Both the position numbers and the translations under genes were made by a program. A model generated the notes under the pieces. That model searched no databases. It was not told where the DNA came from and saw only the letters and a program-made list of their open reading frames with translations. From positions 352,001 to 416,000 of the forward strand of contig CAXXKT010000003.1 of NCBI GenBank assembly GCA_963662405.2: a stretch of 64,000 nt of DNA, read 5' to 3'. Origin of the DNA: Syntrophales bacterium. Lineage in GTDB: Bacteria > Desulfobacterota > Syntrophia > Syntrophales > UBA2210. The stretch's first letter is position 1. Each line of letters opens with the position of its first letter. Shown piece after piece: positions 1-64,000 of the stretch.

Positions 1-2
1 CG

Positions 3-704
3 TCGGCCATCCGGATCCTCAACGAGTATCAACGGGCCGTCATCTTTCGATTGGGGAGGATCATTGCCACAAAGGGACCGGGTCTCATCATCCTGATACC
101 GATCATCGACAGGATGGTCAGGATCGACATGCGGACGATTACGATGGATATTCCCCCGCAGGACGTCATCACCCGGGACAACGTTTCGATCAAGGTCAAC
201 GCCGTCATCTATTTCCGGGTCATTAACGCGAACGCCGCCGTGATCGACGTGGAGAATTATCTCTATGCGACGTCGCAGCTCGCCCAGACGACCCTTCGGA
301 GCGTCTGTGGACAGATGGAACTGGACGAGATTCTTTCAGAGCGGGAGAAGATCAATCTCCAGCTCCAGGAAATTCTGGACCGGAGTACCGCACCCTGGGG
401 AATCAAGGTTTCTCACGTCGAGGTCAAGCAGATCGATCTGCCCGAGGAGATGAAACGGGCCATTGCCAAACAGGCTGAAGCGGAGAGAGAGCGGCGGGCA
501 AAGGTGATCAATGCGGAAGGGGAGTTTCAGGCCGCCCAGAAGCTGATCGAAGCGGCGGCGCTCATGGAAACACAGCCCATGTCACTACAGCTTCGCTATC
601 TTCAGACCTTGAACACGATCGCGGCAGAGAACAACTCCACGGTCCTCTTCCCCATCCCGATCGATCTGTTCAAACCATTCTTGAAGCTGGTCGAGAAGAG
701 CTGA
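3..704 (+). CDS. SPFH/stomatin (slipin) family protein, 5' end outside the window
   Basis: Frame open from the window edge ([19 protein letters not shown]); band-7 motifs [44 protein letters not shown]. Confidence 0.92.
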
Positions 705-758
705 ATGCGCATGAAACTGGGAGGGATTGAGACTGTACCGTCCCATCACTCGATTGCC

Positions 759-784
759 CTAGTTCCCGACTAATCGGGAACTAG
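759..784. terminator. Perfect 11-bp stem-loop after the stomatin gene
   Basis: CTAGTTCCCGA-CTAA-TCGGGAACTAG followed by an A-run. Confidence 0.5.
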
Positions 785-804
785 ACAAAAAAGAGTGTGC
801 CAAG

Positions 805-912
805 ATGCCGGTAGAACGAATGAAGCTCGCGCCCGTTAACGTCTTTTATCCTCATCATGGCACAAAAAGACGCATACCTCTACGGAGAATTAGTGACTTA
901 CTCAATATATAA
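805..912 (+). pseudogene. Degenerate copy of the 5' end of the hsp20 gene
   Basis: MPVERMKLAPVN matches MRVERMKVAPVT at 2949, including the upstream GAGTGTG leader; diverges after about 14 codons. Confidence 0.6.
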
Positions 913-961
913 AGTTAGATAAGTGAAAACAAATTATATTAGTAAAAGGGGAGGTTGAAGA

Positions 962-1252
962 ATGAAAATCAAACCATTACATGACAGGGTGATTGTGAAG
1001 CGAATCGAAGAAGAGGGAAAGACCAAAGGGGGCATCATTATTCCTGATCACGCCAAAGAGAAGCCCATAGAAGGAATCGTCGTCGCCGTGGGTAAGGGAA
1101 AGACAGCAAAAGCCGGAAAATTAATCAAACCCGATGTTAAAACGGGTGATCGTATTCTTTTCGGAAAGTATTCTGGAACCGAAGTGAAGCTCGACGGTAG
1201 CGATCTTCTGATCATGCGTGAGGATGACATCCTTGGAATAATAGAGGAATGA
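962..1252 (+). CDS. groES: Co-chaperonin GroES
   Basis: [44 protein letters not shown]. Confidence 0.98.
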
Positions 1253-1290
1253 TCATTTGATTATACTGATTATATACGGAGGAACCATAA

Positions 1291-2907
<1,617 letters not shown>

Positions 2908-2948
2908 GTTACATTTGAAAAAATATGTTTTTAAAGGAGTGTGTCAAA

Positions 2949-3293
2949 ATGCGGGTAGAACGAATGAAGGTTGCCCCCGTTACAGTAGCTTATGCAGACG
3001 GGGAGAAGCACAAGCTAATAGTGGAATTCGCAATCCCAGGAGCACCAACGGAGACCATTGATGTCAAGATCCTCAAAGATAGTCTTTATTTATTGGCACC
3101 AGCAAGGGACATTGAATACGTTTCGGCACTGGCTTTGACTTGGCCGGTTAAACCTGACAAGGCCGAGGCGACATATGAGCACGGATTGCTCCGCATTGAG
3201 GTGCCTTTAAAAGATCCAATGGAAGATGCGGTGAAAGTTGCCATTAAGACAGGCCTGATTGAAACTAAGACCGAAAGGATTTCAGCTAAATGA
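2949..3293 (+). CDS. Hsp20/alpha-crystallin family small heat-shock protein
   Basis: IPG motif and AEATYEHGLLRIEVP alpha-crystallin signature; AAGGAG RBS before ATG 2949. Confidence 0.8.
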   Translation: MRVERMKVAPVTVAYADGEKHKLIVEFAIPGAPTETIDVKILKDSLYLLAPARDIEYVSALALTWPVKPDKAEATYEHGLLRIEVPLKDPMEDAVKVAIKTGLIETKTERISAK

Positions 3294-3617
3294 TCCGCTA
3301 ATGAGTTGGGGTTTTTAACAGAGGAAAAACAAAATTAATATTGAAGCCCTGTCTCATTGGTGATGAAGAACAATATCTTATAATCGACGAGATACAGCGA
3401 TACGCGTATTGAGTCTATTTTACTGGATGTTAACAAAAGGCTGATTATCGGGTCTTCGTGGTGATTTCCGCCCTTATAGGCCGGATCTTGAATGATGGAC
3501 TCCAGCACAAGACAAAACGGCATTCGCGGTTCAAGCCCTTAGTTCGTGAGAACGAAAAAATTCGGGTGAGAAATGCAAAATAACTTTTAGGTGAAGCTAT
3601 TCACAAAGGAGAACGCG

Positions 3618-4055
3618 ATGAGAACCAAAGTGGGTCTGTGGATTGACCATAGGAAGGCTATTGTAGTGACTGTCACGGACAAAGGGGAAGAAATAGGACT
3701 GATAATATCGGTGGTTGAAAAACAGCTCCGCCGTTCTGGCGATTCACCTCTCAAAGGTTCCTATGAATCACAACAGGTACCTGCGGATGATAGCCGTCAG
3801 AGAAATCTTTCGGGGCATCTCAACCTTTATTACGATGCGGTAATTACGGGCATTGGTGATGCGGAATCCATTCTGATATTTGGTCCTGGTGAGGCAAAAG
3901 GCGAACTGAAGAAACGTCTTGAAAAAAGCAAACTGGGTAAAAATATCGCAGGTATTGAGACAGTTGACAAGATGACGAATCGCCAAATTGCGGCGAAGGT
4001 TCGACAGCACTATTCGTTAATAGAGTCGAAACGTAATCACCTAACATGTGCTTAG
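3618..4055 (+). CDS. Host-attachment/baeRF-like (eRF1 middle-domain-like) protein
   Basis: GLWIDHRKA and ILIFGPGEAKGEL...ETVDKMT..QIAAKVR pattern; RBS AAGGAG. Confidence 0.6.
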   Translation: MRTKVGLWIDHRKAIVVTVTDKGEEIGLIISVVEKQLRRSGDSPLKGSYESQQVPADDSRQRNLSGHLNLYYDAVITGIGDAESILIFGPGEAKGELKKRLEKSKLGKNIAGIETVDKMTNRQIAAKVRQHYSLIESKRNHLTCA

Positions 4056-4598
4056 GGCGGAAGATCACGCAAAACTACAGGCACCCATAAAAGGACAGAG
4101 AATCGTGGGGCGAGTTCATGAGGAAAAGTCATTCATATGAAAAGATCGTTGGGGGTTAGATAATGAATTTCCATATGATGATCATTGAAAAGCTTTCGAC
4201 TTGCTTGGCTTCCACGCGGATCTTTCAGTCACAGATCAAAATGTCTTTGCCGTTGATGGAAATTAATACTATCTGGCTGTGGGCAATGGTTGCATTTAAA
4301 CTCTGCTATCGGAATGATGCTATTTGTTGTCACCTGGCTGACACTTTGGGCAAGGCAACTGGTAAAAAATGGATTTGACAGATTAGGCTATTATAATAAC
4401 AAAAAATCACGCTGATAAGAGTCTGACAGCGGGAAAAAGAAAAACGCAACGGGAGACAAGAAAGATAAGGAAAAGAGTTAGAAACAAAAATAAAAAACAA
4501 GTCTTGATAAGCACCCAACAGGAAAGCCTTGATAGAAATCACGGTAATGCGATTAAAAGCATTTTTTGTGGGACGTATCATCTGTGCAGAATGAATCT

Positions 4599-5119
4599 CC
4601 ACGCCCTTACGGACGTGGTATCTTATAATTCAAGCTCCGCTTGTCCTGTATCTTCTTCCCCCTGCATCTCAACATATTTCCGAATAATCTTCTCGTTAAT
4701 TCCAACTGTTGAGACGAAAAATCCTTTTCCCCATATTCCCCGCTTATCCCAATATATCTTACTCAAAAAACCAAATTTCGCCTTTAACGCTCCGCTCGTG
4801 TTTGCCTTGATGATATCCACCACTTCACTCACTGAATATCTCGGCGGTATCACCATGTGTATGTGAACATGATCAACATCAATCCCTATCGCTGTACTCC
4901 CACTCAGGATAATACTTCCGCACCTCGCGAAATTTGGTCTCCAAATACTGGCGAACTCCCTTGATAAGGATTTTTCGCCTAAATCTCGTGATCCACACTA
5001 TATGGTACTGCGTCCGGTAAACTGTATGTGCTGACTTCCTCAGTTTCATACAGCCTCTATATCAAAGTGCCCCCAGAAGATACAGGATACGGCTCTCACC
5101 CCCGCCCTCACGGACGGGG
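4599..5119 (-). mobile_element. IS200/IS605-family element (tnpA only) with subterminal hairpins
   Basis: Related hairpins CCACGCCCTTACGGACGTGG (4599-4618) and CCCCGCCCTCACGGACGGGG (5100-5119) flank a Y1 transposase. Confidence 0.8.
4623..5049 (-). pseudogene. tnpA: IS200-type Y1 (HUH) transposase, frameshifted near 4890
   Basis: MKLRKSAHTVYRTQYHIVWITRFRRKIL..., then a frame change to IGIDVDHVHIHMVIPP...WGKGFFVSTVG...YVEMQ; the 427-bp span is not a multiple of 3. Confidence 0.85.
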
Positions 5120-5168
5120 AACTCCCGCTAAATTAGAATTTTGTAACGACGCGTAAAAGGGAACAGAA

Positions 5169-5336
5169 ATGCTGCCATGTTAAAAGAAACCGCCGTTGGA
5201 AGATTTAAAGGATAAGGTCCGTGCACTATTTGCTCCTGTGGGCATAGAAAACAAGAAGGGCGCCTTGCCCCCCAAGACGCATTTCAGCATCTGGTATTTC
5301 CTGATTACCTTTCCATTAATTTTGGGACACTACTGA
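5169..5336 (+). pseudogene. Possible relic of an ftsH 5' end
   Basis: Reads ...KKGALPPKTHFSIWYFLITF, resembling deltaproteobacterial FtsH N-termini; in-frame stop at codon 5 and truncated. Confidence 0.35.
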
Positions 5337-5594
5337 TAATGAATGTCATCTTAATATTAGCATCTGGGTTGCCGGCCTGTAGCGCCTATGCCTCCAAACA
5401 AATAATCAACGAAAACTTTAAATACTCATAATATCAATAGATTGTAAGAATTGCGGACAGGCTGAAAATAATGAAAAGAGCTTGTTTTGTGTCCATGGGT
5501 GTATCCACGCATGTCTTTCCCATGAAACAAAAACCTATATCACTCCGCTAATCAAACAGAAGATCAAAACAATAACTCATCGGGCAGGTTTCTC

Positions 5595-6353
5595 ATGAAA
5601 CAGCATACCATTGCCATTATCAATCAGAAGGGAGGTGTCGGAAAGACCACCACCTCAATAAACCTTGGTCATGGCCTTGCCATGCTCGGGAAGAGAGTTC
5701 TTCTTATTGACCTTGACCCTCAGGCGCATTCAACCATTGTGCTTGCCATTGATCAGGATTTCCGCTCCGGAACGATTGGGGATGTGTTGCTACACAGGAA
5801 AGACATCCACAATATCGTTACCAAAACCTGCATTGACAATCTCGATCTGGCGCCATCAGGTATTGATCTCGATAAGACGGAACAACTGCTCGTGCCTGAG
5901 ATGTTCAGGGAAACACGGCTTTCCAAGGCTCTTTGCGGCCTGGATTACGAGTTTATCATCATTGATTGCCGTCCTACCTTGGGAATCTTGTCCATCAATG
6001 CCCTTTATGCAAGCAATACGGTGTTGATCCCCTGTGAGATGTCCCGCTTTTCTCTCGAAGGGTTTGCAGACCTTCTGAACACAATCAAGATCCTGAAGAA
6101 AGACGACTATGACAACAATCAATGCGGCATGAGGATTCTGTTATGTAAATTCGACTCCCGTAAAGCGATCGGCAATGAGTGGACCCTCAAACAGCTGGAG
6201 CCGTACCGGACCCTGCTGCTCAAAACCCGGATCAGACAATGCGAGGGCCTGAATCAGGCCCATATGGCCAAAGAATCCATCTTTACCTTCAAACCAAAAA
6301 GTCACGGTGCCGAAGACTACATGGATCTGGCCAGGGAGTTTATAGGCACATGA
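5595..6353 (+). CDS. parA: ParA/Soj partition ATPase
   Basis: Deviant Walker A NQKGGVGKTT, LIDLDPQ, IIIDCRP. Confidence 0.95.
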   Translation: MKQHTIAIINQKGGVGKTTTSINLGHGLAMLGKRVLLIDLDPQAHSTIVLAIDQDFRSGTIGDVLLHRKDIHNIVTKTCIDNLDLAPSGIDLDKTEQLLVPEMFRETRLSKALCGLDYEFIIIDCRPTLGILSINALYASNTVLIPCEMSRFSLEGFADLLNTIKILKKDDYDNNQCGMRILLCKFDSRKAIGNEWTLKQLEPYRTLLLKTRIRQCEGLNQAHMAKESIFTFKPKSHGAEDYMDLAREFIGT

Positions 6354-7219
6354 ACTCAGCCCGAAAGAAATTAAGCGACAACGCCACACGACTGGCGGAC
6401 ATGCCTGAAAAAGTAGGAGATCATCCAGCCATGCACAGGGATGACCCTGACGGAGGGTTCTTTTACGTTGATCTTTCATTGATCTCTATCGACCCGACCC
6501 AGCCGCGGAAACACTTCGATCCGGATTCACTCGCCAATCTCTGCGAGTCCATCAAAAGTAAGGGGGTTCTCCAGCCGGTAATCATCCGCAAAGACGCCGA
6601 TGACAGAATCTGGCTGGTTGCGGGAGAACGACGCTACAGGGCTGCATGTATGGCAGGACTTGATAGAATTCCGGCAATTCTTACTACGGGGAATCCTCAC
6701 GAAATCGCCCTTATCGAGAACCTGCAGCGCGAGGACCTGAAGCCGATCGAAGAAGCCGAGGCCCTGGAGCGTCTTGCCGCCGATTATCGATACACACACG
6801 AAGAACTCTCGACGATCATTGCCAAGGCCCGTTCCACCATCACGGAAATCCTCAGCCTGACCAGGCTTCCGGAAACAATAAAAGCAGAATGCCGCACGTC
6901 GAATACATATCCGCGCCGTCTTCTCGTAGAAATCGCCAAATGCAACAATGAAGACGATATGGTGCTCCTTTTCGAAAAGGTTAAAAAGGACGCGCTCAAG
7001 AGCTCCCAGCTCCGGCCGTTAACGAGAAGAACGCCTGACAGCCGGAAAGCCACTGCCGTTTACGCCATTATTCGAAAGGCGAAAAGTCTTTCCCGTACGT
7101 TTGATACCTTGAGTCTGGACATTGCCAGTGAAGAAGAGAAGGGGCAGTTACATGACGAGTTGATCAAGCTCGAACAGCGGCTCGCCGACATCCTTGCCAT
7201 TGTCGGCGCGCCGACATAA
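6350..7219 (+). CDS. parB: ParB/Spo0J partition protein
   Basis: QPRKHF, GVLQPVII, AGERRYRA, ENLQREDL..IEEA, HTH; ATG overlaps the parA stop. Confidence 0.95.
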   Translation: MNSARKKLSDNATRLADMPEKVGDHPAMHRDDPDGGFFYVDLSLISIDPTQPRKHFDPDSLANLCESIKSKGVLQPVIIRKDADDRIWLVAGERRYRAACMAGLDRIPAILTTGNPHEIALIENLQREDLKPIEEAEALERLAADYRYTHEELSTIIAKARSTITEILSLTRLPETIKAECRTSNTYPRRLLVEIAKCNNEDDMVLLFEKVKKDALKSSQLRPLTRRTPDSRKATAVYAIIRKAKSLSRTFDTLSLDIASEEEKGQLHDELIKLEQRLADILAIVGAPT

Positions 7220-7275
7220 GAAATGGTGCTATCGAGGTCATTGCAGGCACAACATCGTATCGGAAAATACTCGAT

Positions 7276-8202
7276 ATGAGCAAAACATCTTCTCCCAGAA
7301 CCAATATGCTTCCTCAACATGACATGGCCCTGCTTTCTACCATCGGTGAGTATCGGGTGGTGACCGTACGGCAATTGGCTGCCATCAGCGAACGAAGCTG
7401 CCAGGTTGTCCGACGCAGAATACGATCACTGGAAGATCAGGGGCTGATCATCAAAAAGCCTTTTGGCTATGGCAAGCATCAGGGGCGCCCCGAAGAAATC
7501 ATATATCTCTCAAGTAAGGGTATACATGTCTTGTCTGAACAGGGGCTTTTTTCGATGTCTATCAACTGTCGGCTGGATATCAGCAATCATCATATCGATC
7601 ATGAGCTGCTCGCCAACTGGTTTTACATCCACTGGAAATATATGGAGAGGGTTATCCCGCATCTGACGTTTACCTATGTATCATCGCAGACACCCTCGGC
7701 TGGACTCAGCAGTCTCCTGAGGATCTCAATTCCCGGAAATGAACCGGGCAGAAATCTGCTCATCATCCCGGATGGCATCCTTATAGTGAAAGACAAAGAA
7801 AAGGGCAAAGCGCTCCTGTTTTTTCTGGAAGTTGACATGGATAGTGAAACCATGTCCGGAAGAAAACAAAACACCAATACCATCCAGCATAAGATCCTGT
7901 GTTACCGGGAACTCTTCAGGCAGCGGCGCTACAAGAGTTTTGAAAAGACCTTTGACGCCACGTTGAACGGATTCCGAGTACTCTTTCTCGCCGCTACGGA
8001 CACCCGGGTGGCTTCCCTGTGTCGCTTTGTTCGAACGTTCCCCAATACGGACTTCATCTGGTTGGCCGATCAGTCGCAGATGTTCGAATGCGGCCTCTCA
8101 TCTAATATCTGGGTTCGAGGAGGAAAATACGAGGAACATCGAGAATCCATTCTCGGATCGAACCTTTCCATAGAAGCACCCCTCATGACGCATATCCGAT
8201 GA
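7276..8202 (+). CDS. Replication-relaxation family protein (wHTH plus PD-(D/E)xK-like domain)
   Basis: N-terminal wHTH, DHEL, IPDG, FFLEVD..SET and K...Y pattern of Replic_Relax proteins. Confidence 0.75.
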   Translation: MSKTSSPRTNMLPQHDMALLSTIGEYRVVTVRQLAAISERSCQVVRRRIRSLEDQGLIIKKPFGYGKHQGRPEEIIYLSSKGIHVLSEQGLFSMSINCRLDISNHHIDHELLANWFYIHWKYMERVIPHLTFTYVSSQTPSAGLSSLLRISIPGNEPGRNLLIIPDGILIVKDKEKGKALLFFLEVDMDSETMSGRKQNTNTIQHKILCYRELFRQRRYKSFEKTFDATLNGFRVLFLAATDTRVASLCRFVRTFPNTDFIWLADQSQMFECGLSSNIWVRGGKYEEHRESILGSNLSIEAPLMTHIR

Positions 8203-8440
8203 ATGTTTCTCGTATCGAGATTGAATATACCCGCCAATAGTACCTCTCAGCGCAAACGATATGCCCTCCAGGGGGTGTAACAAAAACATGGTCAGAGTGT
8301 AATAAAAGTGCTTCAATCCCCAATCATTATGGTATACCCAATCCGAGATTATCCTTCCGTATATCGGAGGGTTGCCACGTATAACAAAAGTCGACTAATG
8401 ATAAATATACTAAAACAATTCTCTGTCTGCCTCTCGTTAT

Positions 8441-8923
8441 TCAATAGCGTTTCCCTGAACGATGCCCATAGACGGATTTGTTTCCCCTTCTTTGATAAGG
8501 AACGGATTGCCGTTGCGACCAGTACGGTTTGGATTTGAGATTGTTGTAACGGCGAAGTGTGAACTTCTCCAGCTCATTCATGATGTACTTCTGCCAATCA
8601 TTACTGAAGGTCCAGGGGTACACAGGAATCACATCCATACCCATCTGTTCATAGGTGGAGAGTTTCATCCTTGTTCCTTCATCGTAGCTTTTCTTTCCGG
8701 TCATTCCAAAGTATTCAATGTATGATGCGAACTCAGGGAGATGGAAATCAGGATACCAGATACGTGTTTTTTCATATGGGGTTTGTACTAGAATTCCGGG
8801 TTCGTATTGGTAACGGATCGAGTTGTCATCCAGAAAGTAAGCGATTTTCCGTTCTCCTTCCGATTTGAAATGTACTCTGTTCGGGCTTAATACTCCTTCC
8901 AGACCATCACGCATATCATTCAC
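8441..8923 (-). CDS. PD-(D/E)xK-like endonuclease domain protein
   Basis: KSEGERKIAYFL...YQYEP...YPDFHL...IEYFG. Confidence 0.7.
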   Translation of the reverse strand: MNDMRDGLEGVLSPNRVHFKSEGERKIAYFLDDNSIRYQYEPGILVQTPYEKTRIWYPDFHLPEFASYIEYFGMTGKKSYDEGTRMKLSTYEQMGMDVIPVYPWTFSNDWQKYIMNELEKFTLRRYNNLKSKPYWSQRQSVPYQRRGNKSVYGHRSGKRY

Positions 8924-9301
8924 CGAGGCATCGAAACGGGAAGGATCCTTATAAATCCGAGCGACTACCTATACGTGACGAAAAAAAGCACATCAGACTT
9001 CTATGATCGTTCCATGGAATCTCCAAGAACACTGGATCAGCTGGGTTTCAAATGTTTTGATACGTATTGACCCCATACCGCCTAGTAAAGGGGATCGGCG
9101 TCGAGACGTGGCCCCAAAGCGTCGCTGCACGGGATCCCCACCCACCCTCCCCACGGGACAAGTGGGTTTTCTTCACGCCTAAAGCTTTAAAAAGGAGTTT
9201 GCTCCGGGCGCAAACTCCTCATTTTAAATCTTTCCCCCTTCGGGGTCGGCTAAAAACCGACTGATTGGATCCCTGGGAGCGGCACGGTTCTTCCGCAACG
9301 A

Positions 9302-9337
9302 GCTCACTCTCTGTTTCCCAACGAACAGAGAGTGAGC
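9302..9337. repeat. 14-bp stem hairpin, copy 1 of a repeated gene-leader motif
   Basis: GCTCACTCTCTGTT-N8-AACAGAGAGTGAGC, 25 nt before ATG 9363. Confidence 0.85.
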
Positions 9338-9362
9338 AAAGACTTACTCCACAGGTGTTACA

Positions 9363-9941
9363 ATGTATGGAAGACAGAAAGCAGCATATGAAAACAGCAT
9401 ACCGGTAGAAGAATTGCCGGTAAGAGCGGGCCTGACGGTCATCAGAACCAACGACCCGGACTTTGGCCTGAGCGAAGACGAAATCTCAGACAGAAACGAG
9501 TTCATTCACTGCTACCTTATGAGAGAATTTGAGCTCCTTGTCATGATCCCTTTCCCTAAGCCTGACAGCGATTTCTTTTTTCCCGATTGCTACGTTACGG
9601 ATGATGCCTACAGCGCGTTCAACACCGTAGACTTCGAGATGACCGTCAGGCCCTTTGATCGATATGGATACGCGATCAAGAAGATGATGGAGCGCGTAAA
9701 AGACCTGGCGATGCTGCATTCCGCTGTCTACCGCGCAGAAAGCAGGCAGAACCTTGCCCGGAGATTCGAGTTCTTTGTTGATTATGAGTTCCGAGATCCT
9801 TTGTTGCGCTACGTCGACCGGTTCAAATCGTCAGGGACCGAAGCACAGAAGGAACATTGCAAAAAGAAGATCGGCGAGATGAATCGCAGGATTCTCGAAG
9901 CAAAAAGAATATGGGAGCGTTACGCTCCCTGGGACACGTAA
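9363..9941 (+). CDS. Hypothetical protein (192 aa)
   Basis: Long ORF with AGGTG RBS; no family recognised. Confidence 0.7.
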   Translation: MYGRQKAAYENSIPVEELPVRAGLTVIRTNDPDFGLSEDEISDRNEFIHCYLMREFELLVMIPFPKPDSDFFFPDCYVTDDAYSAFNTVDFEMTVRPFDRYGYAIKKMMERVKDLAMLHSAVYRAESRQNLARRFEFFVDYEFRDPLLRYVDRFKSSGTEAQKEHCKKKIGEMNRRILEAKRIWERYAPWDT

Positions 9942-10029
9942 GCATTTTCCAAGTGGAACTTTCCTGTCCCGGGGCAGGGGAAACGGCTCTCTTTAAATAA
10001 TTTTCGCTTCTATTCTCCCTCCCCACAGA

Positions 10030-10060
10030 TCACTCTCTGTTTTCATCGAACAGAGAGTGA
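10030..10060. repeat. 12-bp stem hairpin, copy 2 of the gene-leader motif
   Basis: TCACTCTCTGTT-N7-AACAGAGAGTGA, about 30 nt before ATG 10092. Confidence 0.85.
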
Positions 10061-10091
10061 GTGTAAGAACTTTCTCTAGGAGGTGAATGTA

Positions 10092-10319
10092 ATGGCAGAC
10101 ATCAAAGCATCGGATGAATTCAAAGTAACAGGGCCTCAGATGCTTCCCGTGGTAACCTTGAGTGATGGAAAAACCTATTTTATAGACGCACGACTGCATC
10201 AACTTCGAAATGTCAACAATCCCTCTGATTTCATTGCTGACTACATGAATGTCCTTAACGATATTGACAAGGTCAGGGTGAATCGTTGTAAGCGGCAGCT
10301 TGCAGTGTTGGGCACTTGA
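10092..10319 (+). CDS. Small hypothetical protein
   Basis: AGGAGGTG RBS; GKTYFIDARLHQLRNVNNP. Confidence 0.65.
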   Translation: MADIKASDEFKVTGPQMLPVVTLSDGKTYFIDARLHQLRNVNNPSDFIADYMNVLNDIDKVRVNRCKRQLAVLGT

Positions 10320-10445
10320 GATCATGATTTGAAAATGTGCTCCCTATTTTTCTCAATACGATAGTGGCTTTAAAATGATTTTCATTCCATAAGGGATCTA
10401 TTCAAATAGAATCCCTTATGGGAAAACTGAAACGAGGTGAAAGAC

Positions 10446-10712
10446 ATGGCAAAACCAGAGAAGAGTTTTAGATGCGGCGGTTGCGAAACGGCAATCTTCG
10501 GAAACGAGATTTTCAAGGGAGGGAAAACCGTGATCATTAAAAAGGTTGCCTTCCAGAAGCGGTACAAAAATGCCGAAGGAGAATGGAAATCTACCAACAG
10601 TCTTGATGTGAACGAAATACCCAAAGCCATTTTGGCTTTATACAAGGCCTATGAGTACGTATGCTCCTACAATGGCGGCGACAGTGAAAGAGACAGCACT
10701 TGTGGGGAATAG
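10446..10712 (+). CDS. Small putative ssDNA-binding (PC4/SSB-like) protein
   Basis: GAGGTG RBS; FQKRYKNAEGEWKSTNSL followed by a C-terminal helix; function inferred. Confidence 0.5.
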   Translation: MAKPEKSFRCGGCETAIFGNEIFKGGKTVIIKKVAFQKRYKNAEGEWKSTNSLDVNEIPKAILALYKAYEYVCSYNGGDSERDSTCGE

Positions 10713-10875
10713 ATCGATTGTCTTTTTTTATGTTGTTGTTCAATTCGACTTAGCTGGCAACGGGTCATCTCAGAAAAAATGGGAGGGAGTAGTTTAATGC
10801 CGTCCTTACCGGACAGAAAGGAGGCCAAGACACTTAGGAATGACATTCGACGACCATAGCACATCTCATTTCATA

Positions 10876-11391
10876 TCACTCCGTAAATTCTACTTTTACC
10901 CCTTTGAGATGTGTCTGCTGTTCATCGCGATCTTTTTCACCTTCCGATCGCTCATTTTCCTGCTCGTCCCGCAACCTGTCAACAGCTTCTTTCCCTTGTT
11001 CTGCTGCCACTTTCGAATTTTCTAATTCTCCTTGGGCGGTATCGGTGGTCAGTTTTCTGCGATCGATACGATCTATATCTTCTGCCACACCATCACTTCT
11101 TTCTTCAAGCTCTTGCTCATGTTCTTTTTGGGGAGTAAACACATTTTCAATGGCATCTTCATTCTGTTCTTCAAATCGATCATCAGTAGCTTCTCCTGCT
11201 GACGTGACATTATGCCTGATTTGCTCTCCTGCTTCCGAAAATCCCGGAAACTCCAGTTCTGAGGCAAGTTCGCTTATAGATTCCTTATCTTCAACGGTCA
11301 GATCTCTTTCATTTTTTTTGATATCACGCATTTCCTTGTACGTATCTTTCCGCTCTCGCGCTTCCCTTTCCTCTATCTCTTTCAGGGTCAT
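10876..11391 (-). CDS. Acidic coiled-coil protein
   Basis: 171-aa E/D/R/K-rich helical ORF; start overlaps the ATPase stop. Confidence 0.75.
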   Translation of the reverse strand: MTLKEIEEREARERKDTYKEMRDIKKNERDLTVEDKESISELASELEFPGFSEAGEQIRHNVTSAGEATDDRFEEQNEDAIENVFTPQKEHEQELEERSDGVAEDIDRIDRRKLTTDTAQGELENSKVAAEQGKEAVDRLRDEQENERSEGEKDRDEQQTHLKGVKVEFTE

Positions 11392-14267
11392 GCATCTTTC
11401 CTTTCTTTCATAAAGGTTCTGATCGCTGTTTCCAGTTTCCCTAGTTCATCGTCCATAGCTACAATTTTCGTTTCCAATTGCTCTTGATAAAGCAAAACGA
11501 TCCGTCTGTACTCACAAAGATCCTTTTTTCCCAAGTGCTCAGTGATATCATGAGGAATCGATTTCACGAAATCGGAAAATGAGCGGCAACCATGCAATAT
11601 TCTTTTACGGGTGTCGATAATATCTTGATGCAATGATAATAGGTATTTGTCTATATTCTCAGTTTTTGAAAGGACTTTGAATTGCAGGAAATCATCACGA
11701 TAATCCTTCAAACCTTCCAGCTCCCTTCCGGCAAGCCGCTCAAGAGATGCATAATGGTCAAAAAGTGTGTGTACTACGTATGAATATCTCCCATTCTTTA
11801 GCGTAAGAAACCATTTCTGTTCTTTGATAACTGACATCAGGGTGTTGTTATCAGGAAGTCTGTTATTCCGGAAATCAAGATATTGATTGGCGTCAAGCCC
11901 GACGATTTGGCGCGGTGCATACAGACCCTCCGTATAATAATATGCCTGCCCGGGCTCCAATCGTGCAATTTCCTCCATCTGGAATTTTTCTAATAACATG
12001 GCACCACCTAGGTCTTCTCTGTCATTAAGGCTGACCAACCGGTGTGCAAGTTTGGTGCCGGTAGTTTTGACCACCGAAGCGGCTACAGCCGTTGGAAGCT
12101 GATCTGCTATGATTATTCCCTCGCCCATTGCCCGAATCTCCGCCAACATGCGAACCACAAACTCTGCCGCATAGACTTTTGGATCCGCAAAATCTTCAGA
12201 GGGGTGTGCATTGTCGCTCCGCCCCACGATATTGTGCGCTTCTTCAATTACCGTTACATGTTTCAGATCTCTGCTGTACTGTCGGGTAATTTTAATTTCC
12301 TCCCAAATGGAGGTAAGGAGAAAGAGCACTAATAGACAGGATTGAAAGGTGTTAAGGTTTTGCACTTCTATTACGGTCGGGTGTTTCAAGAGTTCAGTGA
12401 TTGAAGGCATAGACTGTCGGCAATTAAATATATTCCCCATTATAAGTCGAGTAAGACTGGATAAGCGCACATCTATTGCCGCCGCAAGATTAGAGCGTAC
12501 CTCTCCGACGTATCCTTTGGTTGCCATAATCGCTCTGGCAGCATCAACCAAGTCATTCATGACAGGAAAATCAGTCAGCTGCTGGTCACGCTTTTTGTGA
12601 CGCTTCCTGTTTTCATATACTGCCTCGACTGACTCTGACAGCAATGCCTGCAGAGGGCCGCCAAGCGGCATGGAAGCTTCGAAACATGTCAAAAGTTGAC
12701 TGATATGCTCTCCGGTGGTAATCCCCTCGCTGAATTGAAAAGGATTAAAACGAAACGGCGACACTTCCTCTTTTCCTGGTGTATAGATTCTGAGTTCGCT
12801 CGCCAAATTGCGAATCATGGGATCAGGATGGTTGCCAAGCATCTTTAGCTGACGATATTCTGATTTTCCCGGCTCTATGACAAGGAATGGTATCCCTTTG
12901 CCAAAAAGTTGAACAAGCAGGTTGAATATCGCTGTTGTTTTACCCGAACCGGGGACTCCCGCCACGAACATGTGCTTCGTTAAGAGATTGTCCGGCATGT
13001 AGACAGGCGCATTGCCTTCACTAACCGTAGCCCAATAATCATTATAAGTTCCAAGGTTCATTTTGTCCGGAATTGACTCATTTCCTGTTTCAATTGCATG
13101 CCCCACGCACAACCCATCCCCGGATGCAGTTTTTCGATGATAATCAGTTGATTTCCAAAGGCATCGAGGTATGCTGTATCCTGAAACGGGGAAGCGAAAC
13201 ATTCCTTTAAATTCGTCAACGGAAGCCATATGAATGAGTTTTTTAAGATCGTTGCCATTGAGGAAGTCTTGTGAAGTGTGGTCGCGTGACTCAAAAAAGG
13301 GGATCATCTCAATGCTTGATCGCAAAGATTGTGCAAACCATGGATGGCTTTTGTCATAATCAATCAGTTTGTACAGTCCTTCCTCCAAGCCGCATTCTGC
13401 GGCAGTTGAAGCTAAGATGCGTGCATTCTCCTGAGAAGCTGCCCATATCTTTATGCTGAATGCTAGTTGAGGCTGCCGAAGTATGCGATGAACCTCTCGG
13501 TGAATTTTCAGAAATTCATCGGCCATGGGATCCTTGGCCCTCAGTTCATTTTCTCCCGGTAGTTTTGGCTCATACAGATCCTGAAAGGGGTCCAGTTGGT
13601 CCACGTCAATTATATAGTTGTTCCTGCTGTAACTATTAACGGCCATTAATTTCACAATTTCTCTATGCTGCAATTCTAATTGATCATGCTGCGAGGTTGG
13701 TTGAATCATAATTTCCAATAGAGCAGGATCGCGTACATAAGAGCATGCCTTGTCAAACATCATAAAATCGTTGTCATCCCTTGATTTGAAGGGGTGGATG
13801 CAATAATACATTTCGGGAACAAACTCATTGAGCTTGTGAATGTCTAATCCTGGTGGGCTTGAAGGTGTGATGTGTTCTTCGAGCCTGATTATCTCTGTGG
13901 CGGCTTGAAAAGATTTCCAATGTATAGGTAACGTAGCTTGTTTTTCAAATTCGTAGAATTCAGCTAGGGGACCTGCGAGAATGATTTGATTAATGAAGTC
14001 ATGGGAAATATTTCTTCTCGTTTTGATTCCCAGACAGCACCTCAGCCTATCTTGCGGTTTCCCGCCCAATTGTGGATTGTAATAAAATCGAAACACTAGA
14101 GTCAGTGCTCCGGGCTGGAAATTCGCAACCATCCGCAGCAAGTGTTCGGCTCTCATGAAGATTTGTTCCCGTACGGAACCTTCATATGCGGTTGTGAATT
14201 TGTAATGCGTGTAATCGGGGATCTCAGGAATATGGAAGTGATATTGAATGTCATTCATAGGCGCCAA
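11388..14267 (-). CDS. HerA/FtsK-superfamily (DUF87-like) ATPase with long N-terminal domain
   Basis: KHMFVAGVPGSGKT (Walker A), VTVIEEAHN (Walker B), EIRAMGEGIIIADQLP. Confidence 0.88.
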   Translation of the reverse strand: MAPMNDIQYHFHIPEIPDYTHYKFTTAYEGSVREQIFMRAEHLLRMVANFQPGALTLVFRFYYNPQLGGKPQDRLRCCLGIKTRRNISHDFINQIILAGPLAEFYEFEKQATLPIHWKSFQAATEIIRLEEHITPSSPPGLDIHKLNEFVPEMYYCIHPFKSRDDNDFMMFDKACSYVRDPALLEIMIQPTSQHDQLELQHREIVKLMAVNSYSRNNYIIDVDQLDPFQDLYEPKLPGENELRAKDPMADEFLKIHREVHRILRQPQLAFSIKIWAASQENARILASTAAECGLEEGLYKLIDYDKSHPWFAQSLRSSIEMIPFFESRDHTSQDFLNGNDLKKLIHMASVDEFKGMFRFPVSGYSIPRCLWKSTDYHRKTASGDGLCVGHAIETGNESIPDKMNLGTYNDYWATVSEGNAPVYMPDNLLTKHMFVAGVPGSGKTTAIFNLLVQLFGKGIPFLVIEPGKSEYRQLKMLGNHPDPMIRNLASELRIYTPGKEEVSPFRFNPFQFSEGITTGEHISQLLTCFEASMPLGGPLQALLSESVEAVYENRKRHKKRDQQLTDFPVMNDLVDAARAIMATKGYVGEVRSNLAAAIDVRLSSLTRLIMGNIFNCRQSMPSITELLKHPTVIEVQNLNTFQSCLLVLFLLTSIWEEIKITRQYSRDLKHVTVIEEAHNIVGRSDNAHPSEDFADPKVYAAEFVVRMLAEIRAMGEGIIIADQLPTAVAASVVKTTGTKLAHRLVSLNDREDLGGAMLLEKFQMEEIARLEPGQAYYYTEGLYAPRQIVGLDANQYLDFRNNRLPDNNTLMSVIKEQKWFLTLKNGRYSYVVHTLFDHYASLERLAGRELEGLKDYRDDFLQFKVLSKTENIDKYLLSLHQDIIDTRKRILHGCRSFSDFVKSIPHDITEHLGKKDLCEYRRIVLLYQEQLETKIVAMDDELGKLETAIRTFMKERKDA

Positions 14268-14360
14268 CTTCAGTAATTAAGAATTTTCTGATGAGGTTTC
14301 AGTCATAATTTTCTAAAAATGTGGCAATTCTTAAACACTCGGTGAAAAAAGCACCCTTTT

Positions 14361-15320
14361 CTATGGTATGGAGAGGTCGCCCTTCGGTAATGCTGCAATA
14401 ATCGCCTCGGCTTCCTCTTCAATTTGCTTGCGGTTCATTCCCAGCTCATTTTCGAGTAACGCCCACTTGTCGCATGTAGGGCAATTTTTCCGTTTGTGAA
14501 CATTGGCGTATATGCATTTAAACGGGTCAGGAAATATCCATTCCTTCCGATTCCCCCACAATAAAAAATTATAAGGGATATCTTCAAGGAGGCTCTCCGT
14601 ATTTCTGAGAAGAGTGAGCAGTGCGATTTTTGCTTGGATGAGCGCTATAAAATGGATATCCAATCCAAGCCCAGGTTCGGCTTGATAGTGTTCCGTACTT
14701 TCTATGTTGCTATACGCAACGGACCCTATGGGTTTTGAGTCGAAACATTCAAGCTGCTGTATCGAGCCGATGACACAATCGTAGCAGGGCGTTTCTCCAG
14801 GAATTACCCGCATCACATCCCCGCCAAACGCGCGCTCATAAGCGCCGGCATATATAGCCGGGATTGAAATTCCTTTTTCATGCCACAATCGTATACACAC
14901 GTCGTTGATTATATATTTTGATTCTTCGGAATCCGTGCAGGGAAGAAGCAAATCAGAATTCTCGATCATCCATTCAAGGGTTGCTGTTTCTTCCGTTACG
15001 TCAACATTGAAGCATTCTGCCTCTGCCGCCGGATTGATATTGAGGATTGCATCCTTGACCGCCTCGGTTTTATACCTCCCGATATCACGCATTCCGCACA
15101 CATGACGCGAAACATTGTGGATTTCGAGTTTGTCAAAATCAGCAAGATAAAATCGAGAAACACCACACCTTGCCAGTGCAATTGAGGCAAAGGAACCTCC
15201 CGAACCAAGCCCGACAACAGTGATACGCTTGTCTTTTAAAATGTCTGTCTCGAAGATGCCGTTGATTCGCGAAAAAAGCTCATTGTGCGATAATGCCGTT
15301 TTTGTTTCTTTTTTTTGCAT
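14361..15320 (-). CDS. E1-like ThiF/MoeB-family activating enzyme
   Basis: VVGLGSGGS, DFDKLEIHNVSRH, K.EAVK, CTDS, PCYDC and C-terminal CPTC zinc site; GGAG RBS before ATG 15320. Confidence 0.92.
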   Translation of the reverse strand: MQKKETKTALSHNELFSRINGIFETDILKDKRITVVGLGSGGSFASIALARCGVSRFYLADFDKLEIHNVSRHVCGMRDIGRYKTEAVKDAILNINPAAEAECFNVDVTEETATLEWMIENSDLLLPCTDSEESKYIINDVCIRLWHEKGISIPAIYAGAYERAFGGDVMRVIPGETPCYDCVIGSIQQLECFDSKPIGSVAYSNIESTEHYQAEPGLGLDIHFIALIQAKIALLTLLRNTESLLEDIPYNFLLWGNRKEWIFPDPFKCIYANVHKRKNCPTCDKWALLENELGMNRKQIEEEAEAIIAALPKGDLSIP

Positions 15321-15352
15321 TGCTGTCTCCCGTGGAGCAATCTTCGGAACTC

Positions 15353-15961
15353 TCAATGATGAGCCCAGCGATGAGCGTAGTAACAAACGATGCCACAAAA
15401 ACGATATTTACTGTCTCCACAATCATGGCAATAAGTATATCGGGAACCTAATTTACCGCCGCATTGGGCGCACACATTATGAAGAAGATACCGGTCCGCA
15501 CATCTTGAGCTGCAAAATCTCAGTTTTTCCCTCATTGCACGGTCAACTTTATCGCTGTGCCAATACTGACTTGCCAGATGAGAACCGCATTGTGCACAGA
15601 TATTCTTATCCCAAAAGGAATCAAAACAGGAATCGCTGCAGAAGCGTAATTTTTTGCCCGTTTTCGAATTGAGTTTTTTACTATATGTGTAGCTCCTTCC
15701 TAATTTTCCACCGCATTCGGCGCAATATTCTTCCTCATAGTGTTTGTCGCGAAGATGCCGTTGAAAACATGCATCGGAACAATAACGTTTATCGTCATTG
15801 CAGCTTGTACAAACGAAATGAGTAAGATCGAGTTCTTTTCCGCACATATGGCAGCGTTTCTTAACCGGACTGGGAGAGGTAGCCTTAGGTGTCGAGACCG
15901 CTAAGTCCTTTCCCTCGACAATCTCACCATATTCATTAAACCGAGCTTTATTATAATCCAT
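15353..15961 (-). CDS. Protein with four tandem TRASH/zf-FCS(MYM)-like zinc fingers
   Basis: Four CxxCG...(F/Y)C(S/G)xxC units. Confidence 0.75.
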   Translation of the reverse strand: MDYNKARFNEYGEIVEGKDLAVSTPKATSPSPVKKRCHMCGKELDLTHFVCTSCNDDKRYCSDACFQRHLRDKHYEEEYCAECGGKLGRSYTYSKKLNSKTGKKLRFCSDSCFDSFWDKNICAQCGSHLASQYWHSDKVDRAMREKLRFCSSRCADRYLLHNVCAQCGGKLGSRYTYCHDCGDSKYRFCGIVCYYAHRWAHH

Positions 15962-16050
15962 TCAAGTTATGCCCTGTGTAACTGTTTTCAAGATGATTGG
16001 GTAATCTTATTCATGAATTGTTTTACAGTTGCGATTGAATCAGGCAAAAA

Positions 16051-16635
16051 TTACGCTTCTTTCCCAGGCCAATACTTACAGGGAATCTCGCTGCATCCGC
16101 AATGTTTTTCGTGATATTCATAACACCACAACCACGTCGAAGCCATCGCTATCAATGTGGCCCCTGTGGTGTTTGTCTGCCATGTGTTATCGTTCGGATG
16201 CATTAGGCAGAGTTCCCCTCCAGGAAATTGATGTTTCGGAGCGTTGATTTTAGGGTCTAGAACCCAGACATTTGGGTGGCTATACGGAAAATTTGAAGGG
16301 TAGATCAGTGCTACTTGATATGAACGGGTACCTTCCGGACGTACGTAACCTTTCCATGCCAGACCTTGTTCTGTTTCGAGGAGGGTAAAATAGGGGAACC
16401 TCACTTGCATCGCTCGTTTTTCCAACAGGAGTCGGCCCGGGTTGTCATGATACCATGCAAACCATCGCTGTGGTTTCAAACGAGTGGCTGATTCACCAGA
16501 GGAGGGATCAATTCTCCCTCCATCTTTCGACGGAATGGTATCATCTCCAGAAACAATCTCACCTTCTTCAAGGATGTCTATAGGTTTGCCTTCATCCAAT
16601 TGTCGCTTTATTTCATCCTCCAGACGTCTCGACAT
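16051..16635 (-). CDS. E2 ubiquitin-conjugating-like enzyme
   Basis: LAWKG, YPSNFPYSHP, HQFPGGELCL (catalytic Cys position), W....T; AGGAGG RBS. Confidence 0.85.
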   Translation of the reverse strand: MSRRLEDEIKRQLDEGKPIDILEEGEIVSGDDTIPSKDGGRIDPSSGESATRLKPQRWFAWYHDNPGRLLLEKRAMQVRFPYFTLLETEQGLAWKGYVRPEGTRSYQVALIYPSNFPYSHPNVWVLDPKINAPKHQFPGGELCLMHPNDNTWQTNTTGATLIAMASTWLWCYEYHEKHCGCSEIPCKYWPGKEA

Positions 16636-16756
16636 ATACACCTCCTTTTTCGAACCTCAGGGATTGAGAATAGTTCACATCGGAACTTATCCAAGAGTGA
16701 GACCATGCTTCCTTGTTATTGCCACGAAACCATCATACATGACCAGAAAAGAATCT

Positions 16757-17950
16757 TCATTCTCTTCTCAGGTCAGCAAACCCTAATATGTTCACAATAC
16801 CCCCAATACAGGGGGGTATTCTTCCAGATTCCCAATCAGACTTCAGTTTTTCCACCATCCCTTGCACATAGGCATGCCAATCCATCTCCCTATTTTCAAC
16901 ACGGCCGTCAAAATCAATAATATTTTCAATCGTTCCGTTGTGCAGCAAATACAGTTCCGGGAAGGTGTTTGGATAATCATGGGAACAGATCACCTCCAGA
17001 AAAACTCGTCTATAATGCGGAGAGGCAAATCTCCAGGCAAGTCTTCCGGTCGGCAACATTCTCAGGCCGACTCTACTACACAATGATTTGAGTGTTCTTT
17101 TTTCTGCCATCAATAGATTTTTCCCTTGCGCGGTTTCATACCATCGATCGTTCTTGTCTTTATGTTGTTCCACCGTTTCAGTATCATGTAACAATTCATG
17201 TGACACGTCTTGCAGCTGATTTTCTTTCGATACACAGCATGATGAAGAACCCGCTGATTCACGCCTATCGCTATGAGTGCCACCACCGTCTAACGATGAT
17301 GGGGCACCAGCGTCAGTGAACTTGTTACACAATTCTCCAGCATTGGTCTTGTCAAATGTCTTGCAGTTGACATATGCCGTGTAAAATTGACTGACTTTCT
17401 CTTGTGTGCCTAAGTCGCAGGAAGCAATCTGGAAGTGAAAAGGATGGAACTGGAAAGTGTTATCCATATAGTAGGGATAGCAAGCAATGTTTTGTTCAGT
17501 AGGCCAGAAGAAGTATTCAACAAGGGCACGATGGAAAGGCAACTGCAGGTAATCGGTAGTGTGAGACAATACCCACACGGGGAATACCATTAAATCTCCG
17601 GTTTTATAGTCGGGATCTTTCAATATCTCCTCCACGCCTTTTCTATCTTCTTCGCTCGGTTCTGTAAGTGTCGGAGGATGTTTATGCCACTCACCGATGT
17701 AATCGACTCCGGTTTTTTCGGCAAAGTGATCAAGTGCCGCTTGAGAAAACTCCAGGTCTCTTTCAAACATGGCGGGCCTGTGGACCGCTTTCGGTCCGGG
17801 GGGAGTGGCGTGCGTAATCAACCGACCATTAGGCAACTTTGTTCCCAATAACAGGCCCCCTGTTTCCAATCTATGATCAACTTTCAGAAGTTCCTCCTCA
17901 ATGAACGAGAGGACGGAAGGGAAAATTATAATATTTGGTGGAGGTCTCAT
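16757..17950 (-). CDS. JAB/MPN+ isopeptidase fused to a degenerate E2-like domain
   Basis: ETGGLLLG and WHKHPPTLTEPSEED (E..HxHx7Sx2D intact); C-terminal WY..LL.EKR..GRLAW..DYPNTFP aligns with the neighbouring E2. Confidence 0.85.
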   Translation of the reverse strand: MRPPPNIIIFPSVLSFIEEELLKVDHRLETGGLLLGTKLPNGRLITHATPPGPKAVHRPAMFERDLEFSQAALDHFAEKTGVDYIGEWHKHPPTLTEPSEEDRKGVEEILKDPDYKTGDLMVFPVWVLSHTTDYLQLPFHRALVEYFFWPTEQNIACYPYYMDNTFQFHPFHFQIASCDLGTQEKVSQFYTAYVNCKTFDKTNAGELCNKFTDAGAPSSLDGGGTHSDRRESAGSSSCCVSKENQLQDVSHELLHDTETVEQHKDKNDRWYETAQGKNLLMAEKRTLKSLCSRVGLRMLPTGRLAWRFASPHYRRVFLEVICSHDYPNTFPELYLLHNGTIENIIDFDGRVENREMDWHAYVQGMVEKLKSDWESGRIPPCIGGIVNILGFADLRRE

Positions 17951-17979
17951 GTATCAGTCCCATCTGTTCGGAAAGATAG

Positions 17980-19533
17980 TCAAAGGGTTTCGAGCAGCCG
18001 AGTCGCTTCGCGATACCCTTGTTCAGATGCCTTGCGAAGCCACTGCTCTGCGGTGACTTCATCAGCTGGAACACCTATCCCCTTCAGATAACAGTATCCG
18101 AGGTTGCACTGAGCAACCGCATTTCCTTCCATCGCCGCTTTATTATACCATCGTACCGCCTCAGCCTTGTCTTCTTTGACTCCTTCTCCATAGTAGTAAC
18201 AATTTCCAAGTGCGTTCTGGGCATCGGAAACACCTTTTTCGGCTGCGATACGATACCACTGCAAGGCTTCTCTCATATCTTTAGGCCGCCCCTGACCATA
18301 GTCATAGCAAAGCCCCATACCATACTGGGACATACCATGACCTCGTTCAGCTGCAAGCTTCCATAAGTGACATGCTTCCACCCTATCCTCACCGACTCCA
18401 TCCCCAAGGAAATAGAGAAGCCCCATCCTGTACAAAGCATCAGGATCGCCATCTTGGGCACCCCGTCGCAACGTGTCTAAGGCATCAGGTATCCATTGTT
18501 GAACTTCAGCAAAGATTTTTTCCTTAGGCTTTGAAGCATTCCAATACATGTCAAACCGTTCAAATAGCATATTGAGCTTTGCCGTATGGTCTTCGTCTGT
18601 GTATGGAGTAGTTGATGGATCCTTTTGATAGAGAGCCCCAGATAGCTCTGTGACATCACAAAAACGATGAGATGGGTCAAATTCCAAACTTTTCCATAGA
18701 ATGGAGGCTAAGGGTTCTCCGACATCCCTTAATTTTGGTTTGACGCCCCTGTAGTGCTTTTCCAGTATATCCTGGAGCGTTCCCACATAGGGAGGATCCC
18801 CATCCAGCAATTCAAAAAGGATGCATCCAAGGGAATATATGTCAGCTGTGCATGCAACATCTTTGGGACGAGCGGCCATGATCGATTCGGGAGCAATATA
18901 ATGGGCTACCGCCGATTCATTCCACTTAGTGGATGAAATTTTTACTCCCATGTTCTCTAGCTCGCTGGAAAGGCCAAAATCGGCTATTTTCAAGACATCG
19001 TTCACGAATAGTATATTCTCCGGTTTCAAGTCCAGATGAACAAGCCCGGCATCGTGAATGGCACCAACTCCTCGACAGAGTTGTTGAAAATAATTCAGTG
19101 CTTTGGCTTTTCTTTTCTCCACACCTGGGTTTGCAATCATCCAGTTTCTCAGACTGCCTTCAGCAAGTTCCATGGGCATCATTACAAGAGATAAGCCCTT
19201 GTACATACAATGAACAGGCAGATAACCATTTAAAATGTGACTCCTGTCCTTAATCTTCTCCCGTATACGGAATTCCTGGGCCAAATATTTGATAATTGAA
19301 GGCGTGTGGTCGTCGTCAGGTAGTGCCACGATCTTTAACGCAAGATTCATAGCCATCTGATTATCATAGACACAGTAGACAGAACCGTGCCGGCCTTTTC
19401 CCAGAAATTCCTTTATTTCGAAACGTCCTTCCTGCAAGTGGTCTCCTTCAGACAGCAAAACCGATTGAGAAGCTGTCGTATCACCTTCGGGCGAAAATCC
19501 AGCGTGAAACGAATCGTTTGAATTGTTCAACAC
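17980..19533 (-). CDS. Hanks-type Ser/Thr protein kinase with Sel1-like repeats
   Basis: LGKGRHGSVY, ALK, HLDLKPEN, DFG, APE, DIYSLG; four A(Q)..LG..Y..G.G...D...A..W...AA..G repeats. Confidence 0.95.
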   Translation of the reverse strand: MLNNSNDSFHAGFSPEGDTTASQSVLLSEGDHLQEGRFEIKEFLGKGRHGSVYCVYDNQMAMNLALKIVALPDDDHTPSIIKYLAQEFRIREKIKDRSHILNGYLPVHCMYKGLSLVMMPMELAEGSLRNWMIANPGVEKRKAKALNYFQQLCRGVGAIHDAGLVHLDLKPENILFVNDVLKIADFGLSSELENMGVKISSTKWNESAVAHYIAPESIMAARPKDVACTADIYSLGCILFELLDGDPPYVGTLQDILEKHYRGVKPKLRDVGEPLASILWKSLEFDPSHRFCDVTELSGALYQKDPSTTPYTDEDHTAKLNMLFERFDMYWNASKPKEKIFAEVQQWIPDALDTLRRGAQDGDPDALYRMGLLYFLGDGVGEDRVEACHLWKLAAERGHGMSQYGMGLCYDYGQGRPKDMREALQWYRIAAEKGVSDAQNALGNCYYYGEGVKEDKAEAVRWYNKAAMEGNAVAQCNLGYCYLKGIGVPADEVTAEQWLRKASEQGYREATRLLETL

Positions 19534-19650
19534 ATCAGCCCTCCTTCAATGTCTGTAAACTGTTTTATGGGCCAGCCAGATCATATTTCACTGAACTTCC
19601 GAAACAACGGCTTATGGTACTGACTCTGTATCTTACACGAGTTGCTCAGT

Positions 19651-21531
19651 CTAACCCCCCGAACACGGTGCATATCTATCGAGTTCTTTCATTGTCTTAT
19701 GGATGCCGCTTACCCAGTTATCTATTGATCGTTGCCGGTTCAAATTCAGCAATCGGTACTCCCGTGCCAAAAAGGCATTAGTACGGATCACACTGTCAGA
19801 TGAATGACTCTTCTTGTTGGGATTGAATATGCAGTACCCGCTGACATGCCCGGTTTCTGCCATTATTTCGATTGCGTAATCCAGAAGAGGCGAGGGGGCA
19901 GGCAACCCTATCTGAGAAATATTGAGCCATCTGGTTTTTCGGATGCAGTGGCCATCGCAGAATGTTACATTCTCCTGTGACATACTCACAGATCTGCCTT
20001 TGGACGCAATCTTTTCAGCAATGCTTCTTTCCCAAAGCGCTAACGTTTTAAGCGACCGAATCCGCAATAGAGTCAGTTCTCTGACGGGGATTATTACCCG
20101 CCATTGAAATGGTCGTTCTAGAACTGCATCTTTTTCGATTTCCTGAACAACCAATTGTTCAGTAGAAAAATCAGACCTTATTGTATTACAGGGATCGATG
20201 CGACAGATCGAATGCACTCGAAGTTTTTCGATTACTTCCGAAAGGCCCTCTTGATAGGATGTTATTTTCTCATAATTTTCTATGGCTAACTCCGGTTCAT
20301 TCAACATTTCAAGCAGCTCAGCCAAGCGATAAAAAATCCCTGCGGTATCTTGTGATATACTGATTTTTTTCGTCAATTGGCGCAGAAATCCCAATTCGTG
20401 AAGTGATTTGCCCCGCAGTCGAGCACTTTCAGCCTGAAGGAGCTTGGCTTCGGGCCAGAATCCTTTTTTAACCAGTTCTTTGAGCATAGGCTTCATTTTA
20501 TCTGGATTCATCGCCTCTGCCTGTGCTTGTTCTATCAGCTTATTCTTGACCACTGTGACTTCATTCCGTTTCAACCTTTCAACAACCTTGGGCGGTAATG
20601 TAGTCAGAGATCGAAGACTTAGATTCCTTACGGCACCCATTTGCCGGAATTGAGGCAATGAGAAGATTCTAAGAGTTTGGTTTTTATCTGCACCAATGCA
20701 AAGAGCGGCGATTTTCTCCTTTCCCACTGGAGCAAGTCTCAAGATGGCAGAAGGTAATGCTTTTTCATGCACCAGACTTTTTTTTCTCAGATCCCATAGC
20801 TTCAGCTTCTTATCTTTCATGCCACCAGTTATTAAATGTTCTCCACAAGTGGCGACTGCATAAAAGACTCCGTCGTGACCCGTCAAAGTTTCATGCCGGC
20901 ATTCGTCTCGAAGGTTTATTAGGTGTAATCGTCCCTCCATTGAAGGAGCACATATATATCCGGCATCAGCATCAAAAGCCAGGACTGGGAAGAGATGTAG
21001 AGGGTCTCTTGGGAAGAGAAATCCTTCCATCTCAAATTGGCTAGCACGTGAATCAAGATCCCATATCTTAAGCTTTCCATCGATTCCCAGGCTCGTGACA
21101 ACTCTGTTGCCCAAAGCAACAATAGAGCAGATAGTGCCACGATGGGCATCCAGATCCCCTATTGGACGCTGTTCAGGGATTGAGATAAGACGGATTTTAC
21201 CATTGGCTCCAGCTGACAGAAGTATTTCGTCCGTAAGAAACGTTAAAGATGTTACAGGACAAAGCTGATGGTATATCTCAAAAAGAGGAGGGGTGTTTTC
21301 AGGAAGGCTTTGACTAGGGAAAAGCCAGAGACGAATCATCCCGACTTTCGAACCTGCTGCCAAATATCGTCCGCTTGGGGAAATCGAAAGGGCATAGACG
21401 CCTTTTGTTCTTTTATCACTGAACAGTATGTGACCCGTTTCATTTATACCGATGCTCCGCCAAATACGAAGTTCTCCATCAGCATCCGTTCCAGCTCCCG
21501 TTATCACGCTGTCATAATAAGGAATCATCAT
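19651..21531 (-). CDS. WD40-repeat protein with helical/TPR-like C-terminal half, ending in Gly-Gly
   Basis: Repeats ending LRIW, IRLW, LKIWD, LKLWD with AH/GH starts; C-terminus YAPCSGG-stop. Confidence 0.85.
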   Translation of the reverse strand: MMIPYYDSVITGAGTDADGELRIWRSIGINETGHILFSDKRTKGVYALSISPSGRYLAAGSKVGMIRLWLFPSQSLPENTPPLFEIYHQLCPVTSLTFLTDEILLSAGANGKIRLISIPEQRPIGDLDAHRGTICSIVALGNRVVTSLGIDGKLKIWDLDSRASQFEMEGFLFPRDPLHLFPVLAFDADAGYICAPSMEGRLHLINLRDECRHETLTGHDGVFYAVATCGEHLITGGMKDKKLKLWDLRKKSLVHEKALPSAILRLAPVGKEKIAALCIGADKNQTLRIFSLPQFRQMGAVRNLSLRSLTTLPPKVVERLKRNEVTVVKNKLIEQAQAEAMNPDKMKPMLKELVKKGFWPEAKLLQAESARLRGKSLHELGFLRQLTKKISISQDTAGIFYRLAELLEMLNEPELAIENYEKITSYQEGLSEVIEKLRVHSICRIDPCNTIRSDFSTEQLVVQEIEKDAVLERPFQWRVIIPVRELTLLRIRSLKTLALWERSIAEKIASKGRSVSMSQENVTFCDGHCIRKTRWLNISQIGLPAPSPLLDYAIEIMAETGHVSGYCIFNPNKKSHSSDSVIRTNAFLAREYRLLNLNRQRSIDNWVSGIHKTMKELDRYAPCSGG

Positions 21532-22454
21532 TCTTCTTCGAGTATTTCAGTATCAAATGATAATATGTGGGCCTCAGGGTCTACAGAAAGGCGGTAGCTC
21601 CCATCAAACCCAGCTTCTGTCAATAAGGACGCGTCGTATCGCTCATTTATTGTTCCGTCATCAGCACCTGTTCCATATGGTCCGTCATACAAATCAGAAG
21701 AGTCAGAATGTGTATTTCCCACAAGCAAATCTCCGCCGTGACTGTCGGCATTGATTTGTGCAGCCTTTTTCTCTCCCAAAGGAATTTTGCTCAACGTGAT
21801 GGTGAGGTCTGTTGAAACTGCATGGTTATCAGTGGCGGTAGCAAGATCGGAGGGTTGAAGATCCTCTGTGATCCTGTTATTCAGTCTTGGAACCCGGGCA
21901 TTTTCCAAACCGACCAAAAGGGATTTGATGTCAAACCTAGGGTCTCGGTCATAAGTCAAAGGCTGCAAGCTGGTATGAAAAGATGGTTTGAATGGTTGCT
22001 GCGAGGAGGGGGCATCACATTCTTCATCTCTTTGCAGAACCTTATGTATTTGCGTCAAAAGTTCGTTCAGGCGATTCATCTCCGATTCAGCGATCTCAGC
22101 AGCTCGGGTTATTTTTTCATCTGCATGGGGGGTGTTCAGATGGTGCGTATCTAATGCTTGGAGGTTTCTCTCCATGGCTTCCAAAGCCTGCTGTACTTTT
22201 TCTTCAATGGATTCCAGCTCTTTGCACAGGATCAAAATTCTTTCCTGTAAAATATAAATATGAGAATAATCTTCATTGCCTGTCCTGATACTATTCAAAA
22301 GTAATGTTAAGGTGTTGCGGCTGGATGAAATGTCCTGCATGAGGAACCACGCACGGTTCTCAACCTCGCGTAAATCAAAGCTGTTTGATTTGTTATGTTG
22401 GAGGGATTCAGTAGTCAGAGAAAAATTGGGGTCATCTTTTGTCAGATCATCCAC
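21528..22454 (-). CDS. Hypothetical protein, N-terminal coiled coil and acidic C-terminus
   Basis: 308-aa ORF, first gene of the cluster; stop overlaps the WD40 start. Confidence 0.7.
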   Translation of the reverse strand: MDDLTKDDPNFSLTTESLQHNKSNSFDLREVENRAWFLMQDISSSRNTLTLLLNSIRTGNEDYSHIYILQERILILCKELESIEEKVQQALEAMERNLQALDTHHLNTPHADEKITRAAEIAESEMNRLNELLTQIHKVLQRDEECDAPSSQQPFKPSFHTSLQPLTYDRDPRFDIKSLLVGLENARVPRLNNRITEDLQPSDLATATDNHAVSTDLTITLSKIPLGEKKAAQINADSHGGDLLVGNTHSDSSDLYDGPYGTGADDGTINERYDASLLTEAGFDGSYRLSVDPEAHILSFDTEILEEE

Positions 22455-22745
22455 AGGATTCTTCCTCTAAAATCCAAACTCGATATTAATTTGTATTAAT
22501 GGTTTTGGGATATTTTTCGATAATAAAACAATTGAGCAATGCACTCGCCTCATATGAAACTTCTTGACGCTTCCGGAAGTGCACCGTTCATTTCATTATA
22601 TAACTCTTGATTTAATTCTTAAATGAGAAATATGAGATATGTCAAGCTCAAATTGAGTATGTTGTTAATTTTTTAATGTTATATAGATGCCGCATGATTG
22701 GGTCTATACAGCTGCCCCGTTCCGTTGATGCTTATTCTATATACA

Positions 22746-23159
22746 TCACAGATAGTTGAAGAGGTCTCTATCTTTCCGCTCTTGAAGACCGTCTTTTCTT
22801 TCCCTGAAATCCTGCATAAGTGATGAAAGACGATTCAGTGAGCGAGAGAATCTGTTTGAAAAGACCCATCCCTCCCGGTAACCATAAAGCTTATTGAATC
22901 GGGAGACGTGGTCGATGATGCCCATCCTCCTCATTTTGCTCCGGACAGTTTCCAGCATACGGGGTGAAAATCCGTACCTATCGCATAAGGGGCTCAGTTC
23001 CGCCAAGAACTCACTGGGGGCGTATTTAAGCTCGATAAATATTGCCAGGAAGATCTTCTGGTGATTTTTATTATTGGGGAACAACAGTGCTGCAATCTCA
23101 TCCAAGCCCTGAGTGCGGGCAATTTTATTGTAGGTAACCTCGATCTTTGTGTTTGACAT
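22746..23159 (-). CDS. Hypothetical protein, possibly winged-helix
   Basis: 137-aa ORF with a GGGGTG RBS; helix-turn-helix-like LCDRYGFSPRMLETVRSKMRRMGII. Confidence 0.65.
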   Translation of the reverse strand: MSNTKIEVTYNKIARTQGLDEIAALLFPNNKNHQKIFLAIFIELKYAPSEFLAELSPLCDRYGFSPRMLETVRSKMRRMGIIDHVSRFNKLYGYREGWVFSNRFSRSLNRLSSLMQDFRERKDGLQERKDRDLFNYL

Positions 23160-23406
23160 TTTTCACCCCAGCCTTTTTGATCAAAATATGGCCTTCGAGA
23201 GGGTATAGGCTCTTCTTCACTCTGTTAAAATCTTTTCTCACTTTGATCCCTGTAAACCAGATAAACTGCTGCTTACCGAAAACCCTGCGATTCCATGGCA
23301 GTCCTGCTCAAAAGGGCAGGGGGACCAGTGAATCGTTCCTCTTCCTATGCCTTTCTATAGGACTTACGCAGTCTCGATACCCAAGATTTTAGGAGGGTAA
23401 TTCCCT

Positions 23407-23799
23407 TTACAATTCAGGACCTGTGGGATTGGTGGCTTTGTCGTTGCTTTCTCGACGACAAAAGGACAAATCGCCTATTTTTTGCTGTTTTTTACGCATC
23501 TCAACCCGTTCCCTGACAATTGCCAGTGCCTGCTGTCGGAGTTGGGTCCCGAACTGACTTTCGATCAGGTAGATCGCCTCATAGGCCGAAACGTATATGT
23601 CATTGAACAGCCGCTGGAACCGCCAGCGGACTCCCTGCCTGGTCATTTTGAAGGAGGTCTCTATCTTATCGCCATAGTTCTGTCTCAATACGAGGCGCTT
23701 ATATCCGGCATCTTTCATATCGACAGCCAGGTCTTTTGCATCGAGCAACAACTTTAATCGTTCCAGGTAATCCTTATCCTTCTGCGTAAGCTTCATCAT
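23407..23799 (-). CDS. Hypothetical protein, HTH-like
   Basis: GGAG RBS; overlaps the upstream gene end; FKMTRQGVRWRFQRL. Confidence 0.65.
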   Translation of the reverse strand: MMKLTQKDKDYLERLKLLLDAKDLAVDMKDAGYKRLVLRQNYGDKIETSFKMTRQGVRWRFQRLFNDIYVSAYEAIYLIESQFGTQLRQQALAIVRERVEMRKKQQKIGDLSFCRRESNDKATNPTGPEL

Positions 23800-24637
23800 T
23801 ACATCTCCGTATGAGTAAATCATCGCCGGATTGTTGCAGGACAACCTCGCGATCGTTATCCATGAAGATCAGAGCCGTGAACCGCCGTGCCCTGTCGCAT
23901 CGGCAGTCCTCGATAAGGGGCGATATGGAGGAGAAAAGAAGGGTGTGGTGACCCAGTACCGCCAGAATATGAGACCGGTAGGCATTGAGATCGAAGTCAC
24001 TCTTCAGATCGAAGAAATCCGTATATGCCGCCATAGGATTTTCGAGGATGAACGCATCCAGGTCTTTGGAGAAATCGGAGAGGATATCCGACTCCGGATT
24101 TTCCATGAGAACCAGTTCCCCGGATCGGGACTCGGCCAGCAGTCTTCTGATGGCTTCTCGTTTCTCTCTGGACCGGTTCCGCGACTCCTGCATCATCTGC
24201 CGGAAATACTCGGCATCAAACAAACGTTCATCGAATATGAATCGCGAGGGGACCGTCTTATGACATGTTGAACAGGAGTAATGAAACGTTTTTCGAACGA
24301 GCGGCGCCTGGCAGCAGGGGCTTGTCTGAAAGGCGACCGTCGGATCGAACACGTGTCCTCCCTGACAGGTGCATTCACTCTGTCCGCTCATGGTGATTCC
24401 CCTGCCGCAGGTTGGACAGGCGTAGTTGGAAAGCATTACCTGAAAATAAAACTCCTTTGCACGTTCTTTATAGGACTCTATATGTTGAAGAATGCCATTG
24501 ATTCTGCGGACAAGAGGGTTTTTGAAGAAGGCATCCTGAGTTGCGGTTCCTTCCGGCACTATGCGTTCGAAAGGTACTTCGCATGTGAGTAACGGGATGC
24601 TTCTTTTTCCAACCGGTATGTCTTCTTCGTTTTCCAT
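23774..24637 (-). CDS. Zinc-ribbon protein with ScpA/kleisin-like C-terminal winged helix
   Basis: CPTC, CTCQGGH, PCC, CSTC; C-terminal RARRFTALIFM...VVLQQ.GDDLLI resembles the ScpA C-terminus. Confidence 0.55.
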   Translation of the reverse strand: MENEEDIPVGKRSIPLLTCEVPFERIVPEGTATQDAFFKNPLVRRINGILQHIESYKERAKEFYFQVMLSNYACPTCGRGITMSGQSECTCQGGHVFDPTVAFQTSPCCQAPLVRKTFHYSCSTCHKTVPSRFIFDERLFDAEYFRQMMQESRNRSREKREAIRRLLAESRSGELVLMENPESDILSDFSKDLDAFILENPMAAYTDFFDLKSDFDLNAYRSHILAVLGHHTLLFSSISPLIEDCRCDRARRFTALIFMDNDREVVLQQSGDDLLIRRCNDEAYAEG

Positions 24638-24650
24638 GGTGAGCTGTGCA

Positions 24651-25892
24651 TCAGGTAGCTGGATTCAGGTCAAACTCCATCAGAATGACCTGTGTGAGCC
24701 TGTCCGAGATCTCCTTCGGCAGGTTGATCGTGATTTCCTTGGTTCGCCCATATCGGCCATGGGAAAAGACCCGCGCCTGGATGAAGCCGTACATGTCCAA
24801 CTCCGAAACGAGATCGCTGAAGGCTCTTTGGGTCAAGACCCGCAGCTTGATCGTGGAGCAAAACTGACGGTATCCTTCATAGGCGTCACCGGTGTAGACC
24901 GGTTTCGTCGTCCTTGCCGTAAGGAGAATAACGGCAAAAAGGGCGGCCTGGAGCTGCTTGGGGCTGGATTTTATCATCGCCACGTACTTGTCCTTCTCGA
25001 TGTCATCCAGTGCCCGATCGACCAGATCCATGGTAATTTTTGTCCCTTCCTTTTCCGCCATGAGTGCCGACTTTGAAAGAAGCTCCACCGCCTTTCGTGC
25101 ATCGCCATGGGTCCTGCTCGACACGGCAGCGATTTTTTCCAGAACGCCCGCTTCGATCATTTCTTGATTGAGGGCCTTCTGTATGCGCAGCGCAAGGATT
25201 TGTTGTAGATCGTAGGCATTGTAGGGTTTGAAGAATATCTCGTTGATCTTCAGAAAAGACTTGATCCGCGGATCGATGTTCTCCTGCCAGTTAAGTCTGT
25301 TTGAGGTAAATACCAGAATGAGCTTCAACGGCACGGTTTGAGGCAGTCTCTTGGTCAGGAACTTCAGAAAACTGTCGATATCCCTTCTCACATGATCGAC
25401 TTCATCGACAAAGATGATGAAATATCCACGATAGTTTTTCATCTTCTCTTCGATCTTGCCCATGAGTTCGTCCAATGAGATCCCCTTCTTGTAGCGCTTT
25501 GACGCATCCAGGTAGCAGGCGAGATCGTTTAACACCCGAAAGCAGGGTTTTGGTGTCGATAGATCCAGATGTATATACATCATTTCGATCATCTTCTTGT
25601 GGCAGATCGCCTTCAGCATGTTCAGGTAATAGAGCATCGTCACCGTTTTACCGGTGCCCGTTTTTCCATAGAGTGACAGATGGACAGGATGGTCCCCTCT
25701 GAACATGGGTGCGAAATGGGAACTCAGGTCTTCGATTTCGGTGTCTCGAACATCCAGGGCAAAGATCTCCTCCAGCACCTGGAATTGTTCGCTCCGGTCG
25801 AGCTGCTCATCGTCAAGATATCGTCTATCCAGGATGATGGTATTCTTGAGCAGGGACTGAATCTGCTTTTCAATCTTCAAATCGGCTCGCAT
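24651..25892 (-). CDS. cdc6: Archaeal-type Orc1/Cdc6 replication initiator (AAA+ plus winged helix)
   Basis: YGKTGTGKT, IFVDEVD, TSN, DPRIKS, FKPYNA..L..IL..R, HGDARKA, WH domain SELDMYGFI...GRYGRT. Confidence 0.92.
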   Translation of the reverse strand: MRADLKIEKQIQSLLKNTIILDRRYLDDEQLDRSEQFQVLEEIFALDVRDTEIEDLSSHFAPMFRGDHPVHLSLYGKTGTGKTVTMLYYLNMLKAICHKKMIEMMYIHLDLSTPKPCFRVLNDLACYLDASKRYKKGISLDELMGKIEEKMKNYRGYFIIFVDEVDHVRRDIDSFLKFLTKRLPQTVPLKLILVFTSNRLNWQENIDPRIKSFLKINEIFFKPYNAYDLQQILALRIQKALNQEMIEAGVLEKIAAVSSRTHGDARKAVELLSKSALMAEKEGTKITMDLVDRALDDIEKDKYVAMIKSSPKQLQAALFAVILLTARTTKPVYTGDAYEGYRQFCSTIKLRVLTQRAFSDLVSELDMYGFIQARVFSHGRYGRTKEITINLPKEISDRLTQVILMEFDLNPAT

Positions 25893-25896
25893 GGTG

Positions 25897-26126
25897 GTTC
25901 CACTGGAAATTTACCGGGACATGCGACAGCTTCTGAATAACCACATATTTATATTTTTCGTTTTTTCAGTGTGAGTAATTTTCCAGTGGAGATTGGGGAG
26001 GAAAGATGTGTTGTCCTTTTTTGAAATTCATCGCAATATTTTCTATATAGAAAGTAAATATACATAAAGATATAGATATATACCGATACATACATACCGT
26101 GTTCCATCGGAAATTTACTCTCACTG
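25897..26126. promoter_or_regulatory. Putative archaeal-style replication origin: three ORB-like boxes and an AT-rich unwinding region
   Basis: GTTCCACTGGAAATTTAC (25897-25914), CAGTGTGAGTAATTTTCCAGTGGA (25967-25990) and its inverted partner GTTCCATCGGAAATTTACTCTCACTG (26101-26126) around an AT-rich spacer. Confidence 0.7.
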
Positions 26127-26209
26127 GGGATGGGACAAAAGTTCAATGAGAGCATGAGAATTCAAACTACTGAAACCATCTGAAAATAGAAAGATTAATA
26201 AACGAAGTA

Positions 26210-26482
26210 TTGTATGGAATGAGGATGGAAGATTTTTACAATATAATTCCCTTTCCGTATCGAACAGAACGAATTGGGAGGATCAGGGATGTCATAACTC
26301 AAATCAGAGCCGATTCTGAACGCTATATGGCGATCAAACAAAAGATTGAAGCGGGTTTCGGCGATGATGCAGATATGGAAGAACTACAGCAGACAAGAGC
26401 ATGGTTACAAAAGGAAAAGTTTACTTACAAACGAATGAATTCTAAGGGTATCGAAGGGATCGCATGTACATTTCATTTATAA
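26210..26482 (+). CDS. Hypothetical protein
   Basis: 90-aa ORF, no motif recognised. Confidence 0.4.
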   Translation: MYGMRMEDFYNIIPFPYRTERIGRIRDVITQIRADSERYMAIKQKIEAGFGDDADMEELQQTRAWLQKEKFTYKRMNSKGIEGIACTFHL

Positions 26483-26628
26483 TACTGATGTGCATTAGAT
26501 TTCCGTATTATATAGGAAACTGTCTATTTAATGTTCTGCTCTGATCTGATGTCTTTTTTGTTCCTCTTGCCTTCAGTATGTCGGTCTGGTATACTTCTGT
26601 AAGAACGACGTTCTTACGGAGGTGTAAC

Positions 26629-26835
26629 ATGATTAAACATCTACAGAAGGTCGGGAACAGCAGGGGCATCGTGTTGGACCGGCCCATCTTGAAGCTTCTG
26701 TCTGTACCGCCAGACGGCGCTTTCGAGGTAACGCCTCAGGAGGGCGGACTGTTTCTCAGGCCGATCACAACACAAGAAGCCTACGAGAGGGTATCCAAAA
26801 AGCACCAGAAATCGCTGGACAAGCTTTCCCGATGA
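26629..26835 (+). CDS. AbrB/MazE-like antitoxin
   Basis: LQKVGNSRGIVLDRPIL; GGAGGT RBS; overlaps the toxin start. Confidence 0.85.
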   Translation: MIKHLQKVGNSRGIVLDRPILKLLSVPPDGAFEVTPQEGGLFLRPITTQEAYERVSKKHQKSLDKLSR

Positions 26836-27233
26836 CAGAAGAGCCCTATTTCATCACCCTTGAAGAGGCCATTCTCTTCCACCGCGAGGAGATAGAACGG
26901 ACCGGGGGAGCCGAGGGCATCCGTGATCTGGATGGATTGACCGCAGCACTCGCTGCCCCACAAGCGTCCTTTGGTGGTTCCTATCTATTGGTGGATCTGT
27001 TCGAGATGGCGGCTGCTTACGTGGAGTCGATCTGTATGCGACATCCATTCGTCGACGGCAACAAGAGAACCGGAACGGCCTGTGCTCTTGTCTTCCTGCT
27101 GCTGAATGGCTACGAGATCGACGAAGAACACGATGAGGCGCTTGCCGACCGCGTTCTCGATTTGGTGACACATAGGACGGACAGAGAGGGACTTGCCGAG
27201 TATTTCCGGACGAGATCAAGAGAGGCCGGGTGA
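26832..27233 (+). CDS. doc: Doc-type Fic-domain toxin
   Basis: GG..GIRD and HPFVDGNKRT Doc motif. Confidence 0.9.
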   Translation: MTEEPYFITLEEAILFHREEIERTGGAEGIRDLDGLTAALAAPQASFGGSYLLVDLFEMAAAYVESICMRHPFVDGNKRTGTACALVFLLLNGYEIDEEHDEALADRVLDLVTHRTDREGLAEYFRTRSREAG

Positions 27234-27368
27234 GGTAAAACAATAGCTTGTACTGGACGGAGTTCCGCGGATCGCTCCACTGCGCATAGTCCTTGATAAT
27301 GTATTATTGCGCTGTCAAGTACCCAAAATTTTTGATATACGAAATAGCATCGTTCACAGGAGAACCGA

Positions 27369-27800
27369 ATGAGTAACCAAGAAGAGAAAGAGGACGCAGA
27401 GATCTCTGGATATTCACAGCGTATATTAGGACACGAGGCATTCGCTGAATTGTACCCGACCATTGAAGAGATTCAAGTCATCGTCAAACGGAGCGGCAAC
27501 GGCAAACCCACCCACGCAGACACACAAGCATATTATGATCGCTACGGAAAAGATGTTGTGGACTATGTCGATTGCGCAAACCCGATGTGCCGCAACGGTG
27601 GTTTCTCTATTGGCAGTCTCATTGAGAAAATGGTTGTTTCCAATCAGACAAATTTGCAGAAAGACTATATTCCTTGCCCGGGATATGAAGATTCCAGCCC
27701 ACGAGTTGGCCGAACTCACCAGTGTACCAACTTCTTCGGGATCAGGATCAACATCAAATACAAATCACAATCTTCCAGTGAAGATAGCGAATTCGCATGA
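27369..27800 (+). CDS. Hypothetical Cys-containing protein
   Basis: AGGAG RBS; CANPMC, CPGYE, CTNF possible zinc site. Confidence 0.6.
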   Translation: MSNQEEKEDAEISGYSQRILGHEAFAELYPTIEEIQVIVKRSGNGKPTHADTQAYYDRYGKDVVDYVDCANPMCRNGGFSIGSLIEKMVVSNQTNLQKDYIPCPGYEDSSPRVGRTHQCTNFFGIRINIKYKSQSSSEDSEFA

Positions 27801-27869
27801 GCCACCCCATTATCAGAATAAGAATATTATACATATAATAATTATTTTCTTGAAGGAGGAATCCCTGCC

Positions 27870-28154
27870 ATAGCCCTAACAAAAGGAGACATCGTCAAGT
27901 CAATCCAAGATCAGTTAAACTTACCAAAGGACAAATCTACAGGCTTACTTGAATCCGTTCTGGAGAGTATAACCCAATCGCTTGCCGATGGTGAGGATGT
28001 TGCGATCAGCGGATTTGGGAAGTTCTGTGTCATTGACAAGAAAGCACGATCCGGGCGAAATCCTCAGACAGGCGAACCGATGGTTATCGGGCCACGAAGA
28101 GTTGTCACATTCAGGAACTCTTCACGATTAAAAGAGAAGCTCAACTCGAAATAG
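27870..28154 (+). CDS. ihfA: IHF alpha/HU-family DNA-bending protein with ATA at the start-codon position (absent from the ORF track)
   Basis: AAGGAGGA RBS, then ATA-ALTKGDIV...GEDVAISGFGKF...RSGRNPQTGE...RRVVTFR; 94 codons without a stop. Confidence 0.85.
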   Translation: MALTKGDIVKSIQDQLNLPKDKSTGLLESVLESITQSLADGEDVAISGFGKFCVIDKKARSGRNPQTGEPMVIGPRRVVTFRNSSRLKEKLNSK

Positions 28155-28443
28155 AAAGAATAATGGTGTGAAAAATTCTTGATATAAGCTCAGAGAGCTA
28201 GAAGGCTGACATCTTTGATCTTGATGCCTTTTCTGCTTTTGACTGGCCGTAGCCGGAGGGTTTATAGCCTGATCATCAAAGCCCTGTTTCTTATCAAAAG
28301 AAGTGGGGTCAATAGCAGATCTCCAGCTCGTTCAATCCGTAGATTTTGGTCGATTTCCTTCACCACCCCCCATCATAAAACCGAAAACTTTATATACCAG
28401 TATCACTTCCCAGTAACAAAAAGGGACAGATGAGCTGGTTTGC

Positions 28444-28980
28444 ATGATCATAAACTCGATAACCCCGGACTACGATAACGGAAATTTCCCCGTCGAAGTC
28501 AGCTCTGCGTCCCCCTCTATAACGTATCTTTATCCCCAGAGGTATGGCTATCATCGAACCTGCCCCGCATATCCCATTACCTTCCCCTTTGAGCGAAAAC
28601 CGATGTTCTACGCGACTGGCTTGGGTCTCGAGGGACTCCTCTACCAGAAACAGGAGGTCATCGATTCCAAGATCCGCATGGTCCTTTCGGAGATCGACCA
28701 GCGCCGGCTCATGAAGGACTATCATCTCTATCGAATCGATTGCGATCAATGCTCCTGCCGGAACTTGGTGTACTTTATCGGCATGGACTACAAGGACCGC
28801 CGCAGGGTGGATATCGAAAAGAAGATCATCGATCTGGAACAGGAAAAACGACGTGAACGCGCCGCCTACTTTCGGGATGTCCTCTTCCTCAGAAAGGAGC
28901 TGAGGGAATCGTTCATCGAGAAGCTGGAAGAGGAACAGAAGGCGGAGATATTTATGAACCCCAAGGAGGAATTCCCATGA
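28444..28980 (+). CDS. Hypothetical coiled-coil protein
   Basis: 178-aa ORF heading a translationally coupled run. Confidence 0.65.
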   Translation: MIINSITPDYDNGNFPVEVSSASPSITYLYPQRYGYHRTCPAYPITFPFERKPMFYATGLGLEGLLYQKQEVIDSKIRMVLSEIDQRRLMKDYHLYRIDCDQCSCRNLVYFIGMDYKDRRRVDIEKKIIDLEQEKRRERAAYFRDVLFLRKELRESFIEKLEEEQKAEIFMNPKEEFP

Positions 28981-29129
28981 ACGAGATAACCAAGGAAGAC
29001 ATTCGAAAGCTGAGAAACGACCCGTTGAGCTTTGCCGTGCTTATGGAAAACCAGCATTTAGAGCACGTCATCGCCACCTTCGTGTCGGTTCTGAACAAGA
29101 GAAGACGAACGCGAGGTGATCAGAATTGA
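28977..29129 (+). CDS. Small hypothetical protein (50 aa, below the ORF-track cutoff)
   Basis: AAGGAGG RBS, ATGA overlap with the upstream stop, overlaps the downstream start. Confidence 0.55.
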   Translation: MNEITKEDIRKLRNDPLSFAVLMENQHLEHVIATFVSVLNKRRRTRGDQN

Positions 29130-29871
29130 ACGACGCATCCTGAGCCCCACCGCAATCAACACCTACCTGGCATGTCCCCGCAAGTTTTACCTGCGCTACA
29201 TCAAAAAGCTGCCCGGCAGGCCCTCCATTCATCTTATACGAGGTTCTCTCGTCCATAAAACCCTCCATGACTTTCATGTCAACCTCTCCAGAATTATTCC
29301 ATACAACGATCCCGAAGCGATCGGCACCGCCCTGATCGGCATATTCCAGCGCCACTGGCAGGCGGAAAAGACGGCCCTCGAATCCCTGGGACTCTCTCAG
29401 GAGCGCCTGGAATACTACCGGCGCGACAGTGCGGACATGCTGACCAATTACGCCCGATGGTTCGCCGGCCAGAGGGCCCCTCCCGTGGTGGATGCCACGG
29501 AACTCAAGATATTTTCCGGAAAGCTTCGCCTCATGGGAGTCATCGATGCCGTGAAGATCCAGGGAGGCGAAACCTTTCTCACCGATTACAAGACATCGAA
29601 GAGCACTTCGATCACCGAGGATATCACGCGGCAGGCCATCATCTATGCACTGCTCTACCAGGACCGGTACGGAGACATCCCCGCGGCGGTCTATATCCAT
29701 TTCCTCAGGGATCCCAAAGATCCGGCGGTGCTCTACATGGACGATGTCCAGCTCGAGTACGGAAAAATATTAATAGACGCCATCCGCAACAAGACCGGGA
29801 CCACCGATGAAAAGGACTACCCCTGCACCTGCGGTGGCACCTGCGATAGAGACTTCATCACCGGTCCATGA
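29116..29871 (+). CDS. PD-(D/E)xK nuclease of RecB/AddB/Cas4-like type
   Basis: LSPTAINTYLACPRKFY, GSLVH, GVID, DYKT, Q...YAL, C-terminal CTCGGTC. Confidence 0.88.
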   Translation: MIRIERRILSPTAINTYLACPRKFYLRYIKKLPGRPSIHLIRGSLVHKTLHDFHVNLSRIIPYNDPEAIGTALIGIFQRHWQAEKTALESLGLSQERLEYYRRDSADMLTNYARWFAGQRAPPVVDATELKIFSGKLRLMGVIDAVKIQGGETFLTDYKTSKSTSITEDITRQAIIYALLYQDRYGDIPAAVYIHFLRDPKDPAVLYMDDVQLEYGKILIDAIRNKTGTTDEKDYPCTCGGTCDRDFITGP

Positions 29872-31811
29872 CGATGATCGATCACGTGGAAGAAAAACTG
29901 AGGCTGCTGAAACCGATCCTCCCCCGGAAACAGTGGGAGTATCTCAGGATCAGCCATGCCCTGGAAAAGAACCAAAGGAAGCGCTTCGAGATAGAGAGCC
30001 TCATGGACTCCCTGATCGCCAAACATGTGCCGGGCCTCCGGATGGACGAGATCCTCCTGCCGCCGCCTGATGAGAATCTGCTTTCCGGCGACTGCCCCAT
30101 CGGCCGGACCGTCTATCCCAACAGTTCAGATTCCGTCTTCGGCATCCGGGACGGGGAGTGGATCAAACACTGCGGCATCTTCGGCAAGACCGGAAGCGGG
30201 AAGACCACACTCATGGTGCGGATACTGAAAGACCTCTGCGACAAGGACAGGCCCTTTCTGATCTTCGATTACAAACGCAACTACCGGGACCTCCTGAAGC
30301 ATCCCGATTTCGAGAAGAGCGACATCATGATCTTCACCGTGGGCCGGAAAGACGTGGTTCCCTTCCAGTTCAATCCCAAGGCGGGTCCCGAGGGCGTGGA
30401 AGGATATGTCTGGATCAAGCAGCTCGCCCAGATCATCGAGAAGGTGTATCTGCTGGGGCCCGGCGCCAACGACGTCTTCATGGAAAGCGCCGGTCTCGAT
30501 ACCTTCAAGGAGATGCAGGACAAGGTCCTGAAGCAGCGGAAAAAGGCGCGAGAGCTCCTCTGGTGGGCCAGCGTCAAGAGGACCCTGAACGCCATCAATT
30601 ATCCGGGACTGGGCGAAGTGGTCAACTGCCGGCAGGGATACCCCATCCCGGAGCTTTTGACAAAGAAGGTCATCTTGGAACTGGACGGCCTTTCCGATTC
30701 CGATCAGGCCTTCATCATCGGCAGCCTGCTCCTCTGGATCTACCACTACCGTATGCGGCAGCCCGAACGGGAGACGCTGAAGCACTTCATCATCATCGAA
30801 GAGGCCCACCACCTGTTTTTACAGACCAGGAAGGAAGAAGACATTGCAGATATCATCATGAGGGAGATCCGCGAGCTGGGCGAGGCGATCATCGTCATCG
30901 ACCAGCACCCCAGCAAGATGTCCGTGAGCGCCCTGGGGAACCTTTCCACCAAATTCGCCCTGACCCTGTCCCTCAACCAGGATGTGGCATCCCTGGCCAA
31001 TGCCATGCTCCTGGGAAAGGACGAACGGCGGTATCTCGCCATGCTGACCCTGGGGCAGTGCATCTGCCGTTCCGATCGTTTCCCCTGGCCGATCCTGCTT
31101 GCCATCGACAACTATCCCCTTCAAAAGGGCGCGGTCACCGATGAAGACCTGAAGACGCGCATGGCCGGGTATTTGGAGCATTTGACCCCGGAAAACCCTT
31201 CAATGAGCCCACAAAGGGATATTCACGGTATTCAGAGCCAGGAAACACTCTCCCCCCTGGGGCGGATCGTACTGGAAAACATCGAGCTCAAACCCTTCAT
31301 CGGCTTTGTCAGGCGCTTCAGAGACTTGGGGCTCACCATCCCCGATGGCTACAAGGTAATTGAAGAATTGACCGCCATGGGGCTGATCGTTCCCCTGACC
31401 ATCGACGGCCAGCGGCTCTACGAACTGAGCCGGAAGGGAAGAGACGCCCTGGGAAAAAAGGTTTTCCACAAGGGCCGGGGCGGTCTCGAACACCGCTACT
31501 ATATCGAAAAGATCAAGGACCATTACCTGAAGGAAGGAGGATTCACCTTCCTGGAAAAGGACGATATCGACATCGTCATCGAAAAGGTCGATCGCACCCT
31601 CGCCATCCAGATGGAGACCGGGAAATCCGACATCCAGGCGAACCTCTTGAAACTCGGCCGGTACCGAGCGGACTTCAAATACAGCCTCGCCACCAACCGG
31701 GAGACAGAGGTACTCATCCGGGACATCCTGAAACAGAACTTCCTGCCCGACCGGGAACGGATCCAGGTCGCCTTTGTCAAAGAGTTCCTCCGATCCCCTC
31801 CCAAACTGTAA
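29868..31811 (+). CDS. HerA/VirD4-like (DUF87) ATPase with C-terminal wHTH/nuclease-like region
   Basis: HCGIFGKTGSGKT, FIIIEEAHH, REIRELGEAIIVIDQHP. Confidence 0.85.
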   Translation: MTMIDHVEEKLRLLKPILPRKQWEYLRISHALEKNQRKRFEIESLMDSLIAKHVPGLRMDEILLPPPDENLLSGDCPIGRTVYPNSSDSVFGIRDGEWIKHCGIFGKTGSGKTTLMVRILKDLCDKDRPFLIFDYKRNYRDLLKHPDFEKSDIMIFTVGRKDVVPFQFNPKAGPEGVEGYVWIKQLAQIIEKVYLLGPGANDVFMESAGLDTFKEMQDKVLKQRKKARELLWWASVKRTLNAINYPGLGEVVNCRQGYPIPELLTKKVILELDGLSDSDQAFIIGSLLLWIYHYRMRQPERETLKHFIIIEEAHHLFLQTRKEEDIADIIMREIRELGEAIIVIDQHPSKMSVSALGNLSTKFALTLSLNQDVASLANAMLLGKDERRYLAMLTLGQCICRSDRFPWPILLAIDNYPLQKGAVTDEDLKTRMAGYLEHLTPENPSMSPQRDIHGIQSQETLSPLGRIVLENIELKPFIGFVRRFRDLGLTIPDGYKVIEELTAMGLIVPLTIDGQRLYELSRKGRDALGKKVFHKGRGGLEHRYYIEKIKDHYLKEGGFTFLEKDDIDIVIEKVDRTLAIQMETGKSDIQANLLKLGRYRADFKYSLATNRETEVLIRDILKQNFLPDRERIQVAFVKEFLRSPPKL

Positions 31812-31968
31812 CCCTCCAGTCACTTCATCATTTCACCTCCTCATGCTCACCGAAAGAATGCACCGGCTGCGGATGACTATTGCAGCGGCAGGCGCACCGT
31901 GCATTTCACTTAAAAACCCATCAGGCAGATAACAGACCACAGCGATATGGAATTGCCGTCCGGAATAC

Positions 31969-31995
31969 CCGTCTCCTTCGGGAGGCGGTTTTTTT
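31969..31995 (+). terminator. Intrinsic terminator
   Basis: CCGTCTCC-TTCG-GGAGGCGG plus T7. Confidence 0.8.
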
Positions 31996-32031
31996 GTAGC
32001 GAAAGCGCTCTTTCTCACGGAGCGGTTCGAT

Positions 32032-32382
32032 ATGTCGCAGTTTCGAAAACGTCAACACAGAAAGGAGGTGACAGAAGTGGCATTCGATTTTTTCGAAAAG
32101 GAGGTGGAACGATTACAGAAGAGATTCAACTATGTCTTCGGGGAACGAACGGTATTCGACATTCGGACCCGACAGCTGTGCATCCTGGCGATCTGCCGGG
32201 CAGGACTGTTGTCCCGACAGATCAGCACCAGCAGCGATGCGAAGGAAACCAAAAAGATGACCCGGGAGTTTCGCCGTATCCGGGAAGGCCTTCATCGGTG
32301 TTTCGATCGCATGGCCAAGGAGCCGGAGATGGAAACACATGCCCCGCATGCGGATGCCGAACGCGTCATTGCCGGCGCCTGA
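32032..32382 (+). CDS. Hypothetical protein (start may be GTG near 32077)
   Basis: ORF with a strong internal AGGAGGTG RBS. Confidence 0.55.
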   Translation: MSQFRKRQHRKEVTEVAFDFFEKEVERLQKRFNYVFGERTVFDIRTRQLCILAICRAGLLSRQISTSSDAKETKKMTREFRRIREGLHRCFDRMAKEPEMETHAPHADAERVIAGA

Positions 32383-32515
32383 TCGGGGAATTCGAGACAC
32401 GCCGGAACTGTGTACCTGATCAACAGAAACACCCGAAGAAGAAGTGACAAAAAAACATACCAATACCCACATGAGCCTCCCGGTGAGGCTCATGTGCATT
32501 ACAGGAGGTGAAAAC

Positions 32516-33112
32516 ATGCAAGAAGCAGCACATCAACAGAACGAAAGAAGGGAGTTGCGAAAGAGCGGAGTGGATACGGTGCCGGTGGTGAGAAACTTCC
32601 GGCAGGTCATCGGGTCCCGGGACATGTCCCTGATGAAGAAGGAGCTCTACCAGTTCCTGCATCTCCACTGCGGCTTTATCGCCCATTACAACATCCACGG
32701 GTTTCAGGAGACCTACGCCGCGCCAACAGACTTCGCCGATATCTTTATCCGGCACTTCGATGAAGACCATCGGTACTTCTGCGGCAACTACGCCTGCCAT
32801 GAGGAACCCTATCGAGAGAGCGGTTACACGAAGGCGGAGATCAAAGAGGCGTTCTTCCGGATCGTGGCGAGCCATAAGGACGCCATCGAACGATGGGCCC
32901 GTGATGAGGAACGGAACCATCGCTTCGCCGCCTTCCAGGTGCTCAGGAAGGAGTTCGAGCATGAGGAGAAGAGCATTCACATAGTCTGCGAGCTCTGCGG
33001 CGAGGAGATGGACCTTCGGATCGAAGGGTGGGACCACAGCAAGGGCGTGCCGGACAACCTGTGCTGTCTCTTCTGCGGGCATCCCATTGAAACAGAGGGT
33101 GAAAGGAGGTGA
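32516..33112 (+). CDS. Hypothetical protein with C-terminal zinc ribbon
   Basis: AGGAGGTG RBS; LYQFLHLHCGFIAHYNIHGF; CELC...CLFC. Confidence 0.7.
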   Translation: MQEAAHQQNERRELRKSGVDTVPVVRNFRQVIGSRDMSLMKKELYQFLHLHCGFIAHYNIHGFQETYAAPTDFADIFIRHFDEDHRYFCGNYACHEEPYRESGYTKAEIKEAFFRIVASHKDAIERWARDEERNHRFAAFQVLRKEFEHEEKSIHIVCELCGEEMDLRIEGWDHSKGVPDNLCCLFCGHPIETEGERR

Positions 33113-33498
33113 TACACATGTGGAACATACCGTCACAGGACAGATTGGACAAGATTCCGAGACTCTATGAAACGGAACCGGTCGCCCTTCAGGACAAGAT
33201 GATCCACCTGCATTTTTTCATCGGCGGCTGCGACTGGTACGTCGCCGAATATGACGGAGAGGATCTCTTCTGGGGATTCGCCTGCCTGAACGGCGACCTT
33301 CAGAATGCAGAGTGGGGATACGTCTCTTTCAGGGAACTGCAAGAGATACAGGTCCAGGGCTGGCTTGAAATCGATTGTGAAACGGAGGATTCCTGGAGGA
33401 TCCGTTCCGCCTCGGAAATCGAACTGATCCGCCAAGCCCACGGGTGGCCTCTGCACAAGGACACACGACAATTCGACAATACCATCCGCCCCGCTTGA
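33109..33498 (+). CDS. DUF2958-like protein
   Basis: HFF..G.DWYVAEYD....FWG......AEWGYVSFREL. Confidence 0.75.
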   Translation: MIHMWNIPSQDRLDKIPRLYETEPVALQDKMIHLHFFIGGCDWYVAEYDGEDLFWGFACLNGDLQNAEWGYVSFRELQEIQVQGWLEIDCETEDSWRIRSASEIELIRQAHGWPLHKDTRQFDNTIRPA

Positions 33499-33631
33499 AG
33501 TTTAGAGGGTGACATACGGGAGGTCTTCGGGAAAGACGATCCGGAGCCGTCGCGGATAGCGGCCATCCCCGGTTCCCTGATTCCCTCACATCATCTCAAC
33601 AATCAGTCACAACAAGAGAAAGGAGTGATCT

Positions 33632-33838
33632 ATGGCCTACACACCTGAGCTCAGCCAAAGGCACAGCGGCGCCTTGCGCAGGATCGCCTGGGCGCTCGAT
33701 CGGCCCATGACGAAGAGTCTTGAGGAGATCTTCGATTGGATAGGACAAACGGCGGATTCCCAAAAGGTCTGCCGGTCCTGCCGCGACAGGACGTTCTGTT
33801 CACAATGCGTCTTTCATCGTGAACGCAATGAAGGATGA
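33632..33838 (+). CDS. Small hypothetical zinc-binding protein
   Basis: AAGGAG RBS; AYTPELS..LRRIAWA..PMT; CRSC...CSQC. Confidence 0.7.
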   Translation: MAYTPELSQRHSGALRRIAWALDRPMTKSLEEIFDWIGQTADSQKVCRSCRDRTFCSQCVFHRERNEG

Positions 33839-33941
33839 AGGAAGAATGCAAAATTCTATAACGCAGACTTGGCGATGCGATGAATGATTACCCCATCGCC
33901 GGGTCCCAAGACAAACAAAACGGATGAGGAGGTGAACATCC

Positions 33942-34130
33942 ATGACACAGATCGTAATTGAAATAGAAGGCGGACTGGTGCAGGCGGTCTGGTCCACCGA
34001 CAGTGCCCTTAGGGTTTCCGTTCTGGACAGAGACCTGCCCGACCATGAAGAGGATCACCGGTCCTGCCTCGATGAAATCGAGAAGCTGGAGGCACACATC
34101 AAGGAGCTCGATATGGTGGATGTATCGTAG
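33942..34130 (+). CDS. Small hypothetical protein
   Basis: GAGGAGGTG RBS; IVIEIEGGLVQAV. Confidence 0.65.
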   Translation: MTQIVIEIEGGLVQAVWSTDSALRVSVLDRDLPDHEEDHRSCLDEIEKLEAHIKELDMVDVS

Positions 34131-34220
34131 AAGCGGACTTTGAAGTCCAATGAAAAAACACAGCGACACCATGTCCCTTTCGTCATGGTGTCGCAAGAAC
34201 ACCTATGGGAGGAACAAAAA

Positions 34221-35861
34221 ATGGAATACATACAGGCATGCGTCAATCAACGGCTGCTGACCAAGGCCGAGCGGCTCTTTACGGGTTCGTTGAACGGCAG
34301 GATCATCGAACTCCTGCAGAACGCAAGGCGGGCAGACGCCACAAAGGTCGAAATCACGAACGAGGGCGGCTGGGTCACCGTTTCGGATAACGGCCGGGGT
34401 GTCGACGACTTCGGGAAACTTCTCGATCTCGGCGGATCCGGCTGGAACGAGGCCTGCGAGGAAAGCGAAGACCCCGCAGGCGTGGGCATATTCTGCCTGG
34501 CGCCCCGTGAAGTGACCATACGATCCCAGGGCAAAAGGGCGGTAATCATGAAAGAAGGCTGGACAGGCACTCAAGTGGAAATATCGGCCGATACGAACCC
34601 AGTGCGAAAAGGAACGATCCTGCGGTTTCAGGACGAACCCTGGGAAATGGGTGAGGTTGAGAAAAACGCAGTCTTCTCCGGCATGGAGGTGGTGGTGGAT
34701 GGAAAGATCTGCTCCACCCTGCCTTTTGTATCCGAAACCGCCCTGCATCATCCCGAATTGGGCTGCCGGATAGAGGTCTGCGAATCCCGGAAACTGAACC
34801 AATTGATCAACTCCTGCCGGCGGGGACAATGGTACAACAGCGGTGGTATCCTCAACTTCCACGGTCAACTCGTCGTGTTCGACTACCGGCCGTTGAGTGA
34901 TCGTGATCTGCACTTCCTGGTGGATCTCACGGGAGAGCCGACCGGTATCCGCCTGATGCTTCCGGCGCGAACGCGACTGGTGGAAAACGAAGCATATAAA
35001 AAGCTCCTGCAGGCGATCGAGCGTGCCGCCTATCGATATGTGCAAGGAAAAGGCGAACACCGGCTGCCCTATAAGGAGTTTCTCCGGGTGAAAGAACTGG
35101 GCATTACCCTCCCTGAGGCAACCCCCACCTTCACCGTGGGACTGCTTTCGAACTCGGACGCGCCGGAACCGGCAGAAGTCGTCATGCCGGAAGAGTTTCC
35201 GCTGGAACGATGTTATCGATTCGATCCGAACGTATCGGGAAACGAAGGGGGTGAAACGAACGCACATCTTCTGGCGGCACTGGGCACATTCAGTGATCCC
35301 TTCGTTCCCGTGGAGATCCGATCGTCATACGATGGGTATGCCTGGGCGAAGCTTCCGGTCATAGAGAAGGTCGAAGTGAAGTCCGGTAAGGAACTGTACA
35401 GCGACTGGCTCTGGGCCGGCAAACTCACCTGTGTGGATGCATTGACCATCGTTGCGCACACCAGCGACGGCAGGATATTTTCCTCGCCGGTCTGCATGGC
35501 CATGGCGCCGCAGCCGCCGGAAGAGGGACCGGGATGGATTGACGATCACATGCTGGTCACTCCTCAGGCGAAGAAGCGTCTCCAGGCTTCCGAGATCTGG
35601 CACCACTTGGGCGGCTGGTATGATGAGGGGGACACATACGATACACAACTTGCCGCCTTCGAAAGGGACCTCGATATCTTCTGGGCATACCTTGTCGGGC
35701 CGGACGAATATCTTTGGCAGACCATCATCGAGCCGCTCTACCACATTACGCCCGAATGGAAGGCGACACACATCTATGCAGACGGTCGAGTCCGGATCGA
35801 ACACGCCGATGGAAGCGAGAAGGTGATGCAACCACCCCCGCAAGAGGCCTCGGCTGCATAG
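34221..35861 (+). CDS. GHKL/HATPase-domain protein
   Basis: ELLQNARRA, VSDNGRG, DPAGVG; GGAGG RBS before ATG 34221. Confidence 0.8.
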   Translation: MEYIQACVNQRLLTKAERLFTGSLNGRIIELLQNARRADATKVEITNEGGWVTVSDNGRGVDDFGKLLDLGGSGWNEACEESEDPAGVGIFCLAPREVTIRSQGKRAVIMKEGWTGTQVEISADTNPVRKGTILRFQDEPWEMGEVEKNAVFSGMEVVVDGKICSTLPFVSETALHHPELGCRIEVCESRKLNQLINSCRRGQWYNSGGILNFHGQLVVFDYRPLSDRDLHFLVDLTGEPTGIRLMLPARTRLVENEAYKKLLQAIERAAYRYVQGKGEHRLPYKEFLRVKELGITLPEATPTFTVGLLSNSDAPEPAEVVMPEEFPLERCYRFDPNVSGNEGGETNAHLLAALGTFSDPFVPVEIRSSYDGYAWAKLPVIEKVEVKSGKELYSDWLWAGKLTCVDALTIVAHTSDGRIFSSPVCMAMAPQPPEEGPGWIDDHMLVTPQAKKRLQASEIWHHLGGWYDEGDTYDTQLAAFERDLDIFWAYLVGPDEYLWQTIIEPLYHITPEWKATHIYADGRVRIEHADGSEKVMQPPPQEASAA

Positions 35862-35933
35862 GTTCGGTCGTTCTGTGCATCGTACTCAAACCATCTGACG
35901 GAATCACTGAGAAGACAATAACAACCTGAGAAG

Positions 35934-35964
35934 GCCCTCTGGAAACCATATCCAGAGGGCTTTT
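35934..35964 (+). terminator. Stem-loop with T-tract between the HATPase gene and ardC
   Basis: GCCCTCTGGA-N7-TCCAGAGGGC-TTTT. Confidence 0.65.
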
Positions 35965-35997
35965 GTCATTAAGACCTTTGGAAAGGAGGTAGTTGAA

Positions 35998-36846
35998 ATG
36001 CAAGATCGAGTAAAGCAGGTACTGAACACCATCGTCGAGAAGTTTAAATCCGGGGATATCCCCGAAGCGATCGCCATGGCGACCTACCCGGCGGCCAATG
36101 TGCCCAGCAGCAAGTGGTCCTTTCTGAATCGGACACTCATGTTTCTCTCCGGCACGGGAGACGCCAGGGGATTCAGGCAGTGGCAGGAGGTCAGGCGAAA
36201 GGTGCGGAAAGGGGCCAAGGCCATCTACATCCTGGTTCCATGTTTCAGAAAAGTGACCGATGAAGAAACCGGCGAAGAAGCACTCGTTCTGAGAGGATTC
36301 AAGCCGTCTCCCGTATTCATGGTTGAGGATACGGAAGGGGAGAAACTGGATTACGAACTTCTGAAAGTCCCGGATGTTCCGCTTCTGGATAGGGCCAGGC
36401 AGTGGGGATTGTCGGTAAAAGCCATTTCGGATAACTACCGGTATAACGGATACTACTCCCCTCGGCGAAAGGAGATCGCTCTCGCATCCCCGGAAGAGAA
36501 GGTCTTCTTCCATGAGCTCTCCCACGCAGCCCATGACAGGCTGATGGGCGGAATCAAAAACGGACAGGATCCCTTCCAGGAGATTGTGGCGGAACTCAGC
36601 GCCCAGGCCCTGTGCAGATTGGTGGGAAAAGAGCCCGACCGCTCTCTGGGATACTCATACCGATACATCGAACGGTATGCGGAAGAGATGCACGTGACGC
36701 CTCATACAGCCTGCCTGAAGGTGCTGTCCGACACAGAAAAGGTTCTGAATCTGATACTGAAGGGAGATGACGAACAGATAGAAAACAACGATCTCTCCAT
36801 TGAACCCCCTGTCCATCAGACAGAATCGGTCGTTGCGACAATGTAA
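35998..36846 (+). CDS. ardC: ArdC-like antirestriction protein (ssDNA-binding plus zincin-like domain)
   Basis: WSFLN, GFRQWQE..RKVRKGAKAIYIL, VF...DTEG, HELSH, EIVAEL, YI..Y. Confidence 0.8.
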   Translation: MQDRVKQVLNTIVEKFKSGDIPEAIAMATYPAANVPSSKWSFLNRTLMFLSGTGDARGFRQWQEVRRKVRKGAKAIYILVPCFRKVTDEETGEEALVLRGFKPSPVFMVEDTEGEKLDYELLKVPDVPLLDRARQWGLSVKAISDNYRYNGYYSPRRKEIALASPEEKVFFHELSHAAHDRLMGGIKNGQDPFQEIVAELSAQALCRLVGKEPDRSLGYSYRYIERYAEEMHVTPHTACLKVLSDTEKVLNLILKGDDEQIENNDLSIEPPVHQTESVVATM

Positions 36847-36875
36847 TCCGCCGCCCGCCATAAAATACCACTTGT

Positions 36876-36910
36876 GCCCCTCGATGAGAAATCTTCGAGG
36901 GGCTTTTTTT
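36876..36910 (+). terminator. Intrinsic terminator closing the ardC run
   Basis: GCCCCTCGA-N10-TCGAGGGGC plus T7. Confidence 0.85.
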
Positions 36911-37354
36911 ACGAGAAAGGAGCGAATCGATCTATAATTCTTGAGGACTGACTTGAAAAGGGCACATACACGATTTCTTAAAAATATGGGAGACTCTCAA
37001 GACTTCAAATACAAAGATGCATGTCGGATTTTTTGATCAGATCAATGAATACGGGTGGAAACACGCAAAGGTGGGATAGCCTATTTTCAATTCCTGTGGA
37101 ATCCAGATGCCTTCCTGAAACAAATAAAACTTGTCTTTGATTGTTTGTTGTAGATTACCTTTGATAATTAACATGAAAATCACAGGCACCAGCAATTTGG
37201 TGTCCTGCGTATTTTGTAGTTCGGCAAAGCTGTTTTTCCCAATTCTGTCAAGAATGAAGACCTGAACCCGCTATTCCCATATAAGAGCTAATAGGAGGCT
37301 TGACCCCTTTTTTATTTACAGACCTCTCGGCCGATGGCAGTTCTGTCGATTTTT

Positions 37355-38164
37355 CTAAGGACAAGTTACCGGCTCGAATGTCATACCATAATTCCCGATG
37401 CAATGATATGTTAGGCCTCCTTCCATTCCTCCATTCAACCTGGAGTTGGCTATATATATATCTCCAGTGCCACCAATCGAACCATCGAAAAGGCTATTAT
37501 GTATAATAGGTGATGAAGGTGAATAACCATAAATCGAGTAACTGGACCCTTTCAGCGTGCAGTTGCGGATGAGTGGCGAGGAATACCAGTTGTAGACGCC
37601 GTATCCGGAAGAGCCTCCCGACGCCGTGGCCGTGACGTTGGTCATGATCGGCGAGGAGGAGTAATTGTAGACGCCGCAGATGGAACTGCCTCCCGAAGCG
37701 TTCACGGCAATATTGTCCAGCACCGGCGAGTCCTCGGAGTTATAGATGCCGACACTATAGAGACCACCGCCCGTATTCTCAACACTCAGTTGCGTCAGTG
37801 CGGCGTTGTCCGCCCCCAAGATGACGGCTGAAGAGGACGAGTCTCCTGTACTGATCGCCCCTCTGAGCAGTGTTGCCTCCCTGCCGCTACCCGTGACGGT
37901 CACATGGGCCTTGAGCTGAATCGGGCTGGTTACGGCGTAAACCCCTGGTCCGATATAGACCAGGTAGGGATTGTCGGCACCGGCATCGTTGATGGAATCG
38001 ATGGCGGCTTTGACATCGGTGTACTGCCCTCCCGATTTGGCAACGGTCACGACGTTCTTCAGCTTCCGTCCTGCGGCTACAACGTAGAAATCCTGAGCCC
38101 AGGCAGAAAGACTTAAGCTCCAAAACATAGCAACGCTGAACAAAGTCCAAAGTGCCCTTTTCAT
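37355..38164 (-). CDS. Secreted parallel beta-helix (pectin-lyase-like) protein
   Basis: Signal peptide ending AWA; VTVAKSGGQYT....AI, GPGVY; repeated G(I/V)YN..SSP. Confidence 0.8.
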   Translation of the reverse strand: MKRALWTLFSVAMFWSLSLSAWAQDFYVVAAGRKLKNVVTVAKSGGQYTDVKAAIDSINDAGADNPYLVYIGPGVYAVTSPIQLKAHVTVTGSGREATLLRGAISTGDSSSSAVILGADNAALTQLSVENTGGGLYSVGIYNSEDSPVLDNIAVNASGGSSICGVYNYSSSPIMTNVTATASGGSSGYGVYNWYSSPLIRNCTLKGSSYSIYGYSPSSPIIHNSLFDGSIGGTGDIYIANSRLNGGMEGGLTYHCIGNYGMTFEPVTCP

Positions 38165-38330
38165 ACAGTACCCCCCTTCTTTGTTGGTGTGTGATGTGGT
38201 GAAAATTGAAATTCTCGCATGTATCTACCATTCGCATCCATGTGATCGGGCCATCAGCGAATAGGGTCGTGTCACGCTATCCATCCGATTTTACCGGACA
38301 AACTTCCAAAAAGTTCCGATTTTGGGGAAG

Positions 38331-38398
38331 GGGGCACGTCCTTAAACATTAAAATAACTATTTTATTATGCAAATATTTGATTATTTAAGGGCGTCCC
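38331..38398. repeat. Imperfect inverted repeat (REP-like)
   Basis: GGGGCACGTCCTTAAA...TTTAAGGGCGTCCC around an AT-rich spacer. Confidence 0.4.
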
Positions 38399-38775
38399 AT
38401 CTTCCATTTTTTTACAGCCAAAAAAGCAAAATTGGCGACGGCAAATATTAAGATGTTCACAAAAAACAAAAGCCCTATCTCTCATTTCAAGAAACAGAGC
38501 TTTAGATAATCAGACCATAATCCCCCTTGGTTACAACTGTTCGAAAGCACACAATATATGTCAAGATCATTAAGTGTTTTTTATCCACTACCTCTATAAT
38601 GATATCTTGTCAAGGGATATTAAAATGAGACTTTCAAACGCAAATATTCTATTTTTCCCTGAAAATAGTTCGAGTAATTGTAGATACCGTACAGGGATGT
38701 GGGCGGAAAGATCATCGGCATCCTCTCCTTGGCTTTTCCATCGACATCACCCAGCGGAAGCAGGCTGAAGAGGCG

Positions 38776-39672
38776 ATGCGGGAGAGCGAATCGCGTATGC
38801 GCGCCATTACCGACTCCGCCCAGGACGCTATCCTCATGATGGATCCTGAAGGTAGGATATCCTATTGGAACCCTGCCGCTGAGCGTATTCTCGGCTACAC
38901 GAGCGCCGAAACCATTGGCAAAAAACTACACGCATTAATTGCGCCCCAGCGTTATCACGAAGCGCACCATGCCGCCTTCCCACTGTTTCAGCAGAAAGGA
39001 CAGGGGGCCGCCGTGGGTAAAACACTCGATCTGGAGGCCATCCGGAAAGGCGGGAAGGAAATCTCGGTACAGCTTTCGCTTTCGGCGATACATATGAAGG
39101 GCGCCTGGCATGCCGTAGGGGTTCTCCGTGACATCACCGAGCAAAAACAGGCGGAAGAGAAGATCCAGCAGATGGCCTACCATGATTTCCTGACGGGCCT
39201 TCCCAACCGGAAGCTATTCTCCGATCGCCTGGGTATTACCTTGACCCAGGCCCACAGGAATAAAAAAGAGGTAGGAATCGCCATGCTCGATCTCGACAAT
39301 TTTAAGGACGTAAACGACACCCTGGGCCATGATGTGGGTGATCTCCTTCTCAAGGCAGCGGCAGAGCGGCTAAGCGTAACGTTGAGGGAGGGTGATACCG
39401 TCGCGCGCTTCGGTGGCGACGAGTTTGTGTTGATCCTTCCTGAACTGAAGGCTCCAGGAGATGCGATCTATGTTGCACAGAAGATTGTTGACAGTTTTCG
39501 TAAGCCCTTCCTTATTGACACCCATCAACTCGTTGTGACAACGAGTATCGGCATCGCCGTCTATCCCGATGATGGAACAGATGAAGATACCCTCATGAGA
39601 AATGCCGATATCGCCATGTATCAGGCAAAGCAAGCGGGGCGGGACCGATACCAACTCTATGAGAAGGCATGA
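38776..39672 (+). CDS. PAS-GGDEF diguanylate cyclase, probably N-terminally truncated
   Basis: PAS/PAC, DFLTGLPNR, NDTLGHDVGD, REGD I-site, RFGGDEF; in-frame DITQRKQAEEA relic precedes the ATG. Confidence 0.88.
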   Translation: MRESESRMRAITDSAQDAILMMDPEGRISYWNPAAERILGYTSAETIGKKLHALIAPQRYHEAHHAAFPLFQQKGQGAAVGKTLDLEAIRKGGKEISVQLSLSAIHMKGAWHAVGVLRDITEQKQAEEKIQQMAYHDFLTGLPNRKLFSDRLGITLTQAHRNKKEVGIAMLDLDNFKDVNDTLGHDVGDLLLKAAAERLSVTLREGDTVARFGGDEFVLILPELKAPGDAIYVAQKIVDSFRKPFLIDTHQLVVTTSIGIAVYPDDGTDEDTLMRNADIAMYQAKQAGRDRYQLYEKA

Positions 39673-40047
39673 CGATGCAGTACTATTGCAGTAGCTGTTC
39701 AAAGATTTTCAACTCGAATAGTCCTGATTTAACGGGGTTAAAACCGCCCCTACCCCTACGCCATACAGTACAAGGCAGATTAATATTTGATACCTGAGTT
39801 GCTGTGCTGCAAGTTACTTCCCACAATAATCCCGATACTCAGGGATAAAACAGATTTTCACAAAGCATTGGTACTTGAGATATTTATTCTGATTATATAG
39901 TATATACAAAGTATTTTTGCATGACCCAAAGACCATTCTTGCTCAACTGAATAGAACTATCCTGACTGGAGGCTCCCATCGGGCGAGCCTGAAACTCAGC
40001 GACACGCTCACAGACATGATTCAAAAGGATTTTCAAAGGAGCGAGCG

Positions 40048-42816
40048 ATGAAAAAGCAAGAAATACCCAAAAACCCACAGGCCAAAACCGGCAATAATGT
40101 CCGTAAAAAAACACCTCCTCCGCAATCGGATGACTCTCTCGGCGCTCTTCACCACTTCCCCATTGTGGGTATCGGCGCTTCCGCCGGCGGGCTTGAGGCC
40201 CTGGAAGTGTTCCTGAGAAACGTGCCGGTGAAGAGCGGCATGGCCTTTGCCATCGTCCAGCACCTGGACCCGACACGCAAGGGCATCATGGCGGAGCTGC
40301 TTCAGCGCTCCACCCCCATGCCGGTGGTTCAGATCAGGGATCGAATGAAGGTCGAGCCGGATCACGTCTATGTCATCCCCCCCAACCGGGACCTGTCCAT
40401 CCTGCACGGGATTCTGCACCTCCTCGAACCAACGACGCCCCGAGGTCTCCGTCTGCCCATCGATTTCTTTTTCCGTTCCCTGGCGGATGACCTGCTGGAC
40501 AAAAGCATCGGCGTCATCCTTTCGGGCATGGGCTCCGACGGCACGCTGGGTCTCCGGGCCATGAAGGAAAAGGCCGGGGTGGTTTTTGTTCAGGAACCGG
40601 CCTCGGCCAAGTTCGACGGCATGCCCCGAAGCGCCATTGACGCGGGACTGGCCGACGTCGTCGCCCCGGTGGAGGAACTACCCGGCAGGATCATTGCCTA
40701 TCTCAATCACATGCCCCTCAGAGCCGCCCGGACTGACCAGCCCCTGGAGGGTAAAACCCAGAGCGCCCTGGAGAAGGTCTTGATCCTCCTCCGAACACAG
40801 ACCGGACATGATTTCTCTCTGTACAAGAAAAGCACCGTTTACCGCCGGATCGAGAGGCGCATAGGCCTCCACCAAGTGGACGGAATCGCGACCTACGTCC
40901 GGTATCTGCGGGAGAATCCCCAGGAAGCGGAACTCCTCTTCAAGGAGCTTCTGATCGGCGTGACCAGATTTTTCCGTGATCCGGAGGCGTGGGAGTACCT
41001 TAAGGGGAAGATTATTCCGCAGCTTCTGGCGGCCCTCCCCGCCGGCGGGGTAATTCGTGCCTGGACGCCCGGTTGCTCCACCGGTGAGGAGGCCTATTCC
41101 CTTGCCATTATCTTTAAGGAGGCGCTGGAACAGGTAAAGCCGGCCGGCAGCTTTTCCCTCCAGATCTTTGCCACCGACCTGGATAAGGACGCCATCGACA
41201 AGGCCCGCAGGGGCATCTATCCGGCCAACATTACGGCCGACGTCTCGATGGAGCGGCTGCGCCGTTTCTTCATTCAGGAAGAGAGAGGCTACCAGGTGGG
41301 AAAGGAGATCCGTGAGATGGTGATCTTAGCCTCCCAGAATGTCATTATGGACCCGCCCTTTACGAAACTCGACATCCTGGTCTGCCGGAACCTCATGATT
41401 TATCTGTCCATGGAACTCCAGAAAAAGCTCCTGCCGCTCTTTCACTACAGCCTGAACCCAAGCGGCATTCTGTTTCTCGGGAGCGCTGAGACCATCGGCA
41501 CCTTTACCGATCTTTTCAGCCCGCTGGATCGCAAGGCGCGGCTCTACCGCAGGCTCGATTACGCCATTGGTACCGAGCCGGTTGAGTTCCCCCCCTCTTT
41601 TTTCCCCGCTGTAGCCGCGACGCCCGGACAGGTCACAGCTCCCAAGCCGGTTCCCAACCTGCAGACGCTGGCTGATCAACTGCTCCTCTCTCACTATACC
41701 CCGGCTGCCGTGCTGACGAGCGACAAGGGCGACATCCTCTACGTCAGCGGGCGGACGGGGAAATATCTTGAGCCGGCGGCCGGCAAGGCCAACTGGAACA
41801 TCTTCGCCATGGCCCGCGAAGAGATGAGCTACGATCTGACGGGCGCCTTCCAGAAGGCGCTCCGTCAGCAGGATGCCGTCACTCTGAAGGGCGTGCAGGT
41901 AAGGAACAACGGCGGGGTGCAGGCGGTGGACGTCACCCTTCAGCACATCACCACGCCGGAGGCCCTTCGAGGGACGGTCATGATCGTTTTCAAGGACGTG
42001 GCCGCTCCTCCCGAAAGGATGGCGACGGGCAAGCCCGTCAGGGCTTCATCACGCAGTACCCGGGTGGCGGAGCTGGAACTGGAGCTTGAGCAGGTTCGGC
42101 ATGAGTTGCAGACCACCCGCGAAGATATGCAGACCTCCCGCGAGGAACTCAAGTCCGCCAACGAGGAACTGCAGAGCACCAATGAAGAGTTGCAGAGCAC
42201 CAACGAGGAGCTGACCACCTCCAAGGAAGAGATGCAGTCCATGAACGAAGAGCTGCAGACGGTCAACAACGAGTTGCAGGCCAAAGTGGACGAATTGTCC
42301 CTGGCCGGCAACGACATGAAAAACCTCCTCGACAGCACGGACATCGCCACCCTGTTTCTGGACGAATCACTCAACGTGCGGCGCTTTACCAGCCGGACGT
42401 CTCAGATCATCAATCTGATCCCCGGCGACATTGGGCGGCCTATCACCGACATTGCCTCTGATATGATCTATGACGAACTGGCCGGGGATGCGAGGGAGGT
42501 GCTCCGGTCCCTGGTCTCCATAGAAAAGCCGGTCGGCGGCGACGGGCGCTGGTTTCTGGTCCGCATCATGCCCTACCGCACCCTGGATAACCGTATTGAC
42601 GGCGTGGTGATCACCTTTACGGACATCACCGTTTCCAAAAAGCTGGAGGCGCAACTGCGCAAAACACAGGCCGCTCTGGAAAAACGGATCGTGGAACAGA
42701 ATGCTGACCTGGAGGAGCGGTCCGAAGATCGTTTCCGTGCGGAAGGAAAACGCGGACAAAGCGCGAAGACCGCCGGAGCAGCCCGGTCACGGCAAAAGAA
42801 AGGGGAAACGCCATGA
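40048..42816 (+). CDS. CheB methylesterase-CheR methyltransferase-PAS fusion
   Basis: GIGASAGG, VQH, LSGMGSDG; GVTRFFRD, GCSTGEEAYS, ATD, CRNLMIY; NEELQS repeats. Confidence 0.95.
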   Translation: MKKQEIPKNPQAKTGNNVRKKTPPPQSDDSLGALHHFPIVGIGASAGGLEALEVFLRNVPVKSGMAFAIVQHLDPTRKGIMAELLQRSTPMPVVQIRDRMKVEPDHVYVIPPNRDLSILHGILHLLEPTTPRGLRLPIDFFFRSLADDLLDKSIGVILSGMGSDGTLGLRAMKEKAGVVFVQEPASAKFDGMPRSAIDAGLADVVAPVEELPGRIIAYLNHMPLRAARTDQPLEGKTQSALEKVLILLRTQTGHDFSLYKKSTVYRRIERRIGLHQVDGIATYVRYLRENPQEAELLFKELLIGVTRFFRDPEAWEYLKGKIIPQLLAALPAGGVIRAWTPGCSTGEEAYSLAIIFKEALEQVKPAGSFSLQIFATDLDKDAIDKARRGIYPANITADVSMERLRRFFIQEERGYQVGKEIREMVILASQNVIMDPPFTKLDILVCRNLMIYLSMELQKKLLPLFHYSLNPSGILFLGSAETIGTFTDLFSPLDRKARLYRRLDYAIGTEPVEFPPSFFPAVAATPGQVTAPKPVPNLQTLADQLLLSHYTPAAVLTSDKGDILYVSGRTGKYLEPAAGKANWNIFAMAREEMSYDLTGAFQKALRQQDAVTLKGVQVRNNGGVQAVDVTLQHITTPEALRGTVMIVFKDVAAPPERMATGKPVRASSRSTRVAELELELEQVRHELQTTREDMQTSREELKSANEELQSTNEELQSTNEELTTSKEEMQSMNEELQTVNNELQAKVDELSLAGNDMKNLLDSTDIATLFLDESLNVRRFTSRTSQIINLIPGDIGRPITDIASDMIYDELAGDAREVLRSLVSIEKPVGGDGRWFLVRIMPYRTLDNRIDGVVITFTDITVSKKLEAQLRKTQAALEKRIVEQNADLEERSEDRFRAEGKRGQSAKTAGAARSRQKKGETP

Positions 42817-44630
42817 AAAAAAACCCTGTCCCTCCGGCGGATGCCGCACGGTTGCGCCGCCTGGCGGAAGAGCGGCTGAAAAAAAATCAGCGACTTGGGG
42901 CCGGGAAATATGCGACACCTCTTTCGGCGGATAAAACACAACGGCTCTTCCAGGAACTGCAGATCCACCAGATCGAGCTTGAGATGCAGAATGAGGAGCT
43001 GCGTCTCGCACAGAGAGACCTTGAAGCTTCACGGGCGCGGTATTTCGACCTCTATGACCTGGCGCCGGTGGGCTATTTTACTATCAGCGAGGCGGGGCTT
43101 ACCCTGGAGGCCAATCTCACCGCCGCTACCATGTTGAGCCTGGCGAGAGGAGCCATGCTCAATCAGCCGTTGACACGCTTGATCCTCCCCGAGGACCGGG
43201 ACATCTGCTCCCAGTGCCTTAAATTGCTTTTTAAAACGGGCGCGCCGCAGATGTGCGAACTGCGGATGGTGAAAAAAGACTCTGCACCCTTCTGGGCGCA
43301 GATGGAGACTCGCTTGGGGCAGAACGCCGAGGACGCTCCCATATGCCGCGTTGCAGTGAGTGATATCACCGTCCGCAAGCGTGTGGAGGCGGAGCTGCAA
43401 CAGTTGAACGATGAACTGGAACATCGTGTGAGAGAGCGGACTGAGGAATTGATGCGGGCCAACGAGGAACTGCGGATGGATATCATCAACCGCAAGCGGA
43501 TGGAGAAGATATTGTACCGAACGGAAGAGAACTTCCGCAGTTCTCAGGAAAACTCGCCTCTGGGTATACGCATCATGACCGAAGAAGGCGAGACCATTTA
43601 TGCCAATCGGGCTATTCTGGATATCCATGGGTACGACAGCATCGATGAACTGAAAGCAACACCTGTCATAAAACGCTATACTCCGGAGAGTTTTGCCGAG
43701 GTCCAGATACGAAGGGGAAAAAGAAAACGAGGTGAAAATGGGCCGGGTGAATACGAAATTCGCATCGTACGGAAAGACGGTGCAATCCGCCATCTCCAGG
43801 TCTTCCGCAAAGAAGTGCTCTGGGATGGTGAAAGACAGTTTCAGGTAACCTGCCAGGACATCACCGAGCGCAAGCGGGCGGAAAAGGAAGTTGCCAAAAC
43901 CTTGCACCAATTGCAGGAAACAAGAGACATGCTGATCCAGTCCGAAAAACACGCGGCTGTCGGGCGCCTGGCAGCCGGTGTCGCCCATGAAATTCTCAAT
44001 CCTGTGAGCATCATCTCCTCACGACTTCAATTTCTGGAAGAACAAAATCTTTCGGATCAGGCCCTGGAAAACGTGAGAGTCAGCCGGGAACAGCTTCAGA
44101 GAATTGTCAAGATCAGCCATGATTTGTTTCAATCCTCAGCTAAAAAGACAAGGGCGCTTGTTGGCGGCGACCTCCGCAGAGTCATCGAAGTGGGTCTGCA
44201 AATGACGGAGCGCAGGAGGAAAGAGGATAATGTCCAGACCGAATACAATCCCCTGCCGGAGACCATCCCCGTCAAAATGGAAACGGACAGCATGGTGAAG
44301 GTTGTCGTTCATCTTATCCTCAACGCCTGTGATGCGATGACAGGGAACAATTCGAAACGACTGATTGTTGCCACACATCATCCGGAAGTTGTTTCGACGA
44401 AACCATCCGTCCGTCTGATTTTCGCCGACAACGGTCACGGTATCCCTGCGGGAGATTTTAACAAGATTTTCGATCCGTTCTTTACCACCAAAGCCCCAGG
44501 CAAAGGGACGGGACTGGGTCTGTCTGTCTGCAATGGAATCATCCAGGAACACGGAGGCACGATTCGAGCGGAAAGCAATGACGTAGGGGGGGCATCCTTT
44601 GTCGTGGAATTGCCTCTTTTCTATCCATGA
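42813..44630 (+). CDS. PAS-domain sensor histidine kinase
   Basis: Two PAS domains, AHEILNP H-box, NACDA, DNGHGI, FDPFFTTK, GTGLGL. Confidence 0.95.
   Translation: MKKNPVPPADAARLRRLAEERLKKNQRLGAGKYATPLSADKTQRLFQELQIHQIELEMQNEELRLAQRDLEASRARYFDLYDLAPVGYFTISEAGLTLEANLTAATMLSLARGAMLNQPLTRLILPEDRDICSQCLKLLFKTGAPQMCELRMVKKDSAPFWAQMETRLGQNAEDAPICRVAVSDITVRKRVEAELQQLNDELEHRVRERTEELMRANEELRMDIINRKRMEKILYRTEENFRSSQENSPLGIRIMTEEGETIYANRAILDIHGYDSIDELKATPVIKRYTPESFAEVQIRRGKRKRGENGPGEYEIRIVRKDGAIRHLQVFRKEVLWDGERQFQVTCQDITERKRAEKEVAKTLHQLQETRDMLIQSEKHAAVGRLAAGVAHEILNPVSIISSRLQFLEEQNLSDQALENVRVSREQLQRIVKISHDLFQSSAKKTRALVGGDLRRVIEVGLQMTERRRKEDNVQTEYNPLPETIPVKMETDSMVKVVVHLILNACDAMTGNNSKRLIVATHHPEVVSTKPSVRLIFADNGHGIPAGDFNKIFDPFFTTKAPGKGTGLGLSVCNGIIQEHGGTIRAESNDVGGASFVVELPLFYP
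42971..43075 (+). repeat. 105-bp direct repeat, copy 1 (copy 2 at 62418-62522)
   Basis: GATCGAGCTTGAGATGCAG...GCGCCGGTGGGCTA, one mismatch seen between copies. Confidence 0.9.
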
Positions 44631-44638
44631 AGTTATAG

Positions 44639-44654
44639 AGGCACGATTCATGCA
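44639..44654 (+). promoter_or_regulatory. Putative sigma54 -24/-12 promoter
   Basis: AGGCAC-GATTC-ATGCA, correct GG-N10-GC spacing, upstream of the regulator/hsp20/cdc48 run. Confidence 0.5.
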
Positions 44655-44826
44655 ATTTAGTGGGAAGTCATCATGACTGCGTTAAGGGAAAAACCGGCGG
44701 TAAGTGACGGTATACGGAAGATAATCATGCTGATGCGGTTTTGAATAATCTTGACTTACCGGAATTGATTCCATACAATTGAGGAACTGCTTCCCTGGAA
44801 ATTATCCCATATTGGGAGGATGCCCC

Positions 44827-45462
44827 GTGGAGAAAGCCATAGCATCAAGAACCCTCCTACACATTCCCATCGTCCACAGCCAGTCGGATATGGGCACTCT
44901 GAGTGAGTCTTTCCGCAAGATCACCCTGCAAAAGCTCGGCGCGCGGGTCTGGCATCAGAAAGTAAATCTGGTCGATCGTTTCTGGACCATGGTTGAAGAT
45001 GCCCTGAACAGCCTTTCTATTGTCTATGAACAGACCCGCCTGTATCAGGATGGCGTCCCTGTCTGTGGCAAAGAATTGGACATTGTCAAGGAGCTGGCAA
45101 AGAAGGGCAGTCTGAATCACCAACTTCTGGTTCGCCTCATCGAAAAGGGCGCAACCATCATGGGAACGGAATCTCCGGACTTGCTGATTGAAGAATACCA
45201 GCTCACCCATCTCATTCTTGAATCCGGAGATCTAAAAGAAGCGATTCGAATGGAAGACAAGCAGAAGGCAGCCAGCAACCTCTTGCTTACCAAACGGGAT
45301 GCATTTATTGCCGCGAGAATCGATCATACCCTTTCATCCGGAGAGACAGGCATCCTGTTTCTGGGCATGCTGCACAACATAGCCGGTCTGCTGCCGGCGG
45401 ATATAACGATATCTTATCCCATAACCCGTACCTTTGATAAAAAGGAAAATCAATATGGCTGA
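44827..45462 (+). CDS. Hypothetical protein
   Basis: GGGAGG RBS, GTG start; IPIVH, YQDG, GTES, RDAFIA, FLGMLH. Confidence 0.75.
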   Translation: MEKAIASRTLLHIPIVHSQSDMGTLSESFRKITLQKLGARVWHQKVNLVDRFWTMVEDALNSLSIVYEQTRLYQDGVPVCGKELDIVKELAKKGSLNHQLLVRLIEKGATIMGTESPDLLIEEYQLTHLILESGDLKEAIRMEDKQKAASNLLLTKRDAFIAARIDHTLSSGETGILFLGMLHNIAGLLPADITISYPITRTFDKKENQYG

Positions 45463-46876
45463 GCATACTCCCTGCGTCCTTGTCGTCGATGATGAAAAAG
45501 AAATCCGGAAGATCCTGAGCAACATCCTGGAAAAAGAAGGTCTCAAGGTCATCACTGCATCCGATGCTAAACAGGCCATGGAGAAAATCTGTTTTGACAC
45601 CCCGGACGCCGTGCTGCTGGATATACGCATGCCGGGCCAGAGCGGCATGGATGTCCTCAAAACAATCAGGGCGATAGATGACTATCTTCCGGTAGTACTG
45701 ATTACGGCCTATGCGAATACCCATCAAGCCGTAGAAGCGATGAAGGAAGGGGCCTACGATTATCTTGCCAAACCTTTCGACAACAAAGAGGTCGTCTGGA
45801 TTACCTGCCGCGCTCTGGCGGAAGGGAAATTACGAAAAAATCTCAAATCCGTAAATGATCGTAATAAAGGAAACTTCAGTCTTATCGAGAGTATGGGACC
45901 AAGCGACAGCATTGGCTACCTCGCGGCCGATGTTCACCGGGTTGCAAAGTCGGACTTTTCCGTGATCATCATGGGCGAAACGGGTTCAGGCAAGGAACTT
46001 GTCGCGAGGGCGATTCACGGGGACAGTGCCCGGGCGGGAGCTCCCTTTATGCCGGTGGATTGCGGGGCCATCCCTGAGAACCTCCTGGAGAGCGAACTGT
46101 TTGGTCATGAGAAGGGATCATTTACCGGGGCGGACCGTCAAAAGGCGGGCAAGCTCGAATTGGCCCATGGCGGCACCCTTTTCTTGGATGAGATCGGGAA
46201 CATGCCGCTCGGCTCCCAGGCAAAAGTACTCCGGGTCACCCAGGAACGGAAGCTCTATCGGGTGGGAGGAAACAATCCCATACCGGTTGATGTCCGGCTC
46301 ATTGTGGCCACCAACCAGGACCTGCTTGACATGGCGTCAAACGGTACATTCAGAAAAGATCTCTATTACCGCCTGAGTGAATTTACCATCTGTGTGCCGC
46401 CCCTCCGAGAGCGCAAAGACGATATCCCCTATCTTGCCAAACGTTTTCTGGATATGGCCAACATCGAGCTGAACAAGATGATCGCCGGCTTTACCGACGC
46501 AACGGTAGAGGCGTTGATGGAGTACAATTGGCCGGGGAATGTCCGCCAGATCCGGTCGGTTATCAGGCGGGCCACTTTGGTAGCGAAAGACGAGATCACT
46601 GAAAAGGATCTCGGCATCACACGGTCTGAGGTGCCCGGACTTGCCTTTTCCCCGAGGATTCAGGGAATTCCCTGGAAAAACGCATCTCTTCGCGAGATTG
46701 TCCAGCAGAGCGTTGTTGCCGTGGAGAAGGCGGTACTGAAGGAAGTCCTGCGCTTCACGGGCGGAAACAAGGCCAGGGCGGCAAGATTGCTGCAGGTGGA
46801 TTATAAAACTGTCCATACGAAGGTAAAAAAATTCGGCATCCAACAGAATGGAGAAAGCCATGGCGACAAAGCGTAA
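45455..46876 (+). CDS. NtrC-family sigma54-dependent response regulator
   Basis: REC domain, GETGSGKE, ESELFGHEKGSFTGA, LFLDEIG, WPGNVR, Fis-type HTH. Confidence 0.95.
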   Translation: MAEHTPCVLVVDDEKEIRKILSNILEKEGLKVITASDAKQAMEKICFDTPDAVLLDIRMPGQSGMDVLKTIRAIDDYLPVVLITAYANTHQAVEAMKEGAYDYLAKPFDNKEVVWITCRALAEGKLRKNLKSVNDRNKGNFSLIESMGPSDSIGYLAADVHRVAKSDFSVIIMGETGSGKELVARAIHGDSARAGAPFMPVDCGAIPENLLESELFGHEKGSFTGADRQKAGKLELAHGGTLFLDEIGNMPLGSQAKVLRVTQERKLYRVGGNNPIPVDVRLIVATNQDLLDMASNGTFRKDLYYRLSEFTICVPPLRERKDDIPYLAKRFLDMANIELNKMIAGFTDATVEALMEYNWPGNVRQIRSVIRRATLVAKDEITEKDLGITRSEVPGLAFSPRIQGIPWKNASLREIVQQSVVAVEKAVLKEVLRFTGGNKARAARLLQVDYKTVHTKVKKFGIQQNGESHGDKA

Positions 46877-47558
46877 GTCAGCCGGCAAGAAGCCGGACGA
46901 AGGTTTGGGAGATCTCGGGGGAGGCATTTTCAGCAGTTTGTCGGGCTTTATAAATAATTTAGGAGAACTGGCCGAAGCGGGAGAACGCCTTTCTCGGCGC
47001 CGTGCGGCAAAGCAGGACCGTGGGGACAAAGTGGACGCCGGAAACCGGGAGCCGACGGAAGGCGAGAATCGTTTCGGTCGCATACTGAGCGGTCTGACCG
47101 ACATTGCCGAAAAACTCAGCGAGATCTCGGAGAAAGGGGAAACCGTCACTAAAAAGGGGGAATTCACGGTCCCGTCCAAAGAAGGCGGTGTCAAGGGAGT
47201 CTACGGTTTCAGCCTGAAAACAGGCCTCGGCGGGAAGGATGATGCCATCAAAGTGGAGCCCTTCGGCAATATCCGCAAGGACAAAAAAACCGGCGAAGCG
47301 GTGGTTCAGGAGATCCATGAACCCCTCATTGATGTCTTCGAAGACGAGAACGCAACGACTCTGATCGCGGAAATGCCCGGTGTGGGGCCGGATGATATAA
47401 AAATCGATGTCCGGGATGATGTCCTGACGATTTCAGCCGACAAGGGGGAGAAGAAATACCGGAAAGAAATCCTCCTGCGTCATTCCCCCGCCAAAGACAG
47501 GATCAAGGTGACTTGCAACAACGGTATTGTGACCATCCGCTGTGAAAAAACGGGATAA
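46860..47558 (+). CDS. Hsp20/GvpH-like small heat-shock protein (archaeal-type N-terminus)
   Basis: VYGFS, EPFGNI, EPLIDVF, AEMPGV, NNGIVTI. Confidence 0.8.
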   Translation: MATKRKSAGKKPDEGLGDLGGGIFSSLSGFINNLGELAEAGERLSRRRAAKQDRGDKVDAGNREPTEGENRFGRILSGLTDIAEKLSEISEKGETVTKKGEFTVPSKEGGVKGVYGFSLKTGLGGKDDAIKVEPFGNIRKDKKTGEAVVQEIHEPLIDVFEDENATTLIAEMPGVGPDDIKIDVRDDVLTISADKGEKKYRKEILLRHSPAKDRIKVTCNNGIVTIRCEKTG

Positions 47559-47575
47559 ACAACAGGTGAGAATCC

Positions 47576-49714
47576 ATGAAAGAGAATGAAAAACCGTTTA
47601 TCAAGCTGAAGGTGACGGAAGCCCTGACCAAGGATGTCGGTCGCGCCCTCGCCAGGATGGGGCCGGAAGACCTCGAACGACTTCAAGCCGCCGTCGGAGA
47701 TACGGTGGAAGTCGAGGGAAAACGCAAGGCCCTCTGCAAGGTCATGCCTGCCTATCAGGAAATCCGTGGTCAATTGCGGGTCCAACTCGACGGCCTGACC
47801 AGAGAGAACGCCGGTGTCGGTCTCGATGAAACGGTGAAAATCAGCAAGATGACCTGCCGTCCGGCGGAACGGATCACCCTGACACCGACCAATGTCACCC
47901 CGGCGGAGCGGGATCTGCAATACATCGGGAGTCTTCTGGACGGTCTGCCGGTCATGGAGGGGGCAAAGATCCAAGCAGCCCTCTTCGGTAGCCGCGCCGC
48001 CTTCTTCAAGGTCGAAGCCGTGACGCCCAAAGGGCCGGTTATCATCAATCCGGCCACCATCCTCGTCATCGGCAAGTCCCAGGGAGAAGGAGCAGAGGGC
48101 GGCCGAACCCTCGCCTATGAAGACATCGGAGGCCTGAAATCCCAGCTCCTGCGGATCCGGGAGATGATCGAACTGCCCCTGCGTTATCCCGAGGTTTTTG
48201 AACGCCTCGGGATCGAAGCGCCTAAGGGCGTCCTCCTCTACGGCCCTCCCGGCTGCGGGAAGACCCTCATCGCCAGGGCCATCGCCCACGAGACGGAGGC
48301 CAGTTTCTTTTCCGTCAGCGGACCGGAGATCATCCACAAGTTTTACGGCGAGAGCGAGGCCCATCTCCGAAAAATCTTCGAAGAGGCGTCCCGGAAGGGA
48401 CCGAGCATCCTGTTCCTCGACGAGATCGACGCCATCGCCCCCCGCAGGGAAAACGTCGTAGGGGATGTGGAAAAGCGGGTTGTCGCCCAGCTTCTCGCCC
48501 TGATGGACGGCCTTAACAAAAGGCAGAACGTGATTGTCATTGCCGCTACTAACATCCCCAATGCCCTCGACCCGGCCCTGCGGCGTCCGGGCCGGTTCGA
48601 CCGGGAGATCGTCATTCCGATCCCGGACCGGCGCGGCCGTCTAGAGATCCTTGAGATTCACAGTCAGGGGATGCCCCTGGCGGAAGACGTCCGAATGGAG
48701 TATCTTGCAGAAATCACGCATGGTTTTGTCGGCGCGGACCTGGAGGCCCTTTGCCGGGAAGCGGCCATGAGTTGTCTGCGCCAGATCATGGGGGAGATCG
48801 ATTTCGGCCAAACGGGGATTCCTTACGAAACCCTCTCGAAACTCGAGGTGCGCATGGAGGATTTTCTGGCTGCCCTCCGTGAGATTGAGCCCTCCGCCAT
48901 CCGGGAGGTGTTTGTCGAATCCCCCAATATCCACTGGGACGACGTGGGAGGAATGTCTTCCCTGAAGGAGCGCCTGATCGAGGCCGTGGAATGGCCCCTG
49001 AAGTTTCCCCACCTTTTTGAAAAAGGAGGCGTGACGCCGCCCAAGGGGATTCTCCTGGTCGGCCCTCCGGGATGCGGAAAAACCATGATGGCCAAGGCGA
49101 TTGCCACTGAGAGTCAGGTGAATTTCATCTCGGTTAAAGGGCCCGCCCTGATGTCGAAATGGGTCGGAGAATCTGAGAAGGGTATCCGGGAAATCTTTCA
49201 GAAGGCAAGGCAGGCGGCACCCTGCATCATCTTTTTCGACGAAATTGACTCTCTCGTACCGACCCGGAGCGCCGGGGCGTCGGATTCCCATGTCTCCGAA
49301 CGGATCCTCAGTCAGTTTCTTGCAGAGTTTGACGGCATCGACGAACTCAGAGGGGTCCTCGTTCTGGGGGCGACCAACCGCCTGGATATCCTGGATGCCG
49401 CGGTTCTCAGACCGGGCCGCTTCGACGATATCGTGGAAATGATAATGCCCAGCCGGGAAGACCGGGTGGAGATCTTTGACGTCCATTTTCGTCGGAAACC
49501 TCTGGCGGAGGATGTTCACAGTACGGAACTGGCGGAACGGACAGAGGGGTTCAGCGGGGCCGACATTGCAGCTGTCGTGCGGAAAGCTGCCATGATTGCG
49601 GTGCGCCGCGCTGTTTCGTCCATGGAGAAGGCCGGGGCCGGGGAACCTGACATCCTCATCCGGCGCCAGGATTTGGAGGACGCATTGGAAGAAGTCCGCA
49701 GGGGGATGGGATGA
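47576..49714 (+). CDS. CDC48/VCP(VAT)-family double AAA+ ATPase
   Basis: N-domain DVGRALAR; two AAA modules with GPPGCGKT, LDEID/FDEID and LRRPGRFD/LRPGRFD. Confidence 0.95.
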   Translation: MKENEKPFIKLKVTEALTKDVGRALARMGPEDLERLQAAVGDTVEVEGKRKALCKVMPAYQEIRGQLRVQLDGLTRENAGVGLDETVKISKMTCRPAERITLTPTNVTPAERDLQYIGSLLDGLPVMEGAKIQAALFGSRAAFFKVEAVTPKGPVIINPATILVIGKSQGEGAEGGRTLAYEDIGGLKSQLLRIREMIELPLRYPEVFERLGIEAPKGVLLYGPPGCGKTLIARAIAHETEASFFSVSGPEIIHKFYGESEAHLRKIFEEASRKGPSILFLDEIDAIAPRRENVVGDVEKRVVAQLLALMDGLNKRQNVIVIAATNIPNALDPALRRPGRFDREIVIPIPDRRGRLEILEIHSQGMPLAEDVRMEYLAEITHGFVGADLEALCREAAMSCLRQIMGEIDFGQTGIPYETLSKLEVRMEDFLAALREIEPSAIREVFVESPNIHWDDVGGMSSLKERLIEAVEWPLKFPHLFEKGGVTPPKGILLVGPPGCGKTMMAKAIATESQVNFISVKGPALMSKWVGESEKGIREIFQKARQAAPCIIFFDEIDSLVPTRSAGASDSHVSERILSQFLAEFDGIDELRGVLVLGATNRLDILDAAVLRPGRFDDIVEMIMPSREDRVEIFDVHFRRKPLAEDVHSTELAERTEGFSGADIAAVVRKAAMIAVRRAVSSMEKAGAGEPDILIRRQDLEDALEEVRRGMG

Positions 49715-50499
49715 ATCCGGGAATCTATCTTTTTTGTTTCACTCCGGCCGTTCCCCATCCGGAGATCTCAGGGACAGGGATCGACAGAGAACAGCCGCTT
49801 TTTGTCGAGGTCATCGGGGATGTTTCAGCCGTTCTTGCCACGGTTGATCTTGACGACTTCACCGGCCCCGAGTCCCAGGAGAAAATGGAAGATCTGAAGT
49901 GGGTGGCGCCCCGGGCGCTCTGCCATGAAGAGGTCATCCTGACTGTGATGGAGAAAGGTCCCGTGCTGCCCGTCCGTTTCGGAACGGTCTTTTCTTCGAT
50001 GGAAGCCCTGGCGGAGTCCCTGCGGGGGCATGCCGAAACGCTGGCGAAGTTTTTTCTTGACGCCGCCGATCGGAAGGAGTGGACGCTCCGGGGATACGTC
50101 AACATGCAACAGGCCCGATCGGATATTATGGCAGCTCGCATGGCTGCGGAAAAGGAGCAGCTTGCCGGAATGACCCCCGGCAGACGCTATTTTCAGGAGC
50201 AGAGGATCAAGGGGGCGGCAGACAAGGATGTGGCGTCCTGGCTGAAAGAGATGGGGAGAGACATCTTAAGCGTCGCTACGAAGATATCCGTAGGATTCAG
50301 TGAATGCCGTCTCCAGTCGAGAGATGTCACGGCAAGGGACGATGAGATGTTTTTCAACGGCGCCTTGCTCGTCCCCGACGCGTCCAGGGAGGACCTGCAG
50401 TGCCTGCTTTCCGACTGGAACGCCGCCCATCAGGACGCAGGACTCCTGCTTGAGCTTTCCGGCCCCTGGCCGCCATACCACTTTACCCCGACTCTTTGA
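49711..50499 (+). CDS. GvpL/GvpF-family gas vesicle protein
   Basis: HEEV...VLPVRFGTVF, PGRRYF, SGPWPPYHF. Confidence 0.9.
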   Translation: MNPGIYLFCFTPAVPHPEISGTGIDREQPLFVEVIGDVSAVLATVDLDDFTGPESQEKMEDLKWVAPRALCHEEVILTVMEKGPVLPVRFGTVFSSMEALAESLRGHAETLAKFFLDAADRKEWTLRGYVNMQQARSDIMAARMAAEKEQLAGMTPGRRYFQEQRIKGAADKDVASWLKEMGRDILSVATKISVGFSECRLQSRDVTARDDEMFFNGALLVPDASREDLQCLLSDWNAAHQDAGLLLELSGPWPPYHFTPTL

Positions 50500-50723
50500 G
50501 AGGGATATGGTTCAATGAACTTAACCACTTCAGGAGAGTGACCTCACATGAACGATCCGATGCAAACCGACAGAGATCTGAACTTTCTGCTGTCCATTGA
50601 CGAAGATGATCTTAAGACGCTCCTGGTCCTTCTCCGGGAAAGAATCAAGAACATGAAGTAGCTGAATATTGTAATTCCGGTCATATATATCCCCGGAATG
50701 AATTGTAGGGATCAAGAGAGATC

Positions 50724-51428
50724 ATGGTTTATCTGATATACGGCATTATGAAAGACCCGGCGGTTGACGGCACGTCCATGACGGGGATGAAGAGCCGGGC
50801 GGTGTCTTTTGTCGCCGGTCATGGACTGTGCGCGGCCGCATCGGAACTGGATGTCGCAGAGGGCGCGCCGCCCGTTTCGGAACTCCTGACCTACAGCAAG
50901 GTTGTGGAGGATCTCCATCGCCTGCAGCCGGTTGTCCCCATGCGTTACGGCTGTTTCCTCAACGGAATGGAATCGATCCGGAAGATCCTGGGAGAGAGGC
51001 AGCGTCAGTACCATGCGCTGCTCGAGGAACTGGATGGTCGCGTCGAGATGGGAATCCGCATCCTTCTTCCTGAAGAAAGGGCAGATCCGCGACAGGAGGA
51101 ACAGCCGGCAGATGGACGCAACTACCTCCTTCAGCGAAAGACTCATTATCGGATGAGAGAAAGGGCGTCCCGGCAGCAGGAAATACTGGTGGAGGATTGT
51201 CTCCAAGCCTTTGCCGGTTTGTACGGAAGGCATCGAACGGAAACGGCGGTAAAAAACGGAACGGTAATCCTGTCCCTGTATTTCCTGGTTTTAAGAATCC
51301 ATGTCGCTCGCTTCCAGGAGGCCTTTGGAAAGCTGACGGCAAACGGAAAGGCCCTGTCCCTGCTCAGCGGTCCCTGGCCGCCTTATAATTTTGTCACAAC
51401 CGATCTTGGTAAATATGGGAGGGAATAA
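50724..51428 (+). CDS. GvpL/GvpF-family gas vesicle protein
   Basis: YLIYGI, VVPMRYG, GRVEMG, GRNYL, SGPWPPYNF. Confidence 0.9.
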   Translation: MVYLIYGIMKDPAVDGTSMTGMKSRAVSFVAGHGLCAAASELDVAEGAPPVSELLTYSKVVEDLHRLQPVVPMRYGCFLNGMESIRKILGERQRQYHALLEELDGRVEMGIRILLPEERADPRQEEQPADGRNYLLQRKTHYRMRERASRQQEILVEDCLQAFAGLYGRHRTETAVKNGTVILSLYFLVLRIHVARFQEAFGKLTANGKALSLLSGPWPPYNFVTTDLGKYGRE

Positions 51429-51507
51429 TATTCCCTCCCATTGACGGTGGAGGGGAAGAAAGTGGAAAGCGTCAATATTGATTTCTCAGTAAAAGGAGGG
51501 GTTTCCG

Positions 51508-53004
51508 ATGGAAAACAAAATCCCGGTTGCAGCAGACCCTGACCTTTCGGGGCGATACGAACAACTCTACACTATGCTCCTGGATGCCATCCCCTCGTCC
51601 GTCCTCCTGATCAATCAAAATATGCGCATTGTCTCGGCGAACCGCAATTTCCTCGAAAAAAGCCAAAGGACCCTCTCAAATACCATCGGCTACCGGCTGG
51701 AAGAGGTATTTCCCACCATCATCCTCGACCAGATGGGTATTACCAAGCGCATCCACCAGGTTATTGAAAAAAATCAACCGTCCAGGGGAGAGCGGATGAC
51801 CTACCGCGCCCCCGGAGTGCCCATCCGTATCTATTATTACAGCATCCTGCCCTTCACTTGGCAGGGACAGGTTGAAGGAGCCGTCCTCCTCATGGACGAT
51901 GTGACGGAGCAAGTACGTCTGAGCGAGGAAGTGCGGCAGGTGGAACTGCACCTGGCCAGCATCGTGGAGAGCGCCAGCGATCTCATCCTGTCCACAGACA
52001 TGAAAGGCCGGATTCTGACGTGGAACACGGCGGCTGAGAGACTGTCCGGTTATCCCGCCTCGGAGGCACGGGAACACTATTTTATCGACTTCTGTACCGA
52101 TGAGGAGCGCAAGGATATCCAGAATATTTTTTCCCGCATCGATACCCGTAAGTACATCCAGACGAAGGAATGCCCGTTGCTGACCATCAAGGGGACCCCC
52201 ATTCCTGTTTCCTGGGTTTTTTCGCCCCTGAAGGACAGCTACAACCAGACGGCGGGCGTCGTGGCTGTGGGTCGGGATTTGACGGAAAAACGGAAACTTG
52301 AGATGGCACTGCAGCAATCCCAGAAATTTGCCGCCCTCGGGGTCATGGCGGGCGGCATCGCCCATGAAATCAGGAATCCTCTGGCCATCTGCTCGTCCAG
52401 CGCCCAGTTTCTTATGGAAGAGGACGGCACGCCGGAGTTTCGCCGGGAGTGCGCGGAAAAGATCCAAAAAGGCATCCAGCGGACTTCGGCCATCATTGAG
52501 AATCTCCTCAGATATTCCCATCCTTCCAAGACGACCCGGACAACCCTGATCAATCTCGCGTCCCTTATCCAGGAAACCCTGACCCTCGTAACTTATCACG
52601 CCAAGATCCGCAAGATTGAAATGACCCCATCCTTTCCCAAAAAACCAATCATGGTTCAGGGGGTGGCCACCCTGCTCCAGCAGGTTTTCATGAATCTTTT
52701 TTTGAACGCCATCAATGCCATGCCCGCGGGTGGAAGCCTGGGAATTGACGCGAAGATGGATCATTCTGAAGTCCGGGTTCAGATAACGGACACCGGTTGC
52801 GGCATCGCCCGTGGCGAAATAGAAAAGATCTTCGATCCTTTCTATACGACCTCCATCGTGGGACAAGGAACCGGCCTCGGTCTGTCTCTCTGTTATTCTA
52901 TTGTTAAGCAGCACCGGGGGACCATTGACGTGGAAAGCCTGGAAGGCCGAGGCAGCATCTTTACAGTCAAATTACCGGCACGTTTTGGAGGAGGTGAAGC
53001 ATGA
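51508..53004 (+). CDS. PAS-domain sensor histidine kinase
   Basis: Two PAS domains, AHEIRNPL, NLFLNA, DTGCGI, GTGLGL. Confidence 0.95.
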   Translation: MENKIPVAADPDLSGRYEQLYTMLLDAIPSSVLLINQNMRIVSANRNFLEKSQRTLSNTIGYRLEEVFPTIILDQMGITKRIHQVIEKNQPSRGERMTYRAPGVPIRIYYYSILPFTWQGQVEGAVLLMDDVTEQVRLSEEVRQVELHLASIVESASDLILSTDMKGRILTWNTAAERLSGYPASEAREHYFIDFCTDEERKDIQNIFSRIDTRKYIQTKECPLLTIKGTPIPVSWVFSPLKDSYNQTAGVVAVGRDLTEKRKLEMALQQSQKFAALGVMAGGIAHEIRNPLAICSSSAQFLMEEDGTPEFRRECAEKIQKGIQRTSAIIENLLRYSHPSKTTRTTLINLASLIQETLTLVTYHAKIRKIEMTPSFPKKPIMVQGVATLLQQVFMNLFLNAINAMPAGGSLGIDAKMDHSEVRVQITDTGCGIARGEIEKIFDPFYTTSIVGQGTGLGLSLCYSIVKQHRGTIDVESLEGRGSIFTVKLPARFGGGEA

Positions 53005-53381
53005 ACGAAAAATATGCCCCGATTCTTGTTGTTGATGATGAACCCGAGATGTGCTGGATTCTTGATAATATTATCCGAAGGTCGGGCCTTGTCTGTATGA
53101 CGGCCTTGAGTGCCAGCGAAGCCATGGACCTGGCAAAAAGCAATACATTCCACATGGCCTTTTTAGACGCCAAACTTCCGGACATTGATGGTCTCGAATT
53201 GGCCCGGAAGCTCCGCAAAATCAATGCCCATCTGCCGATTGTCATCGTCTCCGGCTACTTCTACAAGGATGATCCGATCATTCAAGGGGTCCTCCAGGAT
53301 GGCCTTATCGCAGCTTTCGTAGATAAGCCCTTCGATCATGATGAGATCGTACGCATCATTACCCGCAACACCCAGCGGTAG
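53001..53381 (+). CDS. Single-domain response regulator
   Basis: VVDDE, LD..LPDIDG, SG, KPF. Confidence 0.92.
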   Translation: MNEKYAPILVVDDEPEMCWILDNIIRRSGLVCMTALSASEAMDLAKSNTFHMAFLDAKLPDIDGLELARKLRKINAHLPIVIVSGYFYKDDPIIQGVLQDGLIAAFVDKPFDHDEIVRIITRNTQR

Positions 53382-53524
53382 GGAAAGCCTTCCCATCATA
53401 GCAGGAATGGTTACCATAGCCACGATTCCCCTACCCTCTCTGAGAAAGATGCAAAATCCTTCTCTTCTTCAAAAATATTCTTTTAATCCGACAAGTTAGT
53501 ATTTATCATGCCCGCCCCGGCGGA

Positions 53525-53540
53525 TGGCATGTATCTTGCA
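53525..53540 (+). promoter_or_regulatory. Sigma54 -24/-12 promoter for gvpA
   Basis: TGGCAT-GTATC-TTGCA, 75 nt upstream of the gvpA ATG. Confidence 0.8.
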
Positions 53541-53615
53541 CCTATTCAAGACAGGCATGCCTGCTAAGAATTATCGGTACAAATACGGTAACAACCTACA
53601 AAGGAGGAAACAATA

Positions 53616-53834
53616 ATGGCTAAAGTACAGAAATCGACGGATTCATCGAGTCTGGCGGAAGTAGTCGACCGGATCCTCGACAAAGGCATCGTGATCGATG
53701 TCTGGGCGAAGGTATCTCTGGTTGGAATCGAGCTGCTTTCGATCGAGGCGAGGGTTGTGATTGCTTCGGTTGAGACCTATCTCAAGTACGCAGAGGCGAT
53801 TGGTCTGACGGCCAGTGCCGCAGCTCCGGCATGA
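53616..53834 (+). CDS. gvpA: Gas vesicle structural protein GvpA, copy 1
   Basis: [49 protein letters not shown]. Confidence 0.98.
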
Positions 53835-53935
53835 GACTGACCTGAATAAAGGGATACCCATGGGGCGGTGCTGCTTTTTAATGCGCCCGCCTTCATGGGT
53901 GTGCCGGTTTCAGAACAAGGTAAGGGAGGATCATT

Positions 53936-54226
53936 ATGGGTAATTTGACTGATGACATGACCCGTTTACGCGGGGAGGTCGATGCCTTGCGGAGTGATCG
54001 GGGGGCGCTGATGCAGGAGCTGGCGCGTGGGGCCAGGGATCTGGCCTCTACGGTTTCAGCCATGCAGGCTGACTTTGCCGCCGCCCGCACCGCAATGGCA
54101 AAAAAAACGGGGAAAGCGCGGGCCTCGTATGTAGCAAGGATCAAGAAGCAGGTTGGCCGGATAAAAAAAGAGACAGCGGCCGATCTTGCAGGCGCTCGCC
54201 GCGCCTGGTTGGGAAAAACAACATAA
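53936..54226 (+). CDS. Short GvpC-like helical protein
   Basis: Follows gvpA; paralog of 54577-55530 with one repeat fewer and no tail. Confidence 0.65.
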   Translation: MGNLTDDMTRLRGEVDALRSDRGALMQELARGARDLASTVSAMQADFAAARTAMAKKTGKARASYVARIKKQVGRIKKETAADLAGARRAWLGKTT

Positions 54227-54256
54227 ATCAATACAAGTCTGAAGGAGGAAACAACA

Positions 54257-54475
54257 ATGGCTAAAGTACAGAAATCGACGGATTCATCGAGTCTGGCGGA
54301 AGTAGTCGACCGGATCCTCGACAAAGGCATCGTGATCGATGTCTGGGCGAAGGTATCTCTGGTTGGAATCGAGCTGCTTTCGATCGAGGCGAGGGTTGTG
54401 ATTGCTTCGGTTGAGACCTATCTCAAGTACGCAGAGGCGATTGGTCTGACGGCCAGTGCCGCAGCTCCGGCATGA
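54257..54475 (+). CDS. gvpA: Gas vesicle structural protein GvpA, copy 2 (identical)
   Basis: Same protein sequence as copy 1. Confidence 0.98.
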
Positions 54476-54576
54476 GACTGACCTGAATAAAGGGATACCC
54501 ATGGGGCGGTGCTGCTTTTTAATGCGCCCGCCTTCATGGGTGTGCCGGTTTCAGAACAAGGTAAGGGAGGATCATT

Positions 54577-55530
54577 ATGGGTAATTTGACTGATGACATG
54601 ACCCGTTTACGCGGGGAGGTCGATGCCTTGCGGAGTGATCGGGGGGCGCTGATGCAGGAGCTGGCGCGTGGGGCCAGGGATCTGGCCTCTACGGTTTCAG
54701 CCATGCAGGCTGACTTTGCCGCCGCCCGCACCGCAATGGCAAAAAAGACCGGCGCGGAGCGGGAGGCTTTTGTGGCCGCCGTGATCAGCGAGGTGAACTC
54801 ACTGTTGAGCGCCTTTTCCCGGGACAGGGACGATATGGCCCGGAAGGGAAGACAAGACCGGGGAGTCTTCCTGTCGGAAATGAGAAGACAGGTTTCGGAC
54901 ATGTGCAAAGAAACGGCGGACGACCTGATGGGGGTACGGCGTGCCTGGCGCGGCGAGAGTTCCGGAAAGTCCCGGCCAGTTACGATGAAGAAAGAACCGG
55001 TGGTCGTAAAGCCCATACCTCCCTCGGTAGAAACAGTAATGAAGAAGACGGTGGCACCGCCCGAGATCAAGACAGCAAAGTCGCCTGTCACATTCAAGGA
55101 AACGGTGAAAAAGAAAGAAGAGAAAAAGACGGTAGCACCGCCTGAGATCAGGACGGAAATGCCGCCGATCGCATTCAAGGAACCGGCGAAAAAGGAAGAA
55201 GAAAAAAAGACGGTGGATCACCTCAGGGCAAGACAGGAAAGTCTCCGTTCACATCCACAAGGAACCGCTGAAAAGAGTAGCGGAGAAGAAGACGGTGTAG
55301 CGCCCGAAATCAGGACGGAAATGCCGCCTGTTACATTCAAGGAACCAGTGAAAAAGGAAGGAGAGAAGAAGAAGGTGGCACCGCCTGAGGCTCCGGCGGT
55401 CGAACCCACCGGGGGCAAGGTTCCGGCGCCTGTCCGCGCCTCTGTGCCGCTTCGGAAGAAAACAGAAAAGCGGCGGCCGGTTGAGAAGCCCGCAAAAAAA
55501 GCAACCAAAGGAAACCGGGGCAAGAAATAG
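54577..55530 (+). CDS. GvpC-like protein with 33-aa repeats and a Lys/Pro-rich repeat tail
   Basis: MAKKTG..REAFV and MARKGR..RGVFL lie 33 aa apart; 27-aa KKTVAPPEI repeats; position between gvpA and gvpN. Confidence 0.7.
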   Translation: MGNLTDDMTRLRGEVDALRSDRGALMQELARGARDLASTVSAMQADFAAARTAMAKKTGAEREAFVAAVISEVNSLLSAFSRDRDDMARKGRQDRGVFLSEMRRQVSDMCKETADDLMGVRRAWRGESSGKSRPVTMKKEPVVVKPIPPSVETVMKKTVAPPEIKTAKSPVTFKETVKKKEEKKTVAPPEIRTEMPPIAFKEPAKKEEEKKTVDHLRARQESLRSHPQGTAEKSSGEEDGVAPEIRTEMPPVTFKEPVKKEGEKKKVAPPEAPAVEPTGGKVPAPVRASVPLRKKTEKRRPVEKPAKKATKGNRGKK

Positions 55531-55674
55531 CGAAACACGCTGCCCGGATCGTATCGACCGGACAGCTCCCAAACAAACGGATGCTCTTTGATGGGTTGAC
55601 ATGAAAAAGACACGTCTGAAATTCCGGGAGACCGGATGGATGATGGAACAACGTAAGGAAGGAGAAAGAGGTTC

Positions 55675-56673
55675 ATGAATAAGAATGCCGTAAGAGTCGT
55701 CAGTTCATCAACCGTGCGTGAATCGGCCGGGGAAGACAGCGTTCAGCCCGAGCCCAGCGACAGCTTTATTTCTTCTCCCCATGTGGAGCAGGTCACACAG
55801 CGGGCCATGGCCTATCTGGTGGCCGGTTATCCCGTCCATTTTTCCGGCGTGGCTGGAACGGGAAAGACGACCATGGCCTTTCACGTGGCGTCCAAACTGG
55901 GACGGCCCGTCACCCTGGTCCACGGGGACGATGAATTCGGCAGTTCAGATCTCGTGGGCAAGGACTCCGGCTACCGGAAAAACAAACTGGTCGACAATTA
56001 TATCCACTCGGTCCTGAAGACCGAGGAGGAGATGAAAAGCCTCTGGGTGGACAACCGGTTGACCACGGCCTGTGAGAGAGGGGAGATCCTTATTTATGAC
56101 GAATTCAACCGTTCCCGGCCGGAGGCCAACAATGCGCTCCTCAGCGTCCTGTCCGAGGGGATTCTGAATCTGCCGAAACTGCGCCGCTCCGGAGAGGGAT
56201 ACATGGCCGTGCATCCCGAGTTCCGGGCGATCTTCACCTCCAACCCGGAAGAATACGCGGGTGTCCACAAGACCCAGGACGCCCTGATGGACCGCTTGAT
56301 TACCATCCACCTGGAGCACTATGACCGGGATACGGAAATCATGATCGTCATGAAGAAATCGGGACTCCCCCGTATCGATTCCGAGCGGATCGTGGACATC
56401 GTGAGGGAATTGAGAAGTTTCGGGGTGAACAATAACCGGCCCACCATTCGGGCGGGGATCGCCATCGGCCGGATACTCGCGTCTCAGAATCGGCTCGCCC
56501 GTGGAGAAGATATGTTTTTTCAGATGATCTGCCGGGATGTCCTGGCCACGGACACCGCCAAGATAACCCGCGGCGGCCAGCCGGTCATGATGCAGAAGGT
56601 GGAAGAGGTGATCCGTAAATTCTGCGGGTCCGCAAAACCGGCCGGGGGAAAAATTAAGGAGGATCGACAATGA
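55675..56673 (+). CDS. gvpN: Gas vesicle AAA+ ATPase GvpN
   Basis: GYPVHFSGVAGTGKT, WVDNRLT, YDEFNRSRPEANN, NPEEYAGVH..QDAL.DR. Confidence 0.96.
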   Translation: MNKNAVRVVSSSTVRESAGEDSVQPEPSDSFISSPHVEQVTQRAMAYLVAGYPVHFSGVAGTGKTTMAFHVASKLGRPVTLVHGDDEFGSSDLVGKDSGYRKNKLVDNYIHSVLKTEEEMKSLWVDNRLTTACERGEILIYDEFNRSRPEANNALLSVLSEGILNLPKLRRSGEGYMAVHPEFRAIFTSNPEEYAGVHKTQDALMDRLITIHLEHYDRDTEIMIVMKKSGLPRIDSERIVDIVRELRSFGVNNNRPTIRAGIAIGRILASQNRLARGEDMFFQMICRDVLATDTAKITRGGQPVMMQKVEEVIRKFCGSAKPAGGKIKEDRQ

Positions 56674-56990
56674 CGAAAAGGGTTATGAGAGGCATACAGG
56701 ATATCAAGACACTCACCGGCCGTGCGGATGAAGGCGCAATTCCTTACAAGGCCTATATGAAGCTCAGCATTCTTGAGATGGAAAAGTTCCGCCGGGGGAA
56801 AGAGAAGACGAGCGCCCTGGCCAGGGTGAGTCATATTGATCAGCGCTTCCGGGACATCGAGGTGGAAAGGGAAGAAATAATGACCGTACTGGAATCCAAG
56901 GGGATCCGGTGCCGACGCCCGTCGGGCCTTGAAGAGTCCCCGACCGCGGCGCCTCGAACAACGACGGGGCCGTTCAAGATCCGGTATTGA
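56670..56990 (+). CDS. GvpV-like coiled-coil protein
   Basis: Coupled to gvpN; AY..L..LE.EK.R helix and F.I.Y C-terminus. Confidence 0.5.
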   Translation: MTKRVMRGIQDIKTLTGRADEGAIPYKAYMKLSILEMEKFRRGKEKTSALARVSHIDQRFRDIEVEREEIMTVLESKGIRCRRPSGLEESPTAAPRTTTGPFKIRY

Positions 56991-57269
56991 ATCGAAGCCT
57001 TTGTGGAGGTTACCATATGATTAAAATCATCATCTTGAGCATTATCATTGCAATCGGTGTGTATCTCATTTTTACCCTCTATTGCGTACTTGCCATCAAG
57101 AAAACGACGCCGCGCCCTGCCCGGAATGTTATGAGTCATATGAGGGGCGGTGTGGCTTAAGGAAGCCAGGGAAAGCCATTTGAGTCGCTGCGCCCGGAGG
57201 TAAGAATGAGATATCCCGTTAACACCCTATAAATCGGTCCAACCGACGTAAGCATAGAAAGGCGACGGG

Positions 57270-57686
57270 ATGTCGAACGTATCGGATACAGAAAAAATGT
57301 CGAAACCGGAGCTCTCCCCGGCCGGCCCTGAAACAGAACGGAAGTTGCCTCCTATTGAGGATGTAAGAGATGCTATCTCCAACTTCTTGGCGCAGATGGT
57401 GGACGCTCAGGAGGTGAGCGTTACAAAGATGGTGCTGCTGGATGCCGAAAAGGTAACGTGGGAGGCCGAAGCAGATGTCTATGTACCAAATAAGACCATA
57501 AGGGCATTAGAGTTGCCCACGGAGAAAGAAGTACTCGATTGCCAGAAATACTTACTCCGGATGGATAAGCACCTCAACATTGTTGCTTACGGACGCAGAG
57601 ACCCGCTTAGAGATGAAGACTCGGGTGAAGACAGGTACATTGTTGAAGATAGATACTCAGTGATTGAGAGGGAGGATAGAGAATGA
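57270..57686 (+). CDS. GvpO-like protein
   Basis: W.AEA.V...D...Y...MD....IVAY.R pattern and cluster position. Confidence 0.5.
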   Translation: MSNVSDTEKMSKPELSPAGPETERKLPPIEDVRDAISNFLAQMVDAQEVSVTKMVLLDAEKVTWEAEADVYVPNKTIRALELPTEKEVLDCQKYLLRMDKHLNIVAYGRRDPLRDEDSGEDRYIVEDRYSVIEREDRE

Positions 57687-57862
57687 ATATCAGATGCTTG
57701 TCCTGCGGTCACACCATCGATCTCGATGACGCGTACAGTGATTATGATGGGCAGATAAAGTGTTATACATGCAGCGCTTTGTTGGAAATAAAACTGGAGG
57801 AAAGTCTTGTAAAGTCTGTCAAATTCCTCAGGCTGACACGGAGTGACGATGACGAAATATAA
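57683..57862 (+). CDS. Small zinc-ribbon protein (59 aa, below the ORF-track cutoff)
   Basis: GGAGG RBS, ATGA overlap; CLSCGH...CYTC. Confidence 0.7.
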   Translation: MNIRCLSCGHTIDLDDAYSDYDGQIKCYTCSALLEIKLEESLVKSVKFLRLTRSDDDEI

Positions 57863-57892
57863 CACGGAGGTAATTGCAAGAGTACCCATAAA

Positions 57893-58000
57893 TCCCCTCC
57901 CCCCTGGCGGGGGAGTGTTAGGGTGGAGGGTGCCATGAAATCAGCATATTGCAATTTCACCCTCCCCCTAATCCCATCCCGTCAAGGGAGGGAGGGGGAA
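57893..58000. repeat. REP/BIME-like GC-rich inverted doublet
   Basis: CCCCTCCCCCCTGGCGGGGGAG.GTTAGGGTGGAGGGTG paired with CACCCTCCCCCTAATCCC..CCCGTCAAGGGAGGG; related half-site near 51432. Confidence 0.6.
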
Positions 58001-58040
58001 CATATTTTCCGAGGCAGATCAGAATTAGGGGGACGGCAAT

Positions 58041-58802
58041 ATGGGCGGTAAGAAAATGAAAATCGAAGGGAAATATCTCTATGCCGTCATCCAGGAGGCG
58101 GATGACCTGGAGTACGGCAATATCGGCATCGACGGGGAGTCTGTTTATCTTATTTCGGGTAATCAGATCGCCGCGGTGGTCAGTAATTTCAGTAATGGGA
58201 AGATCCGCCCGGAACGCCGCAATATCGCGGCGCACCAGGCCGTTCTGAAACGACTTATGGAAAAAGAAACACCTCTGCCCATCACTTTCGGTGTCATCGC
58301 TGAAGGAGAGAAGGAGATTAAACGAATCCTGTCGCTTAACCGAAAATCCTTTGCCGAACAGCTTCGCCGCGTCAATGGTAAGGTGGAGATGGGATTGCGA
58401 GTCACATGGGATGTGACTAATATTTTTGAGTATTTTGTTAACACCCATGCGGAGATACGGGTGGCGAGGGACCAGTTTTTAGGGAAAAATCGCGTCCCCA
58501 CCCAGGAAGAGAAGATCGAAGTGGGGCGTCTCTTTGACCGGACACTTCAGGAAGACCGGGAAGAACACACGGACAGGGTTGAGGCAATCCTGTCTTCCGC
58601 CTGTTATGAAATCAAGCGAAACGCCCCCCGGACCGAGCGGGACGTCATGAATCTGGCCTGTCTGGTCGGACGGGAAGCGGTGGATAAGGATTTCGAGGCG
58701 GCCGTATTCGAGGCGGCGCGCGGATTCGATAACAATTTCTCCTTCGATTTCAATGGTCCCTGGGCGCCGCACAATTTTGTGGACGTGGAACTCACCATCT
58801 GA
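58041..58802 (+). CDS. GvpF/GvpL-family gas vesicle protein
   Basis: GKYLYAVI, AHQAVL, LPITFG, GKVEMG, GPWAPHNFV. Confidence 0.92.
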   Translation: MGGKKMKIEGKYLYAVIQEADDLEYGNIGIDGESVYLISGNQIAAVVSNFSNGKIRPERRNIAAHQAVLKRLMEKETPLPITFGVIAEGEKEIKRILSLNRKSFAEQLRRVNGKVEMGLRVTWDVTNIFEYFVNTHAEIRVARDQFLGKNRVPTQEEKIEVGRLFDRTLQEDREEHTDRVEAILSSACYEIKRNAPRTERDVMNLACLVGREAVDKDFEAAVFEAARGFDNNFSFDFNGPWAPHNFVDVELTI

Positions 58803-58855
58803 AGCTCTTACCGGAAGGAGTTTCTCATTCACCATCGACCATGCGGGAGGCAGAA

Positions 58856-59164
58856 ATGTTTCTGATTGATGACATCCTTATGGCGCCGGCGCGGGGCCTC
58901 TTCTGGATCTTCAAGGAGATCCACCACGCCGCCGAGGAAGAACAGGAGAACGAGGCAGCGGGCATTACGACCAGGCTCAGCGAACTCTACATGATGCTGG
59001 AGACCGGACAGCTGACGGAGGCGGAATTCGATGCCGAGGAAAAGACGCTCCTTGACCGCCTCGATGCCATAAAAGAGAAAGGAACCGGCGGGGAAGAAGA
59101 TGAGGATGAGGATGAAAAGGTCGTTATCCGGAAAAGACGTCCAAATCGACGAGCAAAACGATGA
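58856..59164 (+). CDS. gvpG: Gas vesicle protein GvpG
   Basis: MFLIDDILMAP.RG..WI, LETGQLTEAEFDAEE..LLDRL. Confidence 0.9.
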   Translation: MFLIDDILMAPARGLFWIFKEIHHAAEEEQENEAAGITTRLSELYMMLETGQLTEAEFDAEEKTLLDRLDAIKEKGTGGEEDEDEDEKVVIRKRRPNRRAKR

Positions 59165-61164
59165 AAAACCGCGATGAGTCACCATTTTTTTTATCAGATA
59201 CGGAAATCCAGCTTCTGCTGTTCGGCGGCAAGGGCGGTGTCGGCAAAACCACGGCCTCGGCGGCAACAGCGCTGGAGATCGCCCTTCGTCATCCTGATAA
59301 ATCCCTGCTTCTGGTTTCCACCGATCCGGCCCATTCCCTTCAAGACAGTTTCTCCGGGGCCGAGCCACCCCCCAACCTGAAGGTCCTTGAATTGGACGCA
59401 CAGGCCTACCTCCACGACTTCCAGGAGAAAAACCGGCAGCGTCTCGGGGAAATTGCCTCCCGGGGGACCTTCCTTGACGAAGAGGACATTAACCGTTTTA
59501 TGGAGCTTTCTCTGCCGGGGATGGACGAACTCATGGCCTTCCTGGAGATCAGCCGCTGGGTCAAGGAAGGGGCCTATGACAGGATCATCATGGATACGGC
59601 GCCGACGGGGCACACCCTGCGCCTCATGGAAATGCCCGACATGATCCGGAAGTGGCTGGAGGCCCTCGACACGCTCCTGGCCAAGCACCGGTACATGAAG
59701 AAACTGTTCCGGGGATCCTATGAGCGGGACGACCTCGATCACTTCATAGAAGGTCTCGCCGCTTCCGTCAAGCAGATGGAAAAGCTCCTCAAGGATCATC
59801 AGCAGTGCCGGTTTGTCCCGGTCATGCTGGCCGAGGCTTTGAGTATCGAAGAGACACTGGATCTGATCTGGGAATTGCAGCACCTCCGCATCGGCGTCGT
59901 GGACGTGATTATCAACCGCCTGTTCCCGGAAAGTCCGTGTCTCACCTGTCGTCATATCCGCGCCCTCCAGCTGCAGGAACTGGCCCGGATCTTCAAGGAG
60001 CCGGGTTTTTCCAAGCTCCGCCTCTGGGGGGTTCCCATCTATCCCGAGGAAATCAGAGGCATGGAATCGCTCCGGACCTTCTGGGACGGTCTGAAAGAAG
60101 TAACGCCGACCCCCGGTGAAGCCCCTGTATCTCTGCCTCCGGTAACGCCCAGCGTCGACAGCCCCGTCCCCCTGCCCCCGCCGGAAACGGCGATGCTCGT
60201 CTTTGCGGGCAAAGGGGGGGTCGGCAAGACCACCCTGGCCTGCGCCACGGCCCTGCATCTGGCTCAGGCCTATACAGAGAAACGGACTCTGCTGTTTTCG
60301 GCCGATCCGGCCCACTCCCTTTCCGATTGTCTGAACATGCGCCTCGGTCCCGAGCCAATACAGGCGGCGCCGGGACTGTGGGTTATGGAAATGGACGCCA
60401 CCGCCGATTTTGTTGCCCTGAAAAATCAGTACCGGAAGGAACTTGCGCGATTCCTCTCCCAGTTGATGCCGAACCTCGATCTGACGTTTGACCGTGAAGT
60501 CATGGAACGGATCATGGATCTGTCGCCCCCGGGGATCGATGAGCTGATGGCGCTGGCGGCAGTGATGGATTTCCTGACCCCGGCGGGCTACGACCTCCTG
60601 ATCCTCGACGCGGCACCGACGGGTCACCTGATCAGGCTGCTGGAATTGCCGGAGATCATCGAGAAATGGTTAAAGGCGTTCTTCACCCTCTTCCTTAAAT
60701 ACCGGAACATCTTCCGATTGCCGGGGATCTCAGAGCGCCTGGTCAGGCTGTCAAAGGATTTGAAGCGTCTGAGAGCGATCCTGCGCGACCCGTCCCGGGC
60801 GGCCCTCTACGCTGTCAGCATTCTCACGGAGATGTCCTTTGCGGAAACGATGGATCTTATCGCCGCCTGCGGGCGTTTGGAAATTCCGGTTCCCTGTCTG
60901 TTTTTAAACATGGCGACGCCGGACGGCTCTGATCCCCTCTGTCATTCCCTGTTCCAAAGAGAATCAGTTGTGCGGGAAAAGTTTGGCCTGACCTTCCCCG
61001 GTATCCTCCGGCCGGTGGTGTATCGGCTGAGCGATCCCCGGGGAGTCGAAAATCTCGAAGCCCTGGGTCAGATCCTATACCGGTCTGCCGTCTCAGAAGG
61101 AACAAGCAGGAAGCAACGGGCAACCGGCAAGAGAAAAAAAGAAAACAAGGTGGAATATGTCTGA
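59161..61164 (+). CDS. ArsA/GET3-family ATPase (tandem domains)
   Basis: Two GKGGVGKTT motifs, STDPAHS/SADPAHS, PGMDE/PGIDE, DTAPTGH/DAAPTGH, CLTC. Confidence 0.92.
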   Translation: MKNRDESPFFLSDTEIQLLLFGGKGGVGKTTASAATALEIALRHPDKSLLLVSTDPAHSLQDSFSGAEPPPNLKVLELDAQAYLHDFQEKNRQRLGEIASRGTFLDEEDINRFMELSLPGMDELMAFLEISRWVKEGAYDRIIMDTAPTGHTLRLMEMPDMIRKWLEALDTLLAKHRYMKKLFRGSYERDDLDHFIEGLAASVKQMEKLLKDHQQCRFVPVMLAEALSIEETLDLIWELQHLRIGVVDVIINRLFPESPCLTCRHIRALQLQELARIFKEPGFSKLRLWGVPIYPEEIRGMESLRTFWDGLKEVTPTPGEAPVSLPPVTPSVDSPVPLPPPETAMLVFAGKGGVGKTTLACATALHLAQAYTEKRTLLFSADPAHSLSDCLNMRLGPEPIQAAPGLWVMEMDATADFVALKNQYRKELARFLSQLMPNLDLTFDREVMERIMDLSPPGIDELMALAAVMDFLTPAGYDLLILDAAPTGHLIRLLELPEIIEKWLKAFFTLFLKYRNIFRLPGISERLVRLSKDLKRLRAILRDPSRAALYAVSILTEMSFAETMDLIAACGRLEIPVPCLFLNMATPDGSDPLCHSLFQRESVVREKFGLTFPGILRPVVYRLSDPRGVENLEALGQILYRSAVSEGTSRKQRATGKRKKENKVEYV

Positions 61165-61351
61165 TTATGAACTGGATGAAAAGGAACATGTCAGCCTTTG
61201 CGAGGCACTGGACCGGATCCTCAACAAAGGCGCCGTGATTGTCGGCGACGTCATGATCTCCGTTGCCGATATCGATCTCGTTTATCTGGGCCTGCAGGTC
61301 ATCCTGACCTCCGTGGAAACGGCCCGACACGAGGAAGGTCTGGTGCTATGA
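61157..61351 (+). CDS. GvpA-family accessory protein (GvpJ/S/M-like)
   Basis: SLCEALDRILNKGAVIVGDVMISVADIDLVYL. Confidence 0.88.
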   Translation: MSDYELDEKEHVSLCEALDRILNKGAVIVGDVMISVADIDLVYLGLQVILTSVETARHEEGLVL

Positions 61352-61737
61352 ACATGAGCGCGGGTTCCGGATTTTCCGATTTGGACAGATTTGAAACCTG
61401 TCCCCAAAGTGTGACGTCGCCGGCCATAAGCGATTTTGCAAAAACCATGACGCCACGGGCCAGGCAGGCATCGTCCGGTCATGTGAATCTTGATGGGGAT
61501 AAGAAAAAAAACGGTCTGGCCCAGCTTGTACTGACCGTGGTCAAACTCCTCCATGAACTCCTGGAGAAACAGGCGATCCGCAGGATTGACGGGGGAGGCC
61601 TTACAGATGAAGAGATTGAGCGTCTCGGTTTCACCCTGATGCGTCAGTCAGAGGAAATCGCGAGGATCGCCCTCGAATTCGGTCTCGAAAGCGACGATTT
61701 GAATCTTGATTTGGGACCTTTGGGAAAATTATTATAG
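61348..61737 (+). CDS. gvpK: Gas vesicle protein GvpK
   Basis: GLAQLVLTVV.LL..LLEKQAIRR, EIERLG, DLNLDLGPLGKLL. Confidence 0.92.
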   Translation: MNMSAGSGFSDLDRFETCPQSVTSPAISDFAKTMTPRARQASSGHVNLDGDKKKNGLAQLVLTVVKLLHELLEKQAIRRIDGGGLTDEEIERLGFTLMRQSEEIARIALEFGLESDDLNLDLGPLGKLL

Positions 61738-61750
61738 CAGGAGGCAAAAA

Positions 61751-62068
61751 ATGGCAGTCCAACAACGCGCGCGACATTCTCTGGAAAGTACGAATCTTGC
61801 GGATCTTCTCGAAAGGATCCTGGACAAGGGGATTGTGATCGCCGGCGATATACGGATCAACCTGGTCGACGTTGAATTGCTGACAATCCAGATCCGTCTC
61901 GTCATCTGCTCCGTTGATAAGGCCAAGGAGATGGGCATGGACTGGTGGGTGAACAATCCCGCGTTCTGTTCCGGGGCCAAGAAGCAGCAGGCTCTTCCGG
62001 AGGTGATGGACAGGCTCGAAGAACGCCTCGCCCGGATCGAGACCTCCCTGGCCGCCGGGGCGAAATAG
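61751..62068 (+). CDS. gvpJ: Gas vesicle protein GvpJ
   Basis: [40 protein letters not shown]. Confidence 0.9.
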   Translation: MAVQQRARHSLESTNLADLLERILDKGIVIAGDIRINLVDVELLTIQIRLVICSVDKAKEMGMDWWVNNPAFCSGAKKQQALPEVMDRLEERLARIETSLAAGAK

Positions 62069-62133
62069 CGGAGGCGCGAATCAAAGGGGAACTGTTTTTA
62101 CTATATGGGTAGGGGAGGTTTTAACCTCCCATC

Positions 62134-63451
62134 ATGATCAATCCTTTAATTGTTGGATTTATTCATTTATTGGTGCCCCTTGTATTGTGGCCACTAAGAG
62201 GGAACGAGGCCTGGAGGACCGGGATGCGGTTGGCAAGATCATCAGAAAAAGAAACGTCCGTGATTAACAGAGAGAGACGTTCAGGCCGGACCACGGATCT
62301 GCGCCGGCGGGCGGAAAACCGTCTGAAAGAGAAGGAGAAAACCCGGCGTGCGGATGCGGAAGATCGGATAAGCGAGTCGGAGACGAAGCGGCTTATCCAC
62401 GAACTGCAGGTGTACCGGATCGAGCTTGAGATGCAGAATGAGGAGCTGCGTCTCGCACAGAGAGACCTTGAAGCTTCACGGGCACGGTATTTCGACCTCT
62501 ATGACCTGGCGCCGGTGGGCTACATTGAGTGATAAAGGGTTAATCCTGGAGGCCAATCTCACGGCGGCCACCCTGCTGGGTGTGGCGAGAAACGCCCTGG
62601 TCAAAGAGCGTTTGGACAGCTTCATTCTCCCTGAAGATCAGGACATCTACTACCTCCACCGCAATCTGCTTTTTAAAACCGGTGAGCCGCAGGCATGCGA
62701 ACTGCGGCTGCTGTCCACCAGCGCAACTCCCTTGTGGGTGAGAATAGATGCGGCCTTGGCAACGGAGGAGGAGACCGGCAAACCGGTATGCCGCGCCTTG
62801 ATGAGCGACATCACCCAGCACAAGCAGGCGGAGCAAAATCTCCAGGATATCCTCGAAAGTCTCAGGAAGGCCGTCAGATCAACTATTCAGGTAATAATAT
62901 CGACCGTGGAGGCAAGAGATCCCTATACCGCCGGCCACCAGCGCCGGTCCGCGGATCTTGCCCGTGCCATCGCCACGGAGATGAAACTTTCCCAAGACAG
63001 GATTGAAGGCATCAGGATAGCCTGTTCCATCCATGACCTCGGGAAGCTATCCATACCTGCGGAGATATTGTCCAAACCAAGAAAGCTAACGGAAGACGAG
63101 TTTTCCCTGATTAAAGAACATGCAAGGAAAGGCTACGACATCCTGAAAAATGTAGAATCCTCGTGGCCGCTGGCGGAGATTGTCTACCAGCACCATGAAC
63201 GGATGGATGGTTCGGGCTATCCGAGAAACCTGAAGGGTGACGAAATACTCATGGAGGCCCGCATTTTGGCCGTTTCTGACATAGTCGAAGCCATGGCCTC
63301 CCACCGTCCCTATCGCGCCGCTCTTGGTATTGACGCGGTCCTGAAAGAGATTGATGACAACCGGGGGATTCTGTACGATCCCGAGGCGGTGGATGCCTGT
63401 CTGAATTATTCCGGGAAAAAGGTTTTCAATTTAAAGGTGCTTGATGATTAG
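62134..63451 (+). pseudogene. PAS/HD-GYP phosphodiesterase, frameshifted near 62521 and near 63402
   Basis: HELQV..IELEMQNEEL N-terminus in one frame; PAS, RDPYTAGH, HDLGK, HHER.DGSGYP in another; expected LFREKGF tail lies out of frame. Confidence 0.85.
62418..62522 (+). repeat. 105-bp direct repeat, copy 2
   Basis: Matches 42971-43075 with one mismatch seen. Confidence 0.9.
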
Positions 63452-64000
63452 AGGAAATAATTGCTTCCATTCATGACCGAAAGTTGCAGTTTCGTAGGTG
63501 GACTCAAGATCCGGACAATGTCATTTATCCATGAACCGCACTCACTCCGTTCAATTAAAAGGTGCAGGTCAGCTGATCGGATCAGATTGTTGGATACGGG
63601 GTGAAAGGTGCTACTACCTGACAGCGTGTTTTCCGCTCATCCAGGCTAATGTCTTCCTTTCTAAGTTAGTAAACAGCATAAGTGAGGAAAAATTGCTGAT
63701 ATTAATCGGAAGTCAACAGCTAATGGCCATGTATTTTTTGACTTATGATATTTTTATGTAAAATAAGAAAATCGAAAATATATGTTAACGAACCGATCTG
63801 ATTCGCCAACTTCAGTTGTAATGGTCTTACATCAAGGATGGCTCGTGTCTAAGCGAGTTCATTATAATCTTAGTAGCTCAGATAAACCCATCCCACACCA
63901 CGGCAGTAACTCACCTATTTTCATAAGTTCTTGTATTCAAAAAGATATATTATTTTACCACCGTTGCGTTTCAACAGCGGTACATAGGACTTTTACAAAT

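Follow-up and report, generated by a model that had tools for sequence, protein, structure and literature searches.

An archaeal-type Orc1/Cdc6 initiator gene beside a predicted origin in a family of tRNA-targeting integrative elements of bacteria

What is an initiator gene of archaeal type, accompanied by what looks like its own origin, doing in a bacterial chromosome? To our knowledge, bacteria are held to start replication by DnaA or Rep proteins and transcription by sigma factors. The window analysed here is a stretch of 64 kb (C3:352001-416000) from a genome of 3.80 Mb in 3 contigs with 49 tRNAs and a listed completeness of 100%, in which the following gene is the only copy of cdc6.

24651..25892, minus strand: orc1/cdc6 initiator gene, 413 aa, with AAA+, lid and winged helix

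The initial annotation had described its product as a full-length Orc1/Cdc6 with AAA+ and winged-helix domains, and our comparisons agree: the protein scores 260.7 bits against TIGR02928 (cut-off 181.3), contains the Pfam domains AAA_22, Cdc6_lid and Cdc6_C, and has its closest PDB match in 2qby_A (Cdc6 homolog 1, E 2e-55), followed by 2qby_B (7e-36). The ATPase residues G76-T83, D163/E164, N198, R209 and R266 are kept, which we take to be Walker A/B, sensor 1, the arginine finger and sensor 2. Alignment with 2qby_A (offset 11) places R341, R365 and G120 of Sso Orc1-1 on R356, R380 and G137, and L121 on I138, and these four positions are invariant in 27/27 family sequences; the Orc1-1 residues contact DNA, as HTH/wing arginines and ISM glycine (excerpts of PMC3089459). 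The winged helix is the best-conserved part of the initiator; 10 of 33 outgroup-conserved positions are altered in the lid, and the AAA core is altered at least as much. Membership in the Orc1-1 (oriC1) subfamily was considered and rejected, since the protein lies under all four cut-offs of PRK00411 and falls in a clade of its own in a quick tree with an open backbone.

The region upstream of the gene contains the elements of a putative origin:

25897..25914, minus strand: box 3, ORB-like, between the inferred transcription start and the ATG, putative autoregulatory operator
25967..25990, plus strand: gene-proximal ORB-like box, extended by a conserved stretch on its DUE-distal side
25991..26102, no strand: AT-rich spacer, putative DUE, 112 nt, 71% A+T
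26040..26053, no strand: 14-bp perfect palindrome in mid-spacer, 57/56 nt from the two boxes
26103..26126, minus strand: gene-distal ORB-like box, inverted relative to the proximal box

Three boxes with the core TTTCC(AG/GA)TGGA had been read upstream of cdc6, one of them on the minus strand 4 nt from the ATG and the other two forming an inverted pair around some 110 nt of AT-rich DNA; the sequence is as claimed, the pair matching at 20 of 24 nt on either side of the 112-nt spacer. Taken alone, the 11-nt core is not rare (9 window matches at one mismatch or fewer against 7.6 expected, with 17 perfect copies across the 3.8-Mb genome). The Poisson chance of three exact core sites within 250 nt is about 1e-10, and the full three-box layout was seen in none of about 3000 control stretches. 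Conservation of the boxes beside homologs, a check set beforehand, was found in 42 of the 46 loci with enough upstream DNA, window included (the exceptions being L008, L033, L042 and L055), and inspection by eye shows the layout again in six loci from a 42%-identical clade. Synonymous sites of cdc6 are saturated in all nine pairs compared with the query (pS 0.74-0.92; dN 0.07-0.26), and as the layout persists through this saturation, boxes and promoter motifs must be under selection.

Counts were made on 28 non-redundant upstream regions, less L033 for the promoter matrix (n=27), L033 and L008 for promoter counts (n=26), and L033, L042 and L055 for palindrome counts (n=25). Among 25 loci the spacer measures 91-145 nt with 61-87% A+T, and the mid-spacer palindrome, which has a single site in the genome at one mismatch or fewer, recurs with at most two mismatches in 24/25 non-redundant loci. 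A perfect DnaA box occurs in 1/25 origins and an IHF site likewise in 1/25, neither being enriched. No G-run stands beside the boxes, where a conserved extension of another kind takes its place; a G-string at the ORB end is a haloarchaeal feature (excerpts of PMC4010727). As far as sequence can tell, inverted ORBs and an AT-rich DUE adjoining the initiator gene constitute a geometry of oriC1 type. The inverted ORB2 and ORB3 of Sulfolobus oriC1 recruit two MCM hexamers (excerpts of PMC12141716 and PMC6742236), and an essential 11-bp ucm lies midway between them (PMC12141716, in part), of which the palindrome may be the positional analogue. Autoregulation of cdc6 through box 3 seems plausible because this box extends from 8 nt past the inferred +1 to 4 nt short of the ATG; in 14/26 loci its GGA end also serves as an SD-like site.

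Between the proximal box and box 3, the cdc6 promoter region reads CGAAA, a TATA-like box, about 22 nt and a conserved CAT, an order that recalls archaeal promoters, and a second motif of the same kind lies further along the window:

25956..25960, minus strand: BRE-like CGAAA, -38..-34 from the inferred +1
25946..25953, minus strand: TATA-like box, -31..-24 from the inferred +1
25921..25923, minus strand: conserved CAT, inferred initiator, with the inferred +1 at 25922, just after the C
28380..28397, plus strand: second BRE-TATA-like motif, at the head of the F18 / PD-(D/E)XK / DUF87 operon, score 22.9, and found ahead of F18 in 5/5 other loci

CAT is present in 26/26 loci when anchored on box 3 only, WWTAWA at -33..-22 in 23/26 (host baseline before ATGs, 1.9%) and CGAAA in 22/26. 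The search for bacterial signals at the cdc6 promoter covered sigma-70 boxes only and gave a -10 TAnnnT in 1/26 loci (control 2/26) and a -35 TTGACA-like box in 0/26. In archaeal core promoters TATA precedes the start by about 23 nt and BRE by about 33 nt (excerpts of PMC4247193), CGAAA being the haloarchaeal BRE (excerpts of PMC4983044), and the predicted BRE and TATA, measured from the inferred +1, fit this spacing. A matrix trained on the 27 cdc6 sites and run across the genome gave its five best scores all in the element (27.1-16.7, one of them the training site; best elsewhere, 16.4), with 9 matches in the element against 1.9 in local shuffles. It marks F18 in 5/5, F5 in 7/10, F7 in 5/11 and parA in 2/5 loci, and has no match at F4, F8, F10, F11, F16 and F19. 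The ATG stands at +38..41, which is the inferred +1, in 8/29 non-redundant non-cdc6 matches, against at most 3 in off-peak windows and 1/85 among host matches; these eight leaderless-type sites come from only four gene families and hence are not independent. SD-like sites occur at two of the eight and -10-like hexamers at two. By eye, ORB-like half sites also seem to lie near the F18 promoter.

The cassette travels with a set of backbone genes common to the family: F3, F4, F6, the F18 / PD-(D/E)XK / DUF87 ATPase group, ArdC-N, parA/parB, F5, F10 and an AEP primase. Genes of this set in the window, and others of the element near them, are as follows:

5408..8202, plus strand: BRE-TATA-like motif (score 19.5), followed by parA, parB and a relaxase-like gene (Replic_Relax)
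22746..23159, minus strand: F6, probable winged-helix protein, 12 loci
23407..23796, minus strand: F4, small helical protein overlapping the F3 stop, 19 loci
23774..24637, minus strand: F3, downstream of cdc6, with two Cys clusters and, at the C-terminus, a winged helix resembling that of kleisin (ScpA), 23 loci
26225..26482, plus strand: F7, divergent small gene, whose ATG in relatives lies 38-39 nt from the start of the BRE-TATA-like motif
27870..28148, plus strand: IHF/HU-like gene of the element, 58% to its homolog in L041, family assigned by eye
28444..31811, plus strand: backbone operon of F18, a PD-(D/E)XK nuclease and a DUF87 (HerA/TraG-like) ATPase

The F3 fold matches 4i99_C and 5h66_C weakly (E 0.016; atlas leads 0.76-0.78), F6 has a distant atlas lead in AF_0843 (0.91), and the fold search with F4 found no match (best Z 5.7). 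Profiles of F3 and F6 gave no significant match among PDB sequences, and their top atlas clusters are 100% bacterial (77 and 45 members with phylum). Bacterial-type parts of the backbone include the IHF-like gene, an SSB and, in L045, a lytic transglycosylase; the other backbone proteins have distant matches, with only bacteria in the tallies shown, or no match.

Where the whole assembly sits is seen from the contig beyond the window:

C3:323968-437091: integrated element, ~113 kb, containing the whole 64-kb window (1..64000), with tRNA-Glu repeats and integrase
C3:434609-435631: AEP primase of the element
C3:436035-436946: tyrosine integrase, just inside the right repeat copy

Its ends are a 45-bp repeat of the tRNA-Glu 3' half at C3:323,968 and C3:437,047 (44/45 identical), and beyond the right one (attR) lie the core genes fab, nrdR, rib and nusB, common to 7/7 congeners. 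The repeats, the integrase and the core genes outside place the cassette within this ~113-kb unit, which, having a tyrosine integrase and att repeats at the 3' end of a tRNA, is an integrative element. The contig, 564 kb long, carries tRNAs and core bacterial genes. The chromosome is Syntrophales-like and has its own DnaA: the host NusB shares 85-86% identity with proteins under the names Syntrophales or Syntrophobacterales, dnaA lies at C1:992,507 with a skew minimum near 996 kb, and dnaB is present. A second bounded element, of ~98 kb, occupies a tRNA-Pro gene of Desulfovermiculus (G302) between perfect 44-bp repeats, with an integrase at one end and cdc6 inside, on a contig of 576 kb, and a further relative lies on a 4.07-Mb Syntrophales contig. 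With its own genome counted, cdc6 was found in 0/7 congeners, 2/301 class genomes and 4/401 phylum genomes, and is therefore an accessory gene. Public contigs of sequencing runs that cover attR showed neither an excision joint nor a bridging contig; none of the sequencing runs listed as containing the sequence was of RNA. Contig depth in one sample was 7.27 on the element side against 4.8-4.9 on the core side, and 5.53 against 2.0-2.7, contig depth not being copy number. GC skew along the element does not switch cleanly at the origin. As for transfer, the element has a Replic_Relax match and DUF87 ATPases, relatives have TraG/TrwB matches below cut-off, and no full mating channel was identified.

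Who carries such elements? A scan of 185,579 species genomes returned 7 loci, all in bacterial MAGs (five deltaproteobacterial/Desulfobacterota, one Balneolales and one Planctomycetota), and metagenomes added 51 further loci; homologs among the 120 listed are 69-100% identical. Organism names among close homologs (3, 4 and 2 in separate listings) are all bacterial, and no archaeal carrier appeared among the species genomes or the named close homologs. Phages gave no match, nor did IMG/VR when searched by protein and by box pattern, and PLSDB gave only distant archaeal Cdc6, the nearest plasmid Cdc6 among the matches shown being at most ~30% identical. Our quick tree of 78 proteins gathers the query and all labelled bacterial sequences in a 22-row clade (SH-aLRT 99), set on a long stem amid proteins of archaeal type and outside a 37-row group with named Acidilobus and Hecatella proteins, the backbone being open; the open basal grade holds a Micrarchaeota cluster, and the long branches P0211 and L062 meet. 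The archaeal type of the initiator, which was to be checked by phylogeny, is supported, and the long stem implies an old split from known archaeal proteins. Copies vary in condition: stops interrupt L009 and 2/4 G372 copies, the ORF is split in L045/L046, L008 has a spacer deletion and has lost box 3, the pair is lost in L033, L042 and L055, and G603 holds two near-identical copies.

The archaeal partners of such a module are missing from the genomes searched. No MCM was found in the host genome or the element, where only weak AAA cross-matches of at most 29.5 bits appeared, nor TBP or TFB in the host (100% complete genome), nor any of the three in five other carriers, one of which is listed as at least 90% complete and clean; positive controls for TBP/TFB were detected in 4/4 archaea. 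The two bounded elements have no replicative helicase in common at family level (74/90 listed ORFs scanned in one scan, ORFs over stretch borders being outside it), the DUF87 ATPases and the AEP primase being the only candidates. The initial annotation had proposed a bacterial replicon that initiates by the archaeal mechanism. Its archaeal initiator and its ORB-DUE-ORB geometry stand; what we see, though, is an integrated passenger of a DnaA chromosome, and no free replicon here. Initiation by the archaeal mechanism inside the bacterium is not supported, since with MCM found neither in host, element nor the five other carriers, there would be no helicase to load.

We favour, tentatively and with slightly less than even confidence, the reading that the cassette is the module by which a family of ~100-kb integrative elements, targeted to tRNA genes, replicates and controls itself, and that it is put to use in an archaeal co-host, the bacterium carrying it in integrated form. 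The module would descend from an archaeal Orc1/origin pair. Each inverted box would bind one Orc1 monomer, in opposite polarity, and on the excised circle Orc1 would load a pair of helicase rings at the AT-rich spacer, the palindrome acting as a spacer or activator site like ucm. Bound to box 3, Orc1 would repress its own transcript, started at the BRE-TATA-initiator promoter. Within an archaeal co-host the element would be a free circle using this module, and the bacterium would copy the integrated form from its DnaA origin. Because helicase loading and promoter use need MCM and TBP/TFB, found in no carrier searched, an archaeal co-host is the most economical solution, and it accounts in one stroke for the symmetric origin, the motif in mid-spacer, BRE-TATA and the leaderless arrangement. 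Opposed ORBs, a mid-DUE motif and BRE/TATA/initiator, all of which have known archaeal partners, are kept together. Syntrophales live beside methanogens. Against this reading, no archaeal carrier was found, all named records are bacterial, the backbone has bacterial parts and the tRNA targets are bacterial; the absence of archaeal carriers is only moderately strong, given that carriers are rare (7/185,579) and that free circles presumably bin poorly. Taken further, and with more reserve, the element may be an inter-domain shuttle that inserts itself at tRNA genes in bacteria of syntrophic and sulfate-reducing habit, relies on TBP/TFB transcription and Orc1-MCM replication in partner archaea, and carries cargo across domains.

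The close rival to reading by an archaeal co-host is a re-wiring confined to bacteria, possible if rather doubtful, in which Orc1 would act as an iteron-binding Rep that opens the spacer for the host DnaB, or for an element ATPase with the AEP primase, and the BRE-TATA motifs would be read by an element or host factor that directs bacterial RNA polymerase. It has the named carriers on its side, every one of them bacterial, and the bacterial backbone parts fit, as do parA/parB, which imply an extrachromosomal phase, next to the host DnaB; the AEP primase recurs in the Desulfovermiculus element and in L040, L007 and L039 have a primase of this family next to cdc6, SD-like sites precede 14/26 cdc6 genes, and plasmid Rep WH1 has been proposed to be linked to Orc1/Cdc6 (excerpts of bioRxiv 2024.09.03.610885). 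Such re-wiring, however, needs two further mechanisms of a new kind and leaves the exact archaeal spacing and the leaderless geometry unexplained for a bacterial reader, and it must contend with the single DnaA box and single IHF site in 25 origins and with the missing sigma-70 boxes at the cdc6 promoter. Moreover, the candidate readers F3 and F4 have no match in the searched stretches of G302 and G303, where the motifs are kept. The element, then, either also lives in archaea or has re-wired archaeal parts.

Other readings fare worse. We think it unlikely that there is no origin at all and that Orc1 is a regulator or a partition/transfer scaffold with the boxes as operators. The overlap of box 3 with the leader, the well-kept winged helix and the half sites seemingly near F18 would suit a regulator, for which Orc1-2 of Sulfolobus provides a precedent (excerpts of PMC9738581), but inverted boxes on either side of 91-145 nt of AT-rich DNA, with a palindrome at its centre, form the geometry of an origin, and the protein retains Walker A/B, sensor 1, arginine finger and sensor 2. 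It is quite unlikely that the elements evolved in archaea and that the bacterial copies are stranded, with an idle module: the damaged copies (L009, G372, L045/L046, L008, L033, L042, L055) would be expected of a relic, yet att sites, integrase and bacterial cargo are intact in two unrelated hosts, G603 holds two near-identical copies, and no archaeal source population was found in the 185,579 species genomes or PLSDB. Finally, a mis-assembled or mis-binned archaeal fragment, suggested by the short metagenome contigs of most loci, by the 3.6-kb contig of L006 in a Balneolales bin and by the lack of a public contig across the att site, is extremely improbable. The repeats at both ends of the element, on a 564-kb contig with tRNAs and with core genes shared by 7/7 congeners beyond attR, the same setting in the 576-kb Desulfovermiculus contig and the member on the 4.07-Mb Syntrophales contig all argue against it, so that the bacterial linkage assumed at the outset proves to be genuine.

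Iteron plasmid Rep proteins show autorepression, lack an AAA+ domain and have direct-repeat iterons on one side of an AT-rich region. Cch is presumably an AAA+ replication protein on a bacterial integrative element, and a helicase; the protein of our element differs from it as a predicted origin-binding initiator with ORB-type sites. The name of the Cch helicase belongs to a Staphylococcus aureus mobile island (excerpts of PMC6563490), and with iteron Rep of the pPS10 RepA type our initiator shares a winged helix and a position by its own binding sites (bioRxiv 2024.09.03.610885, in part). There is a close likeness to Sulfolobus oriC1/Orc1-1 (ORB3-DUE-ucm-ORB2), with an initiator gene by three boxes, two of them inverted around an AT-rich spacer with a mid motif (excerpts of PMC12141716 and PMC6742236), and with DNA-contact residues kept (PMC3089459, in part). 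The differences are the bacterial integrated element, the MCM not found, a box extension of its own without G-run, a mid-spacer motif that is a perfect palindrome, and a protein outside the Acidilobus/Hecatella group. The predicted module would thus resemble the archaeal oriC1 module in layout, with a protein that appears to be no Orc1-1 subfamily member. Thaumarchaeal ICEs and cryptic integrated elements (NitGar-E3, NitVie-E3, NitAQ6f-E1) are likewise integrative and encode Orc1/Cdc6, presumed to recruit the host replisome, in a mobilome where AEP primases are common (excerpts of PMC6563490); their archaeal hosts supply MCM and TBP/TFB, unlike the hosts here, which are Desulfobacterota and a Planctomycetota bin. 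CGAAA, a TATA-like box ~23 nt before a pyrimidine/purine step and, in four gene families, an ATG at the inferred +1 recall the archaeal core promoter (excerpts of PMC4247193 and PMC4983044), from which our case differs in that TBP/TFB were found in 0/6 carriers and the start is inferred from sequence.

Archaeal integrative elements with Cdc6/Orc1 were already known (excerpts of PMC6563490, PMC3914693, PMC4010727 and PMC5333045). Full-text searches of the open literature turned up no bacterial Orc1-ORB element, nor did excerpts of bioRxiv 2024.09.03.610885, bioRxiv 2026.05.20.726742, PMC9600348 and PMC11529989, and the available part of PMC7203096 does not mention Cdc6. A complete archaeal set of initiator, symmetric origin and BRE-TATA promoters is under selection on elements so far found only in bacteria. 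If the shuttle were true, it would show concretely how genes can pass between archaea and bacteria and would amount to a natural vector across domains; if the bacteria-only version were true, Orc1 would fire an origin without MCM, and archaeal-type promoters would be read without TBP/TFB. The unit measures ~1.5 kb and lends itself to direct testing. Beyond what the initial annotation had noticed, it includes the 14-bp palindrome in mid-spacer and a BRE-TATA-initiator-like promoter that stands before cdc6 and also before several backbone genes, often with the ATG at the inferred +1.

Control by Orc1 may extend beyond its own gene, as ORB-like half sites recognized by eye seem to lie directly downstream of two BRE-TATA-like motifs (archaeal-style promoter motifs) of the element, at window 28398-28420 and 9950-10008. 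Downstream of cdc6, in a position that is conserved, lies a gene for a Cys-rich protein with a C-terminal kleisin-like winged helix (window 23774-24637), which might engage the host SMC.

Relatives of cdc6 occur in other genomes, including a 42%-identical clade that is multicopy per genome, with copies on contigs C291 and C24 of G603 and on four contigs of G372. The origin layout is the same beside the copies of this clade in both genomes, and two of the G372 copies contain stops. In a genome from the same family, a 2.5-kb contig that may be mis-binned (locus L062, G206:C272) carries a divergent orc1/cdc6 (33% identity) next to an IscB-like gene. Group II intron reverse transcriptases are encoded near the origin in three related loci (L038:6790-8115, L042:7006-9825, and L041:3-1493), of which L042 is devoid of the inverted box pair. 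In another cdc6-bearing relative, an operon of unknown genes near cdc6 (L045:10054-15865) includes a lytic transglycosylase and is possibly a bacterial mating apparatus.

The element also carries several conflict, defence, and toxin genes. Window 11388-21531 is a ubiquitin-like conflict cluster, including ThiF (E1-like) and JAB genes, a Zn-ribbon protein, a Ser/Thr kinase-Sel1 fusion, a WD40 protein, and a HerA-like ATPase. The MBL protein of the anti-phage 6A-MBL system is encoded in another stretch of the element (L065:10429-13961, C3 426-430 kb; 406.8 against a cut-off of 220), its gene adjoined by an E2/JAB fusion, and a pair made up of a small gene and a Doc/Fic toxin gene (window 26629-27233) adjoins the origin.

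At the left end of the element there is a TOTE primase-helicase gene (L063:12435-15360), apparently split by an IS200 transposase. A second groEL (window 962-2907) is ~72% identical in DNA sequence to the chromosomal groEL at C1:1.466 Mb. The element cargo includes a gas-vesicle gene cluster (gvpL/F, N, G, and K; window 46848-62068), accompanied by a CDC48 ATPase, an archaeal-type Hsp20, and an ArsA-like ATPase; a near-exact 511-nt duplication lies within this region, at window ~53601-54752.
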